Assembly: GCA_021325555.1 (NCBI GenBank)
Contig: JAJPGY010000041.1
Location: 3,317-67,316, forward strand
Direction: 5' to 3'
DNA: 64,000 nt
Source: Pseudomonadota bacterium
GTDB lineage: Bacteria > Cyanobacteriota > Vampirovibrionia > Obscuribacterales > Obscuribacteraceae
The position numbers were made by a program, and so were the translations under genes. Below the pieces are notes generated by a model. That model was not told the DNA's origin and searched no databases. It saw only the letters and a list, made by a program, of their open reading frames with translations. This document shows positions 1 through 64,000 of this stretch, in pieces. Each line of letters starts with the position of its first letter. Positions within the stretch are counted from its first letter, which is position 1.

Positions 1-614
1 GTGCTCAACCCCAGCTCCTGGTCGACCACCTCGTCGGCGCCCTCCTCCTCCGCCGCGGCGGCCGGCGCGCCGTGCAGGTGCAGGTACAGCTTGAGCCCGT
101 AGTGGGCGAGAAAGTCGAAGATGATATAGCTCGCCCCCACCCCGGCCAGCGCGCCTAGCGGGTCGTGGCGATAGAAGGTGCTGTAGGCCAGCCCGACCAG
201 CATGGACGGATAGGTGATGTCGTGGGGGATCAGCTTCTCGCGCAGGTCGGTGACGGTGACGGCGATGAGCGTGCAGACGAAGAACAACATGCCGGCCGCC
301 TGCCAGCTTACCCCGAACGCTCTTATCACCACGAAAAAAGCCGCCGCCGTCCCCAGCTCGACGGCCGGGTACTGCCAGGAGATGGGCGCCCGGCAGAAGC
401 GGCAGCGCCCCTTGAGCAGCAGGAAAGACACAAGCGGTATGTTGTCCCAGACCGGGATCCTCTTCTGACAGCGCATGCAGTGCGAGGGCGGCCAGACGAT
501 CGACTGTCCGGAAAGCGACCGCAAGGCCACAACATTGAGGAAGCTGCCGACCACCAGCCCGAAGGCTATGCTCAGCAGGTCGAGCGCCAGCGGGTGGTTG
601 AGGTTGCTTCCCAT
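1..614 (-). CDS. pilD: Prepilin peptidase / N-methyltransferase (A24 family, PilD-like); C-terminus runs off the window start
   Basis: My own minus-strand translation from the ATG at 614-612 gives MGSNLNHPLALDLLSIAFGLVVGSFLNVVALRSLSGQSIVWPPSHCMRCQKRIPVWDNIPLVSFLLLKGRCRFCRAPISWQYPAVEL... GSFLNV, the CxxC...CxxC pair and YP.VE form the classic PilD N-terminal pattern. The frame stays open to nt 1, so it is absent from the ORF track because it is open-ended. Confidence 0.85.
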   Translation of the reverse strand, partial: MGSNLNHPLALDLLSIAFGLVVGSFLNVVALRSLSGQSIVWPPSHCMRCQKRIPVWDNIPLVSFLLLKGRCRFCRAPISWQYPAVELGTAAAFFVVIRAFGVSWQAAGMLFFVCTLIAVTVTDLREKLIPHDITYPSMLVGLAYSTFYRHDPLGALAGVGASYIIFDFLAHYGLKLYLHLHGAPAAAAEEEGADEVVDQELGLS

Positions 615-720
615 CTCGAGCGCCAGCGTTCTTTCTAGCCGGTCGGGGTATCGATCTGTCGAGCCGGCAAGCCGTACCGGCCCTCCCTATTATATGCACG
701 GATACACGCTGTCCGAACGG

Positions 721-1506
721 TCAGGGAAATTCTCGCCGCTCGGTGACCAGGGTGGAGAGCGTGAGCAAAAGCAGAATATAGGCCACGACATAGGACAGGA
801 GGTAGAAGATGAGCTCCGGCTCCGGCTGGCGCGCGTAAACCAGGTCGAAGCGGATCTGCGTCAGCCGGGACAGATCGGGCATGAACCAGTAAAGGGTGTC
901 GAAGAGCCTGGCTACCCCGGCGCTCCTGGACAGGTGCGCGAGCTCCCTGAGCGACTGGACCATGTGCCCGATTACCCAGAGCCCGATCGTGAAGACCACC
1001 GACATGAGCGGCGTGGCGAAGGTGGAAAAGAAGGTGGCAATTGCCACCACAAACAGGATCTCCAGGTAGATGAGCAGGAGCGACTCGCCGAGAAGCGGGC
1101 TCACCACGTGCTCCGGCGAGCACAGGTAGATCGTCCCGCACAGGAACAGCCCCATGGCCGCGGTCACCACCAGCAGGCAGAAGGCGAGCCCCAGGTATTT
1201 GCCGGCCACAAACTGCCAGCGGGCGACCGGTTTGGTGAGGATGAGATAGATCGTCCGCCGGTCGATCTCCTTGTAAACCAGGCTGGTGCCCACGAAGATG
1301 CCGATGATACCGCCGATGAAGGCTATGGTCGTCAGCCCCAGATCCTCCAGCACCCGCAGATCCTGACCAACCGAGAGCGACCCGAGCAGGATGCCGGCCA
1401 GGGTGACAAGGAAGGCGAAGAACACGAAGGCGTAGAGCACCCGGTCGCGGACGGTCTCACGAAAGGTGTTGATGGCGATAGCCGCCAGCGGCGCCGTGAG
1501 CTTCAT
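721..1506 (-). CDS. ABC-2 type transporter permease
   Basis: 261 aa with several long hydrophobic segments (MKLTAPLAAIAINTFRETVRDRVLYAFVFFAFLVTLAGILLG...). The start lies 3 nt after the stop of the upstream ABC ATPase, a typical ATPase-permease pair. Confidence 0.7.
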   Translation of the reverse strand: MKLTAPLAAIAINTFRETVRDRVLYAFVFFAFLVTLAGILLGSLSVGQDLRVLEDLGLTTIAFIGGIIGIFVGTSLVYKEIDRRTIYLILTKPVARWQFVAGKYLGLAFCLLVVTAAMGLFLCGTIYLCSPEHVVSPLLGESLLLIYLEILFVVAIATFFSTFATPLMSVVFTIGLWVIGHMVQSLRELAHLSRSAGVARLFDTLYWFMPDLSRLTQIRFDLVYARQPEPELIFYLLSYVVAYILLLLTLSTLVTERREFP

Positions 1507-1509
1507 GGT

Positions 1510-2289
1510 CTAGCCTGCCTTGGGCACTGCTTTGCCATCCTCCTCGGCGCGATTGATGCAGTCGAGAAAGTAGTCCTCGAGGTTGCGGTAGTGCCCGCCG
1601 CCGCCCGTGATATTGGCCATCCTCTCCTCGCCCACCAGAACGCCCCGGTGGAGCACCCCCACCCGGTCGCAGACCTCGCTTACGTCGGGCAGCAGGTGCG
1701 AGTTGAAGAAGATCGTCTTGCCCTGCTCCTTCAGGCTCAAGAGGATGAGCCGGACATCGCGCCTGCCGATCGGGTCGAGCCCCGAGGTAGGCTCGTCCCA
1801 GAAAATTATTTCCGGATCGTTGATGAGCGACTGGGCGATCCCCAGGCGTTGCATCATGCCCTTAGAGTACTTGCGTATGGCCGTGCCCGCGGCCTCGGTG
1901 AGCGACACCATCTTGAGCAGCGCCTGGACGCGCTTTCGCCGCTCGGCGCCCGGCAGCCCGAAGATCTGCCCGGCAAAATCCAGGAACTCGCGCCCGGTTA
2001 AGTAGGAGTAAAAGTAGGGGTTCTCGGGCAGGAACCCTATCCGGCCCAGAGCCCGCCGGTGTCCGGCAGGATAGCCGAGCACGGACACCCTGCCCCGGGT
2101 CGGCCGCAAGAGCCCGAGCATGAGCTTCAAGGTGGTGGTCTTGCCGGCCCCGTTAAGCCCCAGCAGGCCGTACGTCTCCGAGCGCATGACCTGGAGGTTG
2201 AGCCTGTCGACGGCCGTGAACCGCTTGCGCAGGAAATGGCTTATATGGTCCTTGCCCAGCTCTTCGGCCTCGATGACGGGCGTGGTCAT
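1510..2289 (-). CDS. ABC transporter ATP-binding protein
   Basis: Internal start MTTPVIEAEELGK... at the ATG 2289-2287. Walker A GLNGAGKTTT, signature YSKGMMQRLGIA, Walker B IIFWDEPTSGLD. The upstream part of ORF 1510..3039 is out-of-frame read-through of the sigma gene. Confidence 0.9.
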   Translation of the reverse strand: MTTPVIEAEELGKDHISHFLRKRFTAVDRLNLQVMRSETYGLLGLNGAGKTTTLKLMLGLLRPTRGRVSVLGYPAGHRRALGRIGFLPENPYFYSYLTGREFLDFAGQIFGLPGAERRKRVQALLKMVSLTEAAGTAIRKYSKGMMQRLGIAQSLINDPEIIFWDEPTSGLDPIGRRDVRLILLSLKEQGKTIFFNSHLLPDVSEVCDRVGVLHRGVLVGEERMANITGGGGHYRNLEDYFLDCINRAEEDGKAVPKAG

Positions 2290-3107
2290 GACTTCCTTTC
2301 TATCTGTCCACCCGATTTCTTGGTCTGGTTGATTATTCGCTGCAACTCGGTGACCGCCGCCCGCAGCCGCCTGGACACCTGCATCTGGGAGATCCCCAGC
2401 CGCCTGGCCACCTCGGTCTGGGACAGGTCCTCGTAGAAGGTGAGCTGCACCACCTCGCGCAGGCCGTCGCGCAGCTGCTTGATCGCCTCGGCGAGCATGA
2501 AACGGTCTTCCTTGGCGATCTGGTTGCTCTGATACTTCCCGTCCACCAGCGTATCGATGAGCGACTGCTCGGAGCCGGCATCGTTGGACAGCGCCTGATC
2601 GAGCGAGATGAGCGTGCGGCGCCGGTCGACCTCGTAAGCCTCGCTCACCCTCGACACCGGAATCTGGAGCTCGCCGGCAATCTCGGCGTCGCTGGGCTCC
2701 CGGCCGAGCCTGGCGGTCAGGTTCTGCACCAGCCTGTTGATGCGGAAGGAGAGCTCCTGCAGCTCGCGCGGCGCCCGTATCATCGCCGTCTTGTCGCGCA
2801 GGTAGTGCCTGATCTCGCCGGTAATCAGGTGGGTGGCGTAGGTTTGAAACTTGGCGCCGGCGTCCGGCTTGAACTGATCGACGGCCTTTATGAGCCCGAT
2901 CGAGCCGACCTGGATCAGATCCTCGACCGGGTCGGTGGAGCGGCGGGCCAGACCGTAGGCGATCCGCTTGACCAGCGGCAGCGCCGACTGGATGATGGCG
3001 TCCCGCAGGGAAGGGTCGCGCCCGGCCGAGTAGTCGCAAAGCCAGACGTGCACCTGGTCGACGCCTTTATCCCCATCGGGCGCCCTGCCGCTGCCCGCAC
3101 CCGGCAT
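2286..3107 (-). CDS. Group-3 sigma-70 family factor (SigF/SigB/FliA-like)
   Basis: Region 2 motif DLIQVGSIGLIKAVDQFKP...YATHLITGEIRHYLRD. Region 4.2 HTH LSQTEVARRLGISQMQVSRRLR. The start is uncertain: ATG at 3107 (MPGAGSG...) or TTG at 3167. The stop TGA overlaps the ABC ATPase ATG as ATGA (2286-2289). Confidence 0.85.
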   Translation of the reverse strand: MPGAGSGRAPDGDKGVDQVHVWLCDYSAGRDPSLRDAIIQSALPLVKRIAYGLARRSTDPVEDLIQVGSIGLIKAVDQFKPDAGAKFQTYATHLITGEIRHYLRDKTAMIRAPRELQELSFRINRLVQNLTARLGREPSDAEIAGELQIPVSRVSEAYEVDRRRTLISLDQALSNDAGSEQSLIDTLVDGKYQSNQIAKEDRFMLAEAIKQLRDGLREVVQLTFYEDLSQTEVARRLGISQMQVSRRLRAAVTELQRIINQTKKSGGQIERKS

Positions 3108-3233
3108 TGACTCTTTTGCTTGCAAGCGCTTGCTCACCAGATGACTCAGACCCCGGGCCGACACCAACTATTCTATGGCACGGACTCCAGTCTGAGGAAG
3201 AGGAGCCCGGTCGCTCCTCCCCATTAAATCACA

Positions 3234-4454
3234 TCAGCGGATCTGGTTGATAACCGTAAAGATCGGCAGGTACATCCCGACCACCACCGAGCCGACGATG
3301 CCGCCTATGCCCACGACCATGATCGGCTCCAGAAGGGAGGTCAGGGCCTCGACCGAATTTTCCACCTCGACATCGTAAAAGTCGGCGACCTTGCCCAGCA
3401 TCTCGTCGAGGCGCCCGGTCTCCTCGCCGACGGCCACCATCTGCGTGACCATGGGCGGGAAGAGCGGGTCCCGGGCCAGCGGCTTGGAGACGCTGCCGCC
3501 CTGGCGCACCTCGGTGCTTATCTTGTCCACGGACAGCGACAGCACGGCGTTGCCGGCCGTGTCCTTCACCACGTCCAGGGCCGAGAGCATGGGCACGCCG
3601 GAGCGGACCAGGGTGCCGAACGTGCGGCTGAAGCGGGCGATACAGACCTTCTTGATAAGGTCCCCGAAAACAGGCACCCTGAGCAGCAGCCCGTCGATCT
3701 GCACGCGCCCGCCCTCGGTGCCGTACCAGCTCTTGAGCCCCCAGGCGGCGCCGATCATGGCCACCACAAAGAGGCCCATCCAGATCGAGCGCATGAAGCC
3801 GGAGAGGTTGATCAGGAACTGGGTGTAGGCGGGCAGCTCGCCGCCGACGTTCTTGAAGAGCCCCTGGAAGATGGGCAGGATGAACGTGAGCATGGCCCAG
3901 AAGACGACAACCGCCACGGCCAGCACGACCGAGGGGTAGACCATGGCCGACTTGACCTTGGCGTTGAGCTTGGCCCTTGCCTCCATGAACTCGGCCAGCC
4001 GTTTGAGGACCTCGTCGAGGATGCCGCCCGCCTCGCCCGCCCGCACCATGGCCACGTAGAGGTTGTCGAAGACGTCGGGGTGCCTGGCCATGGTGTCGGA
4101 AAGCGACATCCCCGACTCCACGCCCCGGCGAACCGAATCCAGCGTGCGCTTCAGCTTGGGGTTCTCGCACTGCTCGCACATGATGGTAAGCGAGCGCAGC
4201 ATCGCCACCCCCGCCCCGACCATGGCCGAGAACTGCCGGGAGAAGACGACCATGTCCTTGAGCTTCACCTGCTCCATGAAGGCCATGAACTGGCCCATGT
4301 CCATGTCCATGAGACCGCCGCGGGCGCGGATCTCGATCACATCCATGCCGCGCGCATTGAGCCTCTGGTGGAGGGCGGTCTGCGAATCGGCCTGCGCCAC
4401 CGCCTCGGTTATCCGCCCGCGCTCGTCCCTTACCTTGTATAAAAATTCGGGCAC
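3234..4454 (-). CDS. pilC: Type IV pilus platform protein PilC (T2SS F family)
   Basis: 406 aa, MPEFLYKVRDERGRITEAVAQADS... It has the duplicated GspF-type architecture, with cytoplasmic domains alternating with hydrophobic segments, and sits directly downstream of pilT and pilB. Confidence 0.9.
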   Translation of the reverse strand: MPEFLYKVRDERGRITEAVAQADSQTALHQRLNARGMDVIEIRARGGLMDMDMGQFMAFMEQVKLKDMVVFSRQFSAMVGAGVAMLRSLTIMCEQCENPKLKRTLDSVRRGVESGMSLSDTMARHPDVFDNLYVAMVRAGEAGGILDEVLKRLAEFMEARAKLNAKVKSAMVYPSVVLAVAVVVFWAMLTFILPIFQGLFKNVGGELPAYTQFLINLSGFMRSIWMGLFVVAMIGAAWGLKSWYGTEGGRVQIDGLLLRVPVFGDLIKKVCIARFSRTFGTLVRSGVPMLSALDVVKDTAGNAVLSLSVDKISTEVRQGGSVSKPLARDPLFPPMVTQMVAVGEETGRLDEMLGKVADFYDVEVENSVEALTSLLEPIMVVGIGGIVGSVVVGMYLPIFTVINQIR

Positions 4455-4487
4455 GAACCTGTCTCCTGCCGCCTTGCCAACTGCCCA

Positions 4488-5609
4488 TCATCGGCGGATG
4501 GACATGCCGGCCATGGACGCCTGTCCCGTGCCGACCAGGCGCTGGAAGTCCTCGGGCCGGCTGGTCTTGGCCATGGCGTCCTCATAGGTGACCAGCCCTT
4601 GCTTGACAAGGCCGGCCAGATACGCCTCCAGCGTCTGCATGCCCAGCGCGCCGCCCATCTGAATGGCCGAGTAGATCTGGGCCGTCTTCGACTCGCGGAT
4701 CAAATTGGCGATAGCCGGGGTGTTAATCATGATCTCGAGCGCCAGCACCCGGCCCTTGGTGGTCGGGCTGCCACCCACCTGCTGCTGCAGCCGCGGCAGC
4801 AGGGTCTGCGAGAGCACGGCCACCAGCCCGTTGGAGAGCATGACCCGCACCTGCTGCTGCTCGGCGGGCGGGAAGACGTCCACGATGCGGTCGATCGTCT
4901 GGGCGGCCGAGGAGGTGTGCAGGGTGGCGAAGACCAGGTGCCCGGTCTCGGCGGCCGTGAGCGCCAGGCGCACCGTCTCCAGGTCGCGCATCTCGCCGAC
5001 CAGGATGATATCCGGGTCCTCGCGCAGGGCGGCGCGCAGGGCGTTCTCGAAGCTCTTGGTATCGCCGCCCAGCTCCCGCTGGCTGACCACCGACTGCTTG
5101 TTGGTGTGCATGAACTCGATCGGATCCTCGATGGTCAGGATGTGCTCGGCCCGGTTCTCGTTGATCCAGTCGATCATCGCCGCCAGCGTGGTCGACTTGC
5201 CGGAGCCGGTCGGCCCGGTGACCAGGACCATGCCCCGCGGCTTGTGGGCAATCTCCTTGACCACCGGCGGCAGGTTCAGATCATCGATCGAGGGCACCCG
5301 GGAGGCGATGGTGCGCAGGGCGGCGGCATAGTGGCCCCGGTCCTTGTAGACGTTAACCCGGAAGCGCCCCATCCCCTCGACGCCGTAGCTGCAATCGAGC
5401 TCGTAGCTCTGCTCGAGCGTCTTGCGCTGCTCGGGGGTGAGGATCGAGAAGATAAGCCGCTGCACCTCCTCCCTGGTCAGGGGGTCGAAATCGCAGCGGA
5501 TGAGTTTGCCCGAGACCCTGAGGATGGGCGGCTGCCCGACCTTCAGGTGCAGGTCCGAGGCGCCGCGGTCGAAGCACAGCTGCAGGATCTCTTGCATGTC
5601 GATTGCCAT
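4488..5609 (-). CDS. pilT: Twitching-motility retraction ATPase PilT
   Basis: 373 aa. N-terminus DLHLKVGQPPILRVSG, Walker A GPTGSGKSTT, Walker B/Asp box ILVGEMRD, and the PilT signature-like AIANLIRESK. Confidence 0.92.
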   Translation of the reverse strand: MAIDMQEILQLCFDRGASDLHLKVGQPPILRVSGKLIRCDFDPLTREEVQRLIFSILTPEQRKTLEQSYELDCSYGVEGMGRFRVNVYKDRGHYAAALRTIASRVPSIDDLNLPPVVKEIAHKPRGMVLVTGPTGSGKSTTLAAMIDWINENRAEHILTIEDPIEFMHTNKQSVVSQRELGGDTKSFENALRAALREDPDIILVGEMRDLETVRLALTAAETGHLVFATLHTSSAAQTIDRIVDVFPPAEQQQVRVMLSNGLVAVLSQTLLPRLQQQVGGSPTTKGRVLALEIMINTPAIANLIRESKTAQIYSAIQMGGALGMQTLEAYLAGLVKQGLVTYEDAMAKTSRPEDFQRLVGTGQASMAGMSIRR

Positions 5610-5628
5610 GGTTTTCTCATCCCCCGAA

Positions 5629-7719
5629 TCACGCCACCGGCTGCCTGGTCTCCAGCCGCTCCCCGACCTGGGCCTTGCGCGGGGTCTGGCAGTACGGGCA
5701 GAGCACCCACTCGCCGTGCACCTCCGCCTCGCAGCCCCTGCAGACGCTCTCCAGCTGGGCCTCCTCCTGGGACATGCCGCACTTCGGGCAGCTCGCCCAG
5801 CCTTCCTCCTGCAGGGTGCCGCAACGGACGCAGGACGACTTCAGCTCGTGCTGGCAGAACGGGCACTTGATGAAGTCCTCGCCTATCGGGTTGCGGCACT
5901 TGGGACACAGCGTGTCCTGGCCGGCCGTATCGGAAAGCGTGACCCGCACCACCTCGTCTGTGGTGGTCAGCCCCTGCCCGACCAGCCGCAGGCTGTAGTC
6001 CTTGAGCGGCACCATTCCGGACTGCTTGGCGGCAAAGCGGATCATGGCCGTGGTGGCGCCGCTGGCTATGAGCTCGCGGATCTCGTCGTTGATCTTCATC
6101 ACCTCGTAGCAGCCCACCCGCCCCTTGTAGCCGGTGTTGTTGCAAGTCTCGCAGCCCCTGCCCCGTTTGAAGATCGGCAGCCCCTTGTTGTTGAGGCGCA
6201 GGCGGAAATACTGGCTTTGCGACTCGGCGATGCGCTCGCTGCCCTTGTCCATGAGCCCCAGGTACTCGAGCGTGTGCAGCTCCGGCACGTACTCCTCGGC
6301 GCAGTCCGGGCAGATGCGGCGCACCAGCCTTTGCGCGACCACGCCCACGGTGGCGGCGGCGGTGAGGAACGGGTCGACCTCCATCTCCTTGAGGCGGCTC
6401 ATCGCCCCGGGCGCGTCGTTGGTGTGCAGGGTCGTGAACACCAGGTGACCGGTGAGCGCGGCCTCGACGGCCGTCTTGGCCGTCTCCCGGTCGCGGGTTT
6501 CACCTACTAGCATGATGTCCGGGTCCTGGCGCAGGAAGGCGCGCAGGATGCGGCTGAAATCCAGCCCCTTCTCGCGCAGCACCTGCACCTGGGTGATGCC
6601 GCCCATATCGTATTCAATCGGGTCCTCGGCGGTGACGATGTTCACCTCCGGCGAGTTGCGCTCGGCAAGCGCCGAATAGAGCGTGGTGGATTTTCCCGAG
6701 CCGGTCGGTCCGGTGACAAAGAGGATGCCGTAGGGCTTGTTGACCATCTCGCGCACCACCTCCAGGATCTCGGGTTCGGTGATGAGCTTGTCCAGCCCCA
6801 GCTGCGTATTGGACTTATCGAGAAGACGCATGACCACCTTCTCGCCGTGCTTGGCCGGCACGGTGGAGACACGGAAGTCGATGTCGCGCCCGGAGAAGCG
6901 CACCCGGATCCGCCCGTCCTGCGGCACCCGGCGCTCGGCGATGTCCAGGTCGGCCATTATCTTGTAGCGGGAGGTGAGCGCGGCCAGAATCGCCTTGGGC
7001 AGCCGGCGGTCGACGAAGAGCACTCCGTCCAGGCGGTAGCGCACCGTCACCTCGCGCTCCTGCGGCTCGATGTGCACATCCGAGCAGCGCCTCTTGATCG
7101 CCTTGGCGAGAATCTGGTTGGCCAGGAGAACAATCGGCGCATCCTGGGCCTGGCGAGCCAGGTCGAGGTCGTTGACGTCCTCGTCCGTCTCGGCCATGAC
7201 ATCCAGCGTGCTCAGGTCGACGTCGGCCTCGATGAAGCTCTTGTCCGCCTCGTCGTAGGTTTCCTCCATGAGCTGGTCCTGCCGCCTGGCGTAGATGGTC
7301 TCCATGAAGTGCTGGAAATCATCCTCGGTGCAGACGACCGGCTTTATCTGCACGCCCTTCAGCCTGTACTTGATGTCGTCGAGGGCGATCAGGTTGTTGG
7401 GGTTGACCATGGCCAGGGTCAGGCGATTGCCCTGGCGGGCGATCGGCACCACCTGGTGCTGGCGCATCACCGCCTCCGGAAGCACATAAAGGCACTCCGG
7501 GTCGGCCTCGGTCTTGGAAAGCGAGACGTAATTGACCCCGTACTGGAGCTCGAGCGCGTTTTTGACGTGGTTCTCGGTGGCCAGCCCCAGCCGGGAGAGG
7601 ATGAGGCTTATCGGCTCGCCGGTTTTCTGCTGCTCCGCCTGCACCAGGGCCAGCTCGTCCTGGGTAATCAGCCCGTTGTCGACCAGCAGCTCACCAATCT
7701 CTTTCTTTACTAGGGCCAT
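5629..7719 (-). CDS. pilB: Type IV pilus assembly ATPase PilB (GspE family) with a C-terminal triple zinc-ribbon extension
   Basis: 696 aa. T2SSE N-domain (ELLVDNGLITQDELALVQAEQQ), Walker A GPTGSGKSTT, canonical internal tetracysteine CPDC...CETC. About 100 extra C-terminal residues carry three further CxxC...CxxC pairs. Confidence 0.92.
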   Translation of the reverse strand: MALVKKEIGELLVDNGLITQDELALVQAEQQKTGEPISLILSRLGLATENHVKNALELQYGVNYVSLSKTEADPECLYVLPEAVMRQHQVVPIARQGNRLTLAMVNPNNLIALDDIKYRLKGVQIKPVVCTEDDFQHFMETIYARRQDQLMEETYDEADKSFIEADVDLSTLDVMAETDEDVNDLDLARQAQDAPIVLLANQILAKAIKRRCSDVHIEPQEREVTVRYRLDGVLFVDRRLPKAILAALTSRYKIMADLDIAERRVPQDGRIRVRFSGRDIDFRVSTVPAKHGEKVVMRLLDKSNTQLGLDKLITEPEILEVVREMVNKPYGILFVTGPTGSGKSTTLYSALAERNSPEVNIVTAEDPIEYDMGGITQVQVLREKGLDFSRILRAFLRQDPDIMLVGETRDRETAKTAVEAALTGHLVFTTLHTNDAPGAMSRLKEMEVDPFLTAAATVGVVAQRLVRRICPDCAEEYVPELHTLEYLGLMDKGSERIAESQSQYFRLRLNNKGLPIFKRGRGCETCNNTGYKGRVGCYEVMKINDEIRELIASGATTAMIRFAAKQSGMVPLKDYSLRLVGQGLTTTDEVVRVTLSDTAGQDTLCPKCRNPIGEDFIKCPFCQHELKSSCVRCGTLQEEGWASCPKCGMSQEEAQLESVCRGCEAEVHGEWVLCPYCQTPRKAQVGERLETRQPVA

Positions 7720-7883
7720 TAATCTCTGTTCCCAAGCCCGCTCTCACGACAACATGCCGCGCCGATGCGGACTTTAAACCACCCGAATGCCCGGCACCCC
7801 CGGAGAACCGGCAGCATGCCTGCCGCGGCCTTTGTTCCCGAGGCGGGTGCATACTAAACGTCAATGTAGAATAAAGTGGACTC

Positions 7884-9482
7884 ATGTTCCCCCAAATTAA
7901 ACCAGATCCGGAAAGCGCCGGCTCGCCCCCGCCCGCCAGCCGGGCCGGCCCGCCGCCGCCGGTCCTCCTCCTCATCCTCCTGCTGGCGGCCGGTTTGCGC
8001 TTCGCCGGCATCACCTTCGACAGCCTGTGGCTGGACGAGGGTTATCAGAGCGTGGTCGAGAGCGTCGGGCGCGCGCTGCCCGACTTTACCAGGCAGCCTG
8101 CCGCGGCCTATCTCTTCCGCCCCGGCCCGCCGGGCGCCCTGTCCGAGGTGATCTCCCGCTTCCGGCAGGTGGATCCGCTCTGCCCGCCGCTCTATGCCGT
8201 GCTTTTGAACCGCTGGATGACCCTTTTCGGGGAAAGCGACCTGGCCTGCCGGGCGCTTTCGGCGGTGCTCTCGCTTTCCACCCTGGCGGCGGTCTATCTG
8301 GTCGCCCGCAAGGTTTTCGACCGGCCCGCGGCGACGCTGGCCGTGATATTGCAGGCGGTGTCGCCTTTCGACATTCACTACGCGCAGGAGGCGCGCATGT
8401 ACAGCCTGGAGATCCTGGCGTCGACCCTCTCCTGCGGCTCGCTCATCTGGCTCGCCGCCGGCGGCAGGCCGGCAAGCGCCGAGAGATTGATATCGCTGGC
8501 GGTGTACGCCGGCTCCACCTGGGCCCTCATCAACAGCCACTACACGGCCCTTTTCGTTGTCCTCTTTCAGGGCTTGTTCCTGACCGTCCTGGCCGTCAAG
8601 CGCCGGGATCCAGGGCTTTTCGCCGGCGTGGCCGCGGCCTGGCTGGGCGTTCTCCTTGCCTGGCTGCCCTGGCTGCATCTTTTCCGGCAGGCGGCGGCCG
8701 CGCGCACCGCCTCCTTTTACGTGGCGCGGGCGGCCAGCTGGTGGTGGCCCTTCTGGGCGCTTCTGGTGAGGGTGCCGTTCAACTGGATCGTCTTCCTCTC
8801 GGGCAACCAGGTGGTGGCGTATGCGGCGCCGCTCTACGCCACCTCGGCCTTCTTTCTGGCGGCGGCCGCCAGGGGCCGGCGCGGTGACACCGCCGGCGAT
8901 GGCAGGCCGGCTTGCCGCTGGCCGGCGGCGGCGGTTTTCGTATGGGCATGGGCGATCGTGCCGCCGCTTTTCGTCTGGCTGCTGGATGTGAAGGAGGGGC
9001 ACCGCGTCGTGGAGATCTCGCGCTATCTGGTGGCCACGGCGCCGGCCGTCTACATTCTGGCCGGGCGCGGCGCCTCGCTGCTCATCGCCCGGCGCCGGCT
9101 GGTGATCTTGCTTGTCGCCCACGTCTTTTTTGCCCTGCTGAACACCGCCTACGCGCACGTCGTTCCCCACCGCGAGCCGTGGCGCCAGATGGCCGCCCTG
9201 GTCGACGGCCTGGTTGCGCCGTCAGAGCTTGTCCTTGTCGCCCAGCCGTACGACATAGTCTGCCTGGACCGCTATCTCAGCCGGCCCAAGCTGCAGGTGG
9301 GCGTGACGCCGGGGCAGGGGCGCCGGGGGATTGAGCAGGCGGTCGGCGGGCGAGCCGGCTTCTGGCTGGTGACGGCGCAGGAAGGTGAGGCGGTGAAGGA
9401 TCTGATCCCCGAGCGCTACCGGATCGAGCGGCAGATCGACCTGCATCACGGGCTGCACCTGCGTCTTTACCGGCAGCGGTAG
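7884..9482 (+). CDS. GT-C fold membrane glycosyltransferase (GT39 / PMT_2 / ArnT-like)
   Basis: 532 aa polytopic membrane protein. The first-loop acidic motif GITFDSLWLDEGYQ is typical of PMT_2/ArnT-type enzymes that use polyprenyl-phosphate sugars. Confidence 0.7.
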   Translation: MFPQIKPDPESAGSPPPASRAGPPPPVLLLILLLAAGLRFAGITFDSLWLDEGYQSVVESVGRALPDFTRQPAAAYLFRPGPPGALSEVISRFRQVDPLCPPLYAVLLNRWMTLFGESDLACRALSAVLSLSTLAAVYLVARKVFDRPAATLAVILQAVSPFDIHYAQEARMYSLEILASTLSCGSLIWLAAGGRPASAERLISLAVYAGSTWALINSHYTALFVVLFQGLFLTVLAVKRRDPGLFAGVAAAWLGVLLAWLPWLHLFRQAAAARTASFYVARAASWWWPFWALLVRVPFNWIVFLSGNQVVAYAAPLYATSAFFLAAAARGRRGDTAGDGRPACRWPAAAVFVWAWAIVPPLFVWLLDVKEGHRVVEISRYLVATAPAVYILAGRGASLLIARRRLVILLVAHVFFALLNTAYAHVVPHREPWRQMAALVDGLVAPSELVLVAQPYDIVCLDRYLSRPKLQVGVTPGQGRRGIEQAVGGRAGFWLVTAQEGEAVKDLIPERYRIERQIDLHHGLHLRLYRQR

Positions 9483-9483
9483 C

Positions 9484-10290
9484 TCAGGAGCGGAACAGGC
9501 TGCTCTGCAGAAGGCCGTTCCTGGCGCACCAGTACTTGACCAGCGTGCCCAGAACGCCAAGCCCGTATTTGACGCTGTTCCAGAAATTGATCGAAGAGGC
9601 CTCGGCGAAATATCTGGTCTCGACGCCGATCTCGGCTATGCGGAAATTGAAGTAGACGGCCTGGCAGAGGATCTCGGCGTCGAACACGAAGGCGATCGAG
9701 TTGCGCAAGAAAGGCACCTGCTCGAGGAAGCGGCGGCTGTATGCCCGGTACCCGGTGTGGAACTCCGAGAGCCTGGTGCCGAGGACCAGGTTCTGCATGG
9801 TGGTCAGGAAGCGATTGGCGATGAACTTGTAGACCGGCATGCCGCCTTTGAGGGCGCCGCCGCCCAGGAAGCGGGAGCCGAGAACGATGTCGGCCTGCCC
9901 GGCCAGGATAGGCGCCACCATCTCCGGGATCTTGCGCGGATCATATTGATAGTCCGGATGCAGCATGATCACCACGTCCGCCCCGTCGCGCAGCGCCTCG
10001 AGATAGCAGGTCTTCTGGTTGCCGCCGTATCCGACGTTGTGCGGGTGGCGGATGATCTTGATGTCCAGCGTGCTGCCCACGGCGACGGTGTCATCTTTGC
10101 TGCAGTCGTCGACCATGATCACCTCGCTGACGGTGCCCTTGGGAATCTCCTCGAAGGTCTTCAACAAGGTCCTGGCCGCGTTGTACGCGGGCATGGTGAC
10201 GATGACGCGCGGCTCGCACCTGTCCGCCTGCCGTTGCGCGGGCAGGTCGGCGGTCTCGCGGATCTTGCAATCTGTGGCGCTGTTGGTCAT
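9484..10290 (-). CDS. Family 2 glycosyltransferase (polyprenyl-phosphate sugar synthase-like, Ppm1/ArnC/GtrB type)
   Basis: 268 aa. GT-A motifs VIVTMPAYNAA...VIMVDDCSKDDT and DADVVIMLHPD (DxD-like). Convergent with, and 1 nt from, the GT-C gene. Confidence 0.8.
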   Translation of the reverse strand: MTNSATDCKIRETADLPAQRQADRCEPRVIVTMPAYNAARTLLKTFEEIPKGTVSEVIMVDDCSKDDTVAVGSTLDIKIIRHPHNVGYGGNQKTCYLEALRDGADVVIMLHPDYQYDPRKIPEMVAPILAGQADIVLGSRFLGGGALKGGMPVYKFIANRFLTTMQNLVLGTRLSEFHTGYRAYSRRFLEQVPFLRNSIAFVFDAEILCQAVYFNFRIAEIGVETRYFAEASSINFWNSVKYGLGVLGTLVKYWCARNGLLQSSLFRS

Positions 10291-10445
10291 ACTCGGTCCG
10301 GTGAGCTCTTAGAATGTTAAGAGGTGGCTGTCGCAAAGTCAATTTCGATAAGCGAAGTTTAGGCTTGGCTCGTCCGCAGCTTTACGCAACGGAGCAGATG
10401 CCAAATTAGTAGTAGATAACCATAGAGCACAACCGGCAGCCGACC

Positions 10446-11681
10446 TTGTCCCGATTCGACACCACCTTCACCCACCGTTGCTACACCCTGATAGGGGCCA
10501 CCTTCGTCGTTTTCGAGTGCTTCTTCCTGACGCTCTACGCCAGTGACTTCTGGTTCGGCCAGGACATAGCCTGGCTGGGAATCCCGACCGTGCTCCTGGC
10601 GGCCGGCATAAGCCACCTTCTCCTGCGCTGGCTCGAAAGCCCTGCCGGCAGCCGTTTTTTCGCGCCAATCTGGCAGGGCAGGCCGCCGGTGTTCTACTGG
10701 CAGCTCGTCTCCGGCAGCGACTCGAGCCTGCGCGTGGGGGCCAGGCATATTCTCTGGACAGCCGTAGACGAGCTGTCGCTGACGTTTTTCGGCAACCTGC
10801 AGGTGAGATCCCGCAGCATCTGCGGGCCGGAGGCGCCGCAGGCGGACCTGGTCGTCAAGCTGCCGCTGGGCGCCCTCTCGCAACAAAGCCAGGTCGAGCT
10901 GGTGGCCGAGGTCAGGGCGCGCAAACCGGGGCTTACCACCAACAAGCGGCTCGAGAAGCGGCTGGCTGCACGAGAGCTCAAGGGCACGGCGGTGGTGCAG
11001 TCCCTGGGGGTGGCTTTCATGGTGCTCATCCTGCTCGATCTCGGGCAGTCCACTTATGCCCTCCTGGAGATGAACAAGCACTACTACCTCTGCCAGACGG
11101 AAGCCAGGGACGGCAGGATGGCATCGGCGCGCCGTCACCTGGCCGCCGGCGATCGCCTGCTCGAGCACCCGCTGCCGGTCTCCTGGGTGAACACCAGGCT
11201 CCTCAAGCAGGGCGTCATCGCCTCCGGCGTGCACCAGAGCCGCTCGCAAGCCCTGGAAAGCCTAGGCCGCCGGGATGAGGCGGTTGCCGAGGCGCGCCAG
11301 GCGCTGGCCTGCTCGCCGGACAGTTACCGGCTCAATCTGCGCCTGGCCAGGCTCCTGGCCGCGGCCGGCGACAGCCGCCAGGCGCGCGCCGAGATAAGGC
11401 TGGCCATTAAGAACCACGACAACTCGCTTTTGCCCCGGCTCTACATGCTGGCCCAGCTGGCCGCAGACGGCGAGCCCGACCGGATGAGAAGGTTCTACCG
11501 GCTGTACCTCGATGATCTCACCGACCTGGTGTTCGGCCAGGAGCCGACGTGGCCGCCGGGCGGCAATCGGTTCCTGCACGAGCTTTTTTATTCGGAGGAT
11601 GTAAGGTTCGTCTTCGATCGGCTGCTCGGTTGCGCGGGGGCGACCGCTAGCCCTCCTTGCGGCTCCAGTAAACACGAATGA
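10446..11681 (+). CDS. Membrane-anchored TPR-like repeat protein (hypothetical)
   Basis: 411 aa with a TTG start. Hydrophobic N-terminal segments are followed by a helical repeat region (ALESLGRRDEAVAEARQALACSPDSYRLNLRLARLLAAAGDSRQARAEIRLAI). Function unknown. Confidence 0.5.
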   Translation: MSRFDTTFTHRCYTLIGATFVVFECFFLTLYASDFWFGQDIAWLGIPTVLLAAGISHLLLRWLESPAGSRFFAPIWQGRPPVFYWQLVSGSDSSLRVGARHILWTAVDELSLTFFGNLQVRSRSICGPEAPQADLVVKLPLGALSQQSQVELVAEVRARKPGLTTNKRLEKRLAARELKGTAVVQSLGVAFMVLILLDLGQSTYALLEMNKHYYLCQTEARDGRMASARRHLAAGDRLLEHPLPVSWVNTRLLKQGVIASGVHQSRSQALESLGRRDEAVAEARQALACSPDSYRLNLRLARLLAAAGDSRQARAEIRLAIKNHDNSLLPRLYMLAQLAADGEPDRMRRFYRLYLDDLTDLVFGQEPTWPPGGNRFLHELFYSEDVRFVFDRLLGCAGATASPPCGSSKHE

Positions 11682-12189
11682 ACTTCTCGCGATGGGCCGG
11701 CTTGAGCTCCAGCTCCCCTTTGAACGACTTGTAGAACTGCTTGCCGATCCGCTGCGCCAGCCACTTTGTGGTGGTGAGAATGCGCATCCGGCCTTTGTTC
11801 GTCTCCACCTCCGCGATCCGGGAATGCGGGTTGTCGTGCCAGGCCTTGCCCTCCGTGTGCTTGATCAGCGCCATCACCGTGTCTTTCTGCTCCTCGAGGA
11901 GCGGGGACTCCAGGATGACCTCGCCCTCCCACAGCCGGCGGTCTATTCGATCGCAGCCCGGGCAGAGCGTCTCTGTCAGGTGGTTCTTCCGCACCAGCTG
12001 CTTAAGCTGGTCGTTGTCCATGTACCAGTGCTTCTCCTGGCAGAAAGCCCCACAACGCCTGCACACGTATTTGCCGGCGCCCTGCTTCTCCTTGCTCTCG
12101 AAGCGCCTGTCTTCAGGAAATCGGTCATGTGTGTGACCGAGCACGGACATTCTCTCTTGTTGTACGCGAGATCTGGTTTGTCCACGCAT
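11647..12189 (-). CDS. Small zinc-ribbon protein, NMD3-like / BCAM0308-family-like (recognised from memory only)
   Basis: Probable start MRGQTRSRV... at ATG 12189, preceded by GGGAGAA. Contains CRRC...CPGC followed by ...RIAEVE...ILTTTKWLAQRIGKQFYKSFKGELE...IRVYWSR, a pattern I recall from BCAM0308-family proteins. The ORF track extends it to 12279. Confidence 0.5.
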   Translation of the reverse strand: MRGQTRSRVQQERMSVLGHTHDRFPEDRRFESKEKQGAGKYVCRRCGAFCQEKHWYMDNDQLKQLVRKNHLTETLCPGCDRIDRRLWEGEVILESPLLEEQKDTVMALIKHTEGKAWHDNPHSRIAEVETNKGRMRILTTTKWLAQRIGKQFYKSFKGELELKPAHREKFIRVYWSRKEG

Positions 12190-12410
12190 ATTGCTTCTCC
12201 CAACAAAACTAGCTTTGATGAAACCAGTGTCTTTTCCTCTCCTAACCTTATTCAACCCCTTTTTTGCTATTCCAAACACACGGTGAGCCCGACAGGCGAC
12301 ATCGCCCGGGCCGCCCCGGCCCGAGCCTGGTTTCCGCCGGCGGGCAATTTCACATCCCTTTACGCGGATGCGAGCAGGCGGCAGAAGCGGGAAGTCTCGA
12401 GGGGCGCCGG

Positions 12411-13667
12411 TCAGATCCTGGGCGCCGGTCTGGCCCCGGCCAGGGTCTGGCGGCGGGCCGGGTCGTCCTCCAGCCTGCCGGCCAGCCCGGCATCCGCTTT
12501 GATGGCCTTGGCCAGCATGGTGAAGAATCTGGCGCCGCCGCGGGCGTTCAGGTGCACGGTGTCCAGGTAGTCCTGGCGGGTAAAGACCGGGCTGGCCGAA
12601 TAATCCAGCCAGCCGGCGTGGTGCCGGGCGCAGGCGCCAGCCATCTTCTCGTGGAAGGAGGCCCAGAAGCTTTCCGGCAGAAGCGCCCGGTTGGAGGGCA
12701 GGCTAGGCATGCCGACCACCAGCACCTTGATGCCGCGGCCGTCGAGATAACCGAGCAGGCGATCGAAGAAGACCAGCTCCTGCCGGTAAACCGGCGGATC
12801 GGGCAGGCGGTAACGGTGCCTGTACTCGATGGTGTTGTCCATCCACAGCCCCCGTATGTTGGCCGGAACCAGCATAGTGCCCGGCTGGAGGTCGCCGGTG
12901 ATGTCGAAAATAGCCTGGACGTTCTGATACCGCTTGTGGTGCCTGGCCGGCGTCGTGTCCTGCCAGCGCCGCTCCAGCTCCTCCTGCACCCAGCACAGCG
13001 GCAGGCGGTTGCGCAGAAGCCACTGCAGGTACGCGAAGGGATCGCCGAAGGCCTGTCCCGACAGCTCGCCCAGTCCGACGGCCCGCGAATAGAACCGGAA
13101 CGGCTCCGTCTCGGCCGGGCTGGCCATGCTGTTGTCCATGAAATCCCGCGGCGCCACCCCGATGATCGCCAGCTTCGGCAGGCGCGGGCCGCTGAACAGG
13201 GCGCGGCTCAGCATGTAGGCGTCCGAGACCATAAAGCCGCCCTGCGAAAAGTTGAAGACCGTAAGCGGGCGGCCCAGCTCCCGTTTGAGGTCGGCCTCGA
13301 AGGTGCTTGCCTGGCGGTGAACGAGAACGTCCATCGGCCGGCCGAGAAGCTCGGCGTCGGCCGTGAAGGTGGCCGTTCCCACCTGCGAGCTGCCGATGAG
13401 GGCGATATCGGGGGCGGCGGGCCGGTCCAGATAAGCGCTGGCCGTCCACCAGCTGAAGGAGCGCTCCTTCGCCCGGGCCAGCGCATCGGCCAGCAAGGAC
13501 TCCGGGCTGGCCGCCGCTTGCGGGCGCACCATGAAGCCGGCGACAGCCAGGTTGACGAGCAGGAAAAGCAGAACGGCCACCACGGAGCGGCTGGCCAGGG
13601 CGCGCGTCCACCGGCTGCTGGCGCCGCCTGCCCCTCCCGCGCTCAAGCCTTTGCCGGTCGTCATCAC
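12411..13667 (-). CDS. Membrane-anchored SGNH/DltD-like (DUF1574-like) putative O-acyltransferase, paralog 1
   Basis: 418 aa with an N-terminal hydrophobic helix. Motifs ALIGSSQV, GVAPRDFMDN, EYRHRY, GMPS, DTVHLNARGG. GTG 13667 or ATG 13664 start abuts the stop of paralog 2. Confidence 0.65.
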   Translation of the reverse strand: MMTTGKGLSAGGAGGASSRWTRALASRSVVAVLLFLLVNLAVAGFMVRPQAAASPESLLADALARAKERSFSWWTASAYLDRPAAPDIALIGSSQVGTATFTADAELLGRPMDVLVHRQASTFEADLKRELGRPLTVFNFSQGGFMVSDAYMLSRALFSGPRLPKLAIIGVAPRDFMDNSMASPAETEPFRFYSRAVGLGELSGQAFGDPFAYLQWLLRNRLPLCWVQEELERRWQDTTPARHHKRYQNVQAIFDITGDLQPGTMLVPANIRGLWMDNTIEYRHRYRLPDPPVYRQELVFFDRLLGYLDGRGIKVLVVGMPSLPSNRALLPESFWASFHEKMAGACARHHAGWLDYSASPVFTRQDYLDTVHLNARGGARFFTMLAKAIKADAGLAGRLEDDPARRQTLAGARPAPRI

Positions 13668-14938
13668 TACAAGGTCCCGTTGCGATTGGAACTGGCCATC
13701 ACGTAGCGCTCCAGCTCCTTGCCGGCCAGGGCCATCGCCTGCGAAACCTGCCTGTCCGCGGCCAGGTAGTCGACGAGCCGGTCGACGAACTTCTTGCCGC
13801 CGAACGGGTTCAGGTGCACGGAGTCGTGATAATCAGACCACCGGTACTGGTCGAACTCGGCGAGATCGTAATAGGTCACCCCGTGCTCGAAGCAGGCCGT
13901 CCGCACGTGCTGGACGAAGCGGGGGTATTCTCCCGGGGCCATGAGCGTGGTGTTGTAGAAGGAGATCGGCATGTTGACCACGATGAGCTCGATCCGCTCC
14001 TTGCGGCAGAACTGCAGGAGCTGCTTGAGAAAGTAAAGCTGCGTGCGATAGGTATGGAGGTCCGGCGAGCGATAGCGATCCTGGTACTCGCGGGTGTTGT
14101 TCTTGAACCCCTTGCTGCACGTGGCCTGATCCGCCGGGCTTATGATCACGGAGCCCGGACAGAGCTCGGCCGGCTTGTAGCCGGGCAGGAGCCGCTCCCT
14201 GTCCCAGAAAGTGAAGGCCGGCCGGGAAGCCGGCCTGGGCAGGATCCTGGCCAGAACCCGATTGGACCAGTCGCCGAACTTGAGCTGAAAGTCCAGAGCG
14301 TTGCCGTAGAGGTAGACCTGCCTTTCCAGCCACCAGTTGATCTTGGCCATCGGCGTGCGAAAGAGCGCCCGGGAGACGTCATCGAGGTTGACCAGCCGCC
14401 GGAAGTAGCGGAAGGCCTCGGTGTCCAGCGGGCTGGAAAGCGTGCTGTCCAGGAAATCGCGCGGCGCCACGCCGTAGATCACCACGTCCGGCCGGTGCGC
14501 GCAGTTGACCATGGCGCGCAGGGAGAAGTAAGCGTCGGAGGGCATCGCCCCCGGCAGGGCCAGATCGTAGGTGTTGAACATGCCCCCGAATGTGGTGCGC
14601 AGCCGGTGATCCAGATAGGTCGCCCGGTGGTAGCTCGTCAGATCGAGCGGCCTGCCCAGATAATTGGCGTCGCAGCTGGAGATGGCGCTTATGGTCAGCG
14701 ACGAGCCCAGAAGGGCCACGTTGTGGACGTCCGGGCTTCTCCTCAGGTCGTTCAAGGCCCACCACGCCCAGCCGCGGTAGGGGAAGTTGAACCTGTCGAA
14801 GTGGACCGGGGTGAAAAAGGAGAGGTAGGCGTTGACCAGGGCGAAGAGCACAACGCCGACCACGAAGGCGCTGGGGTGGAGGCGCCAGCCGGGCTGGGCG
14901 CCCGCGTCACCATCTGGATTTTGCCTTTCGGTCACCAT
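13667..14938 (-). CDS. Membrane-anchored SGNH/DltD-like putative O-acyltransferase, paralog 2
   Basis: 423 aa with an N-terminal hydrophobic helix. Motifs ALLGSSLT, GVAPRDFLDS, EYQDRY, NMPI, DSVHLNPFGGKK. Confidence 0.65.
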   Translation of the reverse strand: MVTERQNPDGDAGAQPGWRLHPSAFVVGVVLFALVNAYLSFFTPVHFDRFNFPYRGWAWWALNDLRRSPDVHNVALLGSSLTISAISSCDANYLGRPLDLTSYHRATYLDHRLRTTFGGMFNTYDLALPGAMPSDAYFSLRAMVNCAHRPDVVIYGVAPRDFLDSTLSSPLDTEAFRYFRRLVNLDDVSRALFRTPMAKINWWLERQVYLYGNALDFQLKFGDWSNRVLARILPRPASRPAFTFWDRERLLPGYKPAELCPGSVIISPADQATCSKGFKNNTREYQDRYRSPDLHTYRTQLYFLKQLLQFCRKERIELIVVNMPISFYNTTLMAPGEYPRFVQHVRTACFEHGVTYYDLAEFDQYRWSDYHDSVHLNPFGGKKFVDRLVDYLAADRQVSQAMALAGKELERYVMASSNRNGTL

Positions 14939-14952
14939 AGCCCTCGCCCCCT

Positions 14953-16245
14953 CTACATCTCAGGCTGGCGCTTGCCGGGGCGGGCCGGGCGCAGCGCCGA
15001 ATCGGCAGCCAGCCTGTCGGCCAGCATATCGAGCATCTTCTTTCCGCCCCCGGAATGCAGATGCACGGTGTCCATGAAGTCGGACTGTTTGAAGGCGCCT
15101 GAACCATCCAGGTCGAGGAAAGACGCCCCCTTGACCGTGGCCAGCACGTGGATGCTGTTCCGGTAGGCGTCCCAGGCGTAGCCGGCGATGAGCGAGCGAT
15201 TGATCTCTGTTATCGGCATGGAGACGACCACCACGTGGATGCCCCGCTGCCTGGCCACATCGAGCAGCTCGGCGAAGAAACGCATCTGGGTGGTGAAGGT
15301 GTCCCAGCGGACCGTCGAGTAACGCTTGCGGTACTCGGCGATGTTGTCCGCGAAGGTGAGCTCGTCCTTGCCGTGCGGGCGGAAAAATGCCTCGCCGGCC
15401 TCCAGCCCGCCCATCTGATAGCCGGGCAGGATCTCCCGGCGATGAGCCACCGTATATGGTGTGACCCCCGGCGGCACCGGCAGCAGACGGTCGAGCAGCC
15501 GGCAAAGCGCCTGCCCGGCCCGGCAGCTGAGCTCCTCCTTCATGCCGTACAGATATACGCAGCGCCCCAGCCGGTAGTTGAAGCGATCGACCCAGTCGGG
15601 CATCACCCGGTCGAGCATGCCGCTTATGTCCCCGAACCGGCTCAGGCAGCGGAAGAGATCCGTGGAGGCCGGGCTGGGCAGCAGGTTGTCCATGAAGTCG
15701 CGCGGGCCCACGCCGTAGACCAAAACCGGCGGGGTCTTCTTGCCGTCGAGCAGGTAGTCGGTGATCAGATAGGCGTCCGAGGGCATCTGTCCGGGAAGCG
15801 CCAGGATGAACGACCGGATGCTGCTGCCGGTGCGCCGCTCGATGCCGTGCTCGAAGTAGTAGCTGCGGTGGTGCTGGCTGCCGTCCAGGCGCCGCCCGAG
15901 AAAGTTGGCGTCCACCGTGGCCACCGGCACCAGCACCAGCGACGAGCCCAGGAAGACCACCTGCGGGCGCTCGTCACCGGTAAGGAAGTCCCTGACCGCC
16001 CAGCCGGCCCAGGTCTTGTCGCGGACCTGCCAGGCAGGGGCGCGGGCGAAGCTCACCGTCGCCGCCATCGCGCAGACAAGGGCGAAGGCGACGGCGGCAA
16101 AGACGAAGCGGCTGGAAATCAGCTGCTCGATGAGATCCGGCCCCCGGGCGGGCGCACCGGCGCTCGCGGAGCGTGCCCCGACCCTACAGGCGTTGCCGAG
16201 CGATCTCTCGTCGGCGGCCGCGCTAGCGCTTTTCGCTGGCACCAT
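14953..16245 (-). CDS. Membrane-anchored SGNH/DltD-like putative O-acyltransferase, paralog 3
   Basis: Start taken at ATG 16245 (MVPAKSAS...), which overlaps the MBOAT stop by 1 nt (TAATG). Motifs VFLGSSLV, GVGPRDFMDN, EYRKRY, SMPI, DTVHLHSGGGKK. The ORF track extends it to 16305. Confidence 0.65.
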   Translation of the reverse strand: MVPAKSASAAADERSLGNACRVGARSASAGAPARGPDLIEQLISSRFVFAAVAFALVCAMAATVSFARAPAWQVRDKTWAGWAVRDFLTGDERPQVVFLGSSLVLVPVATVDANFLGRRLDGSQHHRSYYFEHGIERRTGSSIRSFILALPGQMPSDAYLITDYLLDGKKTPPVLVYGVGPRDFMDNLLPSPASTDLFRCLSRFGDISGMLDRVMPDWVDRFNYRLGRCVYLYGMKEELSCRAGQALCRLLDRLLPVPPGVTPYTVAHRREILPGYQMGGLEAGEAFFRPHGKDELTFADNIAEYRKRYSTVRWDTFTTQMRFFAELLDVARQRGIHVVVVSMPITEINRSLIAGYAWDAYRNSIHVLATVKGASFLDLDGSGAFKQSDFMDTVHLHSGGGKKMLDMLADRLAADSALRPARPGKRQPEM

Positions 16246-17696
16246 TAGAACTGGAAGTAGATGAAGCGGGGCGAAGTGTCTGGGCTGAATACGGTCAGCA
16301 GGCACATGAGCGCCACCATGACGCCGACCTGCACGGCCCAGGGCGGGCTCTGATAGAAGCGCTTGCCGTTGAGCCAGTTGACGATCGGTTGCGAGATCAT
16401 GAGCACCGGCAGGATGAGAAGCAGCGCCGGGAAGATGAGCGGGTCGCGGATCTGCAAAACGGCCAGCTGCCTGAGCGAGAAGTGCAGCAGCTCCGCCGGG
16501 GCGGTGAGCATCTTCAGGACCATCTGGTTGGCGGCAGCGATCGTGTCGGCGCGGAAGAAGACCCAGCCGATGCAGACCAGGTGGAAGGTAAAGACCACGG
16601 ACAGCGCGTGGTAGATCTTCGACTTAAGGAGCCTCTCCGCCACGCCGGCCGCCTCGAGCGCTCGCCCGTACTCCCGGTGAGCGATCAAGAGGATCCCCTG
16701 ATAGGCGCCCCAGACCAGGAAGTGCATGGCCGCGCCGTGCCACAGCCCGCCCAGGGCCATGGTGATGAAGAGGTTCCTGTACGTCTGGGAGCGGGTGCCC
16801 CGCGACCCGCCGAGCGGGATGAAGAGGTAGTCGCGCAGCCAGGTCGAAAGGCTTATGTGCCAGCGGTGCCAGAAGTCGGCGACATTGGCGGCCAGGTAGG
16901 GAAGGTTGAAATTGATCGGCACCTTGTAGCCGAACAGCATCGCCGAGCCGCGGGCTATATCCGTGTAGCCGGCGAAGTCGAAGAAGATCTGGAAGGCGAA
17001 AGCGTAGGTGATAAGCCAGAGGTCGACCGCCGAAAAGCTCTCCGGGTGCGAGAACCCCGCCTGGGCGACAAGCGCCAGGTTGTCGGCGATGATCACCTTC
17101 TTGAACAGGCCCATGAGGATAAGCTGCATCCCCTGGTCCAGGTACTCCCACTTGAACTTGCCCGGGTAGCCGAGCTGGGGGATGAAGTCCTGGTAGCGCT
17201 TGATCGGGCCGGCGATCTGGGTGGGGAAGAAGGAGGCGAAAAGCGCGAAGGCGGGCAAGGAGGTGACGACCGGCTTGCCGCGATAAACCTCCACCGCGTA
17301 GTGGATGAACTCGAAGACAAAAAAGGAGATCCCCAGCGGCAGGATGATGTGCAGGTGCGGCTGGCGGACGGTCAGGCCGAAGAAGTTGAAGCAATCGGTG
17401 ACGGTGCCCGCAGCGAAGTTGGCGTACTTGAATACCCCGAGCGTGATCAGGTTCAGGGCGACGACTATTCCCACCCACAGCTTCTTGTGCTTGGTGCTCC
17501 TGGCGATGAACGGCACCAGGAAGAAGTTGCCCAGGGTCAGCCCGAGGATGAGCAGCCCGTAGATGGGCCGCCAGGACATGTAGAAGACGTAGCTGGACAC
17601 CAGCAGCAGTGGCACCCGCAGCCGCTGGGGAATTATCCAGAACAGCAGGAAGACCGTCGGCAGAAAGACCAGATATTGAAGACTGTTGAAAAGCAA
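16245..17696 (-). CDS. MBOAT family membrane-bound O-acyltransferase (AlgI/DltB/PatA-like)
   Basis: 483 aa polytopic protein, MLFNSLQYLVFLPTVFLLFWI... MBOAT signature FWHRWHISLSTWLRDYLFIPLGGSRG and the conserved His in LGGLWHGA. Confidence 0.9.
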   Translation of the reverse strand: MLFNSLQYLVFLPTVFLLFWIIPQRLRVPLLLVSSYVFYMSWRPIYGLLILGLTLGNFFLVPFIARSTKHKKLWVGIVVALNLITLGVFKYANFAAGTVTDCFNFFGLTVRQPHLHIILPLGISFFVFEFIHYAVEVYRGKPVVTSLPAFALFASFFPTQIAGPIKRYQDFIPQLGYPGKFKWEYLDQGMQLILMGLFKKVIIADNLALVAQAGFSHPESFSAVDLWLITYAFAFQIFFDFAGYTDIARGSAMLFGYKVPINFNLPYLAANVADFWHRWHISLSTWLRDYLFIPLGGSRGTRSQTYRNLFITMALGGLWHGAAMHFLVWGAYQGILLIAHREYGRALEAAGVAERLLKSKIYHALSVVFTFHLVCIGWVFFRADTIAAANQMVLKMLTAPAELLHFSLRQLAVLQIRDPLIFPALLLILPVLMISQPIVNWLNGKRFYQSPPWAVQVGVMVALMCLLTVFSPDTSPRFIYFQF

Positions 17697-17916
17697 TCTT
17701 GGATCTCCTTACGCGGGCCGGCGCCGGCAAATTGGCCCGGACAACATTCTCCTTGAAACCCCGAAAATCCTCATTAGATGCGGCAAATCCAGGGTTGCCA
17801 CGCAGGGCGGAATCCATCATAGATGGTGGATTTCAAGAATGTCCAGCAAAACCTTTCCGTCTTAATCTAAAGGATTTCCTATATTGAAAACCCTGCCGCC
17901 CCTTGAAAACCGGGCG

Positions 17917-18642
17917 CTATTCAACCTCGCTGACGGCCTGGCGGCTGAAGCCCTCGGGAATAAGCTGGTAGCCGCCGCCATAGACGGTCTTTATGTATTT
18001 GCGGTCGGGGGTCTCCAGGCGGGTTCTCAAGTGGCGGATGTGGACGCGGATCGTATCCACGTCGTCGTCGGGAGAATAGCCCCAGACCTCCTCCAGAAGC
18101 TTGCCGGTGGAGACCGTCTGCCCGTGGTGCTGGATGAGGCAGTGCAGGATTTCAAACTCGGTGGGCGTCAGCTTGACCACCCGGTCGCGCACCTTGGCCT
18201 GCAGGTTCTCGGGGATGAGCGTGATCTCCCCGGCCGTGAGGATCTCGGGCAGCGACGCCGATTCCGGCACCGAGCCCGAGCGCCGCAGAAGCGCGCGCAC
18301 CCTCACCTGCAGCTCGGGGATCTCGAAAGGCTTGACCAGATAATCGTCGGCGCCGGAGTCGAAGCCGGTCACCTTGTCACGGGTCATGCCCAGCGCCGTC
18401 AGCATGAGCACCGGAATCGGGTGGGTGCTGGGGTTCTGCCGCAGCCGCTGGCAGACCGTGAAACCATCGAGGTCCGGCATCATCACGTCCAGCACGATCA
18501 GGTCCGGCCGGTTCTGCTGCGCCAGCGCCAGCCCCTTGACGCCGTCGGGGCAGGTAGTCACGTGGTGCCCGAGCAGCTCCAGGTTCACCTTCACCAGCTC
18601 GGCTATAGCCTGGTCGTCGTCGATTACAAGAATCCTGCTCAA
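17917..18642 (-). CDS. OmpR-family response regulator (RpaB-like), no adjacent kinase
   Basis: 241 aa. REC domain (ILVIDDD...[14 protein letters not shown]...MLTAL...[10 protein letters not shown]) plus a winged helix ([12 protein letters not shown]...VWGY...[16 protein letters not shown]). Confidence 0.9.
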
Positions 18643-18663
18643 TTTGCTTCTCCGCCTCCGCGC

Positions 18664-19842
18664 CTACTCCGGCGCGCTCACACCCAATTTTACTGGAATT
18701 TTCACCAGGCGCCCCTGCCTGAGCACGGTCAGGGTTATCACCTGGGACGCCTTGCGCCCCTCGATGTATGACATCAGGTCGTCGAAGGTGCGCGTCCTCG
18801 TCCCGTCCACGGCCTCGATGATATCGGCCGTGCTGAAGTCGACGCTGCTCAGGGTGAACGGCCCCTGCCGCTGCACGGTCACCCGGGGACCGGTGATACC
18901 GGCGGCGGCGGCCGGGCCGCCCTCCTCCAGGCGGATTACCCGGAGCCCCTGTTCGGTCGGCTGCACCATCTGAATGCCTATATCCGGGCGAATCACGCGG
19001 TGATGCGCGATCAGCTCCGGCACCAGACGCCTGGCGATATTGATCGGGATGGCAAAGCCGATCCCGGCCGACTGCCCGGACCGGCTGACGATCGCCGTGT
19101 TGATGCCGATCATCCGCCCGGCGGTGTCAAGCAGGGGGCCGCCGGAGTTGCCTGGGTTGATGGCGGCGTCGGTCTGGATGATCCCTTTGATAAGCCTCCC
19201 GTCCTCGGCGCGCAGCGTGCGCCCGAGGCTGGAGACGATCCCCTGCGTGAGCGTGCGGTCGAGCCCGAAAGGGTTGCCGATGGCAAGCACCTTCCTGCCG
19301 ACCTCCAGCCGGGAGGAATCACCGAGCGGGATGGTGGCCAGCTTCATCCCGGGCGGGGGGTCGATCTTGAGCACGGCCAGATCGTTCGACGGATCGGTGC
19401 CCACGACATCGGCCGGCAGGTTGGTGCCGTCGAAAAGCGTGACGCGCACCGCGCGCGCGTTCTCCACCACGTGATTGTTGGTCAGGATATGCCCCTGCTC
19501 GTCGATGATCGTCCCCGAGCCCGAGCCCTGCTGGGGAACGATGTTGAAGAACACCTGCTCGGGGGAGAGCCCGCCCACGGTGGTGATGTTGACCACCGCC
19601 TTGTTGGTGGCACGATAGACCCGGATGTTGGTGCTCTCCTCCGGCGAGATGCCAGCCTCGGCAAGCAACTGGCTGCCGATCCTGCCCACCGCCGGGCGGC
19701 GAGACCCGGCGCCGGCGACCTGTCCGTGCCGGGCCGGCGAGGCCGGCGAGGCGGCCGCCAGCATCGCCAGGGCCAGGGCCCAGGCGCCCCCTGCCAGAGC
19801 GGGGCGCGAAAAACGTCGCCAGTCTGTGGTAGTTGTTGCCAT
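18664..19842 (-). CDS. htrA: HtrA/DegP-family serine protease with PDZ domain
   Basis: Start MATTTTDWRRFS... at ATG 19842, with a signal-like AWALALAMLAAASPA. Catalytic His (LTNNHVVE), Asp (DLAVLKI) and Ser (GNSGGPLLD), followed by a C-terminal PDZ-like region. Confidence 0.9.
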   Translation of the reverse strand: MATTTTDWRRFSRPALAGGAWALALAMLAAASPASPARHGQVAGAGSRRPAVGRIGSQLLAEAGISPEESTNIRVYRATNKAVVNITTVGGLSPEQVFFNIVPQQGSGSGTIIDEQGHILTNNHVVENARAVRVTLFDGTNLPADVVGTDPSNDLAVLKIDPPPGMKLATIPLGDSSRLEVGRKVLAIGNPFGLDRTLTQGIVSSLGRTLRAEDGRLIKGIIQTDAAINPGNSGGPLLDTAGRMIGINTAIVSRSGQSAGIGFAIPINIARRLVPELIAHHRVIRPDIGIQMVQPTEQGLRVIRLEEGGPAAAAGITGPRVTVQRQGPFTLSSVDFSTADIIEAVDGTRTRTFDDLMSYIEGRKASQVITLTVLRQGRLVKIPVKLGVSAPE

Positions 19843-19843
19843 G

Positions 19844-20548
19844 TTATACCTTCTGTCCTGCCGAACCCTTTTGCCCCGCGGAACCCTTTTGTTCCCCCGG
19901 ATCTGTCCGGTCTGCAGGGGCCCTGGCCTTTTCTCCCAGCCGCGGCTCGGTGCCGGCCATGAGCCTTGCGATGTTGGCCTTGTGCCGCCAGACCACGAAG
20001 CCGCCACCGAGCACGCAAAAGCAAGTGCAGCCCAGCGGAGCGTGCAGCAGGGCCATTATCGGCCCGGCAGCCGTAACGGCCAGGATGGAGGCCAGCGACA
20101 CGAACCTTGTCGCAGCCAGAACCAGAAGCCAGACACCGAAGGCGATTAGCGAGCCCGGCAGGTTCATGGCCATGACGCAGCCCAGGGCCGTGGCCGCGCT
20201 CTTGCCGCCCTGGAAGTTGAGAAAGAGCGACTTGCTGTGCCCGACGAGCGTGGCGACCGCCACCACTGCCGGTACCACAAAGAGCCCGCCGTCGGGAATC
20301 CCGGGCATGAAGCCGCGCGCCTGCAAATATATGCTCAGCCAGACGGGCAGATATCCCTTGCCGATGTCGACGGCAAAAACAAAGAGCGCCGGGCCCCTGC
20401 CCACGCAGCGCAAGACGTTGGTGGCCCCGGTCGACCGGCTGCCCTGCTGGCGGATATCCACGCCCTTGACGGCCAGGCCCACCCAGTACCCGGTGGGGAT
20501 GGCCCCGAGCAGATAGGCGAGGACCAGGACACCCAGCGCTGTCAACAT
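19844..20548 (-). CDS. plsY: Glycerol-3-phosphate acyltransferase PlsY with a repeat-containing C-terminal tail
   Basis: MLTALGVLVLAYLLGAIPTGYWV...GSRSTGATNV... is the PlsY signature. The tail ends ...GEQKGSAGQKGSAGQKV. Confidence 0.9.
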   Translation of the reverse strand: MLTALGVLVLAYLLGAIPTGYWVGLAVKGVDIRQQGSRSTGATNVLRCVGRGPALFVFAVDIGKGYLPVWLSIYLQARGFMPGIPDGGLFVVPAVVAVATLVGHSKSLFLNFQGGKSAATALGCVMAMNLPGSLIAFGVWLLVLAATRFVSLASILAVTAAGPIMALLHAPLGCTCFCVLGGGFVVWRHKANIARLMAGTEPRLGEKARAPADRTDPGEQKGSAGQKGSAGQKV

Positions 20549-20584
20549 GAACGGTTCCCCTCGACGGTCATCCTATTCAAGTTA

Positions 20585-21931
20585 CTACTTTTCCCGGCTC
20601 TTGGCACGGGCGACGATGCGCAGCGCCGTGCCGGCAAAGCCGAACGCCTCGCGCAGTTTGCGCTCCAGGTAGACGAGGTAGCTGCCGGCCAGAAGCGTCG
20701 TATCGTTTACAAAAAGCACGAAGGTCGGCGGGGATACCGAGACCTGCGTGGAGTAATAGATCTTCAAGCGCCGGCCGCGCTTGCCCGACGGCGGCGGCGT
20801 CACCGCCACCGCCTCGTTCACCACCTGATTGACAAGCCCGGTGGCCACCCGCCTTTTGCTTTCGGCAAAGGCCCGCTGGGCGGCTTCCAGAATTTTGCCG
20901 ACCCGGGTCTTGGCCGTGGCGCTGACGAAGACGACCTCCGCGTACTTTAGATGCGGGAGCGCCTGGTGAGCCGCGTCGATGAACCTGTTCATCGAGCCGG
21001 ACGACTTGTCCTCCACCAGGTCCCACTTGTTGTAGACGACAACGGCCGCCTTGCCGGCCTCGTCGATCTTGCAGCCGATCTTCTGGTCCTGATCGGATAT
21101 CGGCTCGCTGGCGTCGATGACCAAGACGGCCACGTCCGCCCGCTCGATGGCGGTCAGCGAGCGGACCACGGAGAAGGCTTCGACGCCGTAGGGCACCTTC
21201 GACTTGCGCCGGATGCCGGCCGTGTCGATGAGCGTCACCTCCCGCCCGTGGAACCTGATTGTCGTGTCGACGGCATCGCGGGTGGTACCGGGCACCGGCG
21301 TGACGATCGAGCGGGTGGCGCCGCAGAGCACGTTGACCAGCGACGACTTGCCGACGTTGGGCCTGCCCACCACCGCCAGCGAAAAAGGTCCCGTGCCGTC
21401 GCCCTCCTCCTCCGCGGCCGCCTCCTCGGCCTCGCCGAAGGCGGCAACCACCTGATCCAGCAGATCGCCGACGCCGCCGGTGCCGCGCATGGCCGAAAGC
21501 GACAGCGGCTCACCCAGACCCAGCTTGTAGAACTCCAGCTTGTTGGCCTCCTGATGGGGCTCGTCGATCTTGTTGACGGCCAGGATCACCGGCTTGCGCG
21601 CCCGCCGGAGCAGGTTCGCCACCTCCTCGTCGGCGCCTGAAAGCCCGGCCTTGCCGTCGACCATGAAGACGAGCACGTCGGCCTGCTCGATGGCCAGGTT
21701 GCACTGATCGCGCACCGCCGCCGTCAGCTCCTCGCGGCTGTCCGGCACGATGCCGCCGGTGTCCACGAGAAGGAACTTGCGGCCCGCCCACTCGGCCTCG
21801 CGGTAGATGCGGTCGCGGGTGACCCCCGGCTGATCGTGGACGATCGCCGCGCTCTCCTCGATGCAGCGATTGAAGAATGTCGATTTGCCTACGTTTGGCC
21901 GGCCGACTATGGCGACAACCGGTTTAGCCAT
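20585..21931 (-). CDS. der: Ribosome-associated GTPase Der/EngA
   Basis: 448 aa. Two G domains (GRPNVGKSTFFN and GRPNVGKSSLVN; NKID and NKWD) plus a KH-like C-terminus. Confidence 0.95.
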   Translation of the reverse strand: MAKPVVAIVGRPNVGKSTFFNRCIEESAAIVHDQPGVTRDRIYREAEWAGRKFLLVDTGGIVPDSREELTAAVRDQCNLAIEQADVLVFMVDGKAGLSGADEEVANLLRRARKPVILAVNKIDEPHQEANKLEFYKLGLGEPLSLSAMRGTGGVGDLLDQVVAAFGEAEEAAAEEEGDGTGPFSLAVVGRPNVGKSSLVNVLCGATRSIVTPVPGTTRDAVDTTIRFHGREVTLIDTAGIRRKSKVPYGVEAFSVVRSLTAIERADVAVLVIDASEPISDQDQKIGCKIDEAGKAAVVVYNKWDLVEDKSSGSMNRFIDAAHQALPHLKYAEVVFVSATAKTRVGKILEAAQRAFAESKRRVATGLVNQVVNEAVAVTPPPSGKRGRRLKIYYSTQVSVSPPTFVLFVNDTTLLAGSYLVYLERKLREAFGFAGTALRIVARAKSREK

Positions 21932-23630
21932 CGTTCTCCTGCGTCTTTTCCCCTTCAGGTCTGTCAGGCATGCGCCGGAAGGAAGTGGTGGCAGTGCCGA
22001 ACTTCTTGCCCAGCTTGGGGGCCTGGGCCTCGAGAAAACGGTAGAGCGTGTCCTTGGCCGTGTTCAGGTAGACGGCTATCTCGGTGTCGCCGCCGGAGTC
22101 CGGATGCTCGGTGGTCATCTCCTTTTTCCAGGCCTGGTGAACGGTCTCGAAGGTCAGCTCCTCGGGCCTCAAGCCGAGAACCAGGCAAGCCTTGCGAATG
22201 TCGGGCGGCACCGACCTTATCACGAACCCCTGCGGCGGCGGCTCCTGCGGTGCCCGGTTGCCGCCGACGAACCTGGTCGTCGTCCGGCGCATCGACTCCT
22301 CCTCCTTGCCGGCCTGCGGCTCCTCGGGAGCGCGGCCGAAGCGGTGCTTGAGGAGATCGCGCAGCTCGTCCTCGCTCAAGGTGGTGGATTTGATCTTTGC
22401 GCCCGCTTCCTCGACCGGCCCGGCCGAAGCGCCTGCCTGCTCCGCGGCCGCCTCCAGGAGAGCCTCCGCTGAGGTCCTGGTGCCGGTCAGATCCTCCCCG
22501 GGCTCGGGCGAGGCAAACTCCTCCCGCCCGCCGACCAGCAGATCGACCGGCAGGTCGACCGGCTCGAGCACGTCAGCTTCGGGAACTGCCGGCTCGGCCG
22601 AGGCGGACTGCCAGGCGCCGGGCCCGGCGGGCTCTCGCTGGTCGAGCGGCGCATCGTAGCCGCCGGGGAAAACGGGCTCCTGGCCTTCGCTTTCCGGGGG
22701 CGGGGGCGCAGACCAGCCTTCGCCGGGCACAGGCGCCGAAGGGCCGGTATGCCAGCCTTCCTCGGAGACAGCGGCCGCGGGCCCGGAATGCCAGCCGTCG
22801 TCCGGCTCTGGCGGTCCCTGCCAGCAAGACTGCTCCGGCAGCGGCGGCTCGGGGGCGGCGGCCGCCGCCATGGACTCGCAGGCGGCGCTCGGCGCGAGCT
22901 GCTCTTCCCGGCCGGGCACCGGGGCGGGCTCTATGCCATCACCGGCGATACCATAGTCCGCTTCCTCCGCCAGCCAGGCGGGCTCCTCCGCCCGCATCAC
23001 GGGTTCTTCTTGTCCGCTCACCGGCTCCTCGCGGCCGCTCACCGGCTGCGCCGGCACCGCTGCGGGTTCATCCAGCAAGCTCACCGGCTCTGCCAGCAGG
23101 CTGGCCGGCTCTTCCGGGAGGCGCGGCTGCTCGTGTGCGGCTCCAGCCTCATAACCGGCCTCCCGGTACCGCGGCTCGGCCGCGGGCCCGACCGACCGGC
23201 TGCTGAGCTCCAGGACCTGCTCTTGCAGAGCCCGGCTCTCCACCATGATCTGCGTGAGCTGACTCTCCAGCTCCTCGCGCTCCCTGGTGGCGGCGGAAAG
23301 CTCGCGCTCCAGCTTCCGGCTCAGCTGGCGGCTCTCCTCCAGGGCCTCCTGCAGTTGCTGGTTGCTCTCCTGCAGTTGCTGGTGGCTCTGCTCCAGCTCG
23401 GCTATTCGCTTGACCATCTCCTCCGAGGCCGCGCCTGACGGGCCGCCCGCCCGCGCCTCGGAGATCAGATCCATCAACTCCTGGCTGCGGTAAAGCGTCG
23501 AGCGAGGAATCCTGGCCTCGTCGGCCACCGTGTAAGGATTGATGTCCCAGCCCTTGCTCTTGAGGGATTTGATGGCATCAAGCACCACTTGCGGATCGAT
23601 CTTCTTCTGCCCGGTAAGGTCCTTCAACAT
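21924..23630 (-). CDS. Multidomain J-domain protein: N-terminal HTH-like region, coiled coil, acidic Pro/Glu-rich repeats, C-terminal DnaJ-like J domain
   Basis: 568 aa. C-terminal ACLVLGLRPEELTFETVHQAWKKEMTTEHPDSGGDTEIAVYLNTAKDTLYRFL contains the HPD tripeptide in a J-domain-like context. Central region has QQLQESNQQLQEALEESRQL (coiled coil) and EEP/EPV repeats. Its stop overlaps the der start by 8 nt. Confidence 0.6.
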   Translation of the reverse strand: MLKDLTGQKKIDPQVVLDAIKSLKSKGWDINPYTVADEARIPRSTLYRSQELMDLISEARAGGPSGAASEEMVKRIAELEQSHQQLQESNQQLQEALEESRQLSRKLERELSAATREREELESQLTQIMVESRALQEQVLELSSRSVGPAAEPRYREAGYEAGAAHEQPRLPEEPASLLAEPVSLLDEPAAVPAQPVSGREEPVSGQEEPVMRAEEPAWLAEEADYGIAGDGIEPAPVPGREEQLAPSAACESMAAAAAPEPPLPEQSCWQGPPEPDDGWHSGPAAAVSEEGWHTGPSAPVPGEGWSAPPPPESEGQEPVFPGGYDAPLDQREPAGPGAWQSASAEPAVPEADVLEPVDLPVDLLVGGREEFASPEPGEDLTGTRTSAEALLEAAAEQAGASAGPVEEAGAKIKSTTLSEDELRDLLKHRFGRAPEEPQAGKEEESMRRTTTRFVGGNRAPQEPPPQGFVIRSVPPDIRKACLVLGLRPEELTFETVHQAWKKEMTTEHPDSGGDTEIAVYLNTAKDTLYRFLEAQAPKLGKKFGTATTSFRRMPDRPEGEKTQENDG

Positions 23631-23840
23631 GTGGCGCTCTGGCTGCTCCCGACAATCACTGCCGGCGTGAAATCAAGATCGAACAAGCTCCATATGCCCA
23701 TCCAGCTGCTCTTTCTACGGATTCCGGCCGGACCTGGGTTATATTTCATCTTTTCGCGTTTCACACCCCCGCGATAATCCCAAGTATAACCTCCGGCATC
23801 GCTTATCCGCATAGAATTAGCCAGGAGGTCTGGGGCACAG

Positions 23841-24134
23841 ATGACATCTTGGGCTGGGGCGAGGTTGCGGGTCACCGGACGCGTGCAGGGCGTCTTTTAC
23901 CGGCAGACGACGCGGGATAAGGCGCGCGCCCTGGGCTTGAGCGGTTGGGTGCGCAACGCCGACGACGGCTCGGTGGAGATCGAGGCGCACGGCCCGGCTG
24001 AGCGCCTGGAGGAGCTCATCGGCTGGTGTCGACAGGGCCCGCCGGGAGCCAGGGTGTCCGCGGTCACGGTCGAGTGGCGGCAGGATGAGGAGGTCCCCCT
24101 TGAGCAAGCGCCCCGCTTCGAGGTCACATACTGA
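23841..24134 (+). CDS. acyP: Acylphosphatase
   Basis: 97 aa. [12 protein letters not shown]...GWVRN...GSVEIEAHG is the acylphosphatase signature. AGGAGG lies upstream. Confidence 0.9.
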
Positions 24135-24188
24135 GGGGCTGCCGGCAATTCGCACGGGCCGGGCAAGCGGCGCGCCTGACGAGGCCGG

Positions 24189-26330
24189 CTAGACGATGAG
24201 CCTTGAGCCGGGGCCGTCGAACAGCTTGTAGGCCTCGCGCACGGTTCTAGGGCTGAAGCCGGTGCGGTCGTCATCGAGCACCGCCGATGCGGCCTTGCCG
24301 GAGATAACCCGCGGGCCGCCGTCCGCTGCCTTCGCCGACGCGTCAACGCCCTGCTGACCTGAGGGCGGACCGGCTGCCGTTGCCCGCTCAGCCGCCGCCG
24401 GCGATCGGGAAGCGACCCCCGGCCTCTCCGATTGCCCGCGGGCGGGATCGGACTCGGCATCACCATCCTCGCCGCCGGCCTGCTGCCGCTGGCCGGGAGC
24501 GCCCTCGCTTTCCGCTTCCCTCTCCCGACCCGCCGACGGCGCCTCCGGCGTGCCGCCCGCGGCCGGGGCGGCCGGCGCGGCTTCGCCTGCTGCCGGCTTG
24601 TTCCTGTATGCCTTGAGCGACGGATCGCTCACGACCCTTACCTTAATCGCCACGCCGTAGCCAAGGATCTCCTCGCATGTCGACTGGAGCTTTTTCAGCC
24701 GCTTCTCGACCATGCCTTGAAAGTTGTCGCTCAAAACACCGATTGTGAAACTCTTCGCGCCCACCGCCAGCGGAAAGGCGTGCTCGGAAAGCAGGCTGTA
24801 TGCCGGTATGCTGGTTCGTTGCAGCGCGTCCAGCACCTGCGACCAGAAGGCGTCCAGGTCTATCTCGGGCTCCTCCTCGGCACCGGCCATGGTGATCTGG
24901 CTGGCCGGCTCCGGCGGTGCGGGCTCGCCGGGGGCAGCCGGCGCGGTTCGGGGCTCGAATGCGGCGGCAGCCGGCGCCGGCGGCGCGCTGGATTCGGGCT
25001 CCAGCGCGGGCGGCTCGGGCGCCACCGCGTCCACCGGCTCCGAGGCCGGGGCGGGTGGGGCGGCAGCCGGGGCGGGCGCGGGCGGGCGGGCGTACGGCTG
25101 CGCCGGGGAGCGCGCGTAAGGGCCGGCGGCCCGGGCCGGCAGCGACTGCCCCGAGCTCAGCGCCTCCTCGAGCCGTCGCAGCCGCTCCTGGAGATCGCGG
25201 ACGACGGCGATGTCGTGACGGTGGCAGATGGACAGAAGCCCCATCTCCAGGCTCATCCCGGGCTGCGTCGTGCGGCGCACGCTCTGCTCGAGCCGGTCCA
25301 GGCGCTCGACAATCTGCGACAGCTCGGCGCGCTCGAAACGGCGCGCCTGATCCAGCACACCCGAGATATAGCCGGGCGAGCCGATCAACAACGGGCTCCC
25401 CTCTCCGTCGGCGGCGGCCGCATCGCTTACGTAGGAGGCTTTCGTCAGATGCAAAAAGTGGCGGGCAAGCTCCTGCGCCAGCACGCCCGGCTCGCGCCCC
25501 TGCGCCAGAAGCTCGTTTACGCAGGCCAGCACCCGGTCGCCCCGGCGCTCGAGGACGCCGGCGCTTATCTCCAGGAGCACGTCTTCTTGAACCGCCCCCA
25601 AAAGCGGGAGCAGGTCGCCAATCGTAACCGGGCTGCCCGGACAGCCCAGCAAGCTGGCCTGGTCCAACAGCCCCAGGGCATCGCGCAAGCCGCCCCCGGA
25701 GCGGTTGGCGATCAGCTCGAGCGCCCGCTCTTCTATCTCTATCGACTCCCTTCCGGCGATCGTCTTCAGGTGCGCGAGCAGGTCGCCCTGGCTCACCAGC
25801 CGGAACATGAGGCGCTGGCAGCGGCTGACAATGGTCTGCGGCACCTTGTGCTCCTCGGTGGTGGCCAGGACGAAGATCACCCTGGCGGGCGGCTCCTCGA
25901 TCGTCTTCAGCAGGGCGTTGAACGCCTCTCTGGTCAGCATGTGACACTCGTCGATGATGTAGAACTTGTGCCCGCCGCCCACGGCGACCAGCGGCGCCCG
26001 CTCAATCAGCGTGCGCGCGTCATCAACGCTGTTATTCGAGGCCGCGTCGATCTCGATTACATCGAGCGAGCTGCACTCGCGAATCTCCACGCAGGACGCG
26101 CACTTGAGGCAGGGCTCGGCGGTGGGGCCGCCCTGGCAATTGACGGACTTGGCCAGGATGCGGGCCGTAGATGTCTTGCCCGTGCCCCTCGGTCCGGTGA
26201 ACAGATAGGCGTGCGACAGCCGGTCGCTGGTGACCGCGTTGGTCAGCGCGCGCACGACCGCCGGCTGTCCCACCAGCTCGCCGAGCGCCTGCGGGCGATA
26301 CTTGAGATAGAGCGGCTCGTATCGGTTCAT
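24189..26330 (-). CDS. dnaX: DNA polymerase III subunit gamma/tau
   Basis: 713 aa. Walker A GPRGTGKTSTARILAK, zinc module CQGGPTAEPCLKCASCVEI, FYIIDECHML, SRCQRLMF. Long low-complexity Ala/Pro linker. Confidence 0.95.
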   Translation of the reverse strand: MNRYEPLYLKYRPQALGELVGQPAVVRALTNAVTSDRLSHAYLFTGPRGTGKTSTARILAKSVNCQGGPTAEPCLKCASCVEIRECSSLDVIEIDAASNNSVDDARTLIERAPLVAVGGGHKFYIIDECHMLTREAFNALLKTIEEPPARVIFVLATTEEHKVPQTIVSRCQRLMFRLVSQGDLLAHLKTIAGRESIEIEERALELIANRSGGGLRDALGLLDQASLLGCPGSPVTIGDLLPLLGAVQEDVLLEISAGVLERRGDRVLACVNELLAQGREPGVLAQELARHFLHLTKASYVSDAAAADGEGSPLLIGSPGYISGVLDQARRFERAELSQIVERLDRLEQSVRRTTQPGMSLEMGLLSICHRHDIAVVRDLQERLRRLEEALSSGQSLPARAAGPYARSPAQPYARPPAPAPAAAPPAPASEPVDAVAPEPPALEPESSAPPAPAAAAFEPRTAPAAPGEPAPPEPASQITMAGAEEEPEIDLDAFWSQVLDALQRTSIPAYSLLSEHAFPLAVGAKSFTIGVLSDNFQGMVEKRLKKLQSTCEEILGYGVAIKVRVVSDPSLKAYRNKPAAGEAAPAAPAAGGTPEAPSAGREREAESEGAPGQRQQAGGEDGDAESDPARGQSERPGVASRSPAAAERATAAGPPSGQQGVDASAKAADGGPRVISGKAASAVLDDDRTGFSPRTVREAYKLFDGPGSRLIV

Positions 26331-26568
26331 TACCCGGCGCCCCGCGCGCGCAGCAACCCAATTGCAGTGTTCGCAAACTTAGATCCTAACCGATCCGGCT
26401 GCCGCGGGCACTAACGGGCTCTAAGGCAAGCCGGGCTGCCGCCGGGACCGCCGGCTGTTCCACAACTATGCCACAACCGCGGCCTACCCTGACCGTAATT
26501 GCCTGATCCCTTCTGCCGAGGCCAGCCGGCGCCCGCGCGCGCCCGCGCGCACGAGAGGAGGAAGACCG

Positions 26569-27456
26569 ATGTCCGAGATATATAGACCCGCCGTCGACGG
26601 CCCTGCCGTGCCGGCAACCCCCTTCGAGCAGGACGCCTTGCGCAGGCAGGCGGTCAGCCATGCCTACGGGCCGCGGCCGGCGCCGGCGCTCAAGCCATCA
26701 AGCGGGCGCGACCCCGAAGGGCGGCTGCCGGCCTTCGGACAGGAGGCAAGGCTTGCCATGGCCGGTCAGATCGCCCTGGCCGGCCGGTCGCTTTTCGGCG
26801 GCCAGGCCGATGCGGCTCACGGCGCGCCGGGCCAGGGGGCCGAACGGCCGCCCGCGCGCTGGCAGCGGCAGGAGGATCGCCAGCACCGCCGCGAGCAGCG
26901 GCGGCAGAAGATCCGGGAGCTCCTGCACGGCGCCGTGGACACCTTTAAAGGTCTGGACGCCGGCAAGCTCTCCGAACTTGCCGGCAAGCTGCCGCAGGCG
27001 CTCAAGCTGATCGAGGCCGCAAGGGCCCTGGCAGAAACAGTAAGGGGGATCGAAGGCACGCAGATGCAGGCGACCGCCGACGGAAAGCTGGCGGTGACAA
27101 TCAGGCGCGCGGGCGAAAATCGCCTCCAGGTCAATGAGCGGAAGGACAACGTCACGGTCAGGTCGGTGGACGTCGGCCGGGAGCTGTCCTTCAGGGTCGC
27201 CTTGAGCGACGGCGCCGTGCGCCTGGAGGACATCAAGGGCATCAAGATTAACGCGACCGTCGAGCTGCCCAGGATCCCGGGCACCAGCATCGGCGGTCCC
27301 AGGGATGTCTGCGTGGAGCTGAGAAGCGCCGCCGTGGATAAGGACAGGACGGGCAGGACCGTGCTCAAGGCGGAGGTGTCCAACCCGCTGTTGCCTGGAC
27401 ACACCATGCCGGTGGTGATACCGATAAGCGATCGGCCGCCCGCACCGGCGCGCTGA
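26569..27456 (+). CDS. Hypothetical protein
   Basis: 295 aa with GAGGAGGAAG upstream of the ATG. No recognisable motif. The composition of the C-terminal half looks coding (KLAVTIRRAGENRLQVNERKDNVTVRSVDVGRELSF...). Confidence 0.45.
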   Translation: MSEIYRPAVDGPAVPATPFEQDALRRQAVSHAYGPRPAPALKPSSGRDPEGRLPAFGQEARLAMAGQIALAGRSLFGGQADAAHGAPGQGAERPPARWQRQEDRQHRREQRRQKIRELLHGAVDTFKGLDAGKLSELAGKLPQALKLIEAARALAETVRGIEGTQMQATADGKLAVTIRRAGENRLQVNERKDNVTVRSVDVGRELSFRVALSDGAVRLEDIKGIKINATVELPRIPGTSIGGPRDVCVELRSAAVDKDRTGRTVLKAEVSNPLLPGHTMPVVIPISDRPPAPAR

Positions 27457-27461
27457 GGCGT

Positions 27462-28865
27462 CTACTTGACGTTGAAGATAAGGAGGCTGACCACGACCGG
27501 GCGCTTGCCGCTGGCCGGTCTCGACAGTTGGAAGGCCACCTGGCTGAGCGGGTACACATAGTTCTGTCCGGACCCGGACATCGGCTCCGAGAGGATAAAG
27601 GTCGGCTCGCCGAACCTCATCTTTACCGACGAGACGTCGTCGCCCAGCAAGACGCCGAACTCGGGACCGACCAGCGAGTTGTCGAAGATTCTAAGGGCCT
27701 CTACCAGCCCGTTGCGCATGTAGACCTGCAGGGCAGTGCTCTTCGATCCCCGCCTGGGCAACGACCAGACGGTCCAGCGGCTGACGACCTGCTGCCTGGC
27801 ACTGCCCATGGTGGCAAGGGCCCGCCTGGCCGTGGCCTCCGAACTGCCCAGACGGACGAGCGGGATGCCTGTCACCACATTCGGTGGCAGGAGGGCGACC
27901 TCGACTGCCCGGCGGCTTTTCTTTGCCGGGGCGGGCTGGCGCCAGGACTCGCCGGCCGCGTGCTCCTGAACGGCTGGCGGGCAGGGAGCAGCTTCCTGCG
28001 CCCGGGGCTCGCCTGGCACGTCGGCGGGCGCGCTGAAAGGCGCGTGGCCGACTTTTCCCGCGGTCTGAACTCGGGGCCTGCTGAGCGAGTCCGCAGGCGC
28101 GCCGAAAGGCCATGACTGGACCTTCGGCGCCGAGGCCGGGACGACGGCGACCGTCGTTGCCTTTGCCGCATCCTGCCGGCGGGCAGCCGGAGCGCGGGCG
28201 GCGCCGGCGCTCTGCACGGCGCTGGCCAGCTCCGCCAGCCTGTACAGCTTGCCGGCGGCACCGGTCATCCGCGCCCGCGACTCCGGCGACAGCCGGCTGG
28301 CGATGCTCTCCGCGTCAGCCTGCTGCTTTTCCCAGATGCCGAGCGGGTTCGGCGCCCCGGGCACCGGCTGCCCCTCCCTGGCTGTAGACGGCCCGCTGGC
28401 GGCAGCCGGCAGCTGTGCCGACGCCTTCTCCGGCTGCCCGGAGCCGCGCTCCCAGAAACCCCGGCGATCGTTGACCGCGGCCCCGCCGCCGGCGCCGCCG
28501 TAGCCGCCCGAGTAGGAGAGGACGTAGTCCTTGCTGGCTGCAGCCGGCGTGTTGGCCTCCTCCCTGGGGCGGATGGCCAGCCTGTAATCGGTCGGTCCCT
28601 GTTGCGCGTTCAAAGCGTTCTGCTCGTTCTGGTACTTCAGCCCCTGCCGGGCCATGGCGATCTGCGGCTCGTTGCGCACCCGCCGGAGGATGTCCTCCAG
28701 GAGCTTGATGCCCGCCTCCGGTGAGGGCACGCCCGGGCAGCCGCCGGGCAGCGGCACAGGCGCGGCCGCGGGCTGCCCGTTGCCGCCGGGCCTGGCCGCG
28801 TCCGCGGCGGCCGCGAACATGATTGCGGCAGCCAGCACAGGGACGGTGAAATTAGAGAACCTCAA
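27462..28865 (-). CDS. Secreted hypothetical protein (signal peptide), last gene of the CHASE2 kinase operon
   Basis: 467 aa. MRFSNFTVPVLAAAIMFAAAADA is signal-like. A long low-complexity middle is followed by a structured-looking C-terminal ~140 aa. The start lies 1 nt after the regulator stop. Confidence 0.55.
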   Translation of the reverse strand: MRFSNFTVPVLAAAIMFAAAADAARPGGNGQPAAAPVPLPGGCPGVPSPEAGIKLLEDILRRVRNEPQIAMARQGLKYQNEQNALNAQQGPTDYRLAIRPREEANTPAAASKDYVLSYSGGYGGAGGGAAVNDRRGFWERGSGQPEKASAQLPAAASGPSTAREGQPVPGAPNPLGIWEKQQADAESIASRLSPESRARMTGAAGKLYRLAELASAVQSAGAARAPAARRQDAAKATTVAVVPASAPKVQSWPFGAPADSLSRPRVQTAGKVGHAPFSAPADVPGEPRAQEAAPCPPAVQEHAAGESWRQPAPAKKSRRAVEVALLPPNVVTGIPLVRLGSSEATARRALATMGSARQQVVSRWTVWSLPRRGSKSTALQVYMRNGLVEALRIFDNSLVGPEFGVLLGDDVSSVKMRFGEPTFILSEPMSGSGQNYVYPLSQVAFQLSRPASGKRPVVVSLLIFNVK

Positions 28866-28866
28866 A

Positions 28867-29577
28867 TCAGCCTCCCGCCTTCGTCTCCAGCAACTTCGTC
28901 TCCCACTCCTCCAGCTCCGACTGGTTGATCAGCCCGCGGCGGGTGGCCAGGTACACCGCCCGGCAGCGCTGATTGAACTCCGTGTCGTGCGACTCGCTCC
29001 GCCCCGGAATTGCCAGCTTGGCGTAAAGCGATTTCAGGCGGGACTGCACCGCCTTCTCCGTCAGGTAAAGCCGCCTGGCGATGCCGTGATCGGTAAGACC
29101 GAGGGCGATGCAGGCCAGCGCCTCATACTCCGCCGAGGTGAGATTTGTCGCCCGGTTCTGCGTGCGCTGGATGACCCGGGCGATGCCGGGGTGGATCCAG
29201 CAGTCCCCGGACAGCACCGCCCGCGCCGCCTCCACCACCTGCTCGTTGGAGGCGTTCTTCAATATGTAGCCGAAAGCGCCGTTGGGCGGCACCACCTTCC
29301 AGAGCTGGCGCACGTACACCTCGTCGGCGAAGTTGGACAGCATGAGGACGCCGGTTTCCGGCAGCTTATCCAGGATCTGCTCGGCGGCCTTGATGCCGGA
29401 GAGCCTGGGCATCTTGATGTCCAGGAAAACGAGCTTCGGGCGGAGCTTCAAAGCCTGCTCGATCGCCTCCTGACCGTCGGCGGCTTCGTGAATCGGCTGG
29501 TCATCGAGGTGGGCGGACAGCAGATCCTTCAGCCACTTGCGATCTCTTTCCTCGTCGTCGGCAATCAATATCGTCAT
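28867..29577 (-). CDS. NarL/LuxR-family response regulator
   Basis: Start MTILIADDEE... at ATG 29577. REC domain (KLVFLDIKMPRLSG) plus a LuxR-type HTH (LTSAEYEALACIALGLTDHGIARRLYLTEKAVQSRLKSLYAKL), with an extra C-terminal ~45 aa. Confidence 0.85.
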   Translation of the reverse strand: MTILIADDEERDRKWLKDLLSAHLDDQPIHEAADGQEAIEQALKLRPKLVFLDIKMPRLSGIKAAEQILDKLPETGVLMLSNFADEVYVRQLWKVVPPNGAFGYILKNASNEQVVEAARAVLSGDCWIHPGIARVIQRTQNRATNLTSAEYEALACIALGLTDHGIARRLYLTEKAVQSRLKSLYAKLAIPGRSESHDTEFNQRCRAVYLATRRGLINQSELEEWETKLLETKAGG

Positions 29578-29588
29578 CGCTCCCTCCT

Positions 29589-31490
29589 TCAGCTTTTCTC
29601 CGTCCGGATCTCCAGGCGCACCTCCGTGCCGGAGGAAAAATCCGCCGGCTTTCTCCATTCCACTCGAGCCCCGATCAACTGCGCCCGCTGCCGGATATTG
29701 ATGAGACCGTGAGAGTCGCGCCTCACAAGGCGCGGGTCGATCCCTTTCCCGTCATCGGCGACGGAGATAAGCAGGCTTCCATCCGCCTCCTTGATCGTCA
29801 GCTGAACCGTGGCCGCGCCGGCGTGCTTCTGCACGTTGTTCAGCGACTCCTGCACTATTCTGTAAAGCTGCAGCTTGGTGAACCAGTTGAGCTCGCACTC
29901 ATGGTTGCCGACGCCGTCGACGAACCGACCTTCGATGCCGCCTTCGCGCGAACAGATGTTGAGCAGGTTCTCGAGCGCCGGCACGAATCCCATCGTCTCC
30001 AGCACCGACGGGTGCAGGTCGTTTATCACGCGGCGCATCTCCGAAACCGCCGAGTCCAGCCGTTCGCGCATCTGCCCGGGAACCGGGTTGCCGGAAAGGT
30101 CGGTCGCCAGGCGATCGGCCATGCGGGCTACGGCGGAAAGCGCGGGGAGCGTCTCGTCATGGAGGTCCTCGGCTATGCGCCGGCGCTCCTCCTCGGCGCG
30201 CACCTGCATCGACTCCCGGGCGGCGGCCAGCTCCTTGTTGCGCTGCCGCAGGTCGGTGTCGAGAAAAATGACCGTGCCCAGGATGAAGCAGGCAAACAGC
30301 ACCGTCAGCGATGGCACGATCGGAACCGCCAGGCAAAACGCCTGGAAGCTGACTTGCGCCACCACCAGCAGTATCAACGTGCCCAGAAGGAAAAAAGCCG
30401 TCCGCGTGCTCAAGGGCAGGGCCGATGAGAAGGCCCCGCAGATAGCCCCCAGGAAGATAAGGAAATGCCTGGCGATGCCACCGGCGAAACTGTATATGGC
30501 CCTGTCGGAAAGCAAAGTCGAGATGGCCTGCGCTTGCACGAGCACTTCGGGTTGCGAGTCGGCAAGCGGCGTCTTGCAACGCAGCGGGTCGTCCCTGCGG
30601 AAAGTGAAGGCACATCCGATAAGAACTATGCGATCCTTGAAGCGGCCCGGGTCGAAGTCCGGCGACAGGACGTCCTTAAGAGAAACCTTCGGGTAGGCCT
30701 GCCTCTTGAAGTTGATGTAGATCGGCTGATCCTTCCGCGCGGAAAGGAACTGGCTGGGCGAGCCCACCCCCTTCACCCGCCGGTAGACCTCCATTACCGC
30801 CTCGGTCAGCGACGGCACCGGTGCCAGCCCCGATTCCTCCGGGCCCGCCTTTCCTTCGCAGGTGACCGGCAATCGATAGACAATGCCGTTCGATTCCCGC
30901 GCCAGCTCGCTGTAGCCATAGGAGGCAGCATGCGTCATGAACTCGGCAGCAGGCAGATCGGTGCTGCCTTCCAGGCTGCCGAAGAGCCCGAGCACCACGT
31001 TGCGGTAGCGGCTGAACAGGCGCGTCAGCGCCTCGTTGGTCGCTCCCCTCAAATCGAGGTCGATGACGACCACCGCCGGCTGCCCCTTCTCGATGGCGGC
31101 CAGCGCCTCGCTCAAGATGCCCTGCGAGCGCTGGTCGTTGAAGCGGGCGATCCCCAGGTCGAACTGCGAGGAGTCGTCGAAGGTGACGATGGTTACCTCC
31201 TTCGAGGCCGGCAGCGCCGCGCTCAAGCCTGCGAGCTGATCTGATACCCTGTATCTCCACTTGAGCATGCTCAGCTCGAGGCTCTCCAGAAAAGGCGACT
31301 GTGCGAGGACAATGGCGGCCAGACAGCCGGCCAGTGCCCCCCAGAACAGGCGCTGGAAGAAAAGGCTGTCCTGGCCTTTCATCTTCTGTCCGGGGGAAAG
31401 AAGGCGGATCACGGGCGCCGTTTGCGGGCTCATTGTTTCTCCGGAGCAGCTGCCTGCTCCAAGAGTAGTGTATCCGACATTTTGCCGCAA
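29589..31490 (-). CDS. CHASE2-domain sensor histidine kinase (HisKA_3 / NarX-LiaS type)
   Basis: Periplasmic CHASE2-like region (LESLELSMLKWRYRV...VVIDLDL...), then a cluster of hydrophobic helices. H-box AEDLHDETLPALSAV, N-box QESLNNVQKHAGA, G-box DDGKGIDP. The true start may be internal (MSPQ... or MKGQ...). Confidence 0.8.
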   Translation of the reverse strand: MRQNVGYTTLGAGSCSGETMSPQTAPVIRLLSPGQKMKGQDSLFFQRLFWGALAGCLAAIVLAQSPFLESLELSMLKWRYRVSDQLAGLSAALPASKEVTIVTFDDSSQFDLGIARFNDQRSQGILSEALAAIEKGQPAVVVIDLDLRGATNEALTRLFSRYRNVVLGLFGSLEGSTDLPAAEFMTHAASYGYSELARESNGIVYRLPVTCEGKAGPEESGLAPVPSLTEAVMEVYRRVKGVGSPSQFLSARKDQPIYINFKRQAYPKVSLKDVLSPDFDPGRFKDRIVLIGCAFTFRRDDPLRCKTPLADSQPEVLVQAQAISTLLSDRAIYSFAGGIARHFLIFLGAICGAFSSALPLSTRTAFFLLGTLILLVVAQVSFQAFCLAVPIVPSLTVLFACFILGTVIFLDTDLRQRNKELAAARESMQVRAEEERRRIAEDLHDETLPALSAVARMADRLATDLSGNPVPGQMRERLDSAVSEMRRVINDLHPSVLETMGFVPALENLLNICSREGGIEGRFVDGVGNHECELNWFTKLQLYRIVQESLNNVQKHAGAATVQLTIKEADGSLLISVADDGKGIDPRLVRRDSHGLINIRQRAQLIGARVEWRKPADFSSGTEVRLEIRTEKS

Positions 31491-31652
31491 TTTCCTGGGG
31501 TTAACCCCAGTTGCGCCTGCCCTTTACCCCCGGCGTCACGGGCGTCCCCGGCCGGTAGCCTGTAGATGGAACCAACAGGCAACCCGACATGCCCCGCCGG
31601 GGCGCATTCCATGCGCCCGAACTGCCGGCTGACGTTGAAGAGAGGTTTAACC

Positions 31653-34211
31653 ATGAAACGCGCTGCCCTCACATCGGTACTCTCGCTTGCGGCATCCTTA
31701 TTTGTAGCGCCGGCGGCCCCGGCTTCCGGCATCATCATGATCGATTCCGGGCCAGGCATGCCGGCCGTGGCCATGCTGCCCGGGGCCCCGGTCATGCCGC
31801 CGGTGCTGCACCCGCCCGCGCACACGGTCAGGCCCCCGACTCACGCGCGCCCGCCGGTCGCCAATCCGCCCGCGCTCACGCGGCCGGTCCTCAAAGGGTC
31901 GGTATCTTACGGTCTGCACCTGCAGTCCGAGAACGTGAAGGTGGATATTACCGATCAGGTGGCGAGAACGTACATCTGCCAGACCTTCACCAACACGACC
32001 GACCGCAACCTGGCCGGCACCTACCTCTTTCCGCTGCCGGAGGACACAACCTTCAGCTCCTTCTCCCTGCACATCGACGGCAAGCCGGTGGAAGGCAAGA
32101 TACTGGAAGCCAAAGAAGCAAGGCAGCAGTACGAGCAGATTGTCCGGCAGATGGTCGACCCCGGGCTTCTGGAATACGCGGACTACAAGACCGTGCGCGC
32201 CCGCATATTTCCCATCCCCGCCCACGGCACCAAGAAAGTGGAGCTGGAGTACACGCAGGTGCTGCGCGCGCAAGCCGGCATGCTCAAGTATCGCTTCCCG
32301 CTGAAGGCCGAAGGCCAGAGCGAGCCGGCCGACGAGATCAAAGTCGACGTCAAGCTGGCCAGCAGGCAAGGCCTGCGCGCCATCTGGTCGCCGAGCCACA
32401 CCATCGCCTCGACGCGCCCCGACGACCACCACGCCAGGATCGCCTATCTGGCCCACGATGCCGTGCCGGACAAGGACTTTCTTCTCTATTACAGCGTCTC
32501 CGACAGGGAGCTGGCGGCCAACCTGCTCACCCACAAGAATGCCGGCGAGGACGGCTACTTCCTGCTGACCCTGACACCGCCGGTGGAGACAAAGCAGGTC
32601 GCCGCCAAGGACGTCGTGCTCGTCGCCGACACATCAGGATCCATGCAGGGCGAGAAGATGGAGGAGAGCAAGAAGGCCCTCAAGTATGTGGTGAACGCTC
32701 TGCATGCCGGCGATCGCTTCGACATCATCCAGTTCAGCACGGACGTGGAGCGCTTCAAGACCCAGCTCGTGCAGGCCACGCCGGAAAACAAGAAGAGCGC
32801 CGCCTCGTTCGTCGACGACCTGGAGGCGCACGGCGGCACCAATATCGGTGACGCGCTGAAGACAGCCGTCGGGCTGCTCAAGGAGAGGTCCGATCGGCCG
32901 GTATACATCGTGCTCATGACCGACGGCGAGCCGACGGTCGGCGAGACGAGCATAGCCAGCCTGCTGAAGACGGTTCCCCCGGACCGGCAGATCCGTCTTT
33001 TTGATTTCGGCGTCGGCTACGACGTCAACACGCGGCTGCTCAATAAGCTGGCCGAGGCCAACCACGGCACAAGCCACTACGTTGAGCCGCAGGAGGACAT
33101 GGAGACCGCGCTGTCGGCCTTCTATCAAAAGATAAGCAGCCCGATCCTCACCGACGTCAAAATAAGCTACGAGGGGATCGAGACGAAGAACACCTATCCG
33201 CGCGAGGTGAAGGACATCTTCGCCGGCTCGCAGGCGCTTCTGATCGGGCGCTACAAGGGCTCCGGCAAAGCGGTGGTCAGGCTGACCGGCAAGCTGAACG
33301 GCGTTGCCCGCGCCTATTCTTTCCCGGTGAACTTCGCCAGCCAGGAGAGCGACCACACCTACCTGCCGCGCCTGTGGGCGATGCGCCGCATCGGCTACCT
33401 GACCGAGGTCGCGCAGGACAACGGCAACTCGCCGGAGGTGGTGGACGAGATCGTGGCCCTGTCCCGGAAGTACGGGATCATCAGCGCCTACACCTCCTTC
33501 CTGGTCACCGACCCCAGCGAGAACCGCCGCCTGCCGGCGACAGTGATGCCCGCAGGCAGGATACGGGCGACGAGCCCGGCCGCCCCGCCCCCGCCTTACA
33601 TACCAACGCCGGTCGTGTCTTATGCCGGCGCCGGCGGTGGCGGTGGCCGCGCAATCAGGGTTATGGGCGCCCTGTCCGGGCATGCTGCAGGCGGCGCCGG
33701 CGGCAGCGTCTATCCGGCCCCCCTCGAATTGCAGACGGCCAGTGCCAGGCCGGTTGTGAGCGACGCCCGGTCCGGGGCCGCCGACGCGCTGGGCGGCTCC
33801 CCTCATGCAGCCTTCGACTCCGTCCGCCGGGAGGAAGCGCGGCAGGCCAGGATGATGCGATCATATGCCGCCGCGGCGCCGACCGGGCGGGCCGCGGTCA
33901 AAGCCGCCAAGGCTGCCAGCAACTTCCAGTGGACGACGGCGCTGGACACGGAAAGGGACGCGGCACAGCCCGGCGTGAAGACGATCGAGGACAAGACCTT
34001 CTATCTCAAGGATGGATTTTGGACCGACAGCGATGCCGATGCCGGGAACACGGCCCGCAGCGAGGTCGTCACGTTTGGCAGCGACAGATATTTCGAGTTG
34101 ATCCGAAGCAACCCTGGAATCTCCAAATATCTGGCGGTTGGTCGCCAAGTGGTTCTCTGTTACAAGGGCCACTGCTACAAGATTGTGGACGCGAAAGGCG
34201 CCACAGGTTAG
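31653..34211 (+). CDS. Secreted VIT-domain / von Willebrand factor A-domain protein
   Basis: Start MKRAALTSVLSLAASLFVAPAAPASG (signal-like) at ATG 31653. VIT region (VKVDITDQVARTYICQTFTNT...FPLPEDTTFSSFSLHIDGKPVEGKILEAKEAR). vWA MIDAS motif DVVLVADTSGSMQG. Confidence 0.85.
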   Translation: MKRAALTSVLSLAASLFVAPAAPASGIIMIDSGPGMPAVAMLPGAPVMPPVLHPPAHTVRPPTHARPPVANPPALTRPVLKGSVSYGLHLQSENVKVDITDQVARTYICQTFTNTTDRNLAGTYLFPLPEDTTFSSFSLHIDGKPVEGKILEAKEARQQYEQIVRQMVDPGLLEYADYKTVRARIFPIPAHGTKKVELEYTQVLRAQAGMLKYRFPLKAEGQSEPADEIKVDVKLASRQGLRAIWSPSHTIASTRPDDHHARIAYLAHDAVPDKDFLLYYSVSDRELAANLLTHKNAGEDGYFLLTLTPPVETKQVAAKDVVLVADTSGSMQGEKMEESKKALKYVVNALHAGDRFDIIQFSTDVERFKTQLVQATPENKKSAASFVDDLEAHGGTNIGDALKTAVGLLKERSDRPVYIVLMTDGEPTVGETSIASLLKTVPPDRQIRLFDFGVGYDVNTRLLNKLAEANHGTSHYVEPQEDMETALSAFYQKISSPILTDVKISYEGIETKNTYPREVKDIFAGSQALLIGRYKGSGKAVVRLTGKLNGVARAYSFPVNFASQESDHTYLPRLWAMRRIGYLTEVAQDNGNSPEVVDEIVALSRKYGIISAYTSFLVTDPSENRRLPATVMPAGRIRATSPAAPPPPYIPTPVVSYAGAGGGGGRAIRVMGALSGHAAGGAGGSVYPAPLELQTASARPVVSDARSGAADALGGSPHAAFDSVRREEARQARMMRSYAAAAPTGRAAVKAAKAASNFQWTTALDTERDAAQPGVKTIEDKTFYLKDGFWTDSDADAGNTARSEVVTFGSDRYFELIRSNPGISKYLAVGRQVVLCYKGHCYKIVDAKGATG

Positions 34212-34262
34212 GCAAGAAGCGGAGGCCCATCCACCCGACAGTCCCAACTCCGCGACTTGCCA

Positions 34263-34826
34263 TCAATGGAAGAGCTTCGGTTGCCTCCGCTGGGACCGGG
34301 GCTCTTTCCATACCTTCTCCACGACCTTGAAAGGGTGATAGCCCTGGACTTTGAGCAGCGCCTGGATTTCGGCAAACGACGTGCGCGAGCCGTCGAAGCT
34401 TACGGTGGCCTCCGGCGCCGCGGCCGGGGCGGCCTCCCAGGCACCGTAATAGCGGGCGCTCACCGGCAGCTCGACCCTGGCCTTTACGACGCCGGGCATC
34501 TCCTTGATCTTCCTTTCCAGCTCGTGCAAGCAGGCCGTGCAGCTCGAGCCGGACAGACGCATCTGCAAGGTTTTTATCGGTCCGGGGGCGGCGCTTTCGC
34601 CGGCTTTCTCCGGGGCGGCCCCCGGTGGTCCGGCCGCGGCCGTTCCGGGCTGCCCGTCGCTGCCTGCGGAGCGGGAAGGCTCGGCCGCCGGCAGGCCGCC
34701 GGCGCTCGTCTCCGTTGCCGGGACACCGCCGGCCCGCGCGGCATCCTCCCCCGGCGCCGGGGCCACGGCGCTGAAAGCGGCCAGCAGCAAGCCGAGGATG
34801 AGTGAAATTGGTGGCAGATATCTCAT
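34263..34826 (-). CDS. Exported HMA-like (heavy-metal-associated fold) protein with a non-canonical CxxC
   Basis: Start MRYLPPISLILGLLLAAFSAVA at ATG 34826. A low-complexity linker is followed by LQMRLSGSSCTACLHELERKIKEMPGVVKARVE...SFAEIQALLKVQGY, which resembles the ferredoxin-like HMA fold. Confidence 0.5.
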   Translation of the reverse strand: MRYLPPISLILGLLLAAFSAVAPAPGEDAARAGGVPATETSAGGLPAAEPSRSAGSDGQPGTAAAGPPGAAPEKAGESAAPGPIKTLQMRLSGSSCTACLHELERKIKEMPGVVKARVELPVSARYYGAWEAAPAAAPEATVSFDGSRTSFAEIQALLKVQGYHPFKVVEKVWKEPRSQRRQPKLFH

Positions 34827-35066
34827 CGACCGAAACGCGATCCGGGCGCATCCGCCCTCAGCAGCCGCGCGCCTTCCATCCCAGTCTACCCGAGAATCGC
34901 TGGTGCCGCCGGCCGGGGCCGCCGGGAGGGCAGGGCAGATTAATTTGAAATAAATTGCCGGCAGCAAATCTTTGATTTTTGCTTCATCACGCCGATTTCT
35001 TAATTCAGCAGGAATTGGCCGGTTGCTATCATGGTCATTCGACCTCCAGATAGAAGCTGGCAACGC

Positions 35067-36989
35067 ATGTCAACTCTTCTCGAACCGCGGGCGTCCTTGC
35101 TCGAAGCCATCGCCGGCCCGGCCGATTTGAAGCGGCTGTCGCTGCCCGAGCTTAAGGCGCTCGCCGACGAGATTCGGGAAGAGGTCATTCAGTGCGTTTC
35201 GCGAACCGGCGGCCACCTGGCGTCCAACCTGGGCATCGTCGAGATCACGCTCGGGCTCCACTATGTCTTCGACAGCCCGCAAGACAAGATCCTGTGGGAC
35301 GTCGGCCATCAGGCTTACGTGCACAAGATGCTCACCGGGCGGCGCGAACAGTTTGCCACGCTGCGGCAGCACAAGGGGCTGAGCGGTTTCATCAATCCGC
35401 TGGAGAGCGAGCACGACTCCTTCATCGCCGGGCACAGCTCGACGGCGACCTCGCTGGCGGTGGGCATGGCCATCGCCCGCGACCACCTGGGCGAGGACTA
35501 TAAGGTGATCGCCGTGGTTGGCGACGGCGGTCTCACCGGCGGGATGGCGCTGGAGGCCATCAACCACCTCGGGCATATCCAGAGAAACGTCCTCATTATT
35601 TTGAACGACAACGAGATGTCGATCAGCGAGAACCTGGGCGGGCTCTCCCAGTACATGAAGCGCCTCAAGCAGACCTTCTTCTACAGCGACATCAAAAAGA
35701 AGATTGACGAGATCGAGATCGAGCTGGAAGGGGTCAAGCTGCACCCGGCCATTCGCGAGCTCATCGGCGCCGTCAAGCGCCAGGCGAAAGAGCGCTTCGA
35801 GACGCCCGGCATCGTCTTCGAGAAGCTGGGCATCAACTACTCGGGCCCAGTCGACGGGCACGACGTGGCGGCGGTGGTCGATGCCCTGCAAAAGGTGAAG
35901 GATAGAAGCGCCCCGCAGATACTGCATCTGGTGACGCAAAAGGGCAAGGGGTTCGCCCCGGCCGAACAGGATGCGATCAAATATCACGGCGTCCCGGCCT
36001 TCACGCCCGAGAAGGTCGAGCCGGACAGGCCAAAGGTCAAGACCTACTCCGACGCCTTTACCCAGGCGCTGATCGATATCGCCGAGGTAGAACCGCATCT
36101 GGTGGCAATCACCCCGGCCACGGCCGAGGGCAGCGGGCTGGTCAGATTCGGCAAAGCCTACCCCGACCGGTTCTTTGATGTGGCCATATGCGAGCAGCAC
36201 GCGGTCACCATGGCCGCCGGCATGGCCAAGCAGGGGCTGATTCCGGTGGTGTCGATCTATTCGACTTTCCTCCAGCGGGCCATGGATCAACTGATCCACG
36301 ACGTGAGCATCCTCAACCTGCCGGTAATCTTCGGCATCGACCGCGGCGGGCTGGTGGAGGACGGGGAGACGCACCAGGGCGTTTTCGACATCGCCTACCT
36401 GCGCAGCATCCCCAATCTGACAGTGGTGGCGCCCAAAGACGCCCTCGAGCTGCGCGACATGGTCTACACGGCCGTCATGGAGCGGCGCGGTCCGTTTGCG
36501 ATCCGCTTCCCGCGCGACAAGGCCGTCAACGGCGATGCCCGGCACCCGTTCGAAAAGCTGGATTACAAGACCTGGGAGACGGTGAACGCCGGGCATGACA
36601 TTGTGCTGCTCGCCTACGGCTCCATGGTGGCGACGGCCATCGAGGCCCTGCCCCTGCTGCAGGCCGCCGGGCTCGACCCGACGATCGTCAACGCCAGAAG
36701 CTGCAAGCCGCTCGATGAGACGGCGCTGAGCCGATTTGTTCTCGATCCGTCGCTGAAGATAGTTACCCTGGAGGAAGGATGCCTGGCCGGCGGATTCGGC
36801 GCCGCGGTGCTGGAGTGGGCCGCGCAAAAGCGGCTTTCGGCGCCCGGCGCGTCCCAAGCACCTGTCGCCTGCCTGGGGATTCCGGATCGCTTCGTCGAGC
36901 ACGGGGCGCGGAGCATACTTCTGGATCTCAATGGGTTGAGCCCGGGTAAGATAGCGGACTTCGTGATCAAGATCGCTCGGCATTCTTAG
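35067..36989 (+). CDS. dxs: 1-deoxy-D-xylulose-5-phosphate synthase
   Basis: Start MSTLLEPRASLLEAIAGPADLKRL at ATG 35067. GHQAYVHKMLTGR, TPP motif GDGGLTGGMALEA...NDN, and AICEQHAVTMAAGMA. Confidence 0.95.
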   Translation: MSTLLEPRASLLEAIAGPADLKRLSLPELKALADEIREEVIQCVSRTGGHLASNLGIVEITLGLHYVFDSPQDKILWDVGHQAYVHKMLTGRREQFATLRQHKGLSGFINPLESEHDSFIAGHSSTATSLAVGMAIARDHLGEDYKVIAVVGDGGLTGGMALEAINHLGHIQRNVLIILNDNEMSISENLGGLSQYMKRLKQTFFYSDIKKKIDEIEIELEGVKLHPAIRELIGAVKRQAKERFETPGIVFEKLGINYSGPVDGHDVAAVVDALQKVKDRSAPQILHLVTQKGKGFAPAEQDAIKYHGVPAFTPEKVEPDRPKVKTYSDAFTQALIDIAEVEPHLVAITPATAEGSGLVRFGKAYPDRFFDVAICEQHAVTMAAGMAKQGLIPVVSIYSTFLQRAMDQLIHDVSILNLPVIFGIDRGGLVEDGETHQGVFDIAYLRSIPNLTVVAPKDALELRDMVYTAVMERRGPFAIRFPRDKAVNGDARHPFEKLDYKTWETVNAGHDIVLLAYGSMVATAIEALPLLQAAGLDPTIVNARSCKPLDETALSRFVLDPSLKIVTLEEGCLAGGFGAAVLEWAAQKRLSAPGASQAPVACLGIPDRFVEHGARSILLDLNGLSPGKIADFVIKIARHS

Positions 36990-37013
36990 CGGCATACCCT
37001 GAACCGCCGGGCA

Positions 37014-37065
37014 GGTGCAGGCGCAAGCGCCTGCACCAGGCAATTTGCGGGCACGGCTGCCCGCA
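37014..37065. terminator. Two adjacent GC-rich hairpins between convergent dxs and recR (candidate bidirectional terminator)
   Basis: GGTGCAGGCGC-AA-GCGCCTGCACC at 37014-37037, followed by ...CAATTTG. TGCGGGC-ACGGCT-GCCCGCA at 37046-37065. No long U-tract. Confidence 0.4.
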
Positions 37066-37098
37066 CGGCAGGCCTCGTCGAGACGCAGGGCCCGGGGC

Positions 37099-37695
37099 TC
37101 ACACCTCGCGGCGGCCCTCCATCGCCCTGGCCAGGGTGACGTCATCGGCGTATTCGAGGTCGCCGCCCACCGGCAGCCCGAAGGCGATTCTGGTCACCTT
37201 CACGCCCAGCGGCTTGAGAAGGTGATTCAGGTAGAGCACCGTCGCATCGCCCTCCACGGTCGGATTAATGGCCAGGATCACCTCCGACACCTGCTCGGCG
37301 CCGACACGGTTGACCAGCTCCCTGATGCTCAGCTGGTCGGGGCCTTTGCCTTCCAGTGGCGAGATCAAGCCGGTGAGAACGTGATAGACGCCCCGGAACT
37401 CCCTGGTTCGCTCCAGGGCGATGAGATCGCGGGGCTCGGCGACCACGCAGATCACGTGCCTGTCCCGTTTCTCGTTGACGCAGATCTCGCAGGGATCCTG
37501 GGCCGAGAGGTTGAAACAGTGGCTGCAGTGCCTCACCTTCTCCTTGGCCTCGACGATCGCGCCGGCCAGCTCGCGGACGGACTCCGGGGTCAGCGAGAGC
37601 ACGTGGAAAGCCATTCGCTGCGCGGATTTCGGGCCGACGCCGGGAAACTTCTGAAACTCTTCAATCAGCTTGGCTAATGGCCTGGTGAAGTACAT
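37099..37695 (-). CDS. recR: Recombination protein RecR
   Basis: 198 aa. [17 protein letters not shown] (HhH), zinc finger [16 protein letters not shown], and a Toprim region. Confidence 0.95.
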
Positions 37696-37719
37696 GCGCG
37701 AAGGGCGGCTCAGGTCCGC

Positions 37720-38058
37720 TTAGAAACCCATCCCGGGCGGCAGGTTCAACCCTCTGGTGATCGAGCCGGTCCGATCGGCGATCAGCTGCTGGGCCTTTTG
37801 CGAGGCATCCTTGACCGCTGCCAGAACCAGGTCCTCCAGCGTCTCCACGTCGCCGGGATCCACGGCCTCCGGGCTGATCTTGACCGCCGTGAACTCGGCC
37901 TGTCCGTTGCAGGTTACCTTTACCACGCCGCCGCCCGCCGTCCCCTCGACGGTGACCGTCTTTAGCTCTTCTTGCATCTTCGCCATGTCCTGCTGCATCT
38001 TCTGCAGGGACTTCTGGGCCTCGCGCATCATCTTGCTGAAATCTTGCTGCATGGGCAT
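37720..38058 (-). CDS. ybaB: Nucleoid-associated protein YbaB/EbfC
   Basis: MPMQQDFSKMMREAQKSLQKMQQDMAKMQEEL...VEGTAGGGVVKVTCNG...PPGMGF. Immediately upstream of recR. Start at 38058 or 38052. Confidence 0.9.
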   Translation of the reverse strand: MPMQQDFSKMMREAQKSLQKMQQDMAKMQEELKTVTVEGTAGGGVVKVTCNGQAEFTAVKISPEAVDPGDVETLEDLVLAAVKDASQKAQQLIADRTGSITRGLNLPPGMGF

Positions 38059-38429
38059 CTCCTGGCTTGTTGTCCGGCCAAGCATTATGACATAGCGCGC
38101 TTCCTTGTTCACCGGTCTGACCGCGAAGGAGCCTGCCGGCGGAAGGCGAGCCCACAGCCGGCGTAAAACTTTCTTAAAGGATTACAAGCGCCGGAGGCGA
38201 TCCCCCCCGGCGCTGCTTATACTTTTCTCGTCTCCGTTCTTCACGGACGCCCGCCCCTCCGGTTATCAGCGTCTCCGAACATGCAAGACTTCGACACGAC
38301 ACCGGGAGAAGCTCAACAACACGCGGATGAGCGAGAGCTGCTTCGCCGGAGAATCTTCGACTTTCTGGTTTATCTGCTCAGGCGAGTCATTCTGTTCATC
38401 TCTTTCGGTACAGGAGTGCTCGGGTTTCT

Positions 38430-39308
38430 GTGGTTACTTGGACGAATCTTCAAGAGGCGCTGAAGCCCGGGGATCCCCTCAAGGCTTTTGCCCGGCGCCA
38501 CCCGTCCTTTTACAGCCGCTATGCCGGCCAGGAAGACGATTTCGGCTTCAAATTGAGCACCTTCGCCCTGTGGGAGCCGCTTTTCCGCTTTTGCTACGAG
38601 GACTACTTCAAGGTCCGCACCGAGGGCATCGAGAACATCCTCGGCGAAGGGCCGGCGATCGTGTGCGGCAATCATTCCGGCCTGATACCGATCGACGGCG
38701 CCATGCTGGCCATGGCCATGTGCAGCCACCACCCGTCGCCGCGGCGGGTTCGCTTTCTGGCCACCGACTGGTTCTTCGGCCTGCCGGGGCTGGGCGACTG
38801 GATCGTTGAGACCGGACAGGTGCGGGCCACGCAGGAGAACGCCAGGATCCTCCTGTCCCGCGGCGAGCTGGTGGGCGTCTATCCTGAGGGATTGCGCGGG
38901 GTCGGCAAAACATTCCGGGAGCGCTACCGCGTCCTGGACTTCCACCCGGGATTCGTGCAGCTTTCCATAGCCACTGGAGCGCCGCTCATTCCTATCGCCA
39001 CCGTCGGTGGTGATGAGATATACCCCAACCTGCTCAACCTCAAGGGTCTGGCCCGGTTCATGAGGATGCCCTTCTGGGCTGTAACCCCCACCTTCCCCTG
39101 GCTGCCCTTCCCGCTCATGTTCATCCCCCTGCCCGTGAAGTGGATGATCAACATTCACAAGCCGATCGACCTCGGCTATCCGCCGGAGAAGGCCGGCGAC
39201 CGCAAGCTGGTGCTGCGCATCGCCAGGGAGATTCAGTACGACATACAGCGCGACATCAACAGGCTGCTGCGCGAGCGCAGATCCGTGTTTACCGGGTGGG
39301 ACGGTTGA
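38430..39308 (+). CDS. Lysophospholipid/glycerolipid acyltransferase family protein (LPLAT, PlsC-like)
   Basis: 292 aa with a GTG start. Catalytic block CGNHSGLIPIDGAM (His and Asp present) and the VGVYPEG block. Confidence 0.75.
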   Translation: MVTWTNLQEALKPGDPLKAFARRHPSFYSRYAGQEDDFGFKLSTFALWEPLFRFCYEDYFKVRTEGIENILGEGPAIVCGNHSGLIPIDGAMLAMAMCSHHPSPRRVRFLATDWFFGLPGLGDWIVETGQVRATQENARILLSRGELVGVYPEGLRGVGKTFRERYRVLDFHPGFVQLSIATGAPLIPIATVGGDEIYPNLLNLKGLARFMRMPFWAVTPTFPWLPFPLMFIPLPVKWMINIHKPIDLGYPPEKAGDRKLVLRIAREIQYDIQRDINRLLRERRSVFTGWDG

Positions 39309-39310
39309 CG

Positions 39311-40129
39311 GTGAAGACGTTTGCCAGGGCGTACAGGAATTACATCCGCTCCGCCACCGCCGGCGGTGAGCAGTTCGGCTTCGATCTCGAGCTTGTCGCC
39401 CGGATCGAGCCATTGCTCTCGCTCCTATACCGGCAGTGGTGGAAGGTCGCTCTCAGCGGCTTCGAGCATCTGCCCGCCGCCGGGCCCGCCCTTATCGCCG
39501 GCAACTCGGGGGGAACCATCCCCTGGCCGGCCTTCATGCTCATGTACGCCCTCATGTCCTCGCGCTCCAAGCCGCGCCGGCTGAGCGTGCTGGCAGACCT
39601 GGATTGGGTGGCGGACAGGAAGCTCCGCCAGGCCCTTGCCGGCGTCGGCTTCGTTGCCCGCACGGCCGAGAACGCCAGGCGCCTCTTTGCCGCCGGTGAG
39701 GTGGTGGCGATCTTCCCGGAAGGAGCCGCGGCGGCCAGCAAGCCGTTTGCCGAGCGCTATCGCCTGCGCCCCTTTGACTGGACCCTATTTCTGCCGGCAA
39801 TCGAGGAGGACGTTCCAATCTACCCGCTTGCCACCCTTGGTTGCGACGAGGCGGTGCCCGTGTTCGCCAACCTGGAAGGCCTGGCCAGATTTCTCCGTCT
39901 GCCTGCCTACCCGGTCACGCCCTTTTTCCCCTGGATGCCTTTCCCGACCAACCTGATGAGCCTGCCGGTGGCATGGAGGATGCATCTTCTCCGGCCGGCG
40001 AGCCGCCCTGCCGACCAGGACCGGCACGGGCTCGACGAGGTGGCGCAGCGCCAGGCCGGCTTTGTCGAAGGGGAGATCCAGGCAGAGCTCAACCGCATGC
40101 TGCGCTGGCGCTGGAAGTCTCAGGGCTAG
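39311..40129 (+). CDS. LPLAT-like paralog lacking the catalytic His and Asp (probable pseudoenzyme)
   Basis: In-frame GTG at 39311 (or TTG at 39305), just after the stop of the upstream paralog. The homologous block reads AGNSGGTIPWPAFM, against GNHSGLIPIDGAM in the neighbour. The FPEG block is retained (VAIFPEGAAAAS). Confidence 0.65.
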   Translation: MKTFARAYRNYIRSATAGGEQFGFDLELVARIEPLLSLLYRQWWKVALSGFEHLPAAGPALIAGNSGGTIPWPAFMLMYALMSSRSKPRRLSVLADLDWVADRKLRQALAGVGFVARTAENARRLFAAGEVVAIFPEGAAAASKPFAERYRLRPFDWTLFLPAIEEDVPIYPLATLGCDEAVPVFANLEGLARFLRLPAYPVTPFFPWMPFPTNLMSLPVAWRMHLLRPASRPADQDRHGLDEVAQRQAGFVEGEIQAELNRMLRWRWKSQG

Positions 40130-40134
40130 GCCCC

Positions 40135-40806
40135 TCACTCGCCGGTTCCATACATGAGCGGGAACGGGGAGAGCGAGGGGAACTGCCGGACGTCGTCAAC
40201 CTCATCGGCGGTGCAGATGCGCCGCAGGGTCTTCCTCGCCCTGGCGGCCACGAAGGGGTTGTCGTCGTCGCACAGCACCTGCAGGATGGCGAGCGGCAGA
40301 TGGTAGCTCTCCGCCAGCCGGAAACGAACGTCGACGCACTCGTCATTGGCCAGCATGCAGACCGCCTCAATGGGCGTGCGGGAGTTCTCGGCCACGGCCG
40401 CCCGCACCGCCTCCGACGGGTGGAAGGCCAGCCGGGCCAGCGTCACCGGGCTGGCGCCGGGGTTCTCGGCAATGCGCTCCAGATGAGCGGGGTCGCCGGC
40501 GTCAACCAGCCCCTCCAGCACCGGCGCCGGGGTATGGGGGTTCACGGCCATGAGCCAGCGAATCCTCTTTGCCTTCTCCGCCAGGGCACGGCAGCGCTCA
40601 CCGGGCGGCAAGCCAGCCTTGTCCTCGGCGGGCGTTTCTTCCAGGTGCTCCCGCAGCAATTCCTGGATGGCGGCGGTGATGTGCCGATCCGGACAGTTGA
40701 CGTCGACATAGTAGGCAAGTGGAAATGGAGCCGCGCGCACGTCTTCTGAATTGATGGTGCGCGCGAGCGAGGGGGGCTCATCATCCCGTGGCAGATCTGG
40801 GTCCAT
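40135..40806 (-). CDS. Leucine-rich-repeat-variant / HEAT-like repeat protein (hypothetical)
   Basis: 223 aa. Repeated ~23-aa helical units (NPHTPAPVLEGLVDAGD / NPGASPVTLARLAFHPSEAVRAAVAENSRTPIEAVCMLAND...). Confidence 0.5.
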   Translation of the reverse strand: MDPDLPRDDEPPSLARTINSEDVRAAPFPLAYYVDVNCPDRHITAAIQELLREHLEETPAEDKAGLPPGERCRALAEKAKRIRWLMAVNPHTPAPVLEGLVDAGDPAHLERIAENPGASPVTLARLAFHPSEAVRAAVAENSRTPIEAVCMLANDECVDVRFRLAESYHLPLAILQVLCDDDNPFVAARARKTLRRICTADEVDDVRQFPSLSPFPLMYGTGE

Positions 40807-40973
40807 TCGTGATCCTGCGCTAGAGCAGCCCGCCGGGTGAGCGTGATTCCATTATGATCGCGCGTCTTGACTTCCGGATCCAGGGTTGGCTATAAATTTG
40901 TACGGGAAACCTCATAATTAGCCGCCTGGTGGACGGCCGGGTGAGTCCGCCGTGACGACCCGGTCAGACATGG

Positions 40974-41702
40974 CTATCCCTTGCTGTCCGGCCCGCCGAT
41001 GTAGTGCCGGATCATCTCCTGCCAGTACGGCCAGTCGTGCGCCCAGCCGTCCCAGACCCGGAAGGCGTGCCAGACTCCCCGGTTCCACAGCGACCTGGAG
41101 AAAGTCTCGTTGCCAACGAAGGCCGGGTCGTCCCTGCCGATGGCGATAATCATGTCCAGGCGCCGGATTGCTTCAAGCTGCTTTTCATCGTTGATCCCGC
41201 CTATGTACTGGCAGGGGTTGCCCTGCAAGACCAGCTCGTCGTCGTAGCCGCCGGTCCAGGGGCGAATGTCGTAGATGCCGCTCATCGCCACCACGCGATT
41301 GAACGACTCGGGGAAGCGCAGGGCGATGCTCACGGAGTGGTAGGCGCCGAAGCTGGCCCCGACGGCCATGACGAAGGGGTTATCGTTCTTCGAGCGGCTG
41401 AAGGGCAGGACCTCCTTGATGATGTAGTCCTGGTATTGCAGATGCCGCTGCGCCCGCTGCCGGCCCTGGGCGCCGGCGTTGTCCCAGCTCTCCTGGTCGA
41501 CGCTGTCGACGCAAAAAAGCTGCAGCCAGCCCTCATTGAGATGCCTGGTGAGGCTGCTCACCATCTGCCTGTCCTCCCAGTCCCAGAAGCGCCCGGACTG
41601 GGTCGGAAAAACAATCACCCGGGCGCCGGCGTGCCCGAATACCAGCAGCTCCATGTCGCGATTGAGGTTGTCGCTCCGCCACTTGTGATATTCTCGCAGC
41701 AC
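40974..41702 (-). CDS. Esterase family protein (alpha/beta hydrolase, esterase-D / putative-esterase type)
   Basis: 242 aa. MELLVFGHAGARVIVFPTQSGRFWDWEDRQMV... and MAVGASFGAYHS (nucleophile-elbow-like GxSxG). Confidence 0.65.
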   Translation of the reverse strand: MLREYHKWRSDNLNRDMELLVFGHAGARVIVFPTQSGRFWDWEDRQMVSSLTRHLNEGWLQLFCVDSVDQESWDNAGAQGRQRAQRHLQYQDYIIKEVLPFSRSKNDNPFVMAVGASFGAYHSVSIALRFPESFNRVVAMSGIYDIRPWTGGYDDELVLQGNPCQYIGGINDEKQLEAIRRLDMIIAIGRDDPAFVGNETFSRSLWNRGVWHAFRVWDGWAHDWPYWQEMIRHYIGGPDSKG

Positions 41703-41755
41703 CTTGATCCCACCCCCGGCCGGTCAACTCGCAGGACGCCAGATTGTAACACGCC

Positions 41756-42922
41756 ATGAACACGGTCTTTCTCTCGCCGCATTTTCCGCCGAACTTCCGC
41801 AATTTCTGCATTCAGCTCCGGCAAGCCGGTGCCAACGTGCTCGGGCTTGCCGACGAGGGCTACGAGTCTTTAAATCCGGAGCTGCGCGCCAGCCTGACCG
41901 ACTATTACCGGGTCTGGGACATGCACAACTATGACGAGCTGGTAAGGGCTCTGGGCTTTCTCACCCACCGCCACGGCAAGCTGGACCGGATCGACTCCCA
42001 CAACGAGTACTGGCTGGAGACCGAAGCACGGTTGCGAACGGACTTCAATATCGCAGGCATCAAGCTGGACGAGGTCCACAGGATAAAGCGCAAGTCCGAA
42101 ATGAAGAAGGTGTTTCTGCAGGCCGGTCTCAAGCCGGCCCGCGGCCGGGTATGCCATACGGAAGACGAGCTGCGCGGTCTGATCGACGAGCTGGGGCTGC
42201 CGGTGGTGGCGAAACCGGATGTCGGCGTGGGGGCGGCCAGAACCTATAAGCTGGAGAGCGAAGAGGATGTGAAGAACTACCTCGTCGACAAGCCGCCGGT
42301 CGATTACATCGTCGAGGAGTTCATCGGCGCCCGGATAGTGACTTACGATGGTCTGGCCGGCGCCGACGGCGATCCGGTATTCTCCTCGTCGCTCCGTTAC
42401 AGCAAGGGCGTCATGGAGGCCGTCAACGAGGATTCGGACCTCTATTACTACACGGTGAGGGAAATAGAGCCTCTTCTCGAGGAGGCGGGGCTGCGGACCC
42501 TGCGCGCCTTCGACGTGCGCGAGCGCTTCTTCCACTTCGAGTTCTTCCTTACCGCAAGCGGCGAGGCGCTGCCGCTGGAGGTGAACATCCGCCCGCCGGG
42601 CGGGCTGACCCTGGACATGTTCAATTACATGTTCGATTTCAACTGCTACCGGATCTGGGCGGACATGGTCGTGCACGGGGCGACACCGGAGGTGGGCGAG
42701 CGCCTTTACTTCGTGCTTTATGTCGGGCGCAAGGACCACATCTCCTACCTGCTTTCTCACAACGAGGTGATTGAGCGCTTCCAGCCGCTCATCATCCATC
42801 ACGAGCGGATAAGCGGCGTGTTCGCCCGGGCGATCGGGCACTACGGGTACATCCTGCGCGCGCCCGAGCTGGACGTGCTCATCGAGGCCGCAGGCGAGAT
42901 TCAGAAGAGCAGCACGTTCTGA
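41756..42922 (+). CDS. ATP-grasp domain protein of unknown substrate
   Basis: 388 aa. Pre-ATP-grasp N-domain (MNTVFLSPHFPPNF...), then KSEMKKVFLQAGLKPARG...LPVVAKPDVGVGA...VEEFI. Divergent from the esterase across a 53-nt intergenic region. Confidence 0.65.
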   Translation: MNTVFLSPHFPPNFRNFCIQLRQAGANVLGLADEGYESLNPELRASLTDYYRVWDMHNYDELVRALGFLTHRHGKLDRIDSHNEYWLETEARLRTDFNIAGIKLDEVHRIKRKSEMKKVFLQAGLKPARGRVCHTEDELRGLIDELGLPVVAKPDVGVGAARTYKLESEEDVKNYLVDKPPVDYIVEEFIGARIVTYDGLAGADGDPVFSSSLRYSKGVMEAVNEDSDLYYYTVREIEPLLEEAGLRTLRAFDVRERFFHFEFFLTASGEALPLEVNIRPPGGLTLDMFNYMFDFNCYRIWADMVVHGATPEVGERLYFVLYVGRKDHISYLLSHNEVIERFQPLIIHHERISGVFARAIGHYGYILRAPELDVLIEAAGEIQKSSTF

Positions 42923-42928
42923 GCCGGC

Positions 42929-43786
42929 CTATGTCGACGGTCGGGCGGGCTCGAGCTGCCCGTCGGCGGGCAGCTTCCACGAAAATCGCTCCTCCTCTTC
43001 CTGCAGTATGGCCAGCGCCTGCTGAACATCGAAGAAGTTCGCCGAGCAGTCGCCGACGGAGCAGAAGCCGGGCAGGTTGTTGAACAGCTCGCCGGCCAGC
43101 TCGCGGTTGCGCCTGCTGCGCGGCGTTCCCGAGAAAATGGTGTCGGGGTGGCACCACGGCAGGGCGGTCCCGTCCACCCAGAGCCCGAAGGCGGCGCCGA
43201 AGAAGGTGATGTGCAGCTCGACGCCCTCCCGCCAGCAGAGTTCGGCAATCTTTCGCATGCCCGCCACGCTGCCTGCAGGCGTCGCCAGAAGAATCCGGCG
43301 TGGCTTCTCGGCGTTCTTGAAAAGCGCATCCAGCCCCTTGACCAGGGTGGCTCCCGTACCCACCGTGTCGAGCATGCACCACGTGGGCGCGGGGGAATGC
43401 ATGCGCATGTACGTCACCCGCGCGTCGAACGGCGTGTAGGGATCGGCCTCTTTCTTATCCAGGGCGAAGCGGCTCACACCCACCCAGTTGTCGCCGCGAT
43501 GAGTCTTCGAGTCGAGCACCGTGGCCAGTGCCCCCGGCAGATTGTGGCCTATGCCCTCGGCAAGCACCGTGACGGTGCATACCTGCATCGGATCATCCGG
43601 AAGCAGCTTCTTTTCCTTGAGCGCCCGCATCCAGGTGACGGTCGAAGCGAAGGCAACCTGCTGCCGGGCCAGGCCCAGGAGCCGGCGCCCCGGCAGCAGC
43701 AAAAGCCGATCGATGCTGTCCGATTCCAGTATCCAGGTCTGCGGCAACCCCGCCACCGCCACTGCGCTTACATCCATCTCTTCCAT
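42929..43786 (-). CDS. Uracil-phosphoribosyltransferase-like (PRT-fold) protein, function unknown
   Basis: 285 aa. The order VLAEGIG ... VGVSRF ... CMLDTVGTGATLVKGL ... ILLATPAGSVAG parallels UPRTase (ILRAG ... DPMLATGGS ... aaPeGi), but the motifs are diverged. Confidence 0.4.
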   Translation of the reverse strand: MEEMDVSAVAVAGLPQTWILESDSIDRLLLLPGRRLLGLARQQVAFASTVTWMRALKEKKLLPDDPMQVCTVTVLAEGIGHNLPGALATVLDSKTHRGDNWVGVSRFALDKKEADPYTPFDARVTYMRMHSPAPTWCMLDTVGTGATLVKGLDALFKNAEKPRRILLATPAGSVAGMRKIAELCWREGVELHITFFGAAFGLWVDGTALPWCHPDTIFSGTPRSRRNRELAGELFNNLPGFCSVGDCSANFFDVQQALAILQEEEERFSWKLPADGQLEPARPST

Positions 43787-43889
43787 CAGCTCGAACTCCC
43801 AACCGGCACAGGAGCTGATGGTATCACGAATGCATGCCGCGGCAGGGCACCGCAGTCCCGAACAATTTAAGCGGCTCTCACAGAGCCGC

Positions 43890-44180
43890 TTAACCGCCGA
43901 AGATGAAGCGGTACACGGTTGGTATCAAGCCGTGGTGGTACGTATGCACAACCACCGGTCTTGAAACTACTCGCTCCACCACGACCGGGTGCTCTACCAC
44001 CACCGGTCGTGACACAACCCGTTCGTAGCAGGTTCTGCGGATCGTTACCGGCCTTTCCACCACAACCGTGCGTGTATAGGTCCGATAAATCGTACGAGAG
44101 TCGGCCTTCAAGCTCAGCGAGGCGGCGGCCAGAGCCACAATGAGAGCGGCCAGGAAGATTCTCGGTGCATTGCTTCTCAT
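43890..44180 (-). CDS. Small secreted protein with ERxV(S)RPVVVE repeats
   Basis: 96 aa. Signal-like MRSNAPRIFLAALIVALAAASLSLKA, then VVVERPVTIRR...ERVVSRPVVVEHPVVVERVVSRPVVVHTYHH. Confidence 0.45.
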   Translation of the reverse strand: MRSNAPRIFLAALIVALAAASLSLKADSRTIYRTYTRTVVVERPVTIRRTCYERVVSRPVVVEHPVVVERVVSRPVVVHTYHHGLIPTVYRFIFGG

Positions 44181-44338
44181 ACAATTCGTCTCCTTCGATA
44201 GACGAACCCGTCCATCGTCTTGGCCGAATCAGACGCCATGCCTGTTTTCAATGTTCCAATCCGCATCCGACGCTGTGAAGTCTGTGAACCGGAAAGACCC
44301 TTTCCCGCTCGTCAGCCGGCAGAGGTAGAGCAGGAGTT

Positions 44339-45559
44339 GTGCTACAGTTGACGGTCGACCGTTTCCTTCAGAGACCGTTGGGAGAACCAGTGAAACTGCC
44401 GCGCAACGTCTGGATCCTCGGTCTGGCCGCCCTGCTCACCGACAGCAGTTCCGAGATGATTCACTCGGTGCTGCCCCTGTTTCTGGTTTCCGTGCTGGGA
44501 GCCGGCATGGTAACGGTGGGGATCATCGAGGGAACCGCCGAATCGATCGCCTCGGTAATGAAGGTGTTCTCCGGCGCCCTCAGCGATTATCTGGGGCGGC
44601 GCAAGGCGCTGGTGGTGGCCGGCTATGGGCTGTCCACGCTGGCGAAGCCTCTGTTTGCCCTGGCGCAAAGCTCGCTGTGGGTGCTGGCGGCACGCACCGG
44701 CGACCGGATCGGCAAGGGGATCCGGGGCGCGCCGAGAGACGCTTTGATAGCCGACAGCGTGCCGCCCGAGCGCGCCGGCGCCGCCTTTGGATTCAGGCAG
44801 TCGCTGGACACGGCAGGCGCCGTCCTCGGACCGGCGGCGGCCTGCGCGCTGGTTTTCCTTCTTCACCGGGATCTGCGCACCGTCTTCTGGGTTGCCCTGG
44901 CACCGGCAGCGGTGGCAGTGCTGCTTCTGGCGGCCGGGCTGCAAGAGAAGAGGAGCCGGCGCACAGGCGCCGTTCGCAATCCGCTGGAGTGGGAAGCGCT
45001 GGCCAGGCTGGGCGGGGGATACTGGGCACTGGTCGCAGCCGCTCTCGTTTTCAATCTCGGCAACTCGAGCGACGCCTTTCTGCTTCTGAGGGCCAGGCAG
45101 CTGGGAATGGAGGCCGGTCTGGTGCCGGCGACCCTGGTGGCGATGAACGCGGCGTACGCGCTGACCGCCTTTCCGCTCGGGCACCTGTCGGACAGGATCG
45201 GGCGGTCCGGCTTGCTTGTCGGCAGCTTTGCCCTCTATGCGCTCATCTACCTCGGTTTTGCCCTGGCTCAGGCACCCTGGCAGGTCTGGCTCCTCTTTTC
45301 CGCGTACGGCCTGCACCTGGGGATGTCCCAGGGGGTGCTGGCGGCACTCGTCTCGGACAGGGTGCAACGAGATCAGCGGGGCACCGCCTTCGGGTTCATC
45401 AACCTGGCCACGGGAATCACTCTCCTGCCCGCGAGTTTGCTGGCTGGATTCCTCTGGACCCGGGTTTCACCGTCGGCCCCGTTTTTTGCCGGCTCCCTGT
45501 TCGCGCTGGCCGGGACGGTCATCTTGCTGTTCGCCCTGCGGTCCCGGCAAGCGCCTTAG
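44339..45559 (+). CDS. MFS transporter
   Basis: 406 aa with about 12 hydrophobic segments. NVWILGLAALLTDSSSEMIHSVLPLFL and GDRIGKGIRGAPRDALIAD motifs. The true start may be the in-frame GTG at 44390 after GGGAGAA. Confidence 0.8.
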   Translation: MLQLTVDRFLQRPLGEPVKLPRNVWILGLAALLTDSSSEMIHSVLPLFLVSVLGAGMVTVGIIEGTAESIASVMKVFSGALSDYLGRRKALVVAGYGLSTLAKPLFALAQSSLWVLAARTGDRIGKGIRGAPRDALIADSVPPERAGAAFGFRQSLDTAGAVLGPAAACALVFLLHRDLRTVFWVALAPAAVAVLLLAAGLQEKRSRRTGAVRNPLEWEALARLGGGYWALVAAALVFNLGNSSDAFLLLRARQLGMEAGLVPATLVAMNAAYALTAFPLGHLSDRIGRSGLLVGSFALYALIYLGFALAQAPWQVWLLFSAYGLHLGMSQGVLAALVSDRVQRDQRGTAFGFINLATGITLLPASLLAGFLWTRVSPSAPFFAGSLFALAGTVILLFALRSRQAP

Positions 45560-45749
45560 GTCGCACCCGCCGGCTGTCGCGCCTGCTCGATCGCAAGGGA
45601 GAGTACCGCACGGTCCACTTTGAGCTCGACCGCCCGGATCAGATCCTGCGTTTGCTCCCGCAGCCCGGCGCCGGCGGAAGCGGCCGTGAGGCTCGGGCGG
45701 GCGACAAGCACTGATGGCGCCGCCTGCAAATCAGGCCTGGCCGGACGCC

Positions 45750-47465
<1,716 letters not shown>

Positions 47466-47537
47466 TCAGCGGCCGGCGCCTGGAAAAATTATCAGTGACC
47501 GGTGAGATTATTCTGCTTGCGAACCAGGAGGTAATGA

Positions 47538-47996
47538 ATGCAGGGTGCCACAGCCGTCGTGCTGCTCATCATTTCCAACATCTTCATGACCTTTGCCTGG
47601 TACGGGCACCTGCGCTTCAGGTTCGCCCCGCTATGGGCTGTCATAGTGGTCAGCTGGCTTATCGCCTTCATGGAATATTGCTTCCAGGTGCCGGCCAACC
47701 GGATAGGCAGCTATCAGTTCTCCGCCGCCCAGCTTAAAATCATTCAGGAGGTGATCACGCTGGTGGTGTTCGGCGTCTTTTCGGTGCTCTATCTGAAGCA
47801 GGAGTTCCGCTGGAACTACCTGGTCGCCTTTGCCTTCATGCTGGGAGCCGTGATCTTCGTCTTCGCCGGCGGCAGCGGCACCCGCGCAGCCGTGGAGCCG
47901 CACCCGGACAGCTTTGCAGCGCCGCACCTGGCGTCGCGAGTCCCGCCCGCGCGGCTTTCTTCCGGCGCGCAGGAACAGGGACGGTCGAAAAACTGA
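47538..47996 (+). CDS. Small DMT-superfamily membrane protein (DUF486-like)
   Basis: MQGATAVVLLIISNIFMTFAWYGHLRF...QLKIIQEVITLVVFGVFSV... About 110 aa are hydrophobic, and the unstructured tail may be read-through. Confidence 0.65.
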   Translation: MQGATAVVLLIISNIFMTFAWYGHLRFRFAPLWAVIVVSWLIAFMEYCFQVPANRIGSYQFSAAQLKIIQEVITLVVFGVFSVLYLKQEFRWNYLVAFAFMLGAVIFVFAGGSGTRAAVEPHPDSFAAPHLASRVPPARLSSGAQEQGRSKN

Positions 47997-48299
47997 CTGA
48001 GCTCCCCAGGACACCGGCGCCCGCGGGCGCCGGTGGTGCGTCTAACGGAAACGGTGATCCGCGCCTCATAGCAACGGGGGATGGCATCGCCCGATGGACG
48101 GTTGCCAGGGTTAGCCCACCGGGGGGAATTATCAGCCGAACCGGCGCATGGAATCGACGACGAGCCCCATGGTTGGCAGGCAAGGGTCTAATATATGAAT
48201 TGAACGGTGCCGCGTCATGCGGTTCAGGGCTTCCCACGCCGCTTTCAAGTAAACTTGTCAGTTCGACATCGATTCCTGTGCGCACAAAAGGAGAGAACC

Positions 48300-49145
48300 A
48301 TGTCCAATCCCAAGCCTGCTATGGTGCGCCGCTCCGGTGAAGAGACAGCCGAGCGCTACCGGATGCTGATCGAGCAATCCGACGATCTGGCCATCTACCT
48401 GCTGAGCCCGAGCGGGCACATCGAGACCTGGAACAAAGCTGCCGAGAAGCTCAAGCAATACAAGGCCCAGGAGGTTATCGGCAAGCACCTCTCCATCTTT
48501 TATACGAAGGAAGACCAGGAGCGAAAGCTGGTCGAAAAAGAGCTCGAAGAGGCGGCGCAAACCGGAAAGTTCGAGGGCAGCGGCTGGCGGGTGCGCAAAG
48601 ACGGCAGCAGATACTGGGCGGACGTGATCATCTCGGCCCTGCGGGACGACGACGGGAAGCTTATCGGCTTCGCCAAGGTGAGCCGGGACGCCTCCGAGAG
48701 GAAGAGGCAGGAGGAGATCATAGAGCAGCAGAAACAGGACTTGATCGAGCTTTCCACGCCTGTCATGCAGCTCTGGGAAGGCATCCTCGTTCTGCCAATC
48801 ATAGGCACCCTGGACAGCCAGCGCAGCCAGGTCGTAATGGAACGGCTCCTGGAGGCGATTGTCAGCACCGGCTCCGAGGTGGCGATCCTCGATGTCTCCG
48901 GTGTGCCGACCGTCGACACCATGGTGGCGCAGCACCTGATGAAGACGATGGAGGCGGCGAAGCTGATGGGCGCCGAATGCATAATCAGCGGCATCAGGCC
49001 GGAGATAGCGCAGACGATGGTTCACCTGGGCATCGACCTGAGCACCGTCAAGACCAGGTCGACGCTGGCCAGGGGTCTGGAGGAGGCGCTGCGCACCCGG
49101 CAGCTGGCAATCGTGAAAAGCAGCCGCGGAGAGGGGGCAAAGTGA
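48300..49145 (+). CDS. rsbR: RsbR-like stressosome sensor: N-terminal PAS domain + C-terminal STAS domain
   Basis: Start MSNPKPAMV at ATG 48300 after AAAAGGAGAG. PAS region (IYLLSPSGHIETWNKAAEKLKQYKAQEVIGKHLSIFY...). STAS region with both phospho-acceptor Thr contexts conserved (GVPTVDTMVAQH and GIRPEIAQTMVHLGI). Confidence 0.85.
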   Translation: MSNPKPAMVRRSGEETAERYRMLIEQSDDLAIYLLSPSGHIETWNKAAEKLKQYKAQEVIGKHLSIFYTKEDQERKLVEKELEEAAQTGKFEGSGWRVRKDGSRYWADVIISALRDDDGKLIGFAKVSRDASERKRQEEIIEQQKQDLIELSTPVMQLWEGILVLPIIGTLDSQRSQVVMERLLEAIVSTGSEVAILDVSGVPTVDTMVAQHLMKTMEAAKLMGAECIISGIRPEIAQTMVHLGIDLSTVKTRSTLARGLEEALRTRQLAIVKSSRGEGAK

Positions 49146-49564
49146 GTGTAGAGCGCATTCCAATCTTGAAGATGGGCGAGTTCCTGCTGGTCAGCATTCA
49201 GACCGAGCTGGACGATCGACTGGCGGTGAACCTGCAGAAGGAGCTGACCGCCAGGGTGGCGGAGACCGGCGCGCGCGGTGTCCTTTTGGACATATCCGGT
49301 CTGGATATAGTCGACTCCTTCCTCGGCCGCATGATAAGCACCATAGCCGAGATGACCAGGATCATGGATGCCGAGACGGTCGTGGTGGGCATGAAGCCGG
49401 CGATCGCCATTACCCTTGTCGAGATGGGGTTGACCCTTCCCGGCGTGGTCACGGCCCTCAACGTGGAGAAAGGGATGGAGCTGTTGCGTGCGCGAACGAG
49501 AGCGTCAGGAGAAGGCGATGGAATCCACAGTCTCTCAACATACCATACTGCCGGCCACCAGTGA
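49142..49564 (+). CDS. rsbS: RsbS-like STAS-domain stressosome scaffold
   Basis: GTG 49142 overlaps the rsbR stop (GTGA). ERIPILKMGEFLLVSIQTELDD...LLDISGLDIVDSFLGRMI... matches the B. subtilis RsbS layout, including the Ser in DSF. Confidence 0.85.
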   Translation: MSVERIPILKMGEFLLVSIQTELDDRLAVNLQKELTARVAETGARGVLLDISGLDIVDSFLGRMISTIAEMTRIMDAETVVVGMKPAIAITLVEMGLTLPGVVTALNVEKGMELLRARTRASGEGDGIHSLSTYHTAGHQ

Positions 49565-49928
49565 GTCCGACCTGGTGACGGCCCGGCACCTGGCCAGGGG
49601 CTACTCGAAGGAGATCGGTCTCGGGCTGGTGGACGAAACGAAGCTGGTGACCGCGGTAAGCGAGCTTACCCGCAACGCGATCGTGCACGGCGGCGGCGGC
49701 TCGGTATGTTTCGAGCAGGTCGAGCGGGACGGGCGGCAGGGAGTGCGCGTAACCTTCGAGGATCACGGGCCGGGAATCCCGGACGTCACGGTGGCGATGC
49801 TGGACGGGGGATCGTCAACAAAGTCGCTCGGACTCGGGCTTCCCGGCTCCAGGCGGCTCGTCGACGAGTTCGAGCTGCATTCAGAGGTGGGCAAGGGCAC
49901 AAAGGTGATGATCGTCAAGTGGAAGTGA
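49518..49928 (+). CDS. rsbT: RsbT-like serine kinase (GHKL ATPase, anti-sigma-kinase type)
   Basis: MESTVSQHTILPATSESDLVTARHLARGYSKEIGL...VSELTRNAIVHGGGG...FEDHGPGIPD...GLGLPGSRRLVDEF. An alternative GTG start is at 49488. Overlaps the rsbS 3' end. Confidence 0.85.
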   Translation: MESTVSQHTILPATSESDLVTARHLARGYSKEIGLGLVDETKLVTAVSELTRNAIVHGGGGSVCFEQVERDGRQGVRVTFEDHGPGIPDVTVAMLDGGSSTKSLGLGLPGSRRLVDEFELHSEVGKGTKVMIVKWK

Positions 49929-50941
49929 TTGTTGCCGAGACGCACCAGGAGCTTTCCGTGACGGACGAAAGTCATGTCGGGGCCGCCCGCCGCGCGGCTC
50001 GCCATAAGGCGCAGGCGCTGGGGCTGGGCAGCGAGACCACCGCAAGGGCCGAGCTGGTCGCCTCGGAACTGGCCACCAACCTGGTCAAGCATGCCGGGCA
50101 GGGCGGGGCTGTTCTCATGGCCGGGGTTGCAGGCGGCAAAGAGCCGGGGCTGGAGATAATCGCCATCGACGGGGGCCCGGGCATGCGCTCCGCGGAGACA
50201 GCCATGCAGGACGGCTTCTCGACATCCGCCTCGCTGGGCGGCGGGCTGGGGGCGATCAAGCGTCTTTCCGATCAATTTGCCATTCACACCCGCCAGGGAC
50301 GGGGCACAGCCGTGCTTTCCCGTCTCTGGGAAAGACGCCGTCCGGCAAGCCGGCGCCTGTCCTTCGCCGTCGGCGGGGTAATGGTGGCGAGGCCGGGGGA
50401 GACCGTGTGCGGCGACGGGTGGGCGGCAGCGTACGGCGGAGACAGATTGACCGTCCTTGTCGTGGATGGGCTGGGCCACAGCGCCCCGGCCCACCAGGCC
50501 GCTAAGACCGCGCTCGAGCTCTTCCGCGAGCACTGCCTCCTGCCGCCGGCCGAGCTTATACGGGCCGTCCACGAGAGGATCGCCCACACGCCCGGTGCGG
50601 TGATGGCCGTCGCCCGGATCGACCGCGCGCAGGGCACGGTCACTTACTCCGGCGTCGGCAACATAGCCGGTCGCATCGTCTGCCGCCAGACCTCTGTCGG
50701 GTGCGTCTCCACCGGCGGGCTGGCCGGCTACCGGCTCGGCCGCGTGCGCGAGTTCACCTACCCGTGGGCTGATGACGCGGTTCTGCTCATGATGTCGGAC
50801 GGGCTGGTCACGGAGTCGCACTCGACGGACCTGGAGGACCTCAGCTCCTGCCCGCCGAGCCTGGCGGCAGCCGTGCTATACAGGGACTTCCGGCGCCCGC
50901 GCGATGACGTCACCGTTGTCCTGGTGCGCAACGCGGAATGA
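49925..50941 (+). CDS. Fused RsbT/RsbW-like ATP-binding domain + SpoIIE/PP2C phosphatase (RsbX-position gene)
   Basis: GTG 49925 overlaps the rsbT stop (GTGA). N-terminal half ELVASELATNLVKHAGQGG...IDGGPGM...GGGLGAIKRL. C-terminal half GETVCGDGWA...LVVDGLGHS...MMSDGL...DDVTVVLVR (PP2C/SpoIIE). Confidence 0.8.
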   Translation: MIVAETHQELSVTDESHVGAARRAARHKAQALGLGSETTARAELVASELATNLVKHAGQGGAVLMAGVAGGKEPGLEIIAIDGGPGMRSAETAMQDGFSTSASLGGGLGAIKRLSDQFAIHTRQGRGTAVLSRLWERRRPASRRLSFAVGGVMVARPGETVCGDGWAAAYGGDRLTVLVVDGLGHSAPAHQAAKTALELFREHCLLPPAELIRAVHERIAHTPGAVMAVARIDRAQGTVTYSGVGNIAGRIVCRQTSVGCVSTGGLAGYRLGRVREFTYPWADDAVLLMMSDGLVTESHSTDLEDLSSCPPSLAAAVLYRDFRRPRDDVTVVLVRNAE

Positions 50942-50956
50942 ATCAGGAGACGGATA

Positions 50957-53128
50957 GTGCTTCAGGTTGTCACGGAGCTTCTGCAACAAACGAGCCGGCT
51001 GCTTTCGGCGATGCTGGCGCATCTGGACGCCTGCGAGGCGGAGGCGGACCGCCAGCGCGTGGAGATAGCCAAGCTGACGCAGGAGCTGGAGGACACGAAC
51101 GCGGGAATTATCGCCCTCTATCAGGAGCTCGACGACAAGAGCATCGAGCTGGAGAAGAAGAACGCCGAACTGAAGGAAGCCACCAGGCTCAAAAGCGAGT
51201 TCCTCGCCAACATGAGCCACGAGATCCGGACGCCCATGAACGCGATTATCGGGGTGAGCGGAATCCTGTCGCGATCGGCGCTCAGCGCGGAGCAGATCCG
51301 GCTGGTCGAGCTGCTGCGCGAGGCCGGCAGATCTCTTCTGGCGCTGATTAACGACATCCTGGACTTCTCGAAGATAGAGGCCGGGAAACTGGTGCTCGAG
51401 GAGGTGGACTTCAGCCTCACCGGGATTGTCGAGGGCACGGTCGAGCTGCTGCGCACGAACGCGGACGAGAAGAAGCTGCCGCTGTTCACCTTCGTCGCCC
51501 CGGAGATACCGGCGCTGGTGCGCGGCGACCCCAGCCGGCTGCGCCAGATCATCATGAACCTGACCAACAACGCGATCAAATTTACGCGCAAAGGGCGGAT
51601 CGCGGTGCGCGCCGAACTCACTGATGCCGGCCCCGAGCGTGTGACCGTGCGGTTTTCGGTTTCGGACACCGGCATCGGCATCCCGGATGGCGAGCGCAAG
51701 TATCTGTTCAAGCCGTTCACCCAGATTGATGGGTCCACCAGCCGCAAATACGGGGGCACCGGTCTGGGCTTGAGCATCTGCAAACACCTGGTAGAGTTGA
51801 TGGGCGGGGAGATCGGTGTGGAGAGCGAAGTTGGAAAGGGATCCACTTTCTGGTTCACCATGCCTTTCAAGCGCGTGTCAGCCGAGCCGCCGGCGCCGCT
51901 GATCAAGGAGTACCTGAGATCGAAGCGCATCCTGATCGTAGACGATGATCCCGGCGCGCGCGACATGCTGGGCCTCTATCTGAGCTCATGGCAGATCCCG
52001 AACGAGGCCGCCGCCTCCGGGGAGCAGGCGCTGGAGATGATCAAGCAGCAGGCGGACACGGGCGCGGCGTACGACATCGCCCTGATCGACAGTGTCATGC
52101 CCGGCCTGAGCGGTGTCGAGCTGGCCGCCGAGCTGAAGAAGGATCCGCGGCTGGCCGGCATGCGCATCATTCTGATCACCGCCTATGACTATGAGCTTGA
52201 AGCCGAGGATGCGATCTCAAAGGGCTTCGACGGCTATCTGATCAAGCCGATCCGCCAGTCATCGCTGTATGATTGCCTGACCGGCGTAATCGAGAGAATG
52301 GCCCGGGGGGCGGAGGTTGCCCCGGCCACCCCGGCGGCCCGCGGCCGGCCGGCAGTCGCTCCGCTGCAGCTCGATGTCCGCGGCGACGGTCTTATCCTTC
52401 TGGCGGAGGACAACGCGATTAATCAGATGGTGACCCTGGCGGAGCTGCAGGAACTGGGTCTGACGGCGCACGTGGTGGGCGATGGGAACGAGGCGCTGAA
52501 GGCATTGTCGAGGCACAATTACGCGCTCGTTCTTATGGACTGCCAGATGCCCGAGCTCGACGGCTTCGCGGCAACCCGCGAGGTCCGCCGCCGGGAGACA
52601 GGCACGGGGCGCCACGTGCCGATCATAGCCATGACTGCCAGTACAATGCAGGGGGACAGGGAGCGTTGTCTGGCAGCAGGGATGGACGACTACATAGGCA
52701 AGCCGGTGGAGCTGAACGAGTTGCGGGAAGCGCTGCAAAGATGGTTGCCCGCCAGGCCGCTCGCGGAGGGCAAGGGCGAGGCGGGCGACAAGGAAAAGAC
52801 AATCGACCTCGCCTATCTGGAGTCGCGCTTCACAAGCGAGCAGGTGCTCGCCATCCTGAGGACGTATATCACCAGCGCCGAGGCGGACATCCAGGCGCTG
52901 AAGACGGCTGTTCAGTCGCAAGATCCCGATGCCGTCGCCTTCCATGCGCACAGCCTCAAGGGATCGAGCGCCACGCTCACGGCCGACAAGATAGCCGATC
53001 TCAGCAGGAGCCTGGAGGAGGCGGCCAGCAGCCTGGACTGGCGGTCCGCCGCCTCCATTCTCGAGCAGATCGAGCAAAGCTTTGCCCTGCTCGAGAGCTA
53101 CATCCGGGACAAGCTGCCGGAGCTCTGA
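50957..53128 (+). CDS. Hybrid histidine kinase: coiled coil, HisKA, HATPase, two REC domains, HPt; no obvious sensor domain
   Basis: 723 aa with a GTG start. H-box SHEIRTPMNAI, N-box MNLTNNAIKFT, G boxes DTGIGI and GGTGLGLSI. REC1 IALIDSVMPGLSG, REC2 LVLMDCQMPELDG. HPt AFHAHSLKGSSATL. Confidence 0.9.
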   Translation: MLQVVTELLQQTSRLLSAMLAHLDACEAEADRQRVEIAKLTQELEDTNAGIIALYQELDDKSIELEKKNAELKEATRLKSEFLANMSHEIRTPMNAIIGVSGILSRSALSAEQIRLVELLREAGRSLLALINDILDFSKIEAGKLVLEEVDFSLTGIVEGTVELLRTNADEKKLPLFTFVAPEIPALVRGDPSRLRQIIMNLTNNAIKFTRKGRIAVRAELTDAGPERVTVRFSVSDTGIGIPDGERKYLFKPFTQIDGSTSRKYGGTGLGLSICKHLVELMGGEIGVESEVGKGSTFWFTMPFKRVSAEPPAPLIKEYLRSKRILIVDDDPGARDMLGLYLSSWQIPNEAAASGEQALEMIKQQADTGAAYDIALIDSVMPGLSGVELAAELKKDPRLAGMRIILITAYDYELEAEDAISKGFDGYLIKPIRQSSLYDCLTGVIERMARGAEVAPATPAARGRPAVAPLQLDVRGDGLILLAEDNAINQMVTLAELQELGLTAHVVGDGNEALKALSRHNYALVLMDCQMPELDGFAATREVRRRETGTGRHVPIIAMTASTMQGDRERCLAAGMDDYIGKPVELNELREALQRWLPARPLAEGKGEAGDKEKTIDLAYLESRFTSEQVLAILRTYITSAEADIQALKTAVQSQDPDAVAFHAHSLKGSSATLTADKIADLSRSLEEAASSLDWRSAASILEQIEQSFALLESYIRDKLPEL

Positions 53129-53188
53129 ACGGCCTTCCGCTCATGCCGTGACCGCGCTCGACCGACCGCAGCCGGTGGGCCCGGGACT

Positions 53189-53593
53189 TTATTCGGCCTC
53201 CACGGTGATCTTCCTGGGCATGGCGCTCCTGCTCTTCGGAAGCACCAGCCGCAGAACGCCGTTCCTGACCGACGCCTGAATTCCCTCCCGATCGATCTCA
53301 TTCGACAGGGCGAACTCCCGATGATAGTCGCCGATGCCGTACTCGGAATAGGTCAGGCTGTAGCCTTCAAACTCCGGCGGGTCGACCCGTCCGTGAATGG
53401 TCAGGATGTTCCGCTCCAGGGTTATATCGACGGAGTCCTGACCGACGCCGGGCATGTCGGCCAGAAGCAGCAGGTGGTCCTGGGATTCATATATGTCCGT
53501 TCTGGGAACGAACACCTTCCCGGGTCTGGTCTGCTCGGCGCCGTTGTGCGTCAGGACTTCCTGCTTGTTCATCTCTTTCAGTTCAGTAGGCAT
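53189..53593 (-). CDS. Hsp20/alpha-crystallin small heat-shock protein (copy 2)
   Basis: Start MPTELKEMNKQ at ATG 53593 after AAGGAGGT. Alpha-crystallin core ...LLLLADMPGV...LTIHG... and GVLRLVLPK. Confidence 0.9.
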   Translation of the reverse strand: MPTELKEMNKQEVLTHNGAEQTRPGKVFVPRTDIYESQDHLLLLADMPGVGQDSVDITLERNILTIHGRVDPPEFEGYSLTYSEYGIGDYHREFALSNEIDREGIQASVRNGVLRLVLPKSRSAMPRKITVEAE

Positions 53594-53622
53594 AATAGAC
53601 CTCCTTCGCCAACGAACAAACA

Positions 53623-54063
53623 CTATTCGGCTTTGACGCCGATCTTTCTCGGCTTGTCCGCTTCAGCACGCGGCAATGTGATCTGGAGAACGCCGTTGCT
53701 GAACCGTGCCTGAACATTGTCGGCATCGACACCGAACGGCAGCTGAAGCGAGCGGGTGAACTCACCGTACCCGCGCTCCTGGCGGTGGCACCGCTGACCG
53801 TTCTTCAGCTCCTCCGCCTTGCGGGAGCCCTTTATGGTCAAGGTGTTGTTGACCAGGGAGATCTCCACATCGCTTGGCTCGATGCCGGGAATCTCGCTGC
53901 GAACGACCGCTCCGTTCTCGGACGCCCATACATTGACAGGCGGGAACTCCTCGGCCGCGGGCCAGCCACCCGCCGACAACAAGCGATTCAGCTGTTGCTG
54001 GAGCCGCTGCATATCCCGCAGGGAGCTGAGCACATCGTTCTCTACAAATTTCTGTAGCAACAT
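53623..54063 (-). CDS. Hsp20/alpha-crystallin small heat-shock protein (copy 1)
   Basis: 146 aa. PPVNVWASENGAVVRSEIPGIEPSDVEISLVNNTLTIKG...GEFTRSLQLP...NGVLQITLPR. GGAGGC lies 8 nt upstream of the ATG. Confidence 0.9.
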   Translation of the reverse strand: MLLQKFVENDVLSSLRDMQRLQQQLNRLLSAGGWPAAEEFPPVNVWASENGAVVRSEIPGIEPSDVEISLVNNTLTIKGSRKAEELKNGQRCHRQERGYGEFTRSLQLPFGVDADNVQARFSNGVLQITLPRAEADKPRKIGVKAE

Positions 54064-54091
54064 ACCCTACGCCTCCTTCAACTTAGATCCC

Positions 54092-54119
54092 GGGAATGCG
54101 GTGTCGGAATCGCATTCCC
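54092..54119 (-). promoter_or_regulatory. Perfect 9-bp inverted repeat (GGGAATGCG-N10-CGCATTCCC) in the hsp20 leader
   Basis: Read directly: arms at 54092-54100 and 54111-54119, 29-57 nt upstream of the hsp20 ATG at 54063. It could be a repressor operator or a 5' UTR hairpin. Confidence 0.4.
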
Positions 54120-54440
54120 TTACACCTATCAATCTATCGATGAGGAGCTGATGGAAAGCGAAAAGCACAAGTTTTCTTAAACTTATTCACGGGTCGAAAA
54201 AGCCTTTGTTACTGGACCCTTACCGTGGACAGCCTCACCCTTTCGGCCCCGGCAGCCGGTCTGCTTGTCCTGTCGATAACCTGTCTTCTCATCGGAGCCT
54301 GGAAGCTGACTCGCCTGGGCTGGAGGGCGCCTGGCGATTGTAGTTGCCGGACCGGTGCACCAAAAGCACCGCTAGCTGATCTCCCCTCCCTCTTTAGAGC
54401 AGCGTTCCGGCTTTCTGCTTCGTCGCCCCTGGTGACAGTG

Positions 54441-54977
54441 CTAGTTCTGGTCCAACAAATTGTTCACCTCGCTGGTGCGCTTTGCCTGCTGGGCTGCTGC
54501 TTGCCTGGCCTTGCTGGTCGCTTGTTCGGCGAAGTTGTTGACAAAGGCGGACGGATTCAACCCCTGGCCCGCCTTGACAAGGGCATCTCGCGCTTGCTGC
54601 ATCTGTGGCGTGGGCACGAGCACGACGCTGTAGATGCCAACCGCGACCAGCAAGAGGACACCCAAGGTGACAAACATCTGTCTGCTCCTTTCCTTTTGCT
54701 TGCGGTAAGCCGCCGTCAAGACGGCATCGCTTATATCTTGCATTTTGGAAGAGACGTTGGCCATCGCATCTTGATTGTGCTTGACGCGAATGGCTCGCGC
54801 TCGAGCCTCCATGTTGGTGGCATCAAGCAGTCTGACATTATTGCTTCGCAGCAGCCTGACTATCCTGTCCAGGCAGTAGGACACCTGGACGTGATCCTTT
54901 CCATAAGTTTCTTCCGCCTTTAAAAGAGCAACCTCGGCTTCCGCCAGCTCGCGTTGAAAATTAATAACTTCAGACAT
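54441..54977 (-). CDS. Hypothetical single-pass membrane protein with an N-terminal helical (TPR-like) region
   Basis: Start MSEVINFQRELAEAEVALLKAEETYGKDH... at ATG 54977. One hydrophobic helix, FVTLGVLLLVAVGIYSVVLV. Confidence 0.45.
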   Translation of the reverse strand: MSEVINFQRELAEAEVALLKAEETYGKDHVQVSYCLDRIVRLLRSNNVRLLDATNMEARARAIRVKHNQDAMANVSSKMQDISDAVLTAAYRKQKERSRQMFVTLGVLLLVAVGIYSVVLVPTPQMQQARDALVKAGQGLNPSAFVNNFAEQATSKARQAAAQQAKRTSEVNNLLDQN

Positions 54978-55254
54978 AAGCCCCCCAGTGGTAGCCAGGG
55001 CTACCATTCCCCCTCGATAGCCACGGCGGTCATCTCCCCTTTCCCGGACGTGACTACTATGCAATTGCCCGGCGGACTCCGTTCTTAATCACGATGTGCC
55101 AGTCGCACTACAGGAAATGACCAAACGGTTTCAGACCCCGCCCCAGGCCCCGAGCAGACATCCGGTGCCAATCGTGTAAGCGGCTCGCGGTGCGCTGCAC
55201 TTTTCCCAAGGGTGTCCGGGGTTACCGCTGAGCGGGTATCAAGGGCATGGCAGG

Positions 55255-55809
55255 CTACTGAGTGTTCTCCAGCGAGTCCGCGCACGTGCATGTCTGGGCT
55301 TCGCCGGCCTGCTTATCGAGCTTGATCGAGCGGTGCAATCTCTTGATCGGCCGGATATGCCTGCCTTCTATCGCTGAGGTCCGTCCGGCCAGCGCGGCCA
55401 GATCGTTGCCGCTCAGCTCCTGCTGGAGATACGGCAGCACCATCCGCTCATCCCAGCGTACGTGCTGCTCGATGAGATCGGCAAGCGCATTGAACCGACC
55501 CGGCGTCGGCTTCGTCGTGCTCGGACCGGCCAAGCGTTTTACCGCCCGCGCGATCTTTGCGTGATCACTCACAATCTCGTTGTAAACAAACCGGCTGAAC
55601 TTTACCGATGAAAACGCATCGGTTTCGTCGGCGAGATATTCTGCTACCAGTCCCGCAAATCTGTCGCGGATCTCACCGGCAAGGCGGAGCCGGTCTTGCT
55701 CCGTGCCGGCGGCGGCTTTGCGCAATCTCTGGGTCAGCACCAGGAGCACCCCGTGGTCCCGTGATAGCGGCCGCATCGCCGGTTCACGTTCAAATACGTT
55801 ATCTGACAT
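55255..55809 (-). CDS. Hemerythrin-HHE-like protein (tentative)
   Basis: Start MSDNVFEREP at ATG 55809, preceded by GGAGGAGGAGGGAG. LSRDHGVLL... and LIEQHVRWDERMVLPYL resemble H...E / H...EE..L.P hemerythrin-like metal ligand blocks. Confidence 0.4.
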   Translation of the reverse strand: MSDNVFEREPAMRPLSRDHGVLLVLTQRLRKAAAGTEQDRLRLAGEIRDRFAGLVAEYLADETDAFSSVKFSRFVYNEIVSDHAKIARAVKRLAGPSTTKPTPGRFNALADLIEQHVRWDERMVLPYLQQELSGNDLAALAGRTSAIEGRHIRPIKRLHRSIKLDKQAGEAQTCTCADSLENTQ

Positions 55810-56113
55810 CACTCCCTCCTCCTCCAATTGGATAACTGGATACATATATCCACTATTCTGCCCCGGCTCGGCAGGCATGACATCAGCCCTCGGGATGGGT
55901 GCCTGAAAAGACATGGCCGCGGAGCTCTCCAGGTGCGGCGCAGAGCGCGATCATCCTTACGGATGATCGCGGCATCCTTTAATTATGGCCGGCGTTAGCT
56001 GCTTACTTTCTGATCCTGACCGTCAGGCCGATCAATTAAATCTGCGAGGATCATTGAACTTTTTTGCGACCAGCGGCGTTATATACATCAAAGGGGCAAC
56101 GGAGCAAGCCAGC

Positions 56114-57199
56114 ATGAACAAAACGACCACTTCTCCGGTCTCAGTCGCGTTAGTCGCAGCACTGGGAAGTTTGCTGTTGCTCTCACTGGCGGTGATTGCC
56201 GCTATCCCGGCTGGTAGCGGAGTACAGATTTATTACGAGGACTGGGTGGATCGGGACCGGAGCCGCACTGTTCCGGTAAAGATCTACATTCCCGCGGAGG
56301 TATCAGCGCCTCTTCCCGTCATTCTGTTTTCGCACGGACTGGGCGGTTCCCGCGAAGCGGCTTCATACCTGTGTGAGCACTGGGCGGACCATCAATATAT
56401 ATGTATAGCCATGCAGCACCCCGGCAGCGACGAGTCGTTCTGGAAGCCCAAAGCCGCGCAAAACCCGGGAATCACGAGAGCGGAGTTGCTCGACGAGTTC
56501 AGGCAGACAGTCGCGGATCCGCGGCACGCGCTCAACCGGGTCAACGACGTGCACTTTGTCCTTAACGAGCTCGAGCGGCGCAACAAGGCGCCTGGCGTCC
56601 TCCAGGGGAAACTGGACTTAAACGCGATCGCCATCGCCGGGCACTCGTACGGGGCATGGACAGCTCTGGCGGCCAGCGGGCAGCGAGCCGGAAGATTCGC
56701 CGCGCTCCAGTCAGGCGATCCGCGCATAAAAGCGGCCGTGTACCTGAGCCCCCCGGCCGCGCGATTCGGCGATCCCAAGCTCATTTACGGCAGCATCGCG
56801 ATTCCCGGCTTCCACTTCACCGGCACGCGAGACGACTCGCCGATCGGCGATACAAAGGCCGGGGACCGCCGGATGGCATACGACAACATATCCGGGAGCG
56901 ACCAGTACCTTGTGATCCTGAAAGGCGCCGATCACATGGTGTTTAACGGCCGTCCGAGAGCCATTGAGAGTCCGCTCGACGCAAAACAACACAAGCTCAC
57001 CCAGGTGGCGACGACACGTTTCTTCGACGCGTACCTGAAGCACGACGAGAAGTCCCTCTCCTGGCTGACCGGTTCCGGCGCGCAGAAGCTGTTCGCCGGG
57101 GAAGGGACATTTGAATCGAAGCATCCTGCATCAGCTTCCGATCTGTTCTTCCGATCAAACTTCACTAAAACCTCAGGGCGGGCTGCCGGCTGGAGGTAA
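56114..57199 (+). CDS. Secreted alpha/beta hydrolase (PAF-acetylhydrolase / dienelactone-hydrolase-like)
   Basis: Start MNKTTTSPVSVALVAALGSLLLLSLAVIAA at ATG 56114. VILFSHGLGGS, nucleophile elbow IAGHSYGAW, and ...GADHMVF. Confidence 0.65.
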   Translation: MNKTTTSPVSVALVAALGSLLLLSLAVIAAIPAGSGVQIYYEDWVDRDRSRTVPVKIYIPAEVSAPLPVILFSHGLGGSREAASYLCEHWADHQYICIAMQHPGSDESFWKPKAAQNPGITRAELLDEFRQTVADPRHALNRVNDVHFVLNELERRNKAPGVLQGKLDLNAIAIAGHSYGAWTALAASGQRAGRFAALQSGDPRIKAAVYLSPPAARFGDPKLIYGSIAIPGFHFTGTRDDSPIGDTKAGDRRMAYDNISGSDQYLVILKGADHMVFNGRPRAIESPLDAKQHKLTQVATTRFFDAYLKHDEKSLSWLTGSGAQKLFAGEGTFESKHPASASDLFFRSNFTKTSGRAAGWR

Positions 57200-57214
57200 C
57201 ATTGTGATGCCAGA

Positions 57215-58480
57215 TCAGCGCGTTTCGGCGAGCAGGCTCTCCAAATCGCACCTGAGCTCCACCATTGTCTGGTAGCGGTCATCAGGATCTTTCGCCAACG
57301 CCTTTTGCAATACCCTGTCCACAAGCGGTCCCGACGGCAGTTCCGGCAGATAATCGGACAATGGATCCGGGTCGGTTTGCAACTGCCTTAGAAACATTGC
57401 CTGTGTATTGCTCGCTTTGAACGGCAGCTCATTCGTCAGGATCAAAAAGAATATGACGCCCAGCGCATAGACGTCCGTGCGGCTGTCCAGTTGATCGCCA
57501 CGCAGCTGCTCCGGCGCGATAAAACCGGCGCTGCCGATTATCTTGTCGGCGTCAGTGAGCCGGCGCTTCGAGTCCAGCAGATGCGATATGCCAAAGTCCA
57601 CGATCTTCACCCAATCAGGACGGGACTTCATCTCCTGGAGCATGATGTTGTCGGGCTTCAGGTCCCGGTGAACAATGCCGGCGGCGTGCACTACCTCGAG
57701 CCCGCGGCAGCATTGAATGAGAATCTCCAGAGCGTCCTCCAGCGGCACAGAGCCTTCGCGCGCCAGCCTGTCGACGAGAGCCTCACCGCTTACATATTCC
57801 ATCACCAGATAAGGCTGCCCGTTGACCGCCACACCGGTGTCATAGATCGAAGCGACGTTGACGTGATTTATCCGGGCCATCGCCCGAGCCTCCTGCTCGA
57901 ATCGGCTGCGCTGCGTTGCATCGTCGAGCAGATGCGCCTGAAGTAGCTTCACGACCACGATTTTGCCCATGCCGAGATGAGTCGCCTGGTACACATGGGC
58001 CATGCCTCCCTGGGCAATAAACTTATCCAGCCTGTATTTGCCGGCGATGACGTGACCCGCCTGGATCGGGCCTGCGGACGCTTCGGACGGCTCGCTCCGA
58101 CCCGCCCTGGCGGATACGGCCGCCCGCCGCAAGAGCGCCCGCAGGCGAGCAGACAGCTCCCGCAACTGAAATGGCTTCGTCAGGTAGTCATCAGCTCCCG
58201 CATCAAGTCCGGCCTCCTTGTCCTCCAGGTCCCTCTTTCCGGTGAGCATCAGTATCGGGGTCAAGCCGCCGGCTTCCCTGTGTTGCCGGCAGATGTCCGG
58301 GCCGGAAACATCGGGCAGCTCCCAGTCAAGGATTACCGCGTCGTACTCGCCTGACTGCAGGCGCTCACGGCCGTCTCTCCCCTTGTAAACCGCCTCGGGG
58401 GCGTGTCCTTCGCCCTGCAGAAAATCCACAATCAAAGCGGAAAGCTGCCGGTCGTCCTCAACAATCAGGATTTTGGCCAT
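57215..58480 (-). CDS. Receiver (REC) domain fused to a Hanks-type Ser/Thr protein kinase
   Basis: Start MAKILIVEDD at ATG 58480. REC domain (AVILDWELPDVSG...ILMLTGK...GADDYLTKPF...LRALLRR). Kinase domain: YRLDKFIAQGGMAHVY, VVVKLL, HRDLKPDNIML, IVDFGIS, GSAGFIAPEQ. Confidence 0.85.
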   Translation of the reverse strand: MAKILIVEDDRQLSALIVDFLQGEGHAPEAVYKGRDGRERLQSGEYDAVILDWELPDVSGPDICRQHREAGGLTPILMLTGKRDLEDKEAGLDAGADDYLTKPFQLRELSARLRALLRRAAVSARAGRSEPSEASAGPIQAGHVIAGKYRLDKFIAQGGMAHVYQATHLGMGKIVVVKLLQAHLLDDATQRSRFEQEARAMARINHVNVASIYDTGVAVNGQPYLVMEYVSGEALVDRLAREGSVPLEDALEILIQCCRGLEVVHAAGIVHRDLKPDNIMLQEMKSRPDWVKIVDFGISHLLDSKRRLTDADKIIGSAGFIAPEQLRGDQLDSRTDVYALGVIFFLILTNELPFKASNTQAMFLRQLQTDPDPLSDYLPELPSGPLVDRVLQKALAKDPDDRYQTMVELRCDLESLLAETR

Positions 58481-58678
58481 GTTCGAAACGGTCTTTCTCC
58501 GCAACCGGACCAGGGATTGCCCAGATAAAGAAGTACCACAGGCACCATGAGATTCGGCAGGCTTACAGGCCATCGTTAACCCGGCGGCGACTTCGGGCAA
58601 TAAATAACTTGGTTACAAAGGCGCCGTAAAGTTTTCAGCAGCCTATTTTGTTAGAAGGATTGGTCGAGGGTAGCAGCC

Positions 58679-60333
58679 ATGACCGATTCACATGAGAAGC
58701 AGGCTGAAAGGGCCGCGGAAGCAAGTAAAAGGACTGACCAACCCGGCCAGCAGGAAATAGCTGCCGGGAAGGTCGAACTGGCGCGCAAGGAGAAGGAGCA
58801 CCGCCAGTACCTGAAAGGGGGCGGCAAAAGCGGCATCACCGGGACATTTGGCAAGCCCGTTCTTTTCGATAAAGACATTCAATCGTCAAATGTCGAACTG
58901 GGAGGACCTTACAGCCCGGCCAGGGTTCATCAAGAAGACGGGGTACCGGTCAGCATCGAATGGACCGACGATTTCGGCACAACGACAATTCAGGTTGATG
59001 CGGACGGAAAAATGACAGGCGGGCAGGTCACCTCGGGTGGCTCGGAGGTCGCAGAGATAACACCGCTCGGCGGAAATAAAGCGGTCTACGACGACGAAAC
59101 TACCAGGCGCCTCGTCGAGATCGACGTTGCCCCCAGGAGGGGCGTCCCGGTCAGGGAATTGGGGCGGTATGATCCGGACACGGGAACGGTGACAAAGGAC
59201 GAAGGCGGCTACCAGAGCAGAGAATCCCTTGCCCCCGGACGCCATGACAGCGTCGACCGGAACGGAGATCTGCAAGCGACCACGGATCGCGGCGATTACT
59301 ATCTAAGGTCACGGAAAAGATTGCGGCACCAGAGGAGGAATTCATCAAGAAGCACCCGGATATCGACACGCGTGACGTCGCTGAGATACACAGGCGGTTC
59401 CACGGACACCCAGAGAAGATCGAAGCATTTTATAAGTCACTGGAGAAGATAGACACCGCAAAAAACCTCAGCAAGGCGGAGAAAAGCGCCCTGCGAAAAG
59501 ACCTCATGCGCCACGTGGCGGCGCCTGAGGACATCTATCAGGGCACCACCGAGTCCTGCAATGTCTCGGTAATTGAACGTGACCTGGCAATGACGAATCC
59601 AGGAAAGTACGTCGACATAGTGCGCCAGGCGGTATCCGAAGGTGTGATGCACACTGTCAAGGGCGACGTAAAGCTGGACGTGCACAACCTGAAGATGCGT
59701 GATTCCAGCGGACGGGATCTCGCCGGCCGAATCTTTCAGACCGCCGCCTTGCACGCCGAGTTCTGGCCGACAAAGAACTTCGAAAACACTCCCGACGGCA
59801 TTGGGCGACTCTTGCCCGGCGACAAGGCACATAACAAGGGATCCGACAATGAAGTGCCTTTCACCGGACTGCTGCCGGCGGAACTGGCGGACATTCGCTA
59901 CAAAATGACCGGACTGGAAAAGGCAACCACGTTCATTCACAACGAGAGGGAGCTCAAGGACGCCTGTAACAAGAACGGCGTGCCGATGACCATGGCCGTT
60001 GACGCTACCGCCCCGCCGTTCAATGCCTCGCCTCATTCGGATCATCGCCCGAATCACGTTGTCACCATAGTCGGCGTCATAGAAGGACAGCCGCGAAAAT
60101 ACTTGATACAGAACCAATGGGGGATGAAAAACGATCATTCCACGCCAGACACGGCAGTCTCGGAATCTGATCTGATCAAGAACATGACAGGTCCGGAGGG
60201 CGATGCGGCAGGCGAGGCCCTTGTGCCGGGAGATCACACCAGGGTAATCGCCAACGGCAACGCTGTTGCTGATTACAACTTCCTCGAAGACCAGCGCCAC
60301 AAGCGGTACGATCTGGAGTTGGGGAAACACTGA
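58679..60333 (+). pseudogene. Papain-fold (clan CA) cysteine peptidase gene interrupted by a frameshift near 59297-59310
   Basis: ORF 58679..59452 turns into Arg/Ser-rich nonsense after ...TTDRGDYYL. The frame of ORF 59506..60333 is already open from 59248 and reads sensibly from about 59305 (KVTEKIAAPEEEFIKKHPDIDTRDVAEIHRRFHGHPEKIEAFYKSLEKIDTAKNLSKAEKSALRKDLMRHVAAPEDIYQGTTESCNV). No ATG, GTG or TTG occurs in that frame before 59506. Catalytic layout is Q-x5-C (YQGTTESC), NHVVTIVG, NQWG. Confidence 0.6.
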
Positions 60334-60334
60334 T

Positions 60335-60880
60335 ATGACTGTGCTGCGAAACAGATATTCTTCCGAATACGGCTGGAGCATGAGCCTTCCTGATGGCTGG
60401 GAAAGGCTTGGCGCACCGACTTCCGGAACGCTGACCCTCGCGCAAGCCGTAGTGCTTGCCAAAGTGGATCAGCCGAGGACTTCGATAACCTGGATGGTCC
60501 GCGGTTATCCGGCCACAGAGGAAACCGTCGACTCATTTTCCAGGGTCACCGCAACGGAAGCGATAGCTGATAACGACACAATCCTCCGCATGGTAAATGG
60601 AATCTTTCCGCTCATCGGCACGCTCGATGAGTCTGCCACCGTAAACCTTCCGGACGGCTCGAAAGCGATCGAAACAATTGAAGGCTACTTCGAGGGCGAA
60701 ATAAAGCGCGGATATCAGCTCGTCATTCCTTTGCAACTACCCGATGAGTACGCACCAACATTTCAGCGATTGTGCTTTTACGCCCGCGACGACGTCTTCC
60801 GGCAAAACCTCTACGCTGTGCGCACCGCAGCCCAGTCGTTTCGCTACGATCGCCCGTACGGATACGTAAATGTGAAGTAA
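60335..60880 (+). CDS. Hypothetical protein tightly linked to the protease gene (candidate inhibitor/immunity partner)
   Basis: ATG at 60335 lies 1 nt after the protease stop (TGATATG). 181 aa, MTVLRNRYSSEYGWSMSLPDGWERLG... No signal peptide and no recognised motif. Confidence 0.5.
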   Translation: MTVLRNRYSSEYGWSMSLPDGWERLGAPTSGTLTLAQAVVLAKVDQPRTSITWMVRGYPATEETVDSFSRVTATEAIADNDTILRMVNGIFPLIGTLDESATVNLPDGSKAIETIEGYFEGEIKRGYQLVIPLQLPDEYAPTFQRLCFYARDDVFRQNLYAVRTAAQSFRYDRPYGYVNVK

Positions 60881-61362
60881 CCGGCGGTTAATAAGGCAAA
60901 GCGCCGCATACCTTAATGAGGGCATATGGAATCGGAGAATCAGCGCCACAACGCCGAACCCCCATCGAATAACAATGGAACTCCTCCGTCGCCCCGCCCA
61001 GCCACAAGTTGCAGCTCGAAGCGCCATTCAACTGCTCAGGCACTAGCACAGCGGTGGACCCGGCTCGCTCGTTTTAATGCGGCATGTGGCCGGCATGCCT
61101 GGTGTGGAAGCGAGTCCGTTTTGAAGGCACCTGTCCCTAACTAATACGATCCGCCAGGACAAAAAGTTCAATCTTTAACGAGCTGGACCAAATTTGTCAT
61201 AACGCTGCTACGACCTTGTAAACAGCCTCACCTAACTTAGAGTCATGGGCTGACGGCAGAGCCGCAGCATATAAATTCCAGCTGCAACCGGCGAGCAACA
61301 GCGAAAGCGACAGCAGCCTGAATAACTCTTCTGGCGGGTCCCTAACCGCAACGCCAGAGAGC

Positions 61363-61399
61363 AGACAGCTCCAACCCTTCAAGGGTTGGGCTGCTGTCT
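61363..61399. other. Strong imperfect hairpin in non-coding DNA
   Basis: AGACAGC-T-CCAACCCTT-C-AAGGGTTGG-GCT-GCTGTCT: a 9-bp stem plus a 7-bp stem with a small bulge. No flanking U-tract. Confidence 0.5.
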
Positions 61400-61590
61400 T
61401 AAAGGGGGGACAGGCATGAATTGACTAAAGGATTCGCACTTGGTATTAATCAACTCAAGTGTGCCTGAGCGCGTTTCGATCGGGGCACCAAAGAGGCGAA
61501 TCACTTCCGGCGGTGGCAAAAATCCTTCCAGAGGGGACGGCAAGCAGCTTGCCGACATGGTGCGCATAGCCGTGCCTTTTTGATCAACAC

Positions 61591-62483
61591 CTGGTAGAGC
61601 TGGTCGGAGACGACGATAGCGCTTTCAGGCAGTTGCGGGTGTGCAACTACGATCTTGTCCTTTTGGATTGGGGGCTGCCTGGGAAAAGCGGGCTGGATGT
61701 TTGCAAAGAGTTTAGCGGGCGGGGCGGCGAGACGCCCATTCTTATGCTCACCGGCAGAGGTAACCGACAAAGTGGTCGGGCTGGACTCGGGCGCCGATGA
61801 TTACCTGGCCAAACCGTTTCACGCGCGAGAGCTGGCGGCACGTGTGCGCGCTTTGCAGCGGCGACCGACAGCTTTAACCGGCTCAGTCCTGACGGCCGGC
61901 GATCTTTGCCGCGAGCCGGTCAAGCACCGCACGACGCTCAACCGTCAGCCGATTGCGCTTCTGCCCAAAGAGTTTGCGCTCCTGGAGTTTTTGCGGCCCG
62001 ATCCCGACCAGGTGTTCTCGCCCGAAAGCGCTGCTTGCCCATGTCTGGACGTCTGATACCGATGCCAGCATTGCCGCGCTGCGCACACCACTGACCGGGG
62101 TTTATGTCTTTTTGTCGCTTCTCACCAAAGGAGCAATTAAACAGGACGACTTGAAGCGTAAAGCAGAGCAAGCGGAGCGAAGCATCCAGCGTTTGATCTC
62201 GCTGGTAAAGGAGCTTTTGGATCTGGAAAAGCTCGAATCGGGGATGATGGAGATGGCCCTGGCACCGGTATCGGTGGCATCCATCCTGGAGCGGGCCGCT
62301 GAATCCGTAGCTGAATTTGCAGAACAGCACAACGTCACCATAGAAGCCGGACAGCCCAGCGTCTGCAAGGCGCTTGTTGAGCAGCACGGCGGGACAATCG
62401 GGTTGGAAAGCGAAGAAGGAAAGGGCAGCGAGTTCTGTTTCCGTATACCGCGCAAACCGGCGCCGTCAGCAGCGCCAGATTAA
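61591..62483 (+). pseudogene. Decayed two-component system: OmpR-type response regulator split over three frames, fused to a truncated histidine kinase tail
   Basis: Frame 1: LVELVGDDDSAFRQLRVCNYDLVLLDWGLPGKSGLDVCKEF..ETPILMLTGRG, then a stop at 61798. Frame 2: [34 protein letters not shown]...LLPKEFALLEFL. Frame 0: ALLAHVWTSDTDAS..., then kinase remnants LISLVKELLDLEKLESGMMEM...VAEFAEQHNVTIEAGQPS jumping straight to ALVEQHGGTIGLESEEGKGSEFCFRIP. The H-box, N-box and G1 are missing. Confidence 0.7.
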
Positions 62484-63008
62484 TCTCAAGGCAGCCAGCG
62501 ATGGCCGTCGTCGGCAAATGTAAAGTTTTGTGATCGGCCTGCCCGCCGTGAAGACAGCCTTTAACACAGCTGAGCAACCAGTATTCTCCAAATCAGATAC
62601 CTGTGAGGGTTGTTGAGAAATTGTCCCTGTTGTCTGCCCCGTCTTTTAATGGCTTATCCCTTGACCACCGAATTTGTCGATGATTGAATGTTGCTATAGA
62701 CATACTCATGAATTGCGGGTAAAAGAGGGGCAATAGGGGTACCTGATGTGATGGACCTGTTTGGGAGGGGACAAGGCAGGCTATTGGGTTGGACGTTGGG
62801 CGTGATAATGACCAACGCATAGATGAATGTGCGTCTGATTTGCGGGCCGGTCTGTTGAGAAGTCCACAGCTTCTGTGACTTAACAGCCGGGGGGACATAG
62901 GAAGCACTGGGTTCTGAACCTGGTGGATTCGTGGCAATCTGTTGAATTGGCGCAAACCCTAGTTGACAGAACCTTATCCGAAGTTTGCCGGCTGGTGAGG
63001 CAAATGTC

Positions 63009-64000
63009 ATGGAAAAGGTCAAAATTCTGTATCTACTGCTTGTTTTTCAACTTGCCGTAGGCTCAATGCCGGCAGCTCTATCAGCCCCGGAAGCGCAGAC
63101 ACCTCCTCCGCAGCCTGCGGCCATCCAACCAACTCCCTGGCATGCGGACTTGAGCACCCTGGTCCCCATCCAGCACCACCACGACATCACATCGATCAAC
63201 CTCGACCTCAGCTCGGCGGTGAGTTCGCTTTCCGCTGGACACCTGCACCACCTGTCTACAGTCAACATTAGGGTCGGAGATTCGACGCTGTCCGTGGCTC
63301 CCGGCATGTCGCTCACAGCGGCCGAGCTAGTCGCCGTCAGCCAGGTTGTTAACACCGGTCACCAATCAATCGTTCTCGGCGCTCAGGGCAATGCGGTAGG
63401 CGGCAGCCTCTCGATCACCGCGGGCGTGAGCCAGCACCTCGCCAATCTTGTCGTCCCTGCGGGCGTGACGGTGGTAGACAATGTCGCTCGCAACGGCGCC
63501 CTCAATCTGTCCGACAATTTGACCAATGCCGGCACCTTTTATGTCTTGTCCACGAACCCGCATATAATCAATGCCATTGTCAATGTAAACAACTTTTTGA
63601 ATCAACCAGGTGGCGTTATTACAACGGTGCTTCCTGGCTCGCTTCAAATGACCGGAGTTGTCGCCAACACGAGCCTGACGATAAACGCCCTGAACAACAT
63701 TATAAACAGCGGAACAATTTCCAGCGCCGGCAACCTGACAATGACAGCCGGCGGTCAGATTTTGAACGCGCTACCCGCCGGGACAAGTGGGGCGGCGCCA
63801 CGGATGGAGGCGGCCCAAGCGGTCGCGCTGCAGGCAGCCAGCGTAGTAAATCATGGGGTTATCTCATCCCAGCTCGGCAACTTCTCAATTACGACCGCGA
63901 ACTTGGCGAATAGCGGGATCTTGCAAGCGCTGTCCGGCAGCCTGCAGGTCCTTAGCCCGACTGCAACCTTGAACGTAAACAACTTGCTGGGCAGCATCCT
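63009..64000 (+). CDS. N-terminal part of a large secreted beta-helical repeat protein (filamentous-hemagglutinin/adhesin-like); continues beyond the window
   Basis: My own translation from ATG 63009 gives MEKVKILYLLLVFQLAVGSMPAALSAPEA (signal-like), then Asn/Gly/Ser/Thr-rich repeats (NNIINSGTISSAGNLTMTAGGQILN, VVNHGVISSQLGNFSITTANLANSGILQALSGSLQV). I checked it codon by codon and it stays open to nt 64000. It is absent from the ORF track because it is open-ended. Confidence 0.65.
   Translation, partial: MEKVKILYLLLVFQLAVGSMPAALSAPEAQTPPPQPAAIQPTPWHADLSTLVPIQHHHDITSINLDLSSAVSSLSAGHLHHLSTVNIRVGDSTLSVAPGMSLTAAELVAVSQVVNTGHQSIVLGAQGNAVGGSLSITAGVSQHLANLVVPAGVTVVDNVARNGALNLSDNLTNAGTFYVLSTNPHIINAIVNVNNFLNQPGGVITTVLPGSLQMTGVVANTSLTINALNNIINSGTISSAGNLTMTAGGQILNALPAGTSGAAPRMEAAQAVALQAASVVNHGVISSQLGNFSITTANLANSGILQALSGSLQVLSPTATLNVNNLLGSI

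Follow-up and report, generated by a model that had tools for sequence, protein, structure and literature searches.

A conserved Obscuribacterales operon pairing one MBOAT with three diverged DltD-like SGNH proteins, a candidate cell-envelope O-acylation system

Characterised MBOAT systems have one partner protein each, or two in the case of alginate (PMC9487903, PMC4148444), as the initial annotation of the locus described here had stated. Acetylation of a tyrosine has been demonstrated for PatA, within a C-terminal motif defined as FxYxxF (FIYANF in Neisseria gonorrhoeae), and the role of the catalytic histidine has been described for both PatA and DltB (PMC12148441). Fusion of this shuttle motif to the MBOAT by way of two extra helices is a hallmark of the acyl-CoA-using AlgI/PatA/WssH group and not of DltB, and an MBOAT with such a tail has a known function only together with an SGNH acceptor (PMC12148441). 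The two alginate partners are paralog-like proteins with 'separate and distinct roles': AlgJ has esterase activity and does not bind polymer, whereas AlgX binds the polymer and transfers acetate to alginate (PMC4148444).

Here we report the operon structure, protein folds and motifs, conservation across the order and triplication age of a locus from a soil Obscuribacterales bacterium, a cyanobacterial relative, in which one MBOAT is followed by three old, diverged partners in a layout conserved across the order. We found no description of one MBOAT with three partners in the searchable literature on envelope modification systems of this kind.

The window analysed, a 64-kb stretch of DNA, carries the four genes as a minus-strand operon, and all four open reading frames of the initial annotation are present. 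The first gene (16245..17696, 483 aa) encodes an MBOAT of the AlgI/PatA type, in which the DltB core is extended at the C-terminus by two further transmembrane helices. Behind it lie three membrane-anchored DltD-like SGNH paralogs: P3 (14953..16245, 430 aa), P2 (13667..14938, 423 aa) and P1 (12411..13664, 417 aa counted from ATG), the last being the most diverged. The MBOAT and P3 genes overlap by 1 nt at 16245 (TAATG), and P3 and P2 are separated by a 14-nt gap that contains a GAGGG ribosome-binding site. P2 stops with TAG at 13667-13669; P1 begins either with GTG at 13667, sharing the G of this stop, in which case the two genes abut as first annotated, or with ATG at 13664, the start preferred in public gene calls. 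The MBOAT start codon is TTG at 17696, 8 nt downstream of an AAGGAG ribosome-binding site. In the 220-nt gap upstream of it, the minus-strand promoter-like site TGGACA, 18 nt, TATGAT (17816..17845) is a possible, weak candidate for the operon promoter, the consensus scan of this region having returned 2 sites against 1.0 +/- 1.2 expected. An Rfam search of positions 11500-18800 gave no match.

The MBOAT matches the Pfam MBOAT family (1.3e-30), and its residues 120-382 align with the DltB structures 6bug and 8jem (E 2.5e-30), which leaves about 100 residues beyond. Scores against the equivalog models for DltB (TIGR04091; 189 bits, cut-off 375 bits) and, for the partners, DltD (TIGR04092) are far under the cut-offs. 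His320 (codon 16737..16739, minus strand) lies in a GGLWHG sequence that is unchanged in 76 of 76 MBOAT orthologs; it matches the universally conserved catalytic MBOAT histidine and aligns with the histidine of the DltB GFWHG sequence (chain residue 336). The final six codons (16248..16265, minus strand; translation verified) encode FIYFQF, an FxYxxF acyl-shuttle motif with Tyr480 as the acyl-accepting tyrosine. This tail is unchanged in all 70 orthologs in which it was compared, against a mean identity of about 78% (n = 57), and is the sole F.Y..F C-terminus across all frames of the window. The tail and the invariant histidine bear out the earlier proposal that the protein is of the type that passes acyl groups to SGNH partners (PMC12148441).

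P1, P2 and P3 are tandem paralogs that have diverged outside a set of shared motifs. Their pairwise identity is 30-33% (26-33% overall), and P3 and P1 score 421 bits (E 1e-128) and 352 bits (E 1e-107) against an HMM of 83 rows, most of them P2 orthologs and two of them P1 and P3 themselves; by this comparison of sequences, their paralogy is far above chance. The blocks L(I/L)GSS, GV(A/G)PRDF(M/L)D, EYxxRY, MP and D(T/S)VHL..GG, listed in the initial annotation, are present in each protein. Across about 70 genomes, conservation within every one of the three orthogroups is 93-100% for GSS, PRDF.D, EY..R, MP, D.VH, the leading G of GG and a G.M.SD block. The putative catalytic motifs (all on the minus strand) lie at 15940-15948 (GSS) and 15061-15072 (DTVH) in P3, at 14699-14707 (GSS) and 13814-13825 (DSVH) in P2, and at 13386-13394 (GSS) and 12552-12563 (DTVH) in P1, the P2 and P1 coordinates having been verified. 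All three partners are apparently catalytic; the canonical block III Asn is not assignable in them. Each has the single N-terminal hydrophobic helix noted previously, with more Lys and Arg before it than after it (N-in orientation), and conserved juxtamembrane Trp residues are common to all three. The distance from the anchor to the catalytic Ser is about 34, 35 and 49 residues in the three paralogs, with ranges of at most 13 residues, and this short spacing suggests that catalysis takes place close to the membrane, as it does in DltD.

Structural comparison indicates a DltD-like SGNH fold, as had been proposed. For AlphaFold2 models of both P2 (pLDDT 92.5, pTM 0.89) and P1 (pLDDT 89.6), the ten best Foldseek matches in the PDB are DltD chains, followed by generic SGNH esterases. 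For P2 the list is headed by 3bma, 6pfx, 7dxm and 6o93, with E values of 6e-6 to 2e-4 and TM scores of 0.32-0.43 for the leading DltD chains. The likeness to DltD is remote, with TM scores of 0.36-0.43 and 13-15% identity, and a sequence-level search of the PDB with the paralogs gave no match; the Ser and Asp/His motifs are found in all three. The family profiles named in the initial annotation fit only weakly. In local Pfam searches P1-P3 fall under the gathering scores of DltD, DUF1574, ALGX and Lipase_GDSL_2, although P3 gives weak DUF1574 and DltD matches; the best ALGX match among the paralogs has an E value of 0.1, and no PatB/DUF459 match was found. Precomputed annotation assigns a newer family, PF27429 ('LB_356'), faintly to P2 and P3, and also to P2 orthologs, with no match recorded for P1. 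Related members of the clade exceed the gathering scores for DltD and DUF1574, and relatives of a fourth type, P4, exceed that of DUF1574 and carry the NCBI name 'DUF1574 family protein'.

The best explanation of these features would be an acyl-CoA-dependent MBOAT-SGNH system for cell-envelope O-acylation, working like PatA/PatB. We infer the donor from gene content: DltA, DltC and DltX, and any DltX-like peptide, are absent from the 64-kb window, which points to an acyl-CoA-type system and not to Dlt. The MBOAT would draw an acyl group from cytoplasmic acyl-CoA, and His320 would help to load it onto the tyrosine of the FIYFQF tail, on the outer side of the inner membrane. The acyl-tyrosine would then be offered to the GSS catalytic serine of a membrane-anchored DltD-like protein, which would hand the group to a hydroxyl of a membrane-near acceptor. 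We consider this core relay from MBOAT to SGNH protein very probable, and the transferred group is most likely acetyl. Use of another donor chemistry, with D-alanine as in Dlt or a longer acyl chain in place of acetate, seems highly improbable: the closest solved structures and curated models are those of DltB and DltD, and sequence does not reveal the donor, but the Dlt-specific genes are missing, the equivalog scores are low and the shuttle sits on two additional helices of the MBOAT itself, in the manner of AlgI/PatA/WssH (PMC12148441).

The order MBOAT-P3-P2-P1 is found in 70 of the 71 Obscuribacterales loci with enough flank, frequently with 4-nt overlaps between the genes. Each position forms its own clade (71 sequences in that of P3), with identities of 41-53% within positional groups versus 26-30% between them. 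The monophyly of these groups places the triplication before the sampled radiation of Obscuribacterales. Between 60 and 103 positions per group are at least 90% conserved, 30 of them common to all three; the P1 group has the lowest internal identity (41%) and 60 such positions, against about 100 in the P2 and P3 groups. Judged from these alignments, the three partners are ancient and non-redundant. Additional paralogs that lack their own MBOAT have a variable distribution, as P4 in 22 of 70 loci and as orphan copies, some of them far from any MBOAT. A second type of locus, in which an MBOAT directly precedes a single family member, occurs in related genomes, among them one that also has the 1+3 locus.

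It is barely plausible that P1-P3 are just conventional lipases or esterases, secreted or anchored, that adjoin an MBOAT without working with it. The sub-threshold Pfam matches of P1-P3 and the orphans distant from MBOATs would fit this view, but the MBOAT and its partners are neighbours, with coupled junctions, in 70 of 71 loci, the second MBOAT also directly precedes a family member, and the FxYxxF tail would lack a known function if no SGNH acceptor were present (PMC12148441).

How the three partners share one MBOAT is less certain. We tentatively favour a parallel arrangement, in which P3, P2 and P1 would each be charged directly by the same shuttle and each serve a different acceptor or position; both this arrangement and the direction of transfer are inferred. 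The three proteins have one architecture, unlike the anchored AlgJ and the polymer-binding AlgX (PMC4148444), and the single-partner MBOAT locus, coexisting with the 1+3 locus, implies that one partner can suffice. The variable P4 and orphan paralogs fit add-on transferases plugged into an existing MBOAT. A serious rival, although we think it somewhat unlikely, is that the partners cooperate on the MBOAT as a hetero-oligomer or acyl relay with one acceptor, comparable to AlgJ/AlgF/AlgX. An obligate complex would equally explain why 70 of 71 loci keep all three genes in one order, with no losses confined to particular lineages, and why the junctions overlap or nearly abut. In alginate acetylation AlgJ and AlgX both have catalytic triads and both are required (PMC4148444), and an AlgIJFX complex exists (10.1101/2023.07.25.550544). 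Natural fusions in which two SGNH domains share one anchor, the second domain having none of its own, make up nine representative clusters and hint that paralogous domains cooperate; however, the two fusion proteins whose surroundings we inspected are encoded on DNA that resembles conjugative elements and are not close to an MBOAT, so that their bearing on P1-P3 is uncertain. Further points against cooperation are that distance-matrix correlations among the paralogs (0.91-0.96) are barely above those with unrelated neighbours (0.89-0.94), and that among the three proteins, alike in architecture and short anchor-to-Ser spacing, no carbohydrate-binding module or soluble member marks a terminal transferase.

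A mixture of writers and erasers, in which one or more of the paralogs act as esterases that take off or edit acyl groups, like Ape1 beside PatA/PatB, and the rest as transferases, is improbable. Characterised SGNH proteins are mostly esterases, and the triad alone cannot separate a transferase from a hydrolase (PMC12148441; PMC9487903). The divergence and weaker constraint of P1 would also suit such a role. However, all three paralogs belong to one DltD-like family with a shared membrane anchor and juxtamembrane Trp residues. Known erasers such as Ape1 are soluble, belong to a separate SGNH family and have a carbohydrate-binding module.

The acceptors that the parallel arrangement calls for are not indicated by the surrounding genes. 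Elsewhere in the 64-kb window we found no other paralog, MBOAT, AMP-binding or carrier-protein gene and, in agreement with the initial annotation, no polysaccharide synthase. That annotation had named the type IV pilus and a GT-C/GT2 pair the nearest candidate substrate machinery; among 57 related loci, GT-C/GT2 genes lie within 8 kb in just 6 and PilB/PilT in just 12, which gives this assignment no support, and in this set genes for a polysaccharide or glycolipid pathway do not accompany the 1+3 locus. The conserved upstream neighbours are instead an OmpR-type regulator (56/57), HtrA (55/57), PlsY (55/57) and Der (53/57). In the window the OmpR-family response regulator (17917..18642, minus strand; Pfam Response_reg and Trans_reg_C) is directly upstream of the MBOAT; it is a conserved neighbour and only a candidate member of the system.

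Among described systems, the peptidoglycan O-acetyltransferase PatA/PatB of Neisseria and Campylobacter resembles this locus in the catalytic His of its MBOAT and the FxYxxF that this protein carries C-terminally on two extra helices, in the separate gene for an N-terminally anchored SGNH partner that adjoins the MBOAT gene, and in the absence of a carrier protein and microprotein (PMC12148441). It differs in that the partners here are outside the PatB/DUF459 family, are three instead of one and have no Ape1-like esterase beside them. With the Dlt system of teichoic acid D-alanylation the locus shares a partner fold nearest to DltD, an MBOAT core that aligns to DltB, and anchoring of the partners by a single N-terminal helix, which is also the anchor of DltD. 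In contrast to Dlt, it has no DltA, DltC or DltX and its shuttle motif is part of the MBOAT; the Obscuribacterales host is a diderm, in which lipoteichoic acid is not expected. Of the characterised systems, only that for alginate, AlgI/AlgJ/AlgF/AlgX, combines an MBOAT with multiple SGNH-like proteins. AlgJ and AlgX, however, belong to the ALGX family (WssI is likewise AlgX-like), need AlgF and act within a polymer synthesis and export operon, whereas the three proteins here are DltD-like, of the same architecture and without a synthase. Likeness to DUF1574 (PF07611) and LB_356 (PF27429), two SGNH families without an assigned function, extends to PF27429 on P2 and its orthologs, and faintly on P3, and to the P4-type relatives that pass DUF1574, but P1-P3 of the window are under the DUF1574 cut-off and P1 has no recorded PF27429 match; DUF1574 was listed without known activity or structure in a 2022 review (PMC9487903). 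The logic of MBOAT plus SGNH protein is shared with WssH/WssI (cellulose) and PatA1/PatB1 (secondary cell wall polysaccharide) (PMC12148441; PMC9487903), which differ in having a single partner each, from other SGNH families (DHHW for PatB1; PMC9487903), and in being described with polysaccharide pathways.

The minus strand of the window carries four closely packed open reading frames that encode an MBOAT membrane acyl-transfer enzyme followed, in order of transcription, by three proteins that we call P3, P2 and P1. The MBOAT gene (16245-17696, 483 aa) has a TTG start codon with an AAGGAG 8 nt before it. P3 (14953-16245, 430 aa) starts at the ATG within a TAATG overlap, P2 (13667-14938, 423 aa) is preceded by a 14-nt gap containing GAGGG, and P1 (12411-13664, 417 aa) is read from an ATG 2 nt past the P2 stop codon, with an alternative GTG that uses the last base of that stop. 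These boundaries match the public gene calls, which come from four independent assemblies with the same sequence. The 220-nt gap 5' of the MBOAT gene holds one promoter-like site, which is weak. An Rfam scan of 11500-18800 returned no match, and a terminator scan found fewer sites than in shuffled sequences.

The mutual identity of P1, P2 and P3 is 30-33%, and the motif blocks that the initial annotation listed for them are indeed common to all three. P3 and P1 score 421 bits and 352 bits, respectively, against a hidden Markov model built mainly from P2 orthologs, 2 of the 83 rows of which are P1 and P3 themselves. Judged by these scores and the common motif blocks, the three proteins are certain to be paralogs. 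The window contains no second MBOAT and no further paralog.

The MBOAT protein has a Pfam MBOAT match (1.3e-30), and its residues 120-382 align to the DltB structures 6bug and 8jem (E about 3e-30). His320, in the motif GGLWHG, pairs in this alignment with the histidine of DltB GFWHG and is invariant in orthologs (76/76), so that the protein has the predicted catalytic histidine of acyl-CoA-type MBOAT-SGNH systems (PatAB, AlgIJFX, WssHI). WHISL, a second conserved MBOAT motif, was ruled out as the catalytic motif because the DltB alignment puts the equivalent histidine in GGLWHG. Beyond the DltB-like core lie about 100 residues with two hydrophobic segments, ending in a C-terminal FIYFQF that is invariant (70/70 orthologs) and is the only F.Y..F C-terminus in the window in any reading frame. 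The protein thus also has a second predicted feature of acyl-CoA-type systems, an FxYxxF hexapeptide fused to its C-terminus on two putative extra transmembrane helices. PatA auto-acetylates the tyrosine of its C-terminal FxYxxF (FIYANF in Neisseria) from acetyl-CoA, and the acetyl-tyrosine peptide is the donor used by PatB (Anderson et al., PMC12148441). DltB is without the two extra helices and works with a separate microprotein, DltX, and DltC (PMC12148441). Because its FIYFQF tail and extra segments resemble PatA and not DltB, the window MBOAT is predicted to be of the acyl-CoA, fused-shuttle type. It is also far more conserved than its partners, with a mean distance of 0.22 compared with 0.48-0.58.

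The initial annotation had proposed an SGNH/DltD-like fold for the P proteins, and this is borne out by the predicted structures of P2 and P1, both of which match DltD first. In Foldseek searches of the PDB with the AlphaFold2 models of P2 (pLDDT 92.5, pTM 0.89) and P1 (pLDDT 89.6), the ten best matches were all DltD chains (3bma, 6pfx, 7dxm, 6o93), followed by generic SGNH esterases. The likeness is remote, with TM scores of 0.32-0.43 and identities of 10-15%, and is seen by fold comparison only; sequence-level PDB searches with the paralog profiles gave chance matches only. The order of secondary structure elements in the P2 model fits an SGNH protein, with GSS at the beginning of the helix that follows strand 1, a conserved glycine after strand 2, a helical insertion of about 150 residues between strands 3 and 4, and D-x-x-H after the last strand. 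GSS and D.VH are 93-100% conserved in the partners. Each of P1-P3 has a single hydrophobic helix at the N-terminus, with more Lys/Arg on its N-terminal than on its C-terminal side, a pattern found across the three orthogroups, and hydropathy and charge indicate an N-in orientation of this anchor. In the three orthogroups about 34, 35 and 49 residues separate the anchor from the catalytic serine, a short spacing that varies little. On the evidence of the models and motifs, the MBOAT would therefore be accompanied by adjacent extracytoplasmic partners of SGNH fold with a serine nucleophile and DxxH.

In Pfam searches, P1-P3 have C-terminal matches to DUF1574, DltD, Lipase_GDSL_2 and ALGX, the families singled out in the initial annotation, and all of these fall below the gathering cut-offs. 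The best scores of P3, P2 and P1 are 19-22 bits for DUF1574 (PF07611; cut-off 29.1) and 11-17.5 bits for DltD (PF04914; cut-off 22.7), whereas relatives from the same clade pass, at 30.6-39 bits and 27-29 bits, respectively. P1-P3 are therefore divergent relatives of DltD/DUF1574 and not scored members. A precomputed annotation lists PF27429 'LB_356' for P2 and its orthologs, marked as faint for P3 and P2 and with none recorded for P1. DUF1574 is an SGNH family without known activity or structure (PMC9487903).

These features, together with the biochemistry of PatAB and Dlt, make it highly probable that the operon encodes an MBOAT-to-SGNH acyl relay. An acyl-CoA would load the tail tyrosine of the MBOAT with the assistance of the histidine, and the acyl group would then pass from the acyl-tyrosine to the serine of an anchored SGNH partner and on to an acceptor hydroxyl. 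Acetate is most likely to be the group transferred, because it is the sole acyl group shown for fused-shuttle MBOATs (PMC12148441). A non-acetyl donor, which we consider distinctly improbable, would concern the donor and not the architecture, and is compatible with the other readings of the operon.

We extended the analysis to related genomes. Three homolog searches and a genome scan returned sequences mainly from Obscuribacterales or Melainabacteria. The genome scan, limited to one genome per species, recovered 80 loci, of which 68 are labelled as Obscuribacterales, Melainabacteria, Cyanobacteria or cyanobacterial genera; the other 12 have generic or other-phylum labels, yet nearly all show the same synteny. 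Among the metagenome-assembled genomes carrying Obscuribacterales-type genes are several labelled as Chloroflexota, Flavobacterium psychrophilum, Bryobacterales, Proteobacteria, Drouetiella or Oculatellaceae (L024, L034, L035, L069, L014/L085/L086/L088 and L062). Most have the full MBOAT-P3-P2-P1 synteny, with L085 and L088 holding orphan copies only, and the taxonomy of these bins is probably wrong or the bins contaminated.

After removal of duplicates, 71 loci have sufficient flanking DNA, and 70 of them show the order MBOAT-P3-P2-P1; we give almost no credence to the reading in which the operon reflects the mere adjacency of unrelated hydrolases. The sole exception has a lone P2 ortholog (L017:1-8444), with a more distant MBOAT 5 kb upstream that is cut by the contig end and followed directly by a paralog of a fourth group, P4. 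The initial annotation had suggested a phylogeny of the paralogs; a neighbour-joining tree (239 sequences) resolves every positional group as monophyletic, and the nearest neighbour of every sequence lies within its own group. Identity is 41-53% within positional groups compared with 26-30% between them. The identity split and the monophyly of the groups argue that the triplication is older than the sampled radiation of the order. In each of the three groups, conservation of the motifs GSS, G.M.SD, PRDF.D, EY..R, MP, N and D..D.VH is 93-100%, so that none of the paralogs looks like a dead enzyme. The paralogs might comprise a mix of writers and erasers of the modification, a reading that we consider improbable. 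Between 60 and 103 positions per group are at least 90% conserved and only 30 of them are common to all three, which suggests separate constraints on each paralog. Mirror-tree analysis gave no discrimination, as every distance-matrix correlation came out at about 0.9, even with HtrA and PlsY, which are unrelated neighbours.

The SGNH family of P1-P3 is expanded in the clade. An exhaustive profile search returned 2,976 representative clusters at E <= 0.001 and 534 at E <= 1e-30, and tblastn of P2 against the PLSDB plasmids gave no match. The P4 group, which carries the NCBI name 'DUF1574 family protein', is encoded downstream on the opposite strand in 22 of 70 loci (for example L009:10718-11914 and L024:10808-12019, both on the minus strand). 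It keeps GSS and D.VH and branches outside P1-P3, and one member, P0313, is on the window's own 598-kb contig, outside the window. Some genomes have orphan P2-like copies elsewhere (L079, L082, L085, L088 and L090), with about 39% mean identity to the P2 orthologs. Within 8 kb of these copies there is neither an MBOAT nor another paralog, and some of the copies share a genome with the four-gene operon. The neighbours of the L090 copy include a YfhO-family protein and a PatA_N/GGDEF protein. Two tandem family members of 396 and 438 aa that lack an MBOAT (L095:5821-8317) adjoin a SASA-family (sialate O-acetylesterase-like) gene and a PAS histidine kinase gene.

A second type of locus (L094:5540-8185 and L091:6531-9230) has a different MBOAT with just one family member after it. 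The MBOAT tail, read in the L091 copy alone, is FIYFQF, and the L094 locus is on the same contig (CAZJLR010000001.1) as the four-gene locus L037. Its conserved surroundings comprise an alpha/beta hydrolase, an MGDG-synthase-like GT28 and a protein of about 480 aa that lacks annotation, and this locus may be a glycolipid-linked counterpart of the operon with one partner in place of three.

Nine representative clusters are two-domain SGNH fusions of 600-765 aa, in which a P3/P2/P4-like domain is followed by a P1-like domain without an anchor of its own. Five of the nine have one N-terminal anchor, and the others, including P0121 in L096, are without a strong hydrophobic segment. The two fusion genes that we looked up (L096:7001-9298, GCA_027451745.1; L097:3089-5314) have no MBOAT within 7 kb; genes for a relaxase, a TraG-type coupling protein, SSB and primase surround them, which gives them the look of cargo on a conjugative element.

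Why should one MBOAT have three partners? We favour, tentatively, a parallel arrangement in which one shuttle is used by three transferases with distinct acceptors or positions, because the three partners have one architecture, one partner suffices at the second locus, and the extra paralogs without an MBOAT vary between genomes. The near-perfect co-retention of the three paralogs, the coupled gene junctions and the two-domain fusions could also be explained if P3, P2 and P1 formed a cooperative relay or complex, for which AlgJ/AlgX offers a precedent (PMC4148444; 10.1101/2023.07.25.550544); we judge cooperation to be the less likely of the two, but a serious rival. The parallel arrangement can be taken further. 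The acyl-tyrosine shuttle of the MBOAT may be a hub for interchangeable membrane-anchored DltD-like transferases, three of them fixed in the operon, others (P4 and the orphan copies) supplied in trans, and some two-domain versions carried on conjugative elements, with the same activated acyl group going to different envelope acceptors. This extension is speculative but plausible enough to consider, and if it is true, envelope acylation in this sister lineage of the cyanobacteria, itself little studied, would be organised as a modular network of 'one donor, many acceptors'.

The genes around the operon bear on the nature of the acceptor. On the upstream side, 53-56 of 57 related loci retain Der, PlsY, HtrA and an OmpR-type response regulator. 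On the downstream side, 38 of the 57 encode a TPR membrane protein (10446-11681, plus strand, in the window; its N-terminal region is hydrophobic by eye), 12 have PilB/PilT and only 6 have a GT-C/GT2 pair. The window copies of the pair (7884-10290), a GT-C (PMT_2) gene on the plus strand and a GT2 gene on the minus strand, are convergent and 1 nt apart, with ArnT/ArnC-type likeness. The pair and the type IV pilus had been put forward initially as linked substrate machinery; as they accompany so few of the loci, synteny does not back this proposal and we ruled it out. As first noted, no polysaccharide synthase is seen in the window, and no AMP-binding or carrier-protein (PP-binding) domain was found among the window proteins scanned. 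The presence of the operon in nearly every sampled member of the order, together with the closeness of the predicted catalytic domain to the membrane, points to a widely conserved, membrane-proximal envelope component as acceptor.

Directly downstream of P1 is a gene for a zinc-ribbon protein with a marginal NMD3 match (11647-12279, minus strand), the 3' end of which overlaps the convergent TPR gene by 35 nt; no NMD3-like gene was seen downstream in the inspected loci L005, L007 and L089. Just upstream of der, a gene on the minus strand (21924-23630) encodes a 568-aa protein without a Pfam match that has long acidic, Pro/Glu/Ala-rich stretches, and a homolog lies upstream in 33 of the 57 loci. 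Farther away, a minus-strand gene (57215-58600) encodes a response-regulator receiver domain fused to a Ser/Thr protein kinase domain. Between 54000 and 64000, G+C is 0.55-0.58, down from about 0.65, and at third codon positions it is 0.63-0.77, down from about 0.85; this segment may be horizontally acquired or otherwise atypical.

Work in 2024-2025 established that bacterial MBOATs hand acyl groups to SGNH partners via a C-terminal acyl-tyrosine. To our knowledge, all characterised cases pair one MBOAT with one member of a partner family, or with AlgJ plus AlgX. The present locus provides a natural example of one shuttle, strongly conserved (78% identity, with an invariant tail), that meets three partners which have stayed distinct throughout the history of the order. 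It could be used to ask how a shuttle chooses its partner, whether one MBOAT can feed several transferases, and what the uncharacterised DUF1574/LB_356 branch does within the SGNH superfamily. The locus also points to a modification of the envelope that is apparently universal among Obscuribacterales. The practical weight of the finding is limited, since most of the hosts are uncultured and the acceptor can be predicted only in broad terms.

We compared the system with the characterised MBOAT-SGNH pathways. The D-alanylation components DltA (ligase), DltC (carrier) and DltX (microprotein) are absent from the window proteins scanned, and matches to TIGR04091 (DltB, 189.5 bits) and TIGR04092 (DltD, 17.5 bits) fall short of the cut-offs of 375 and 150. 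A Dlt-type system was ruled out because these three components are missing and the shuttle is fused to the MBOAT. With regard to the alginate proteins AlgJ/AlgX, P1 alone among P1-P3 matches ALGX (PF16822), at E 0.1 and 12.7 bits compared with a cut-off of 26.5, and no AlgF-like or synthase gene was found near the operon among the window proteins scanned. P1-P3 have no Pfam match at E up to 1 to the PatB (DUF459) or DHHW partners. By these sequence comparisons the system appears to fall outside the Dlt, alginate, PatB/DUF459 and DHHW families, and our literature searches found no description of an MBOAT with three such partners, nor any function for this SGNH family. In its predicted mechanism the system is like PatA/PatB, and it shows three defining features of such systems: the MBOAT histidine, an FxYxxF tail fused to the MBOAT, and an SGNH partner encoded alongside that carries a serine and DxxH.
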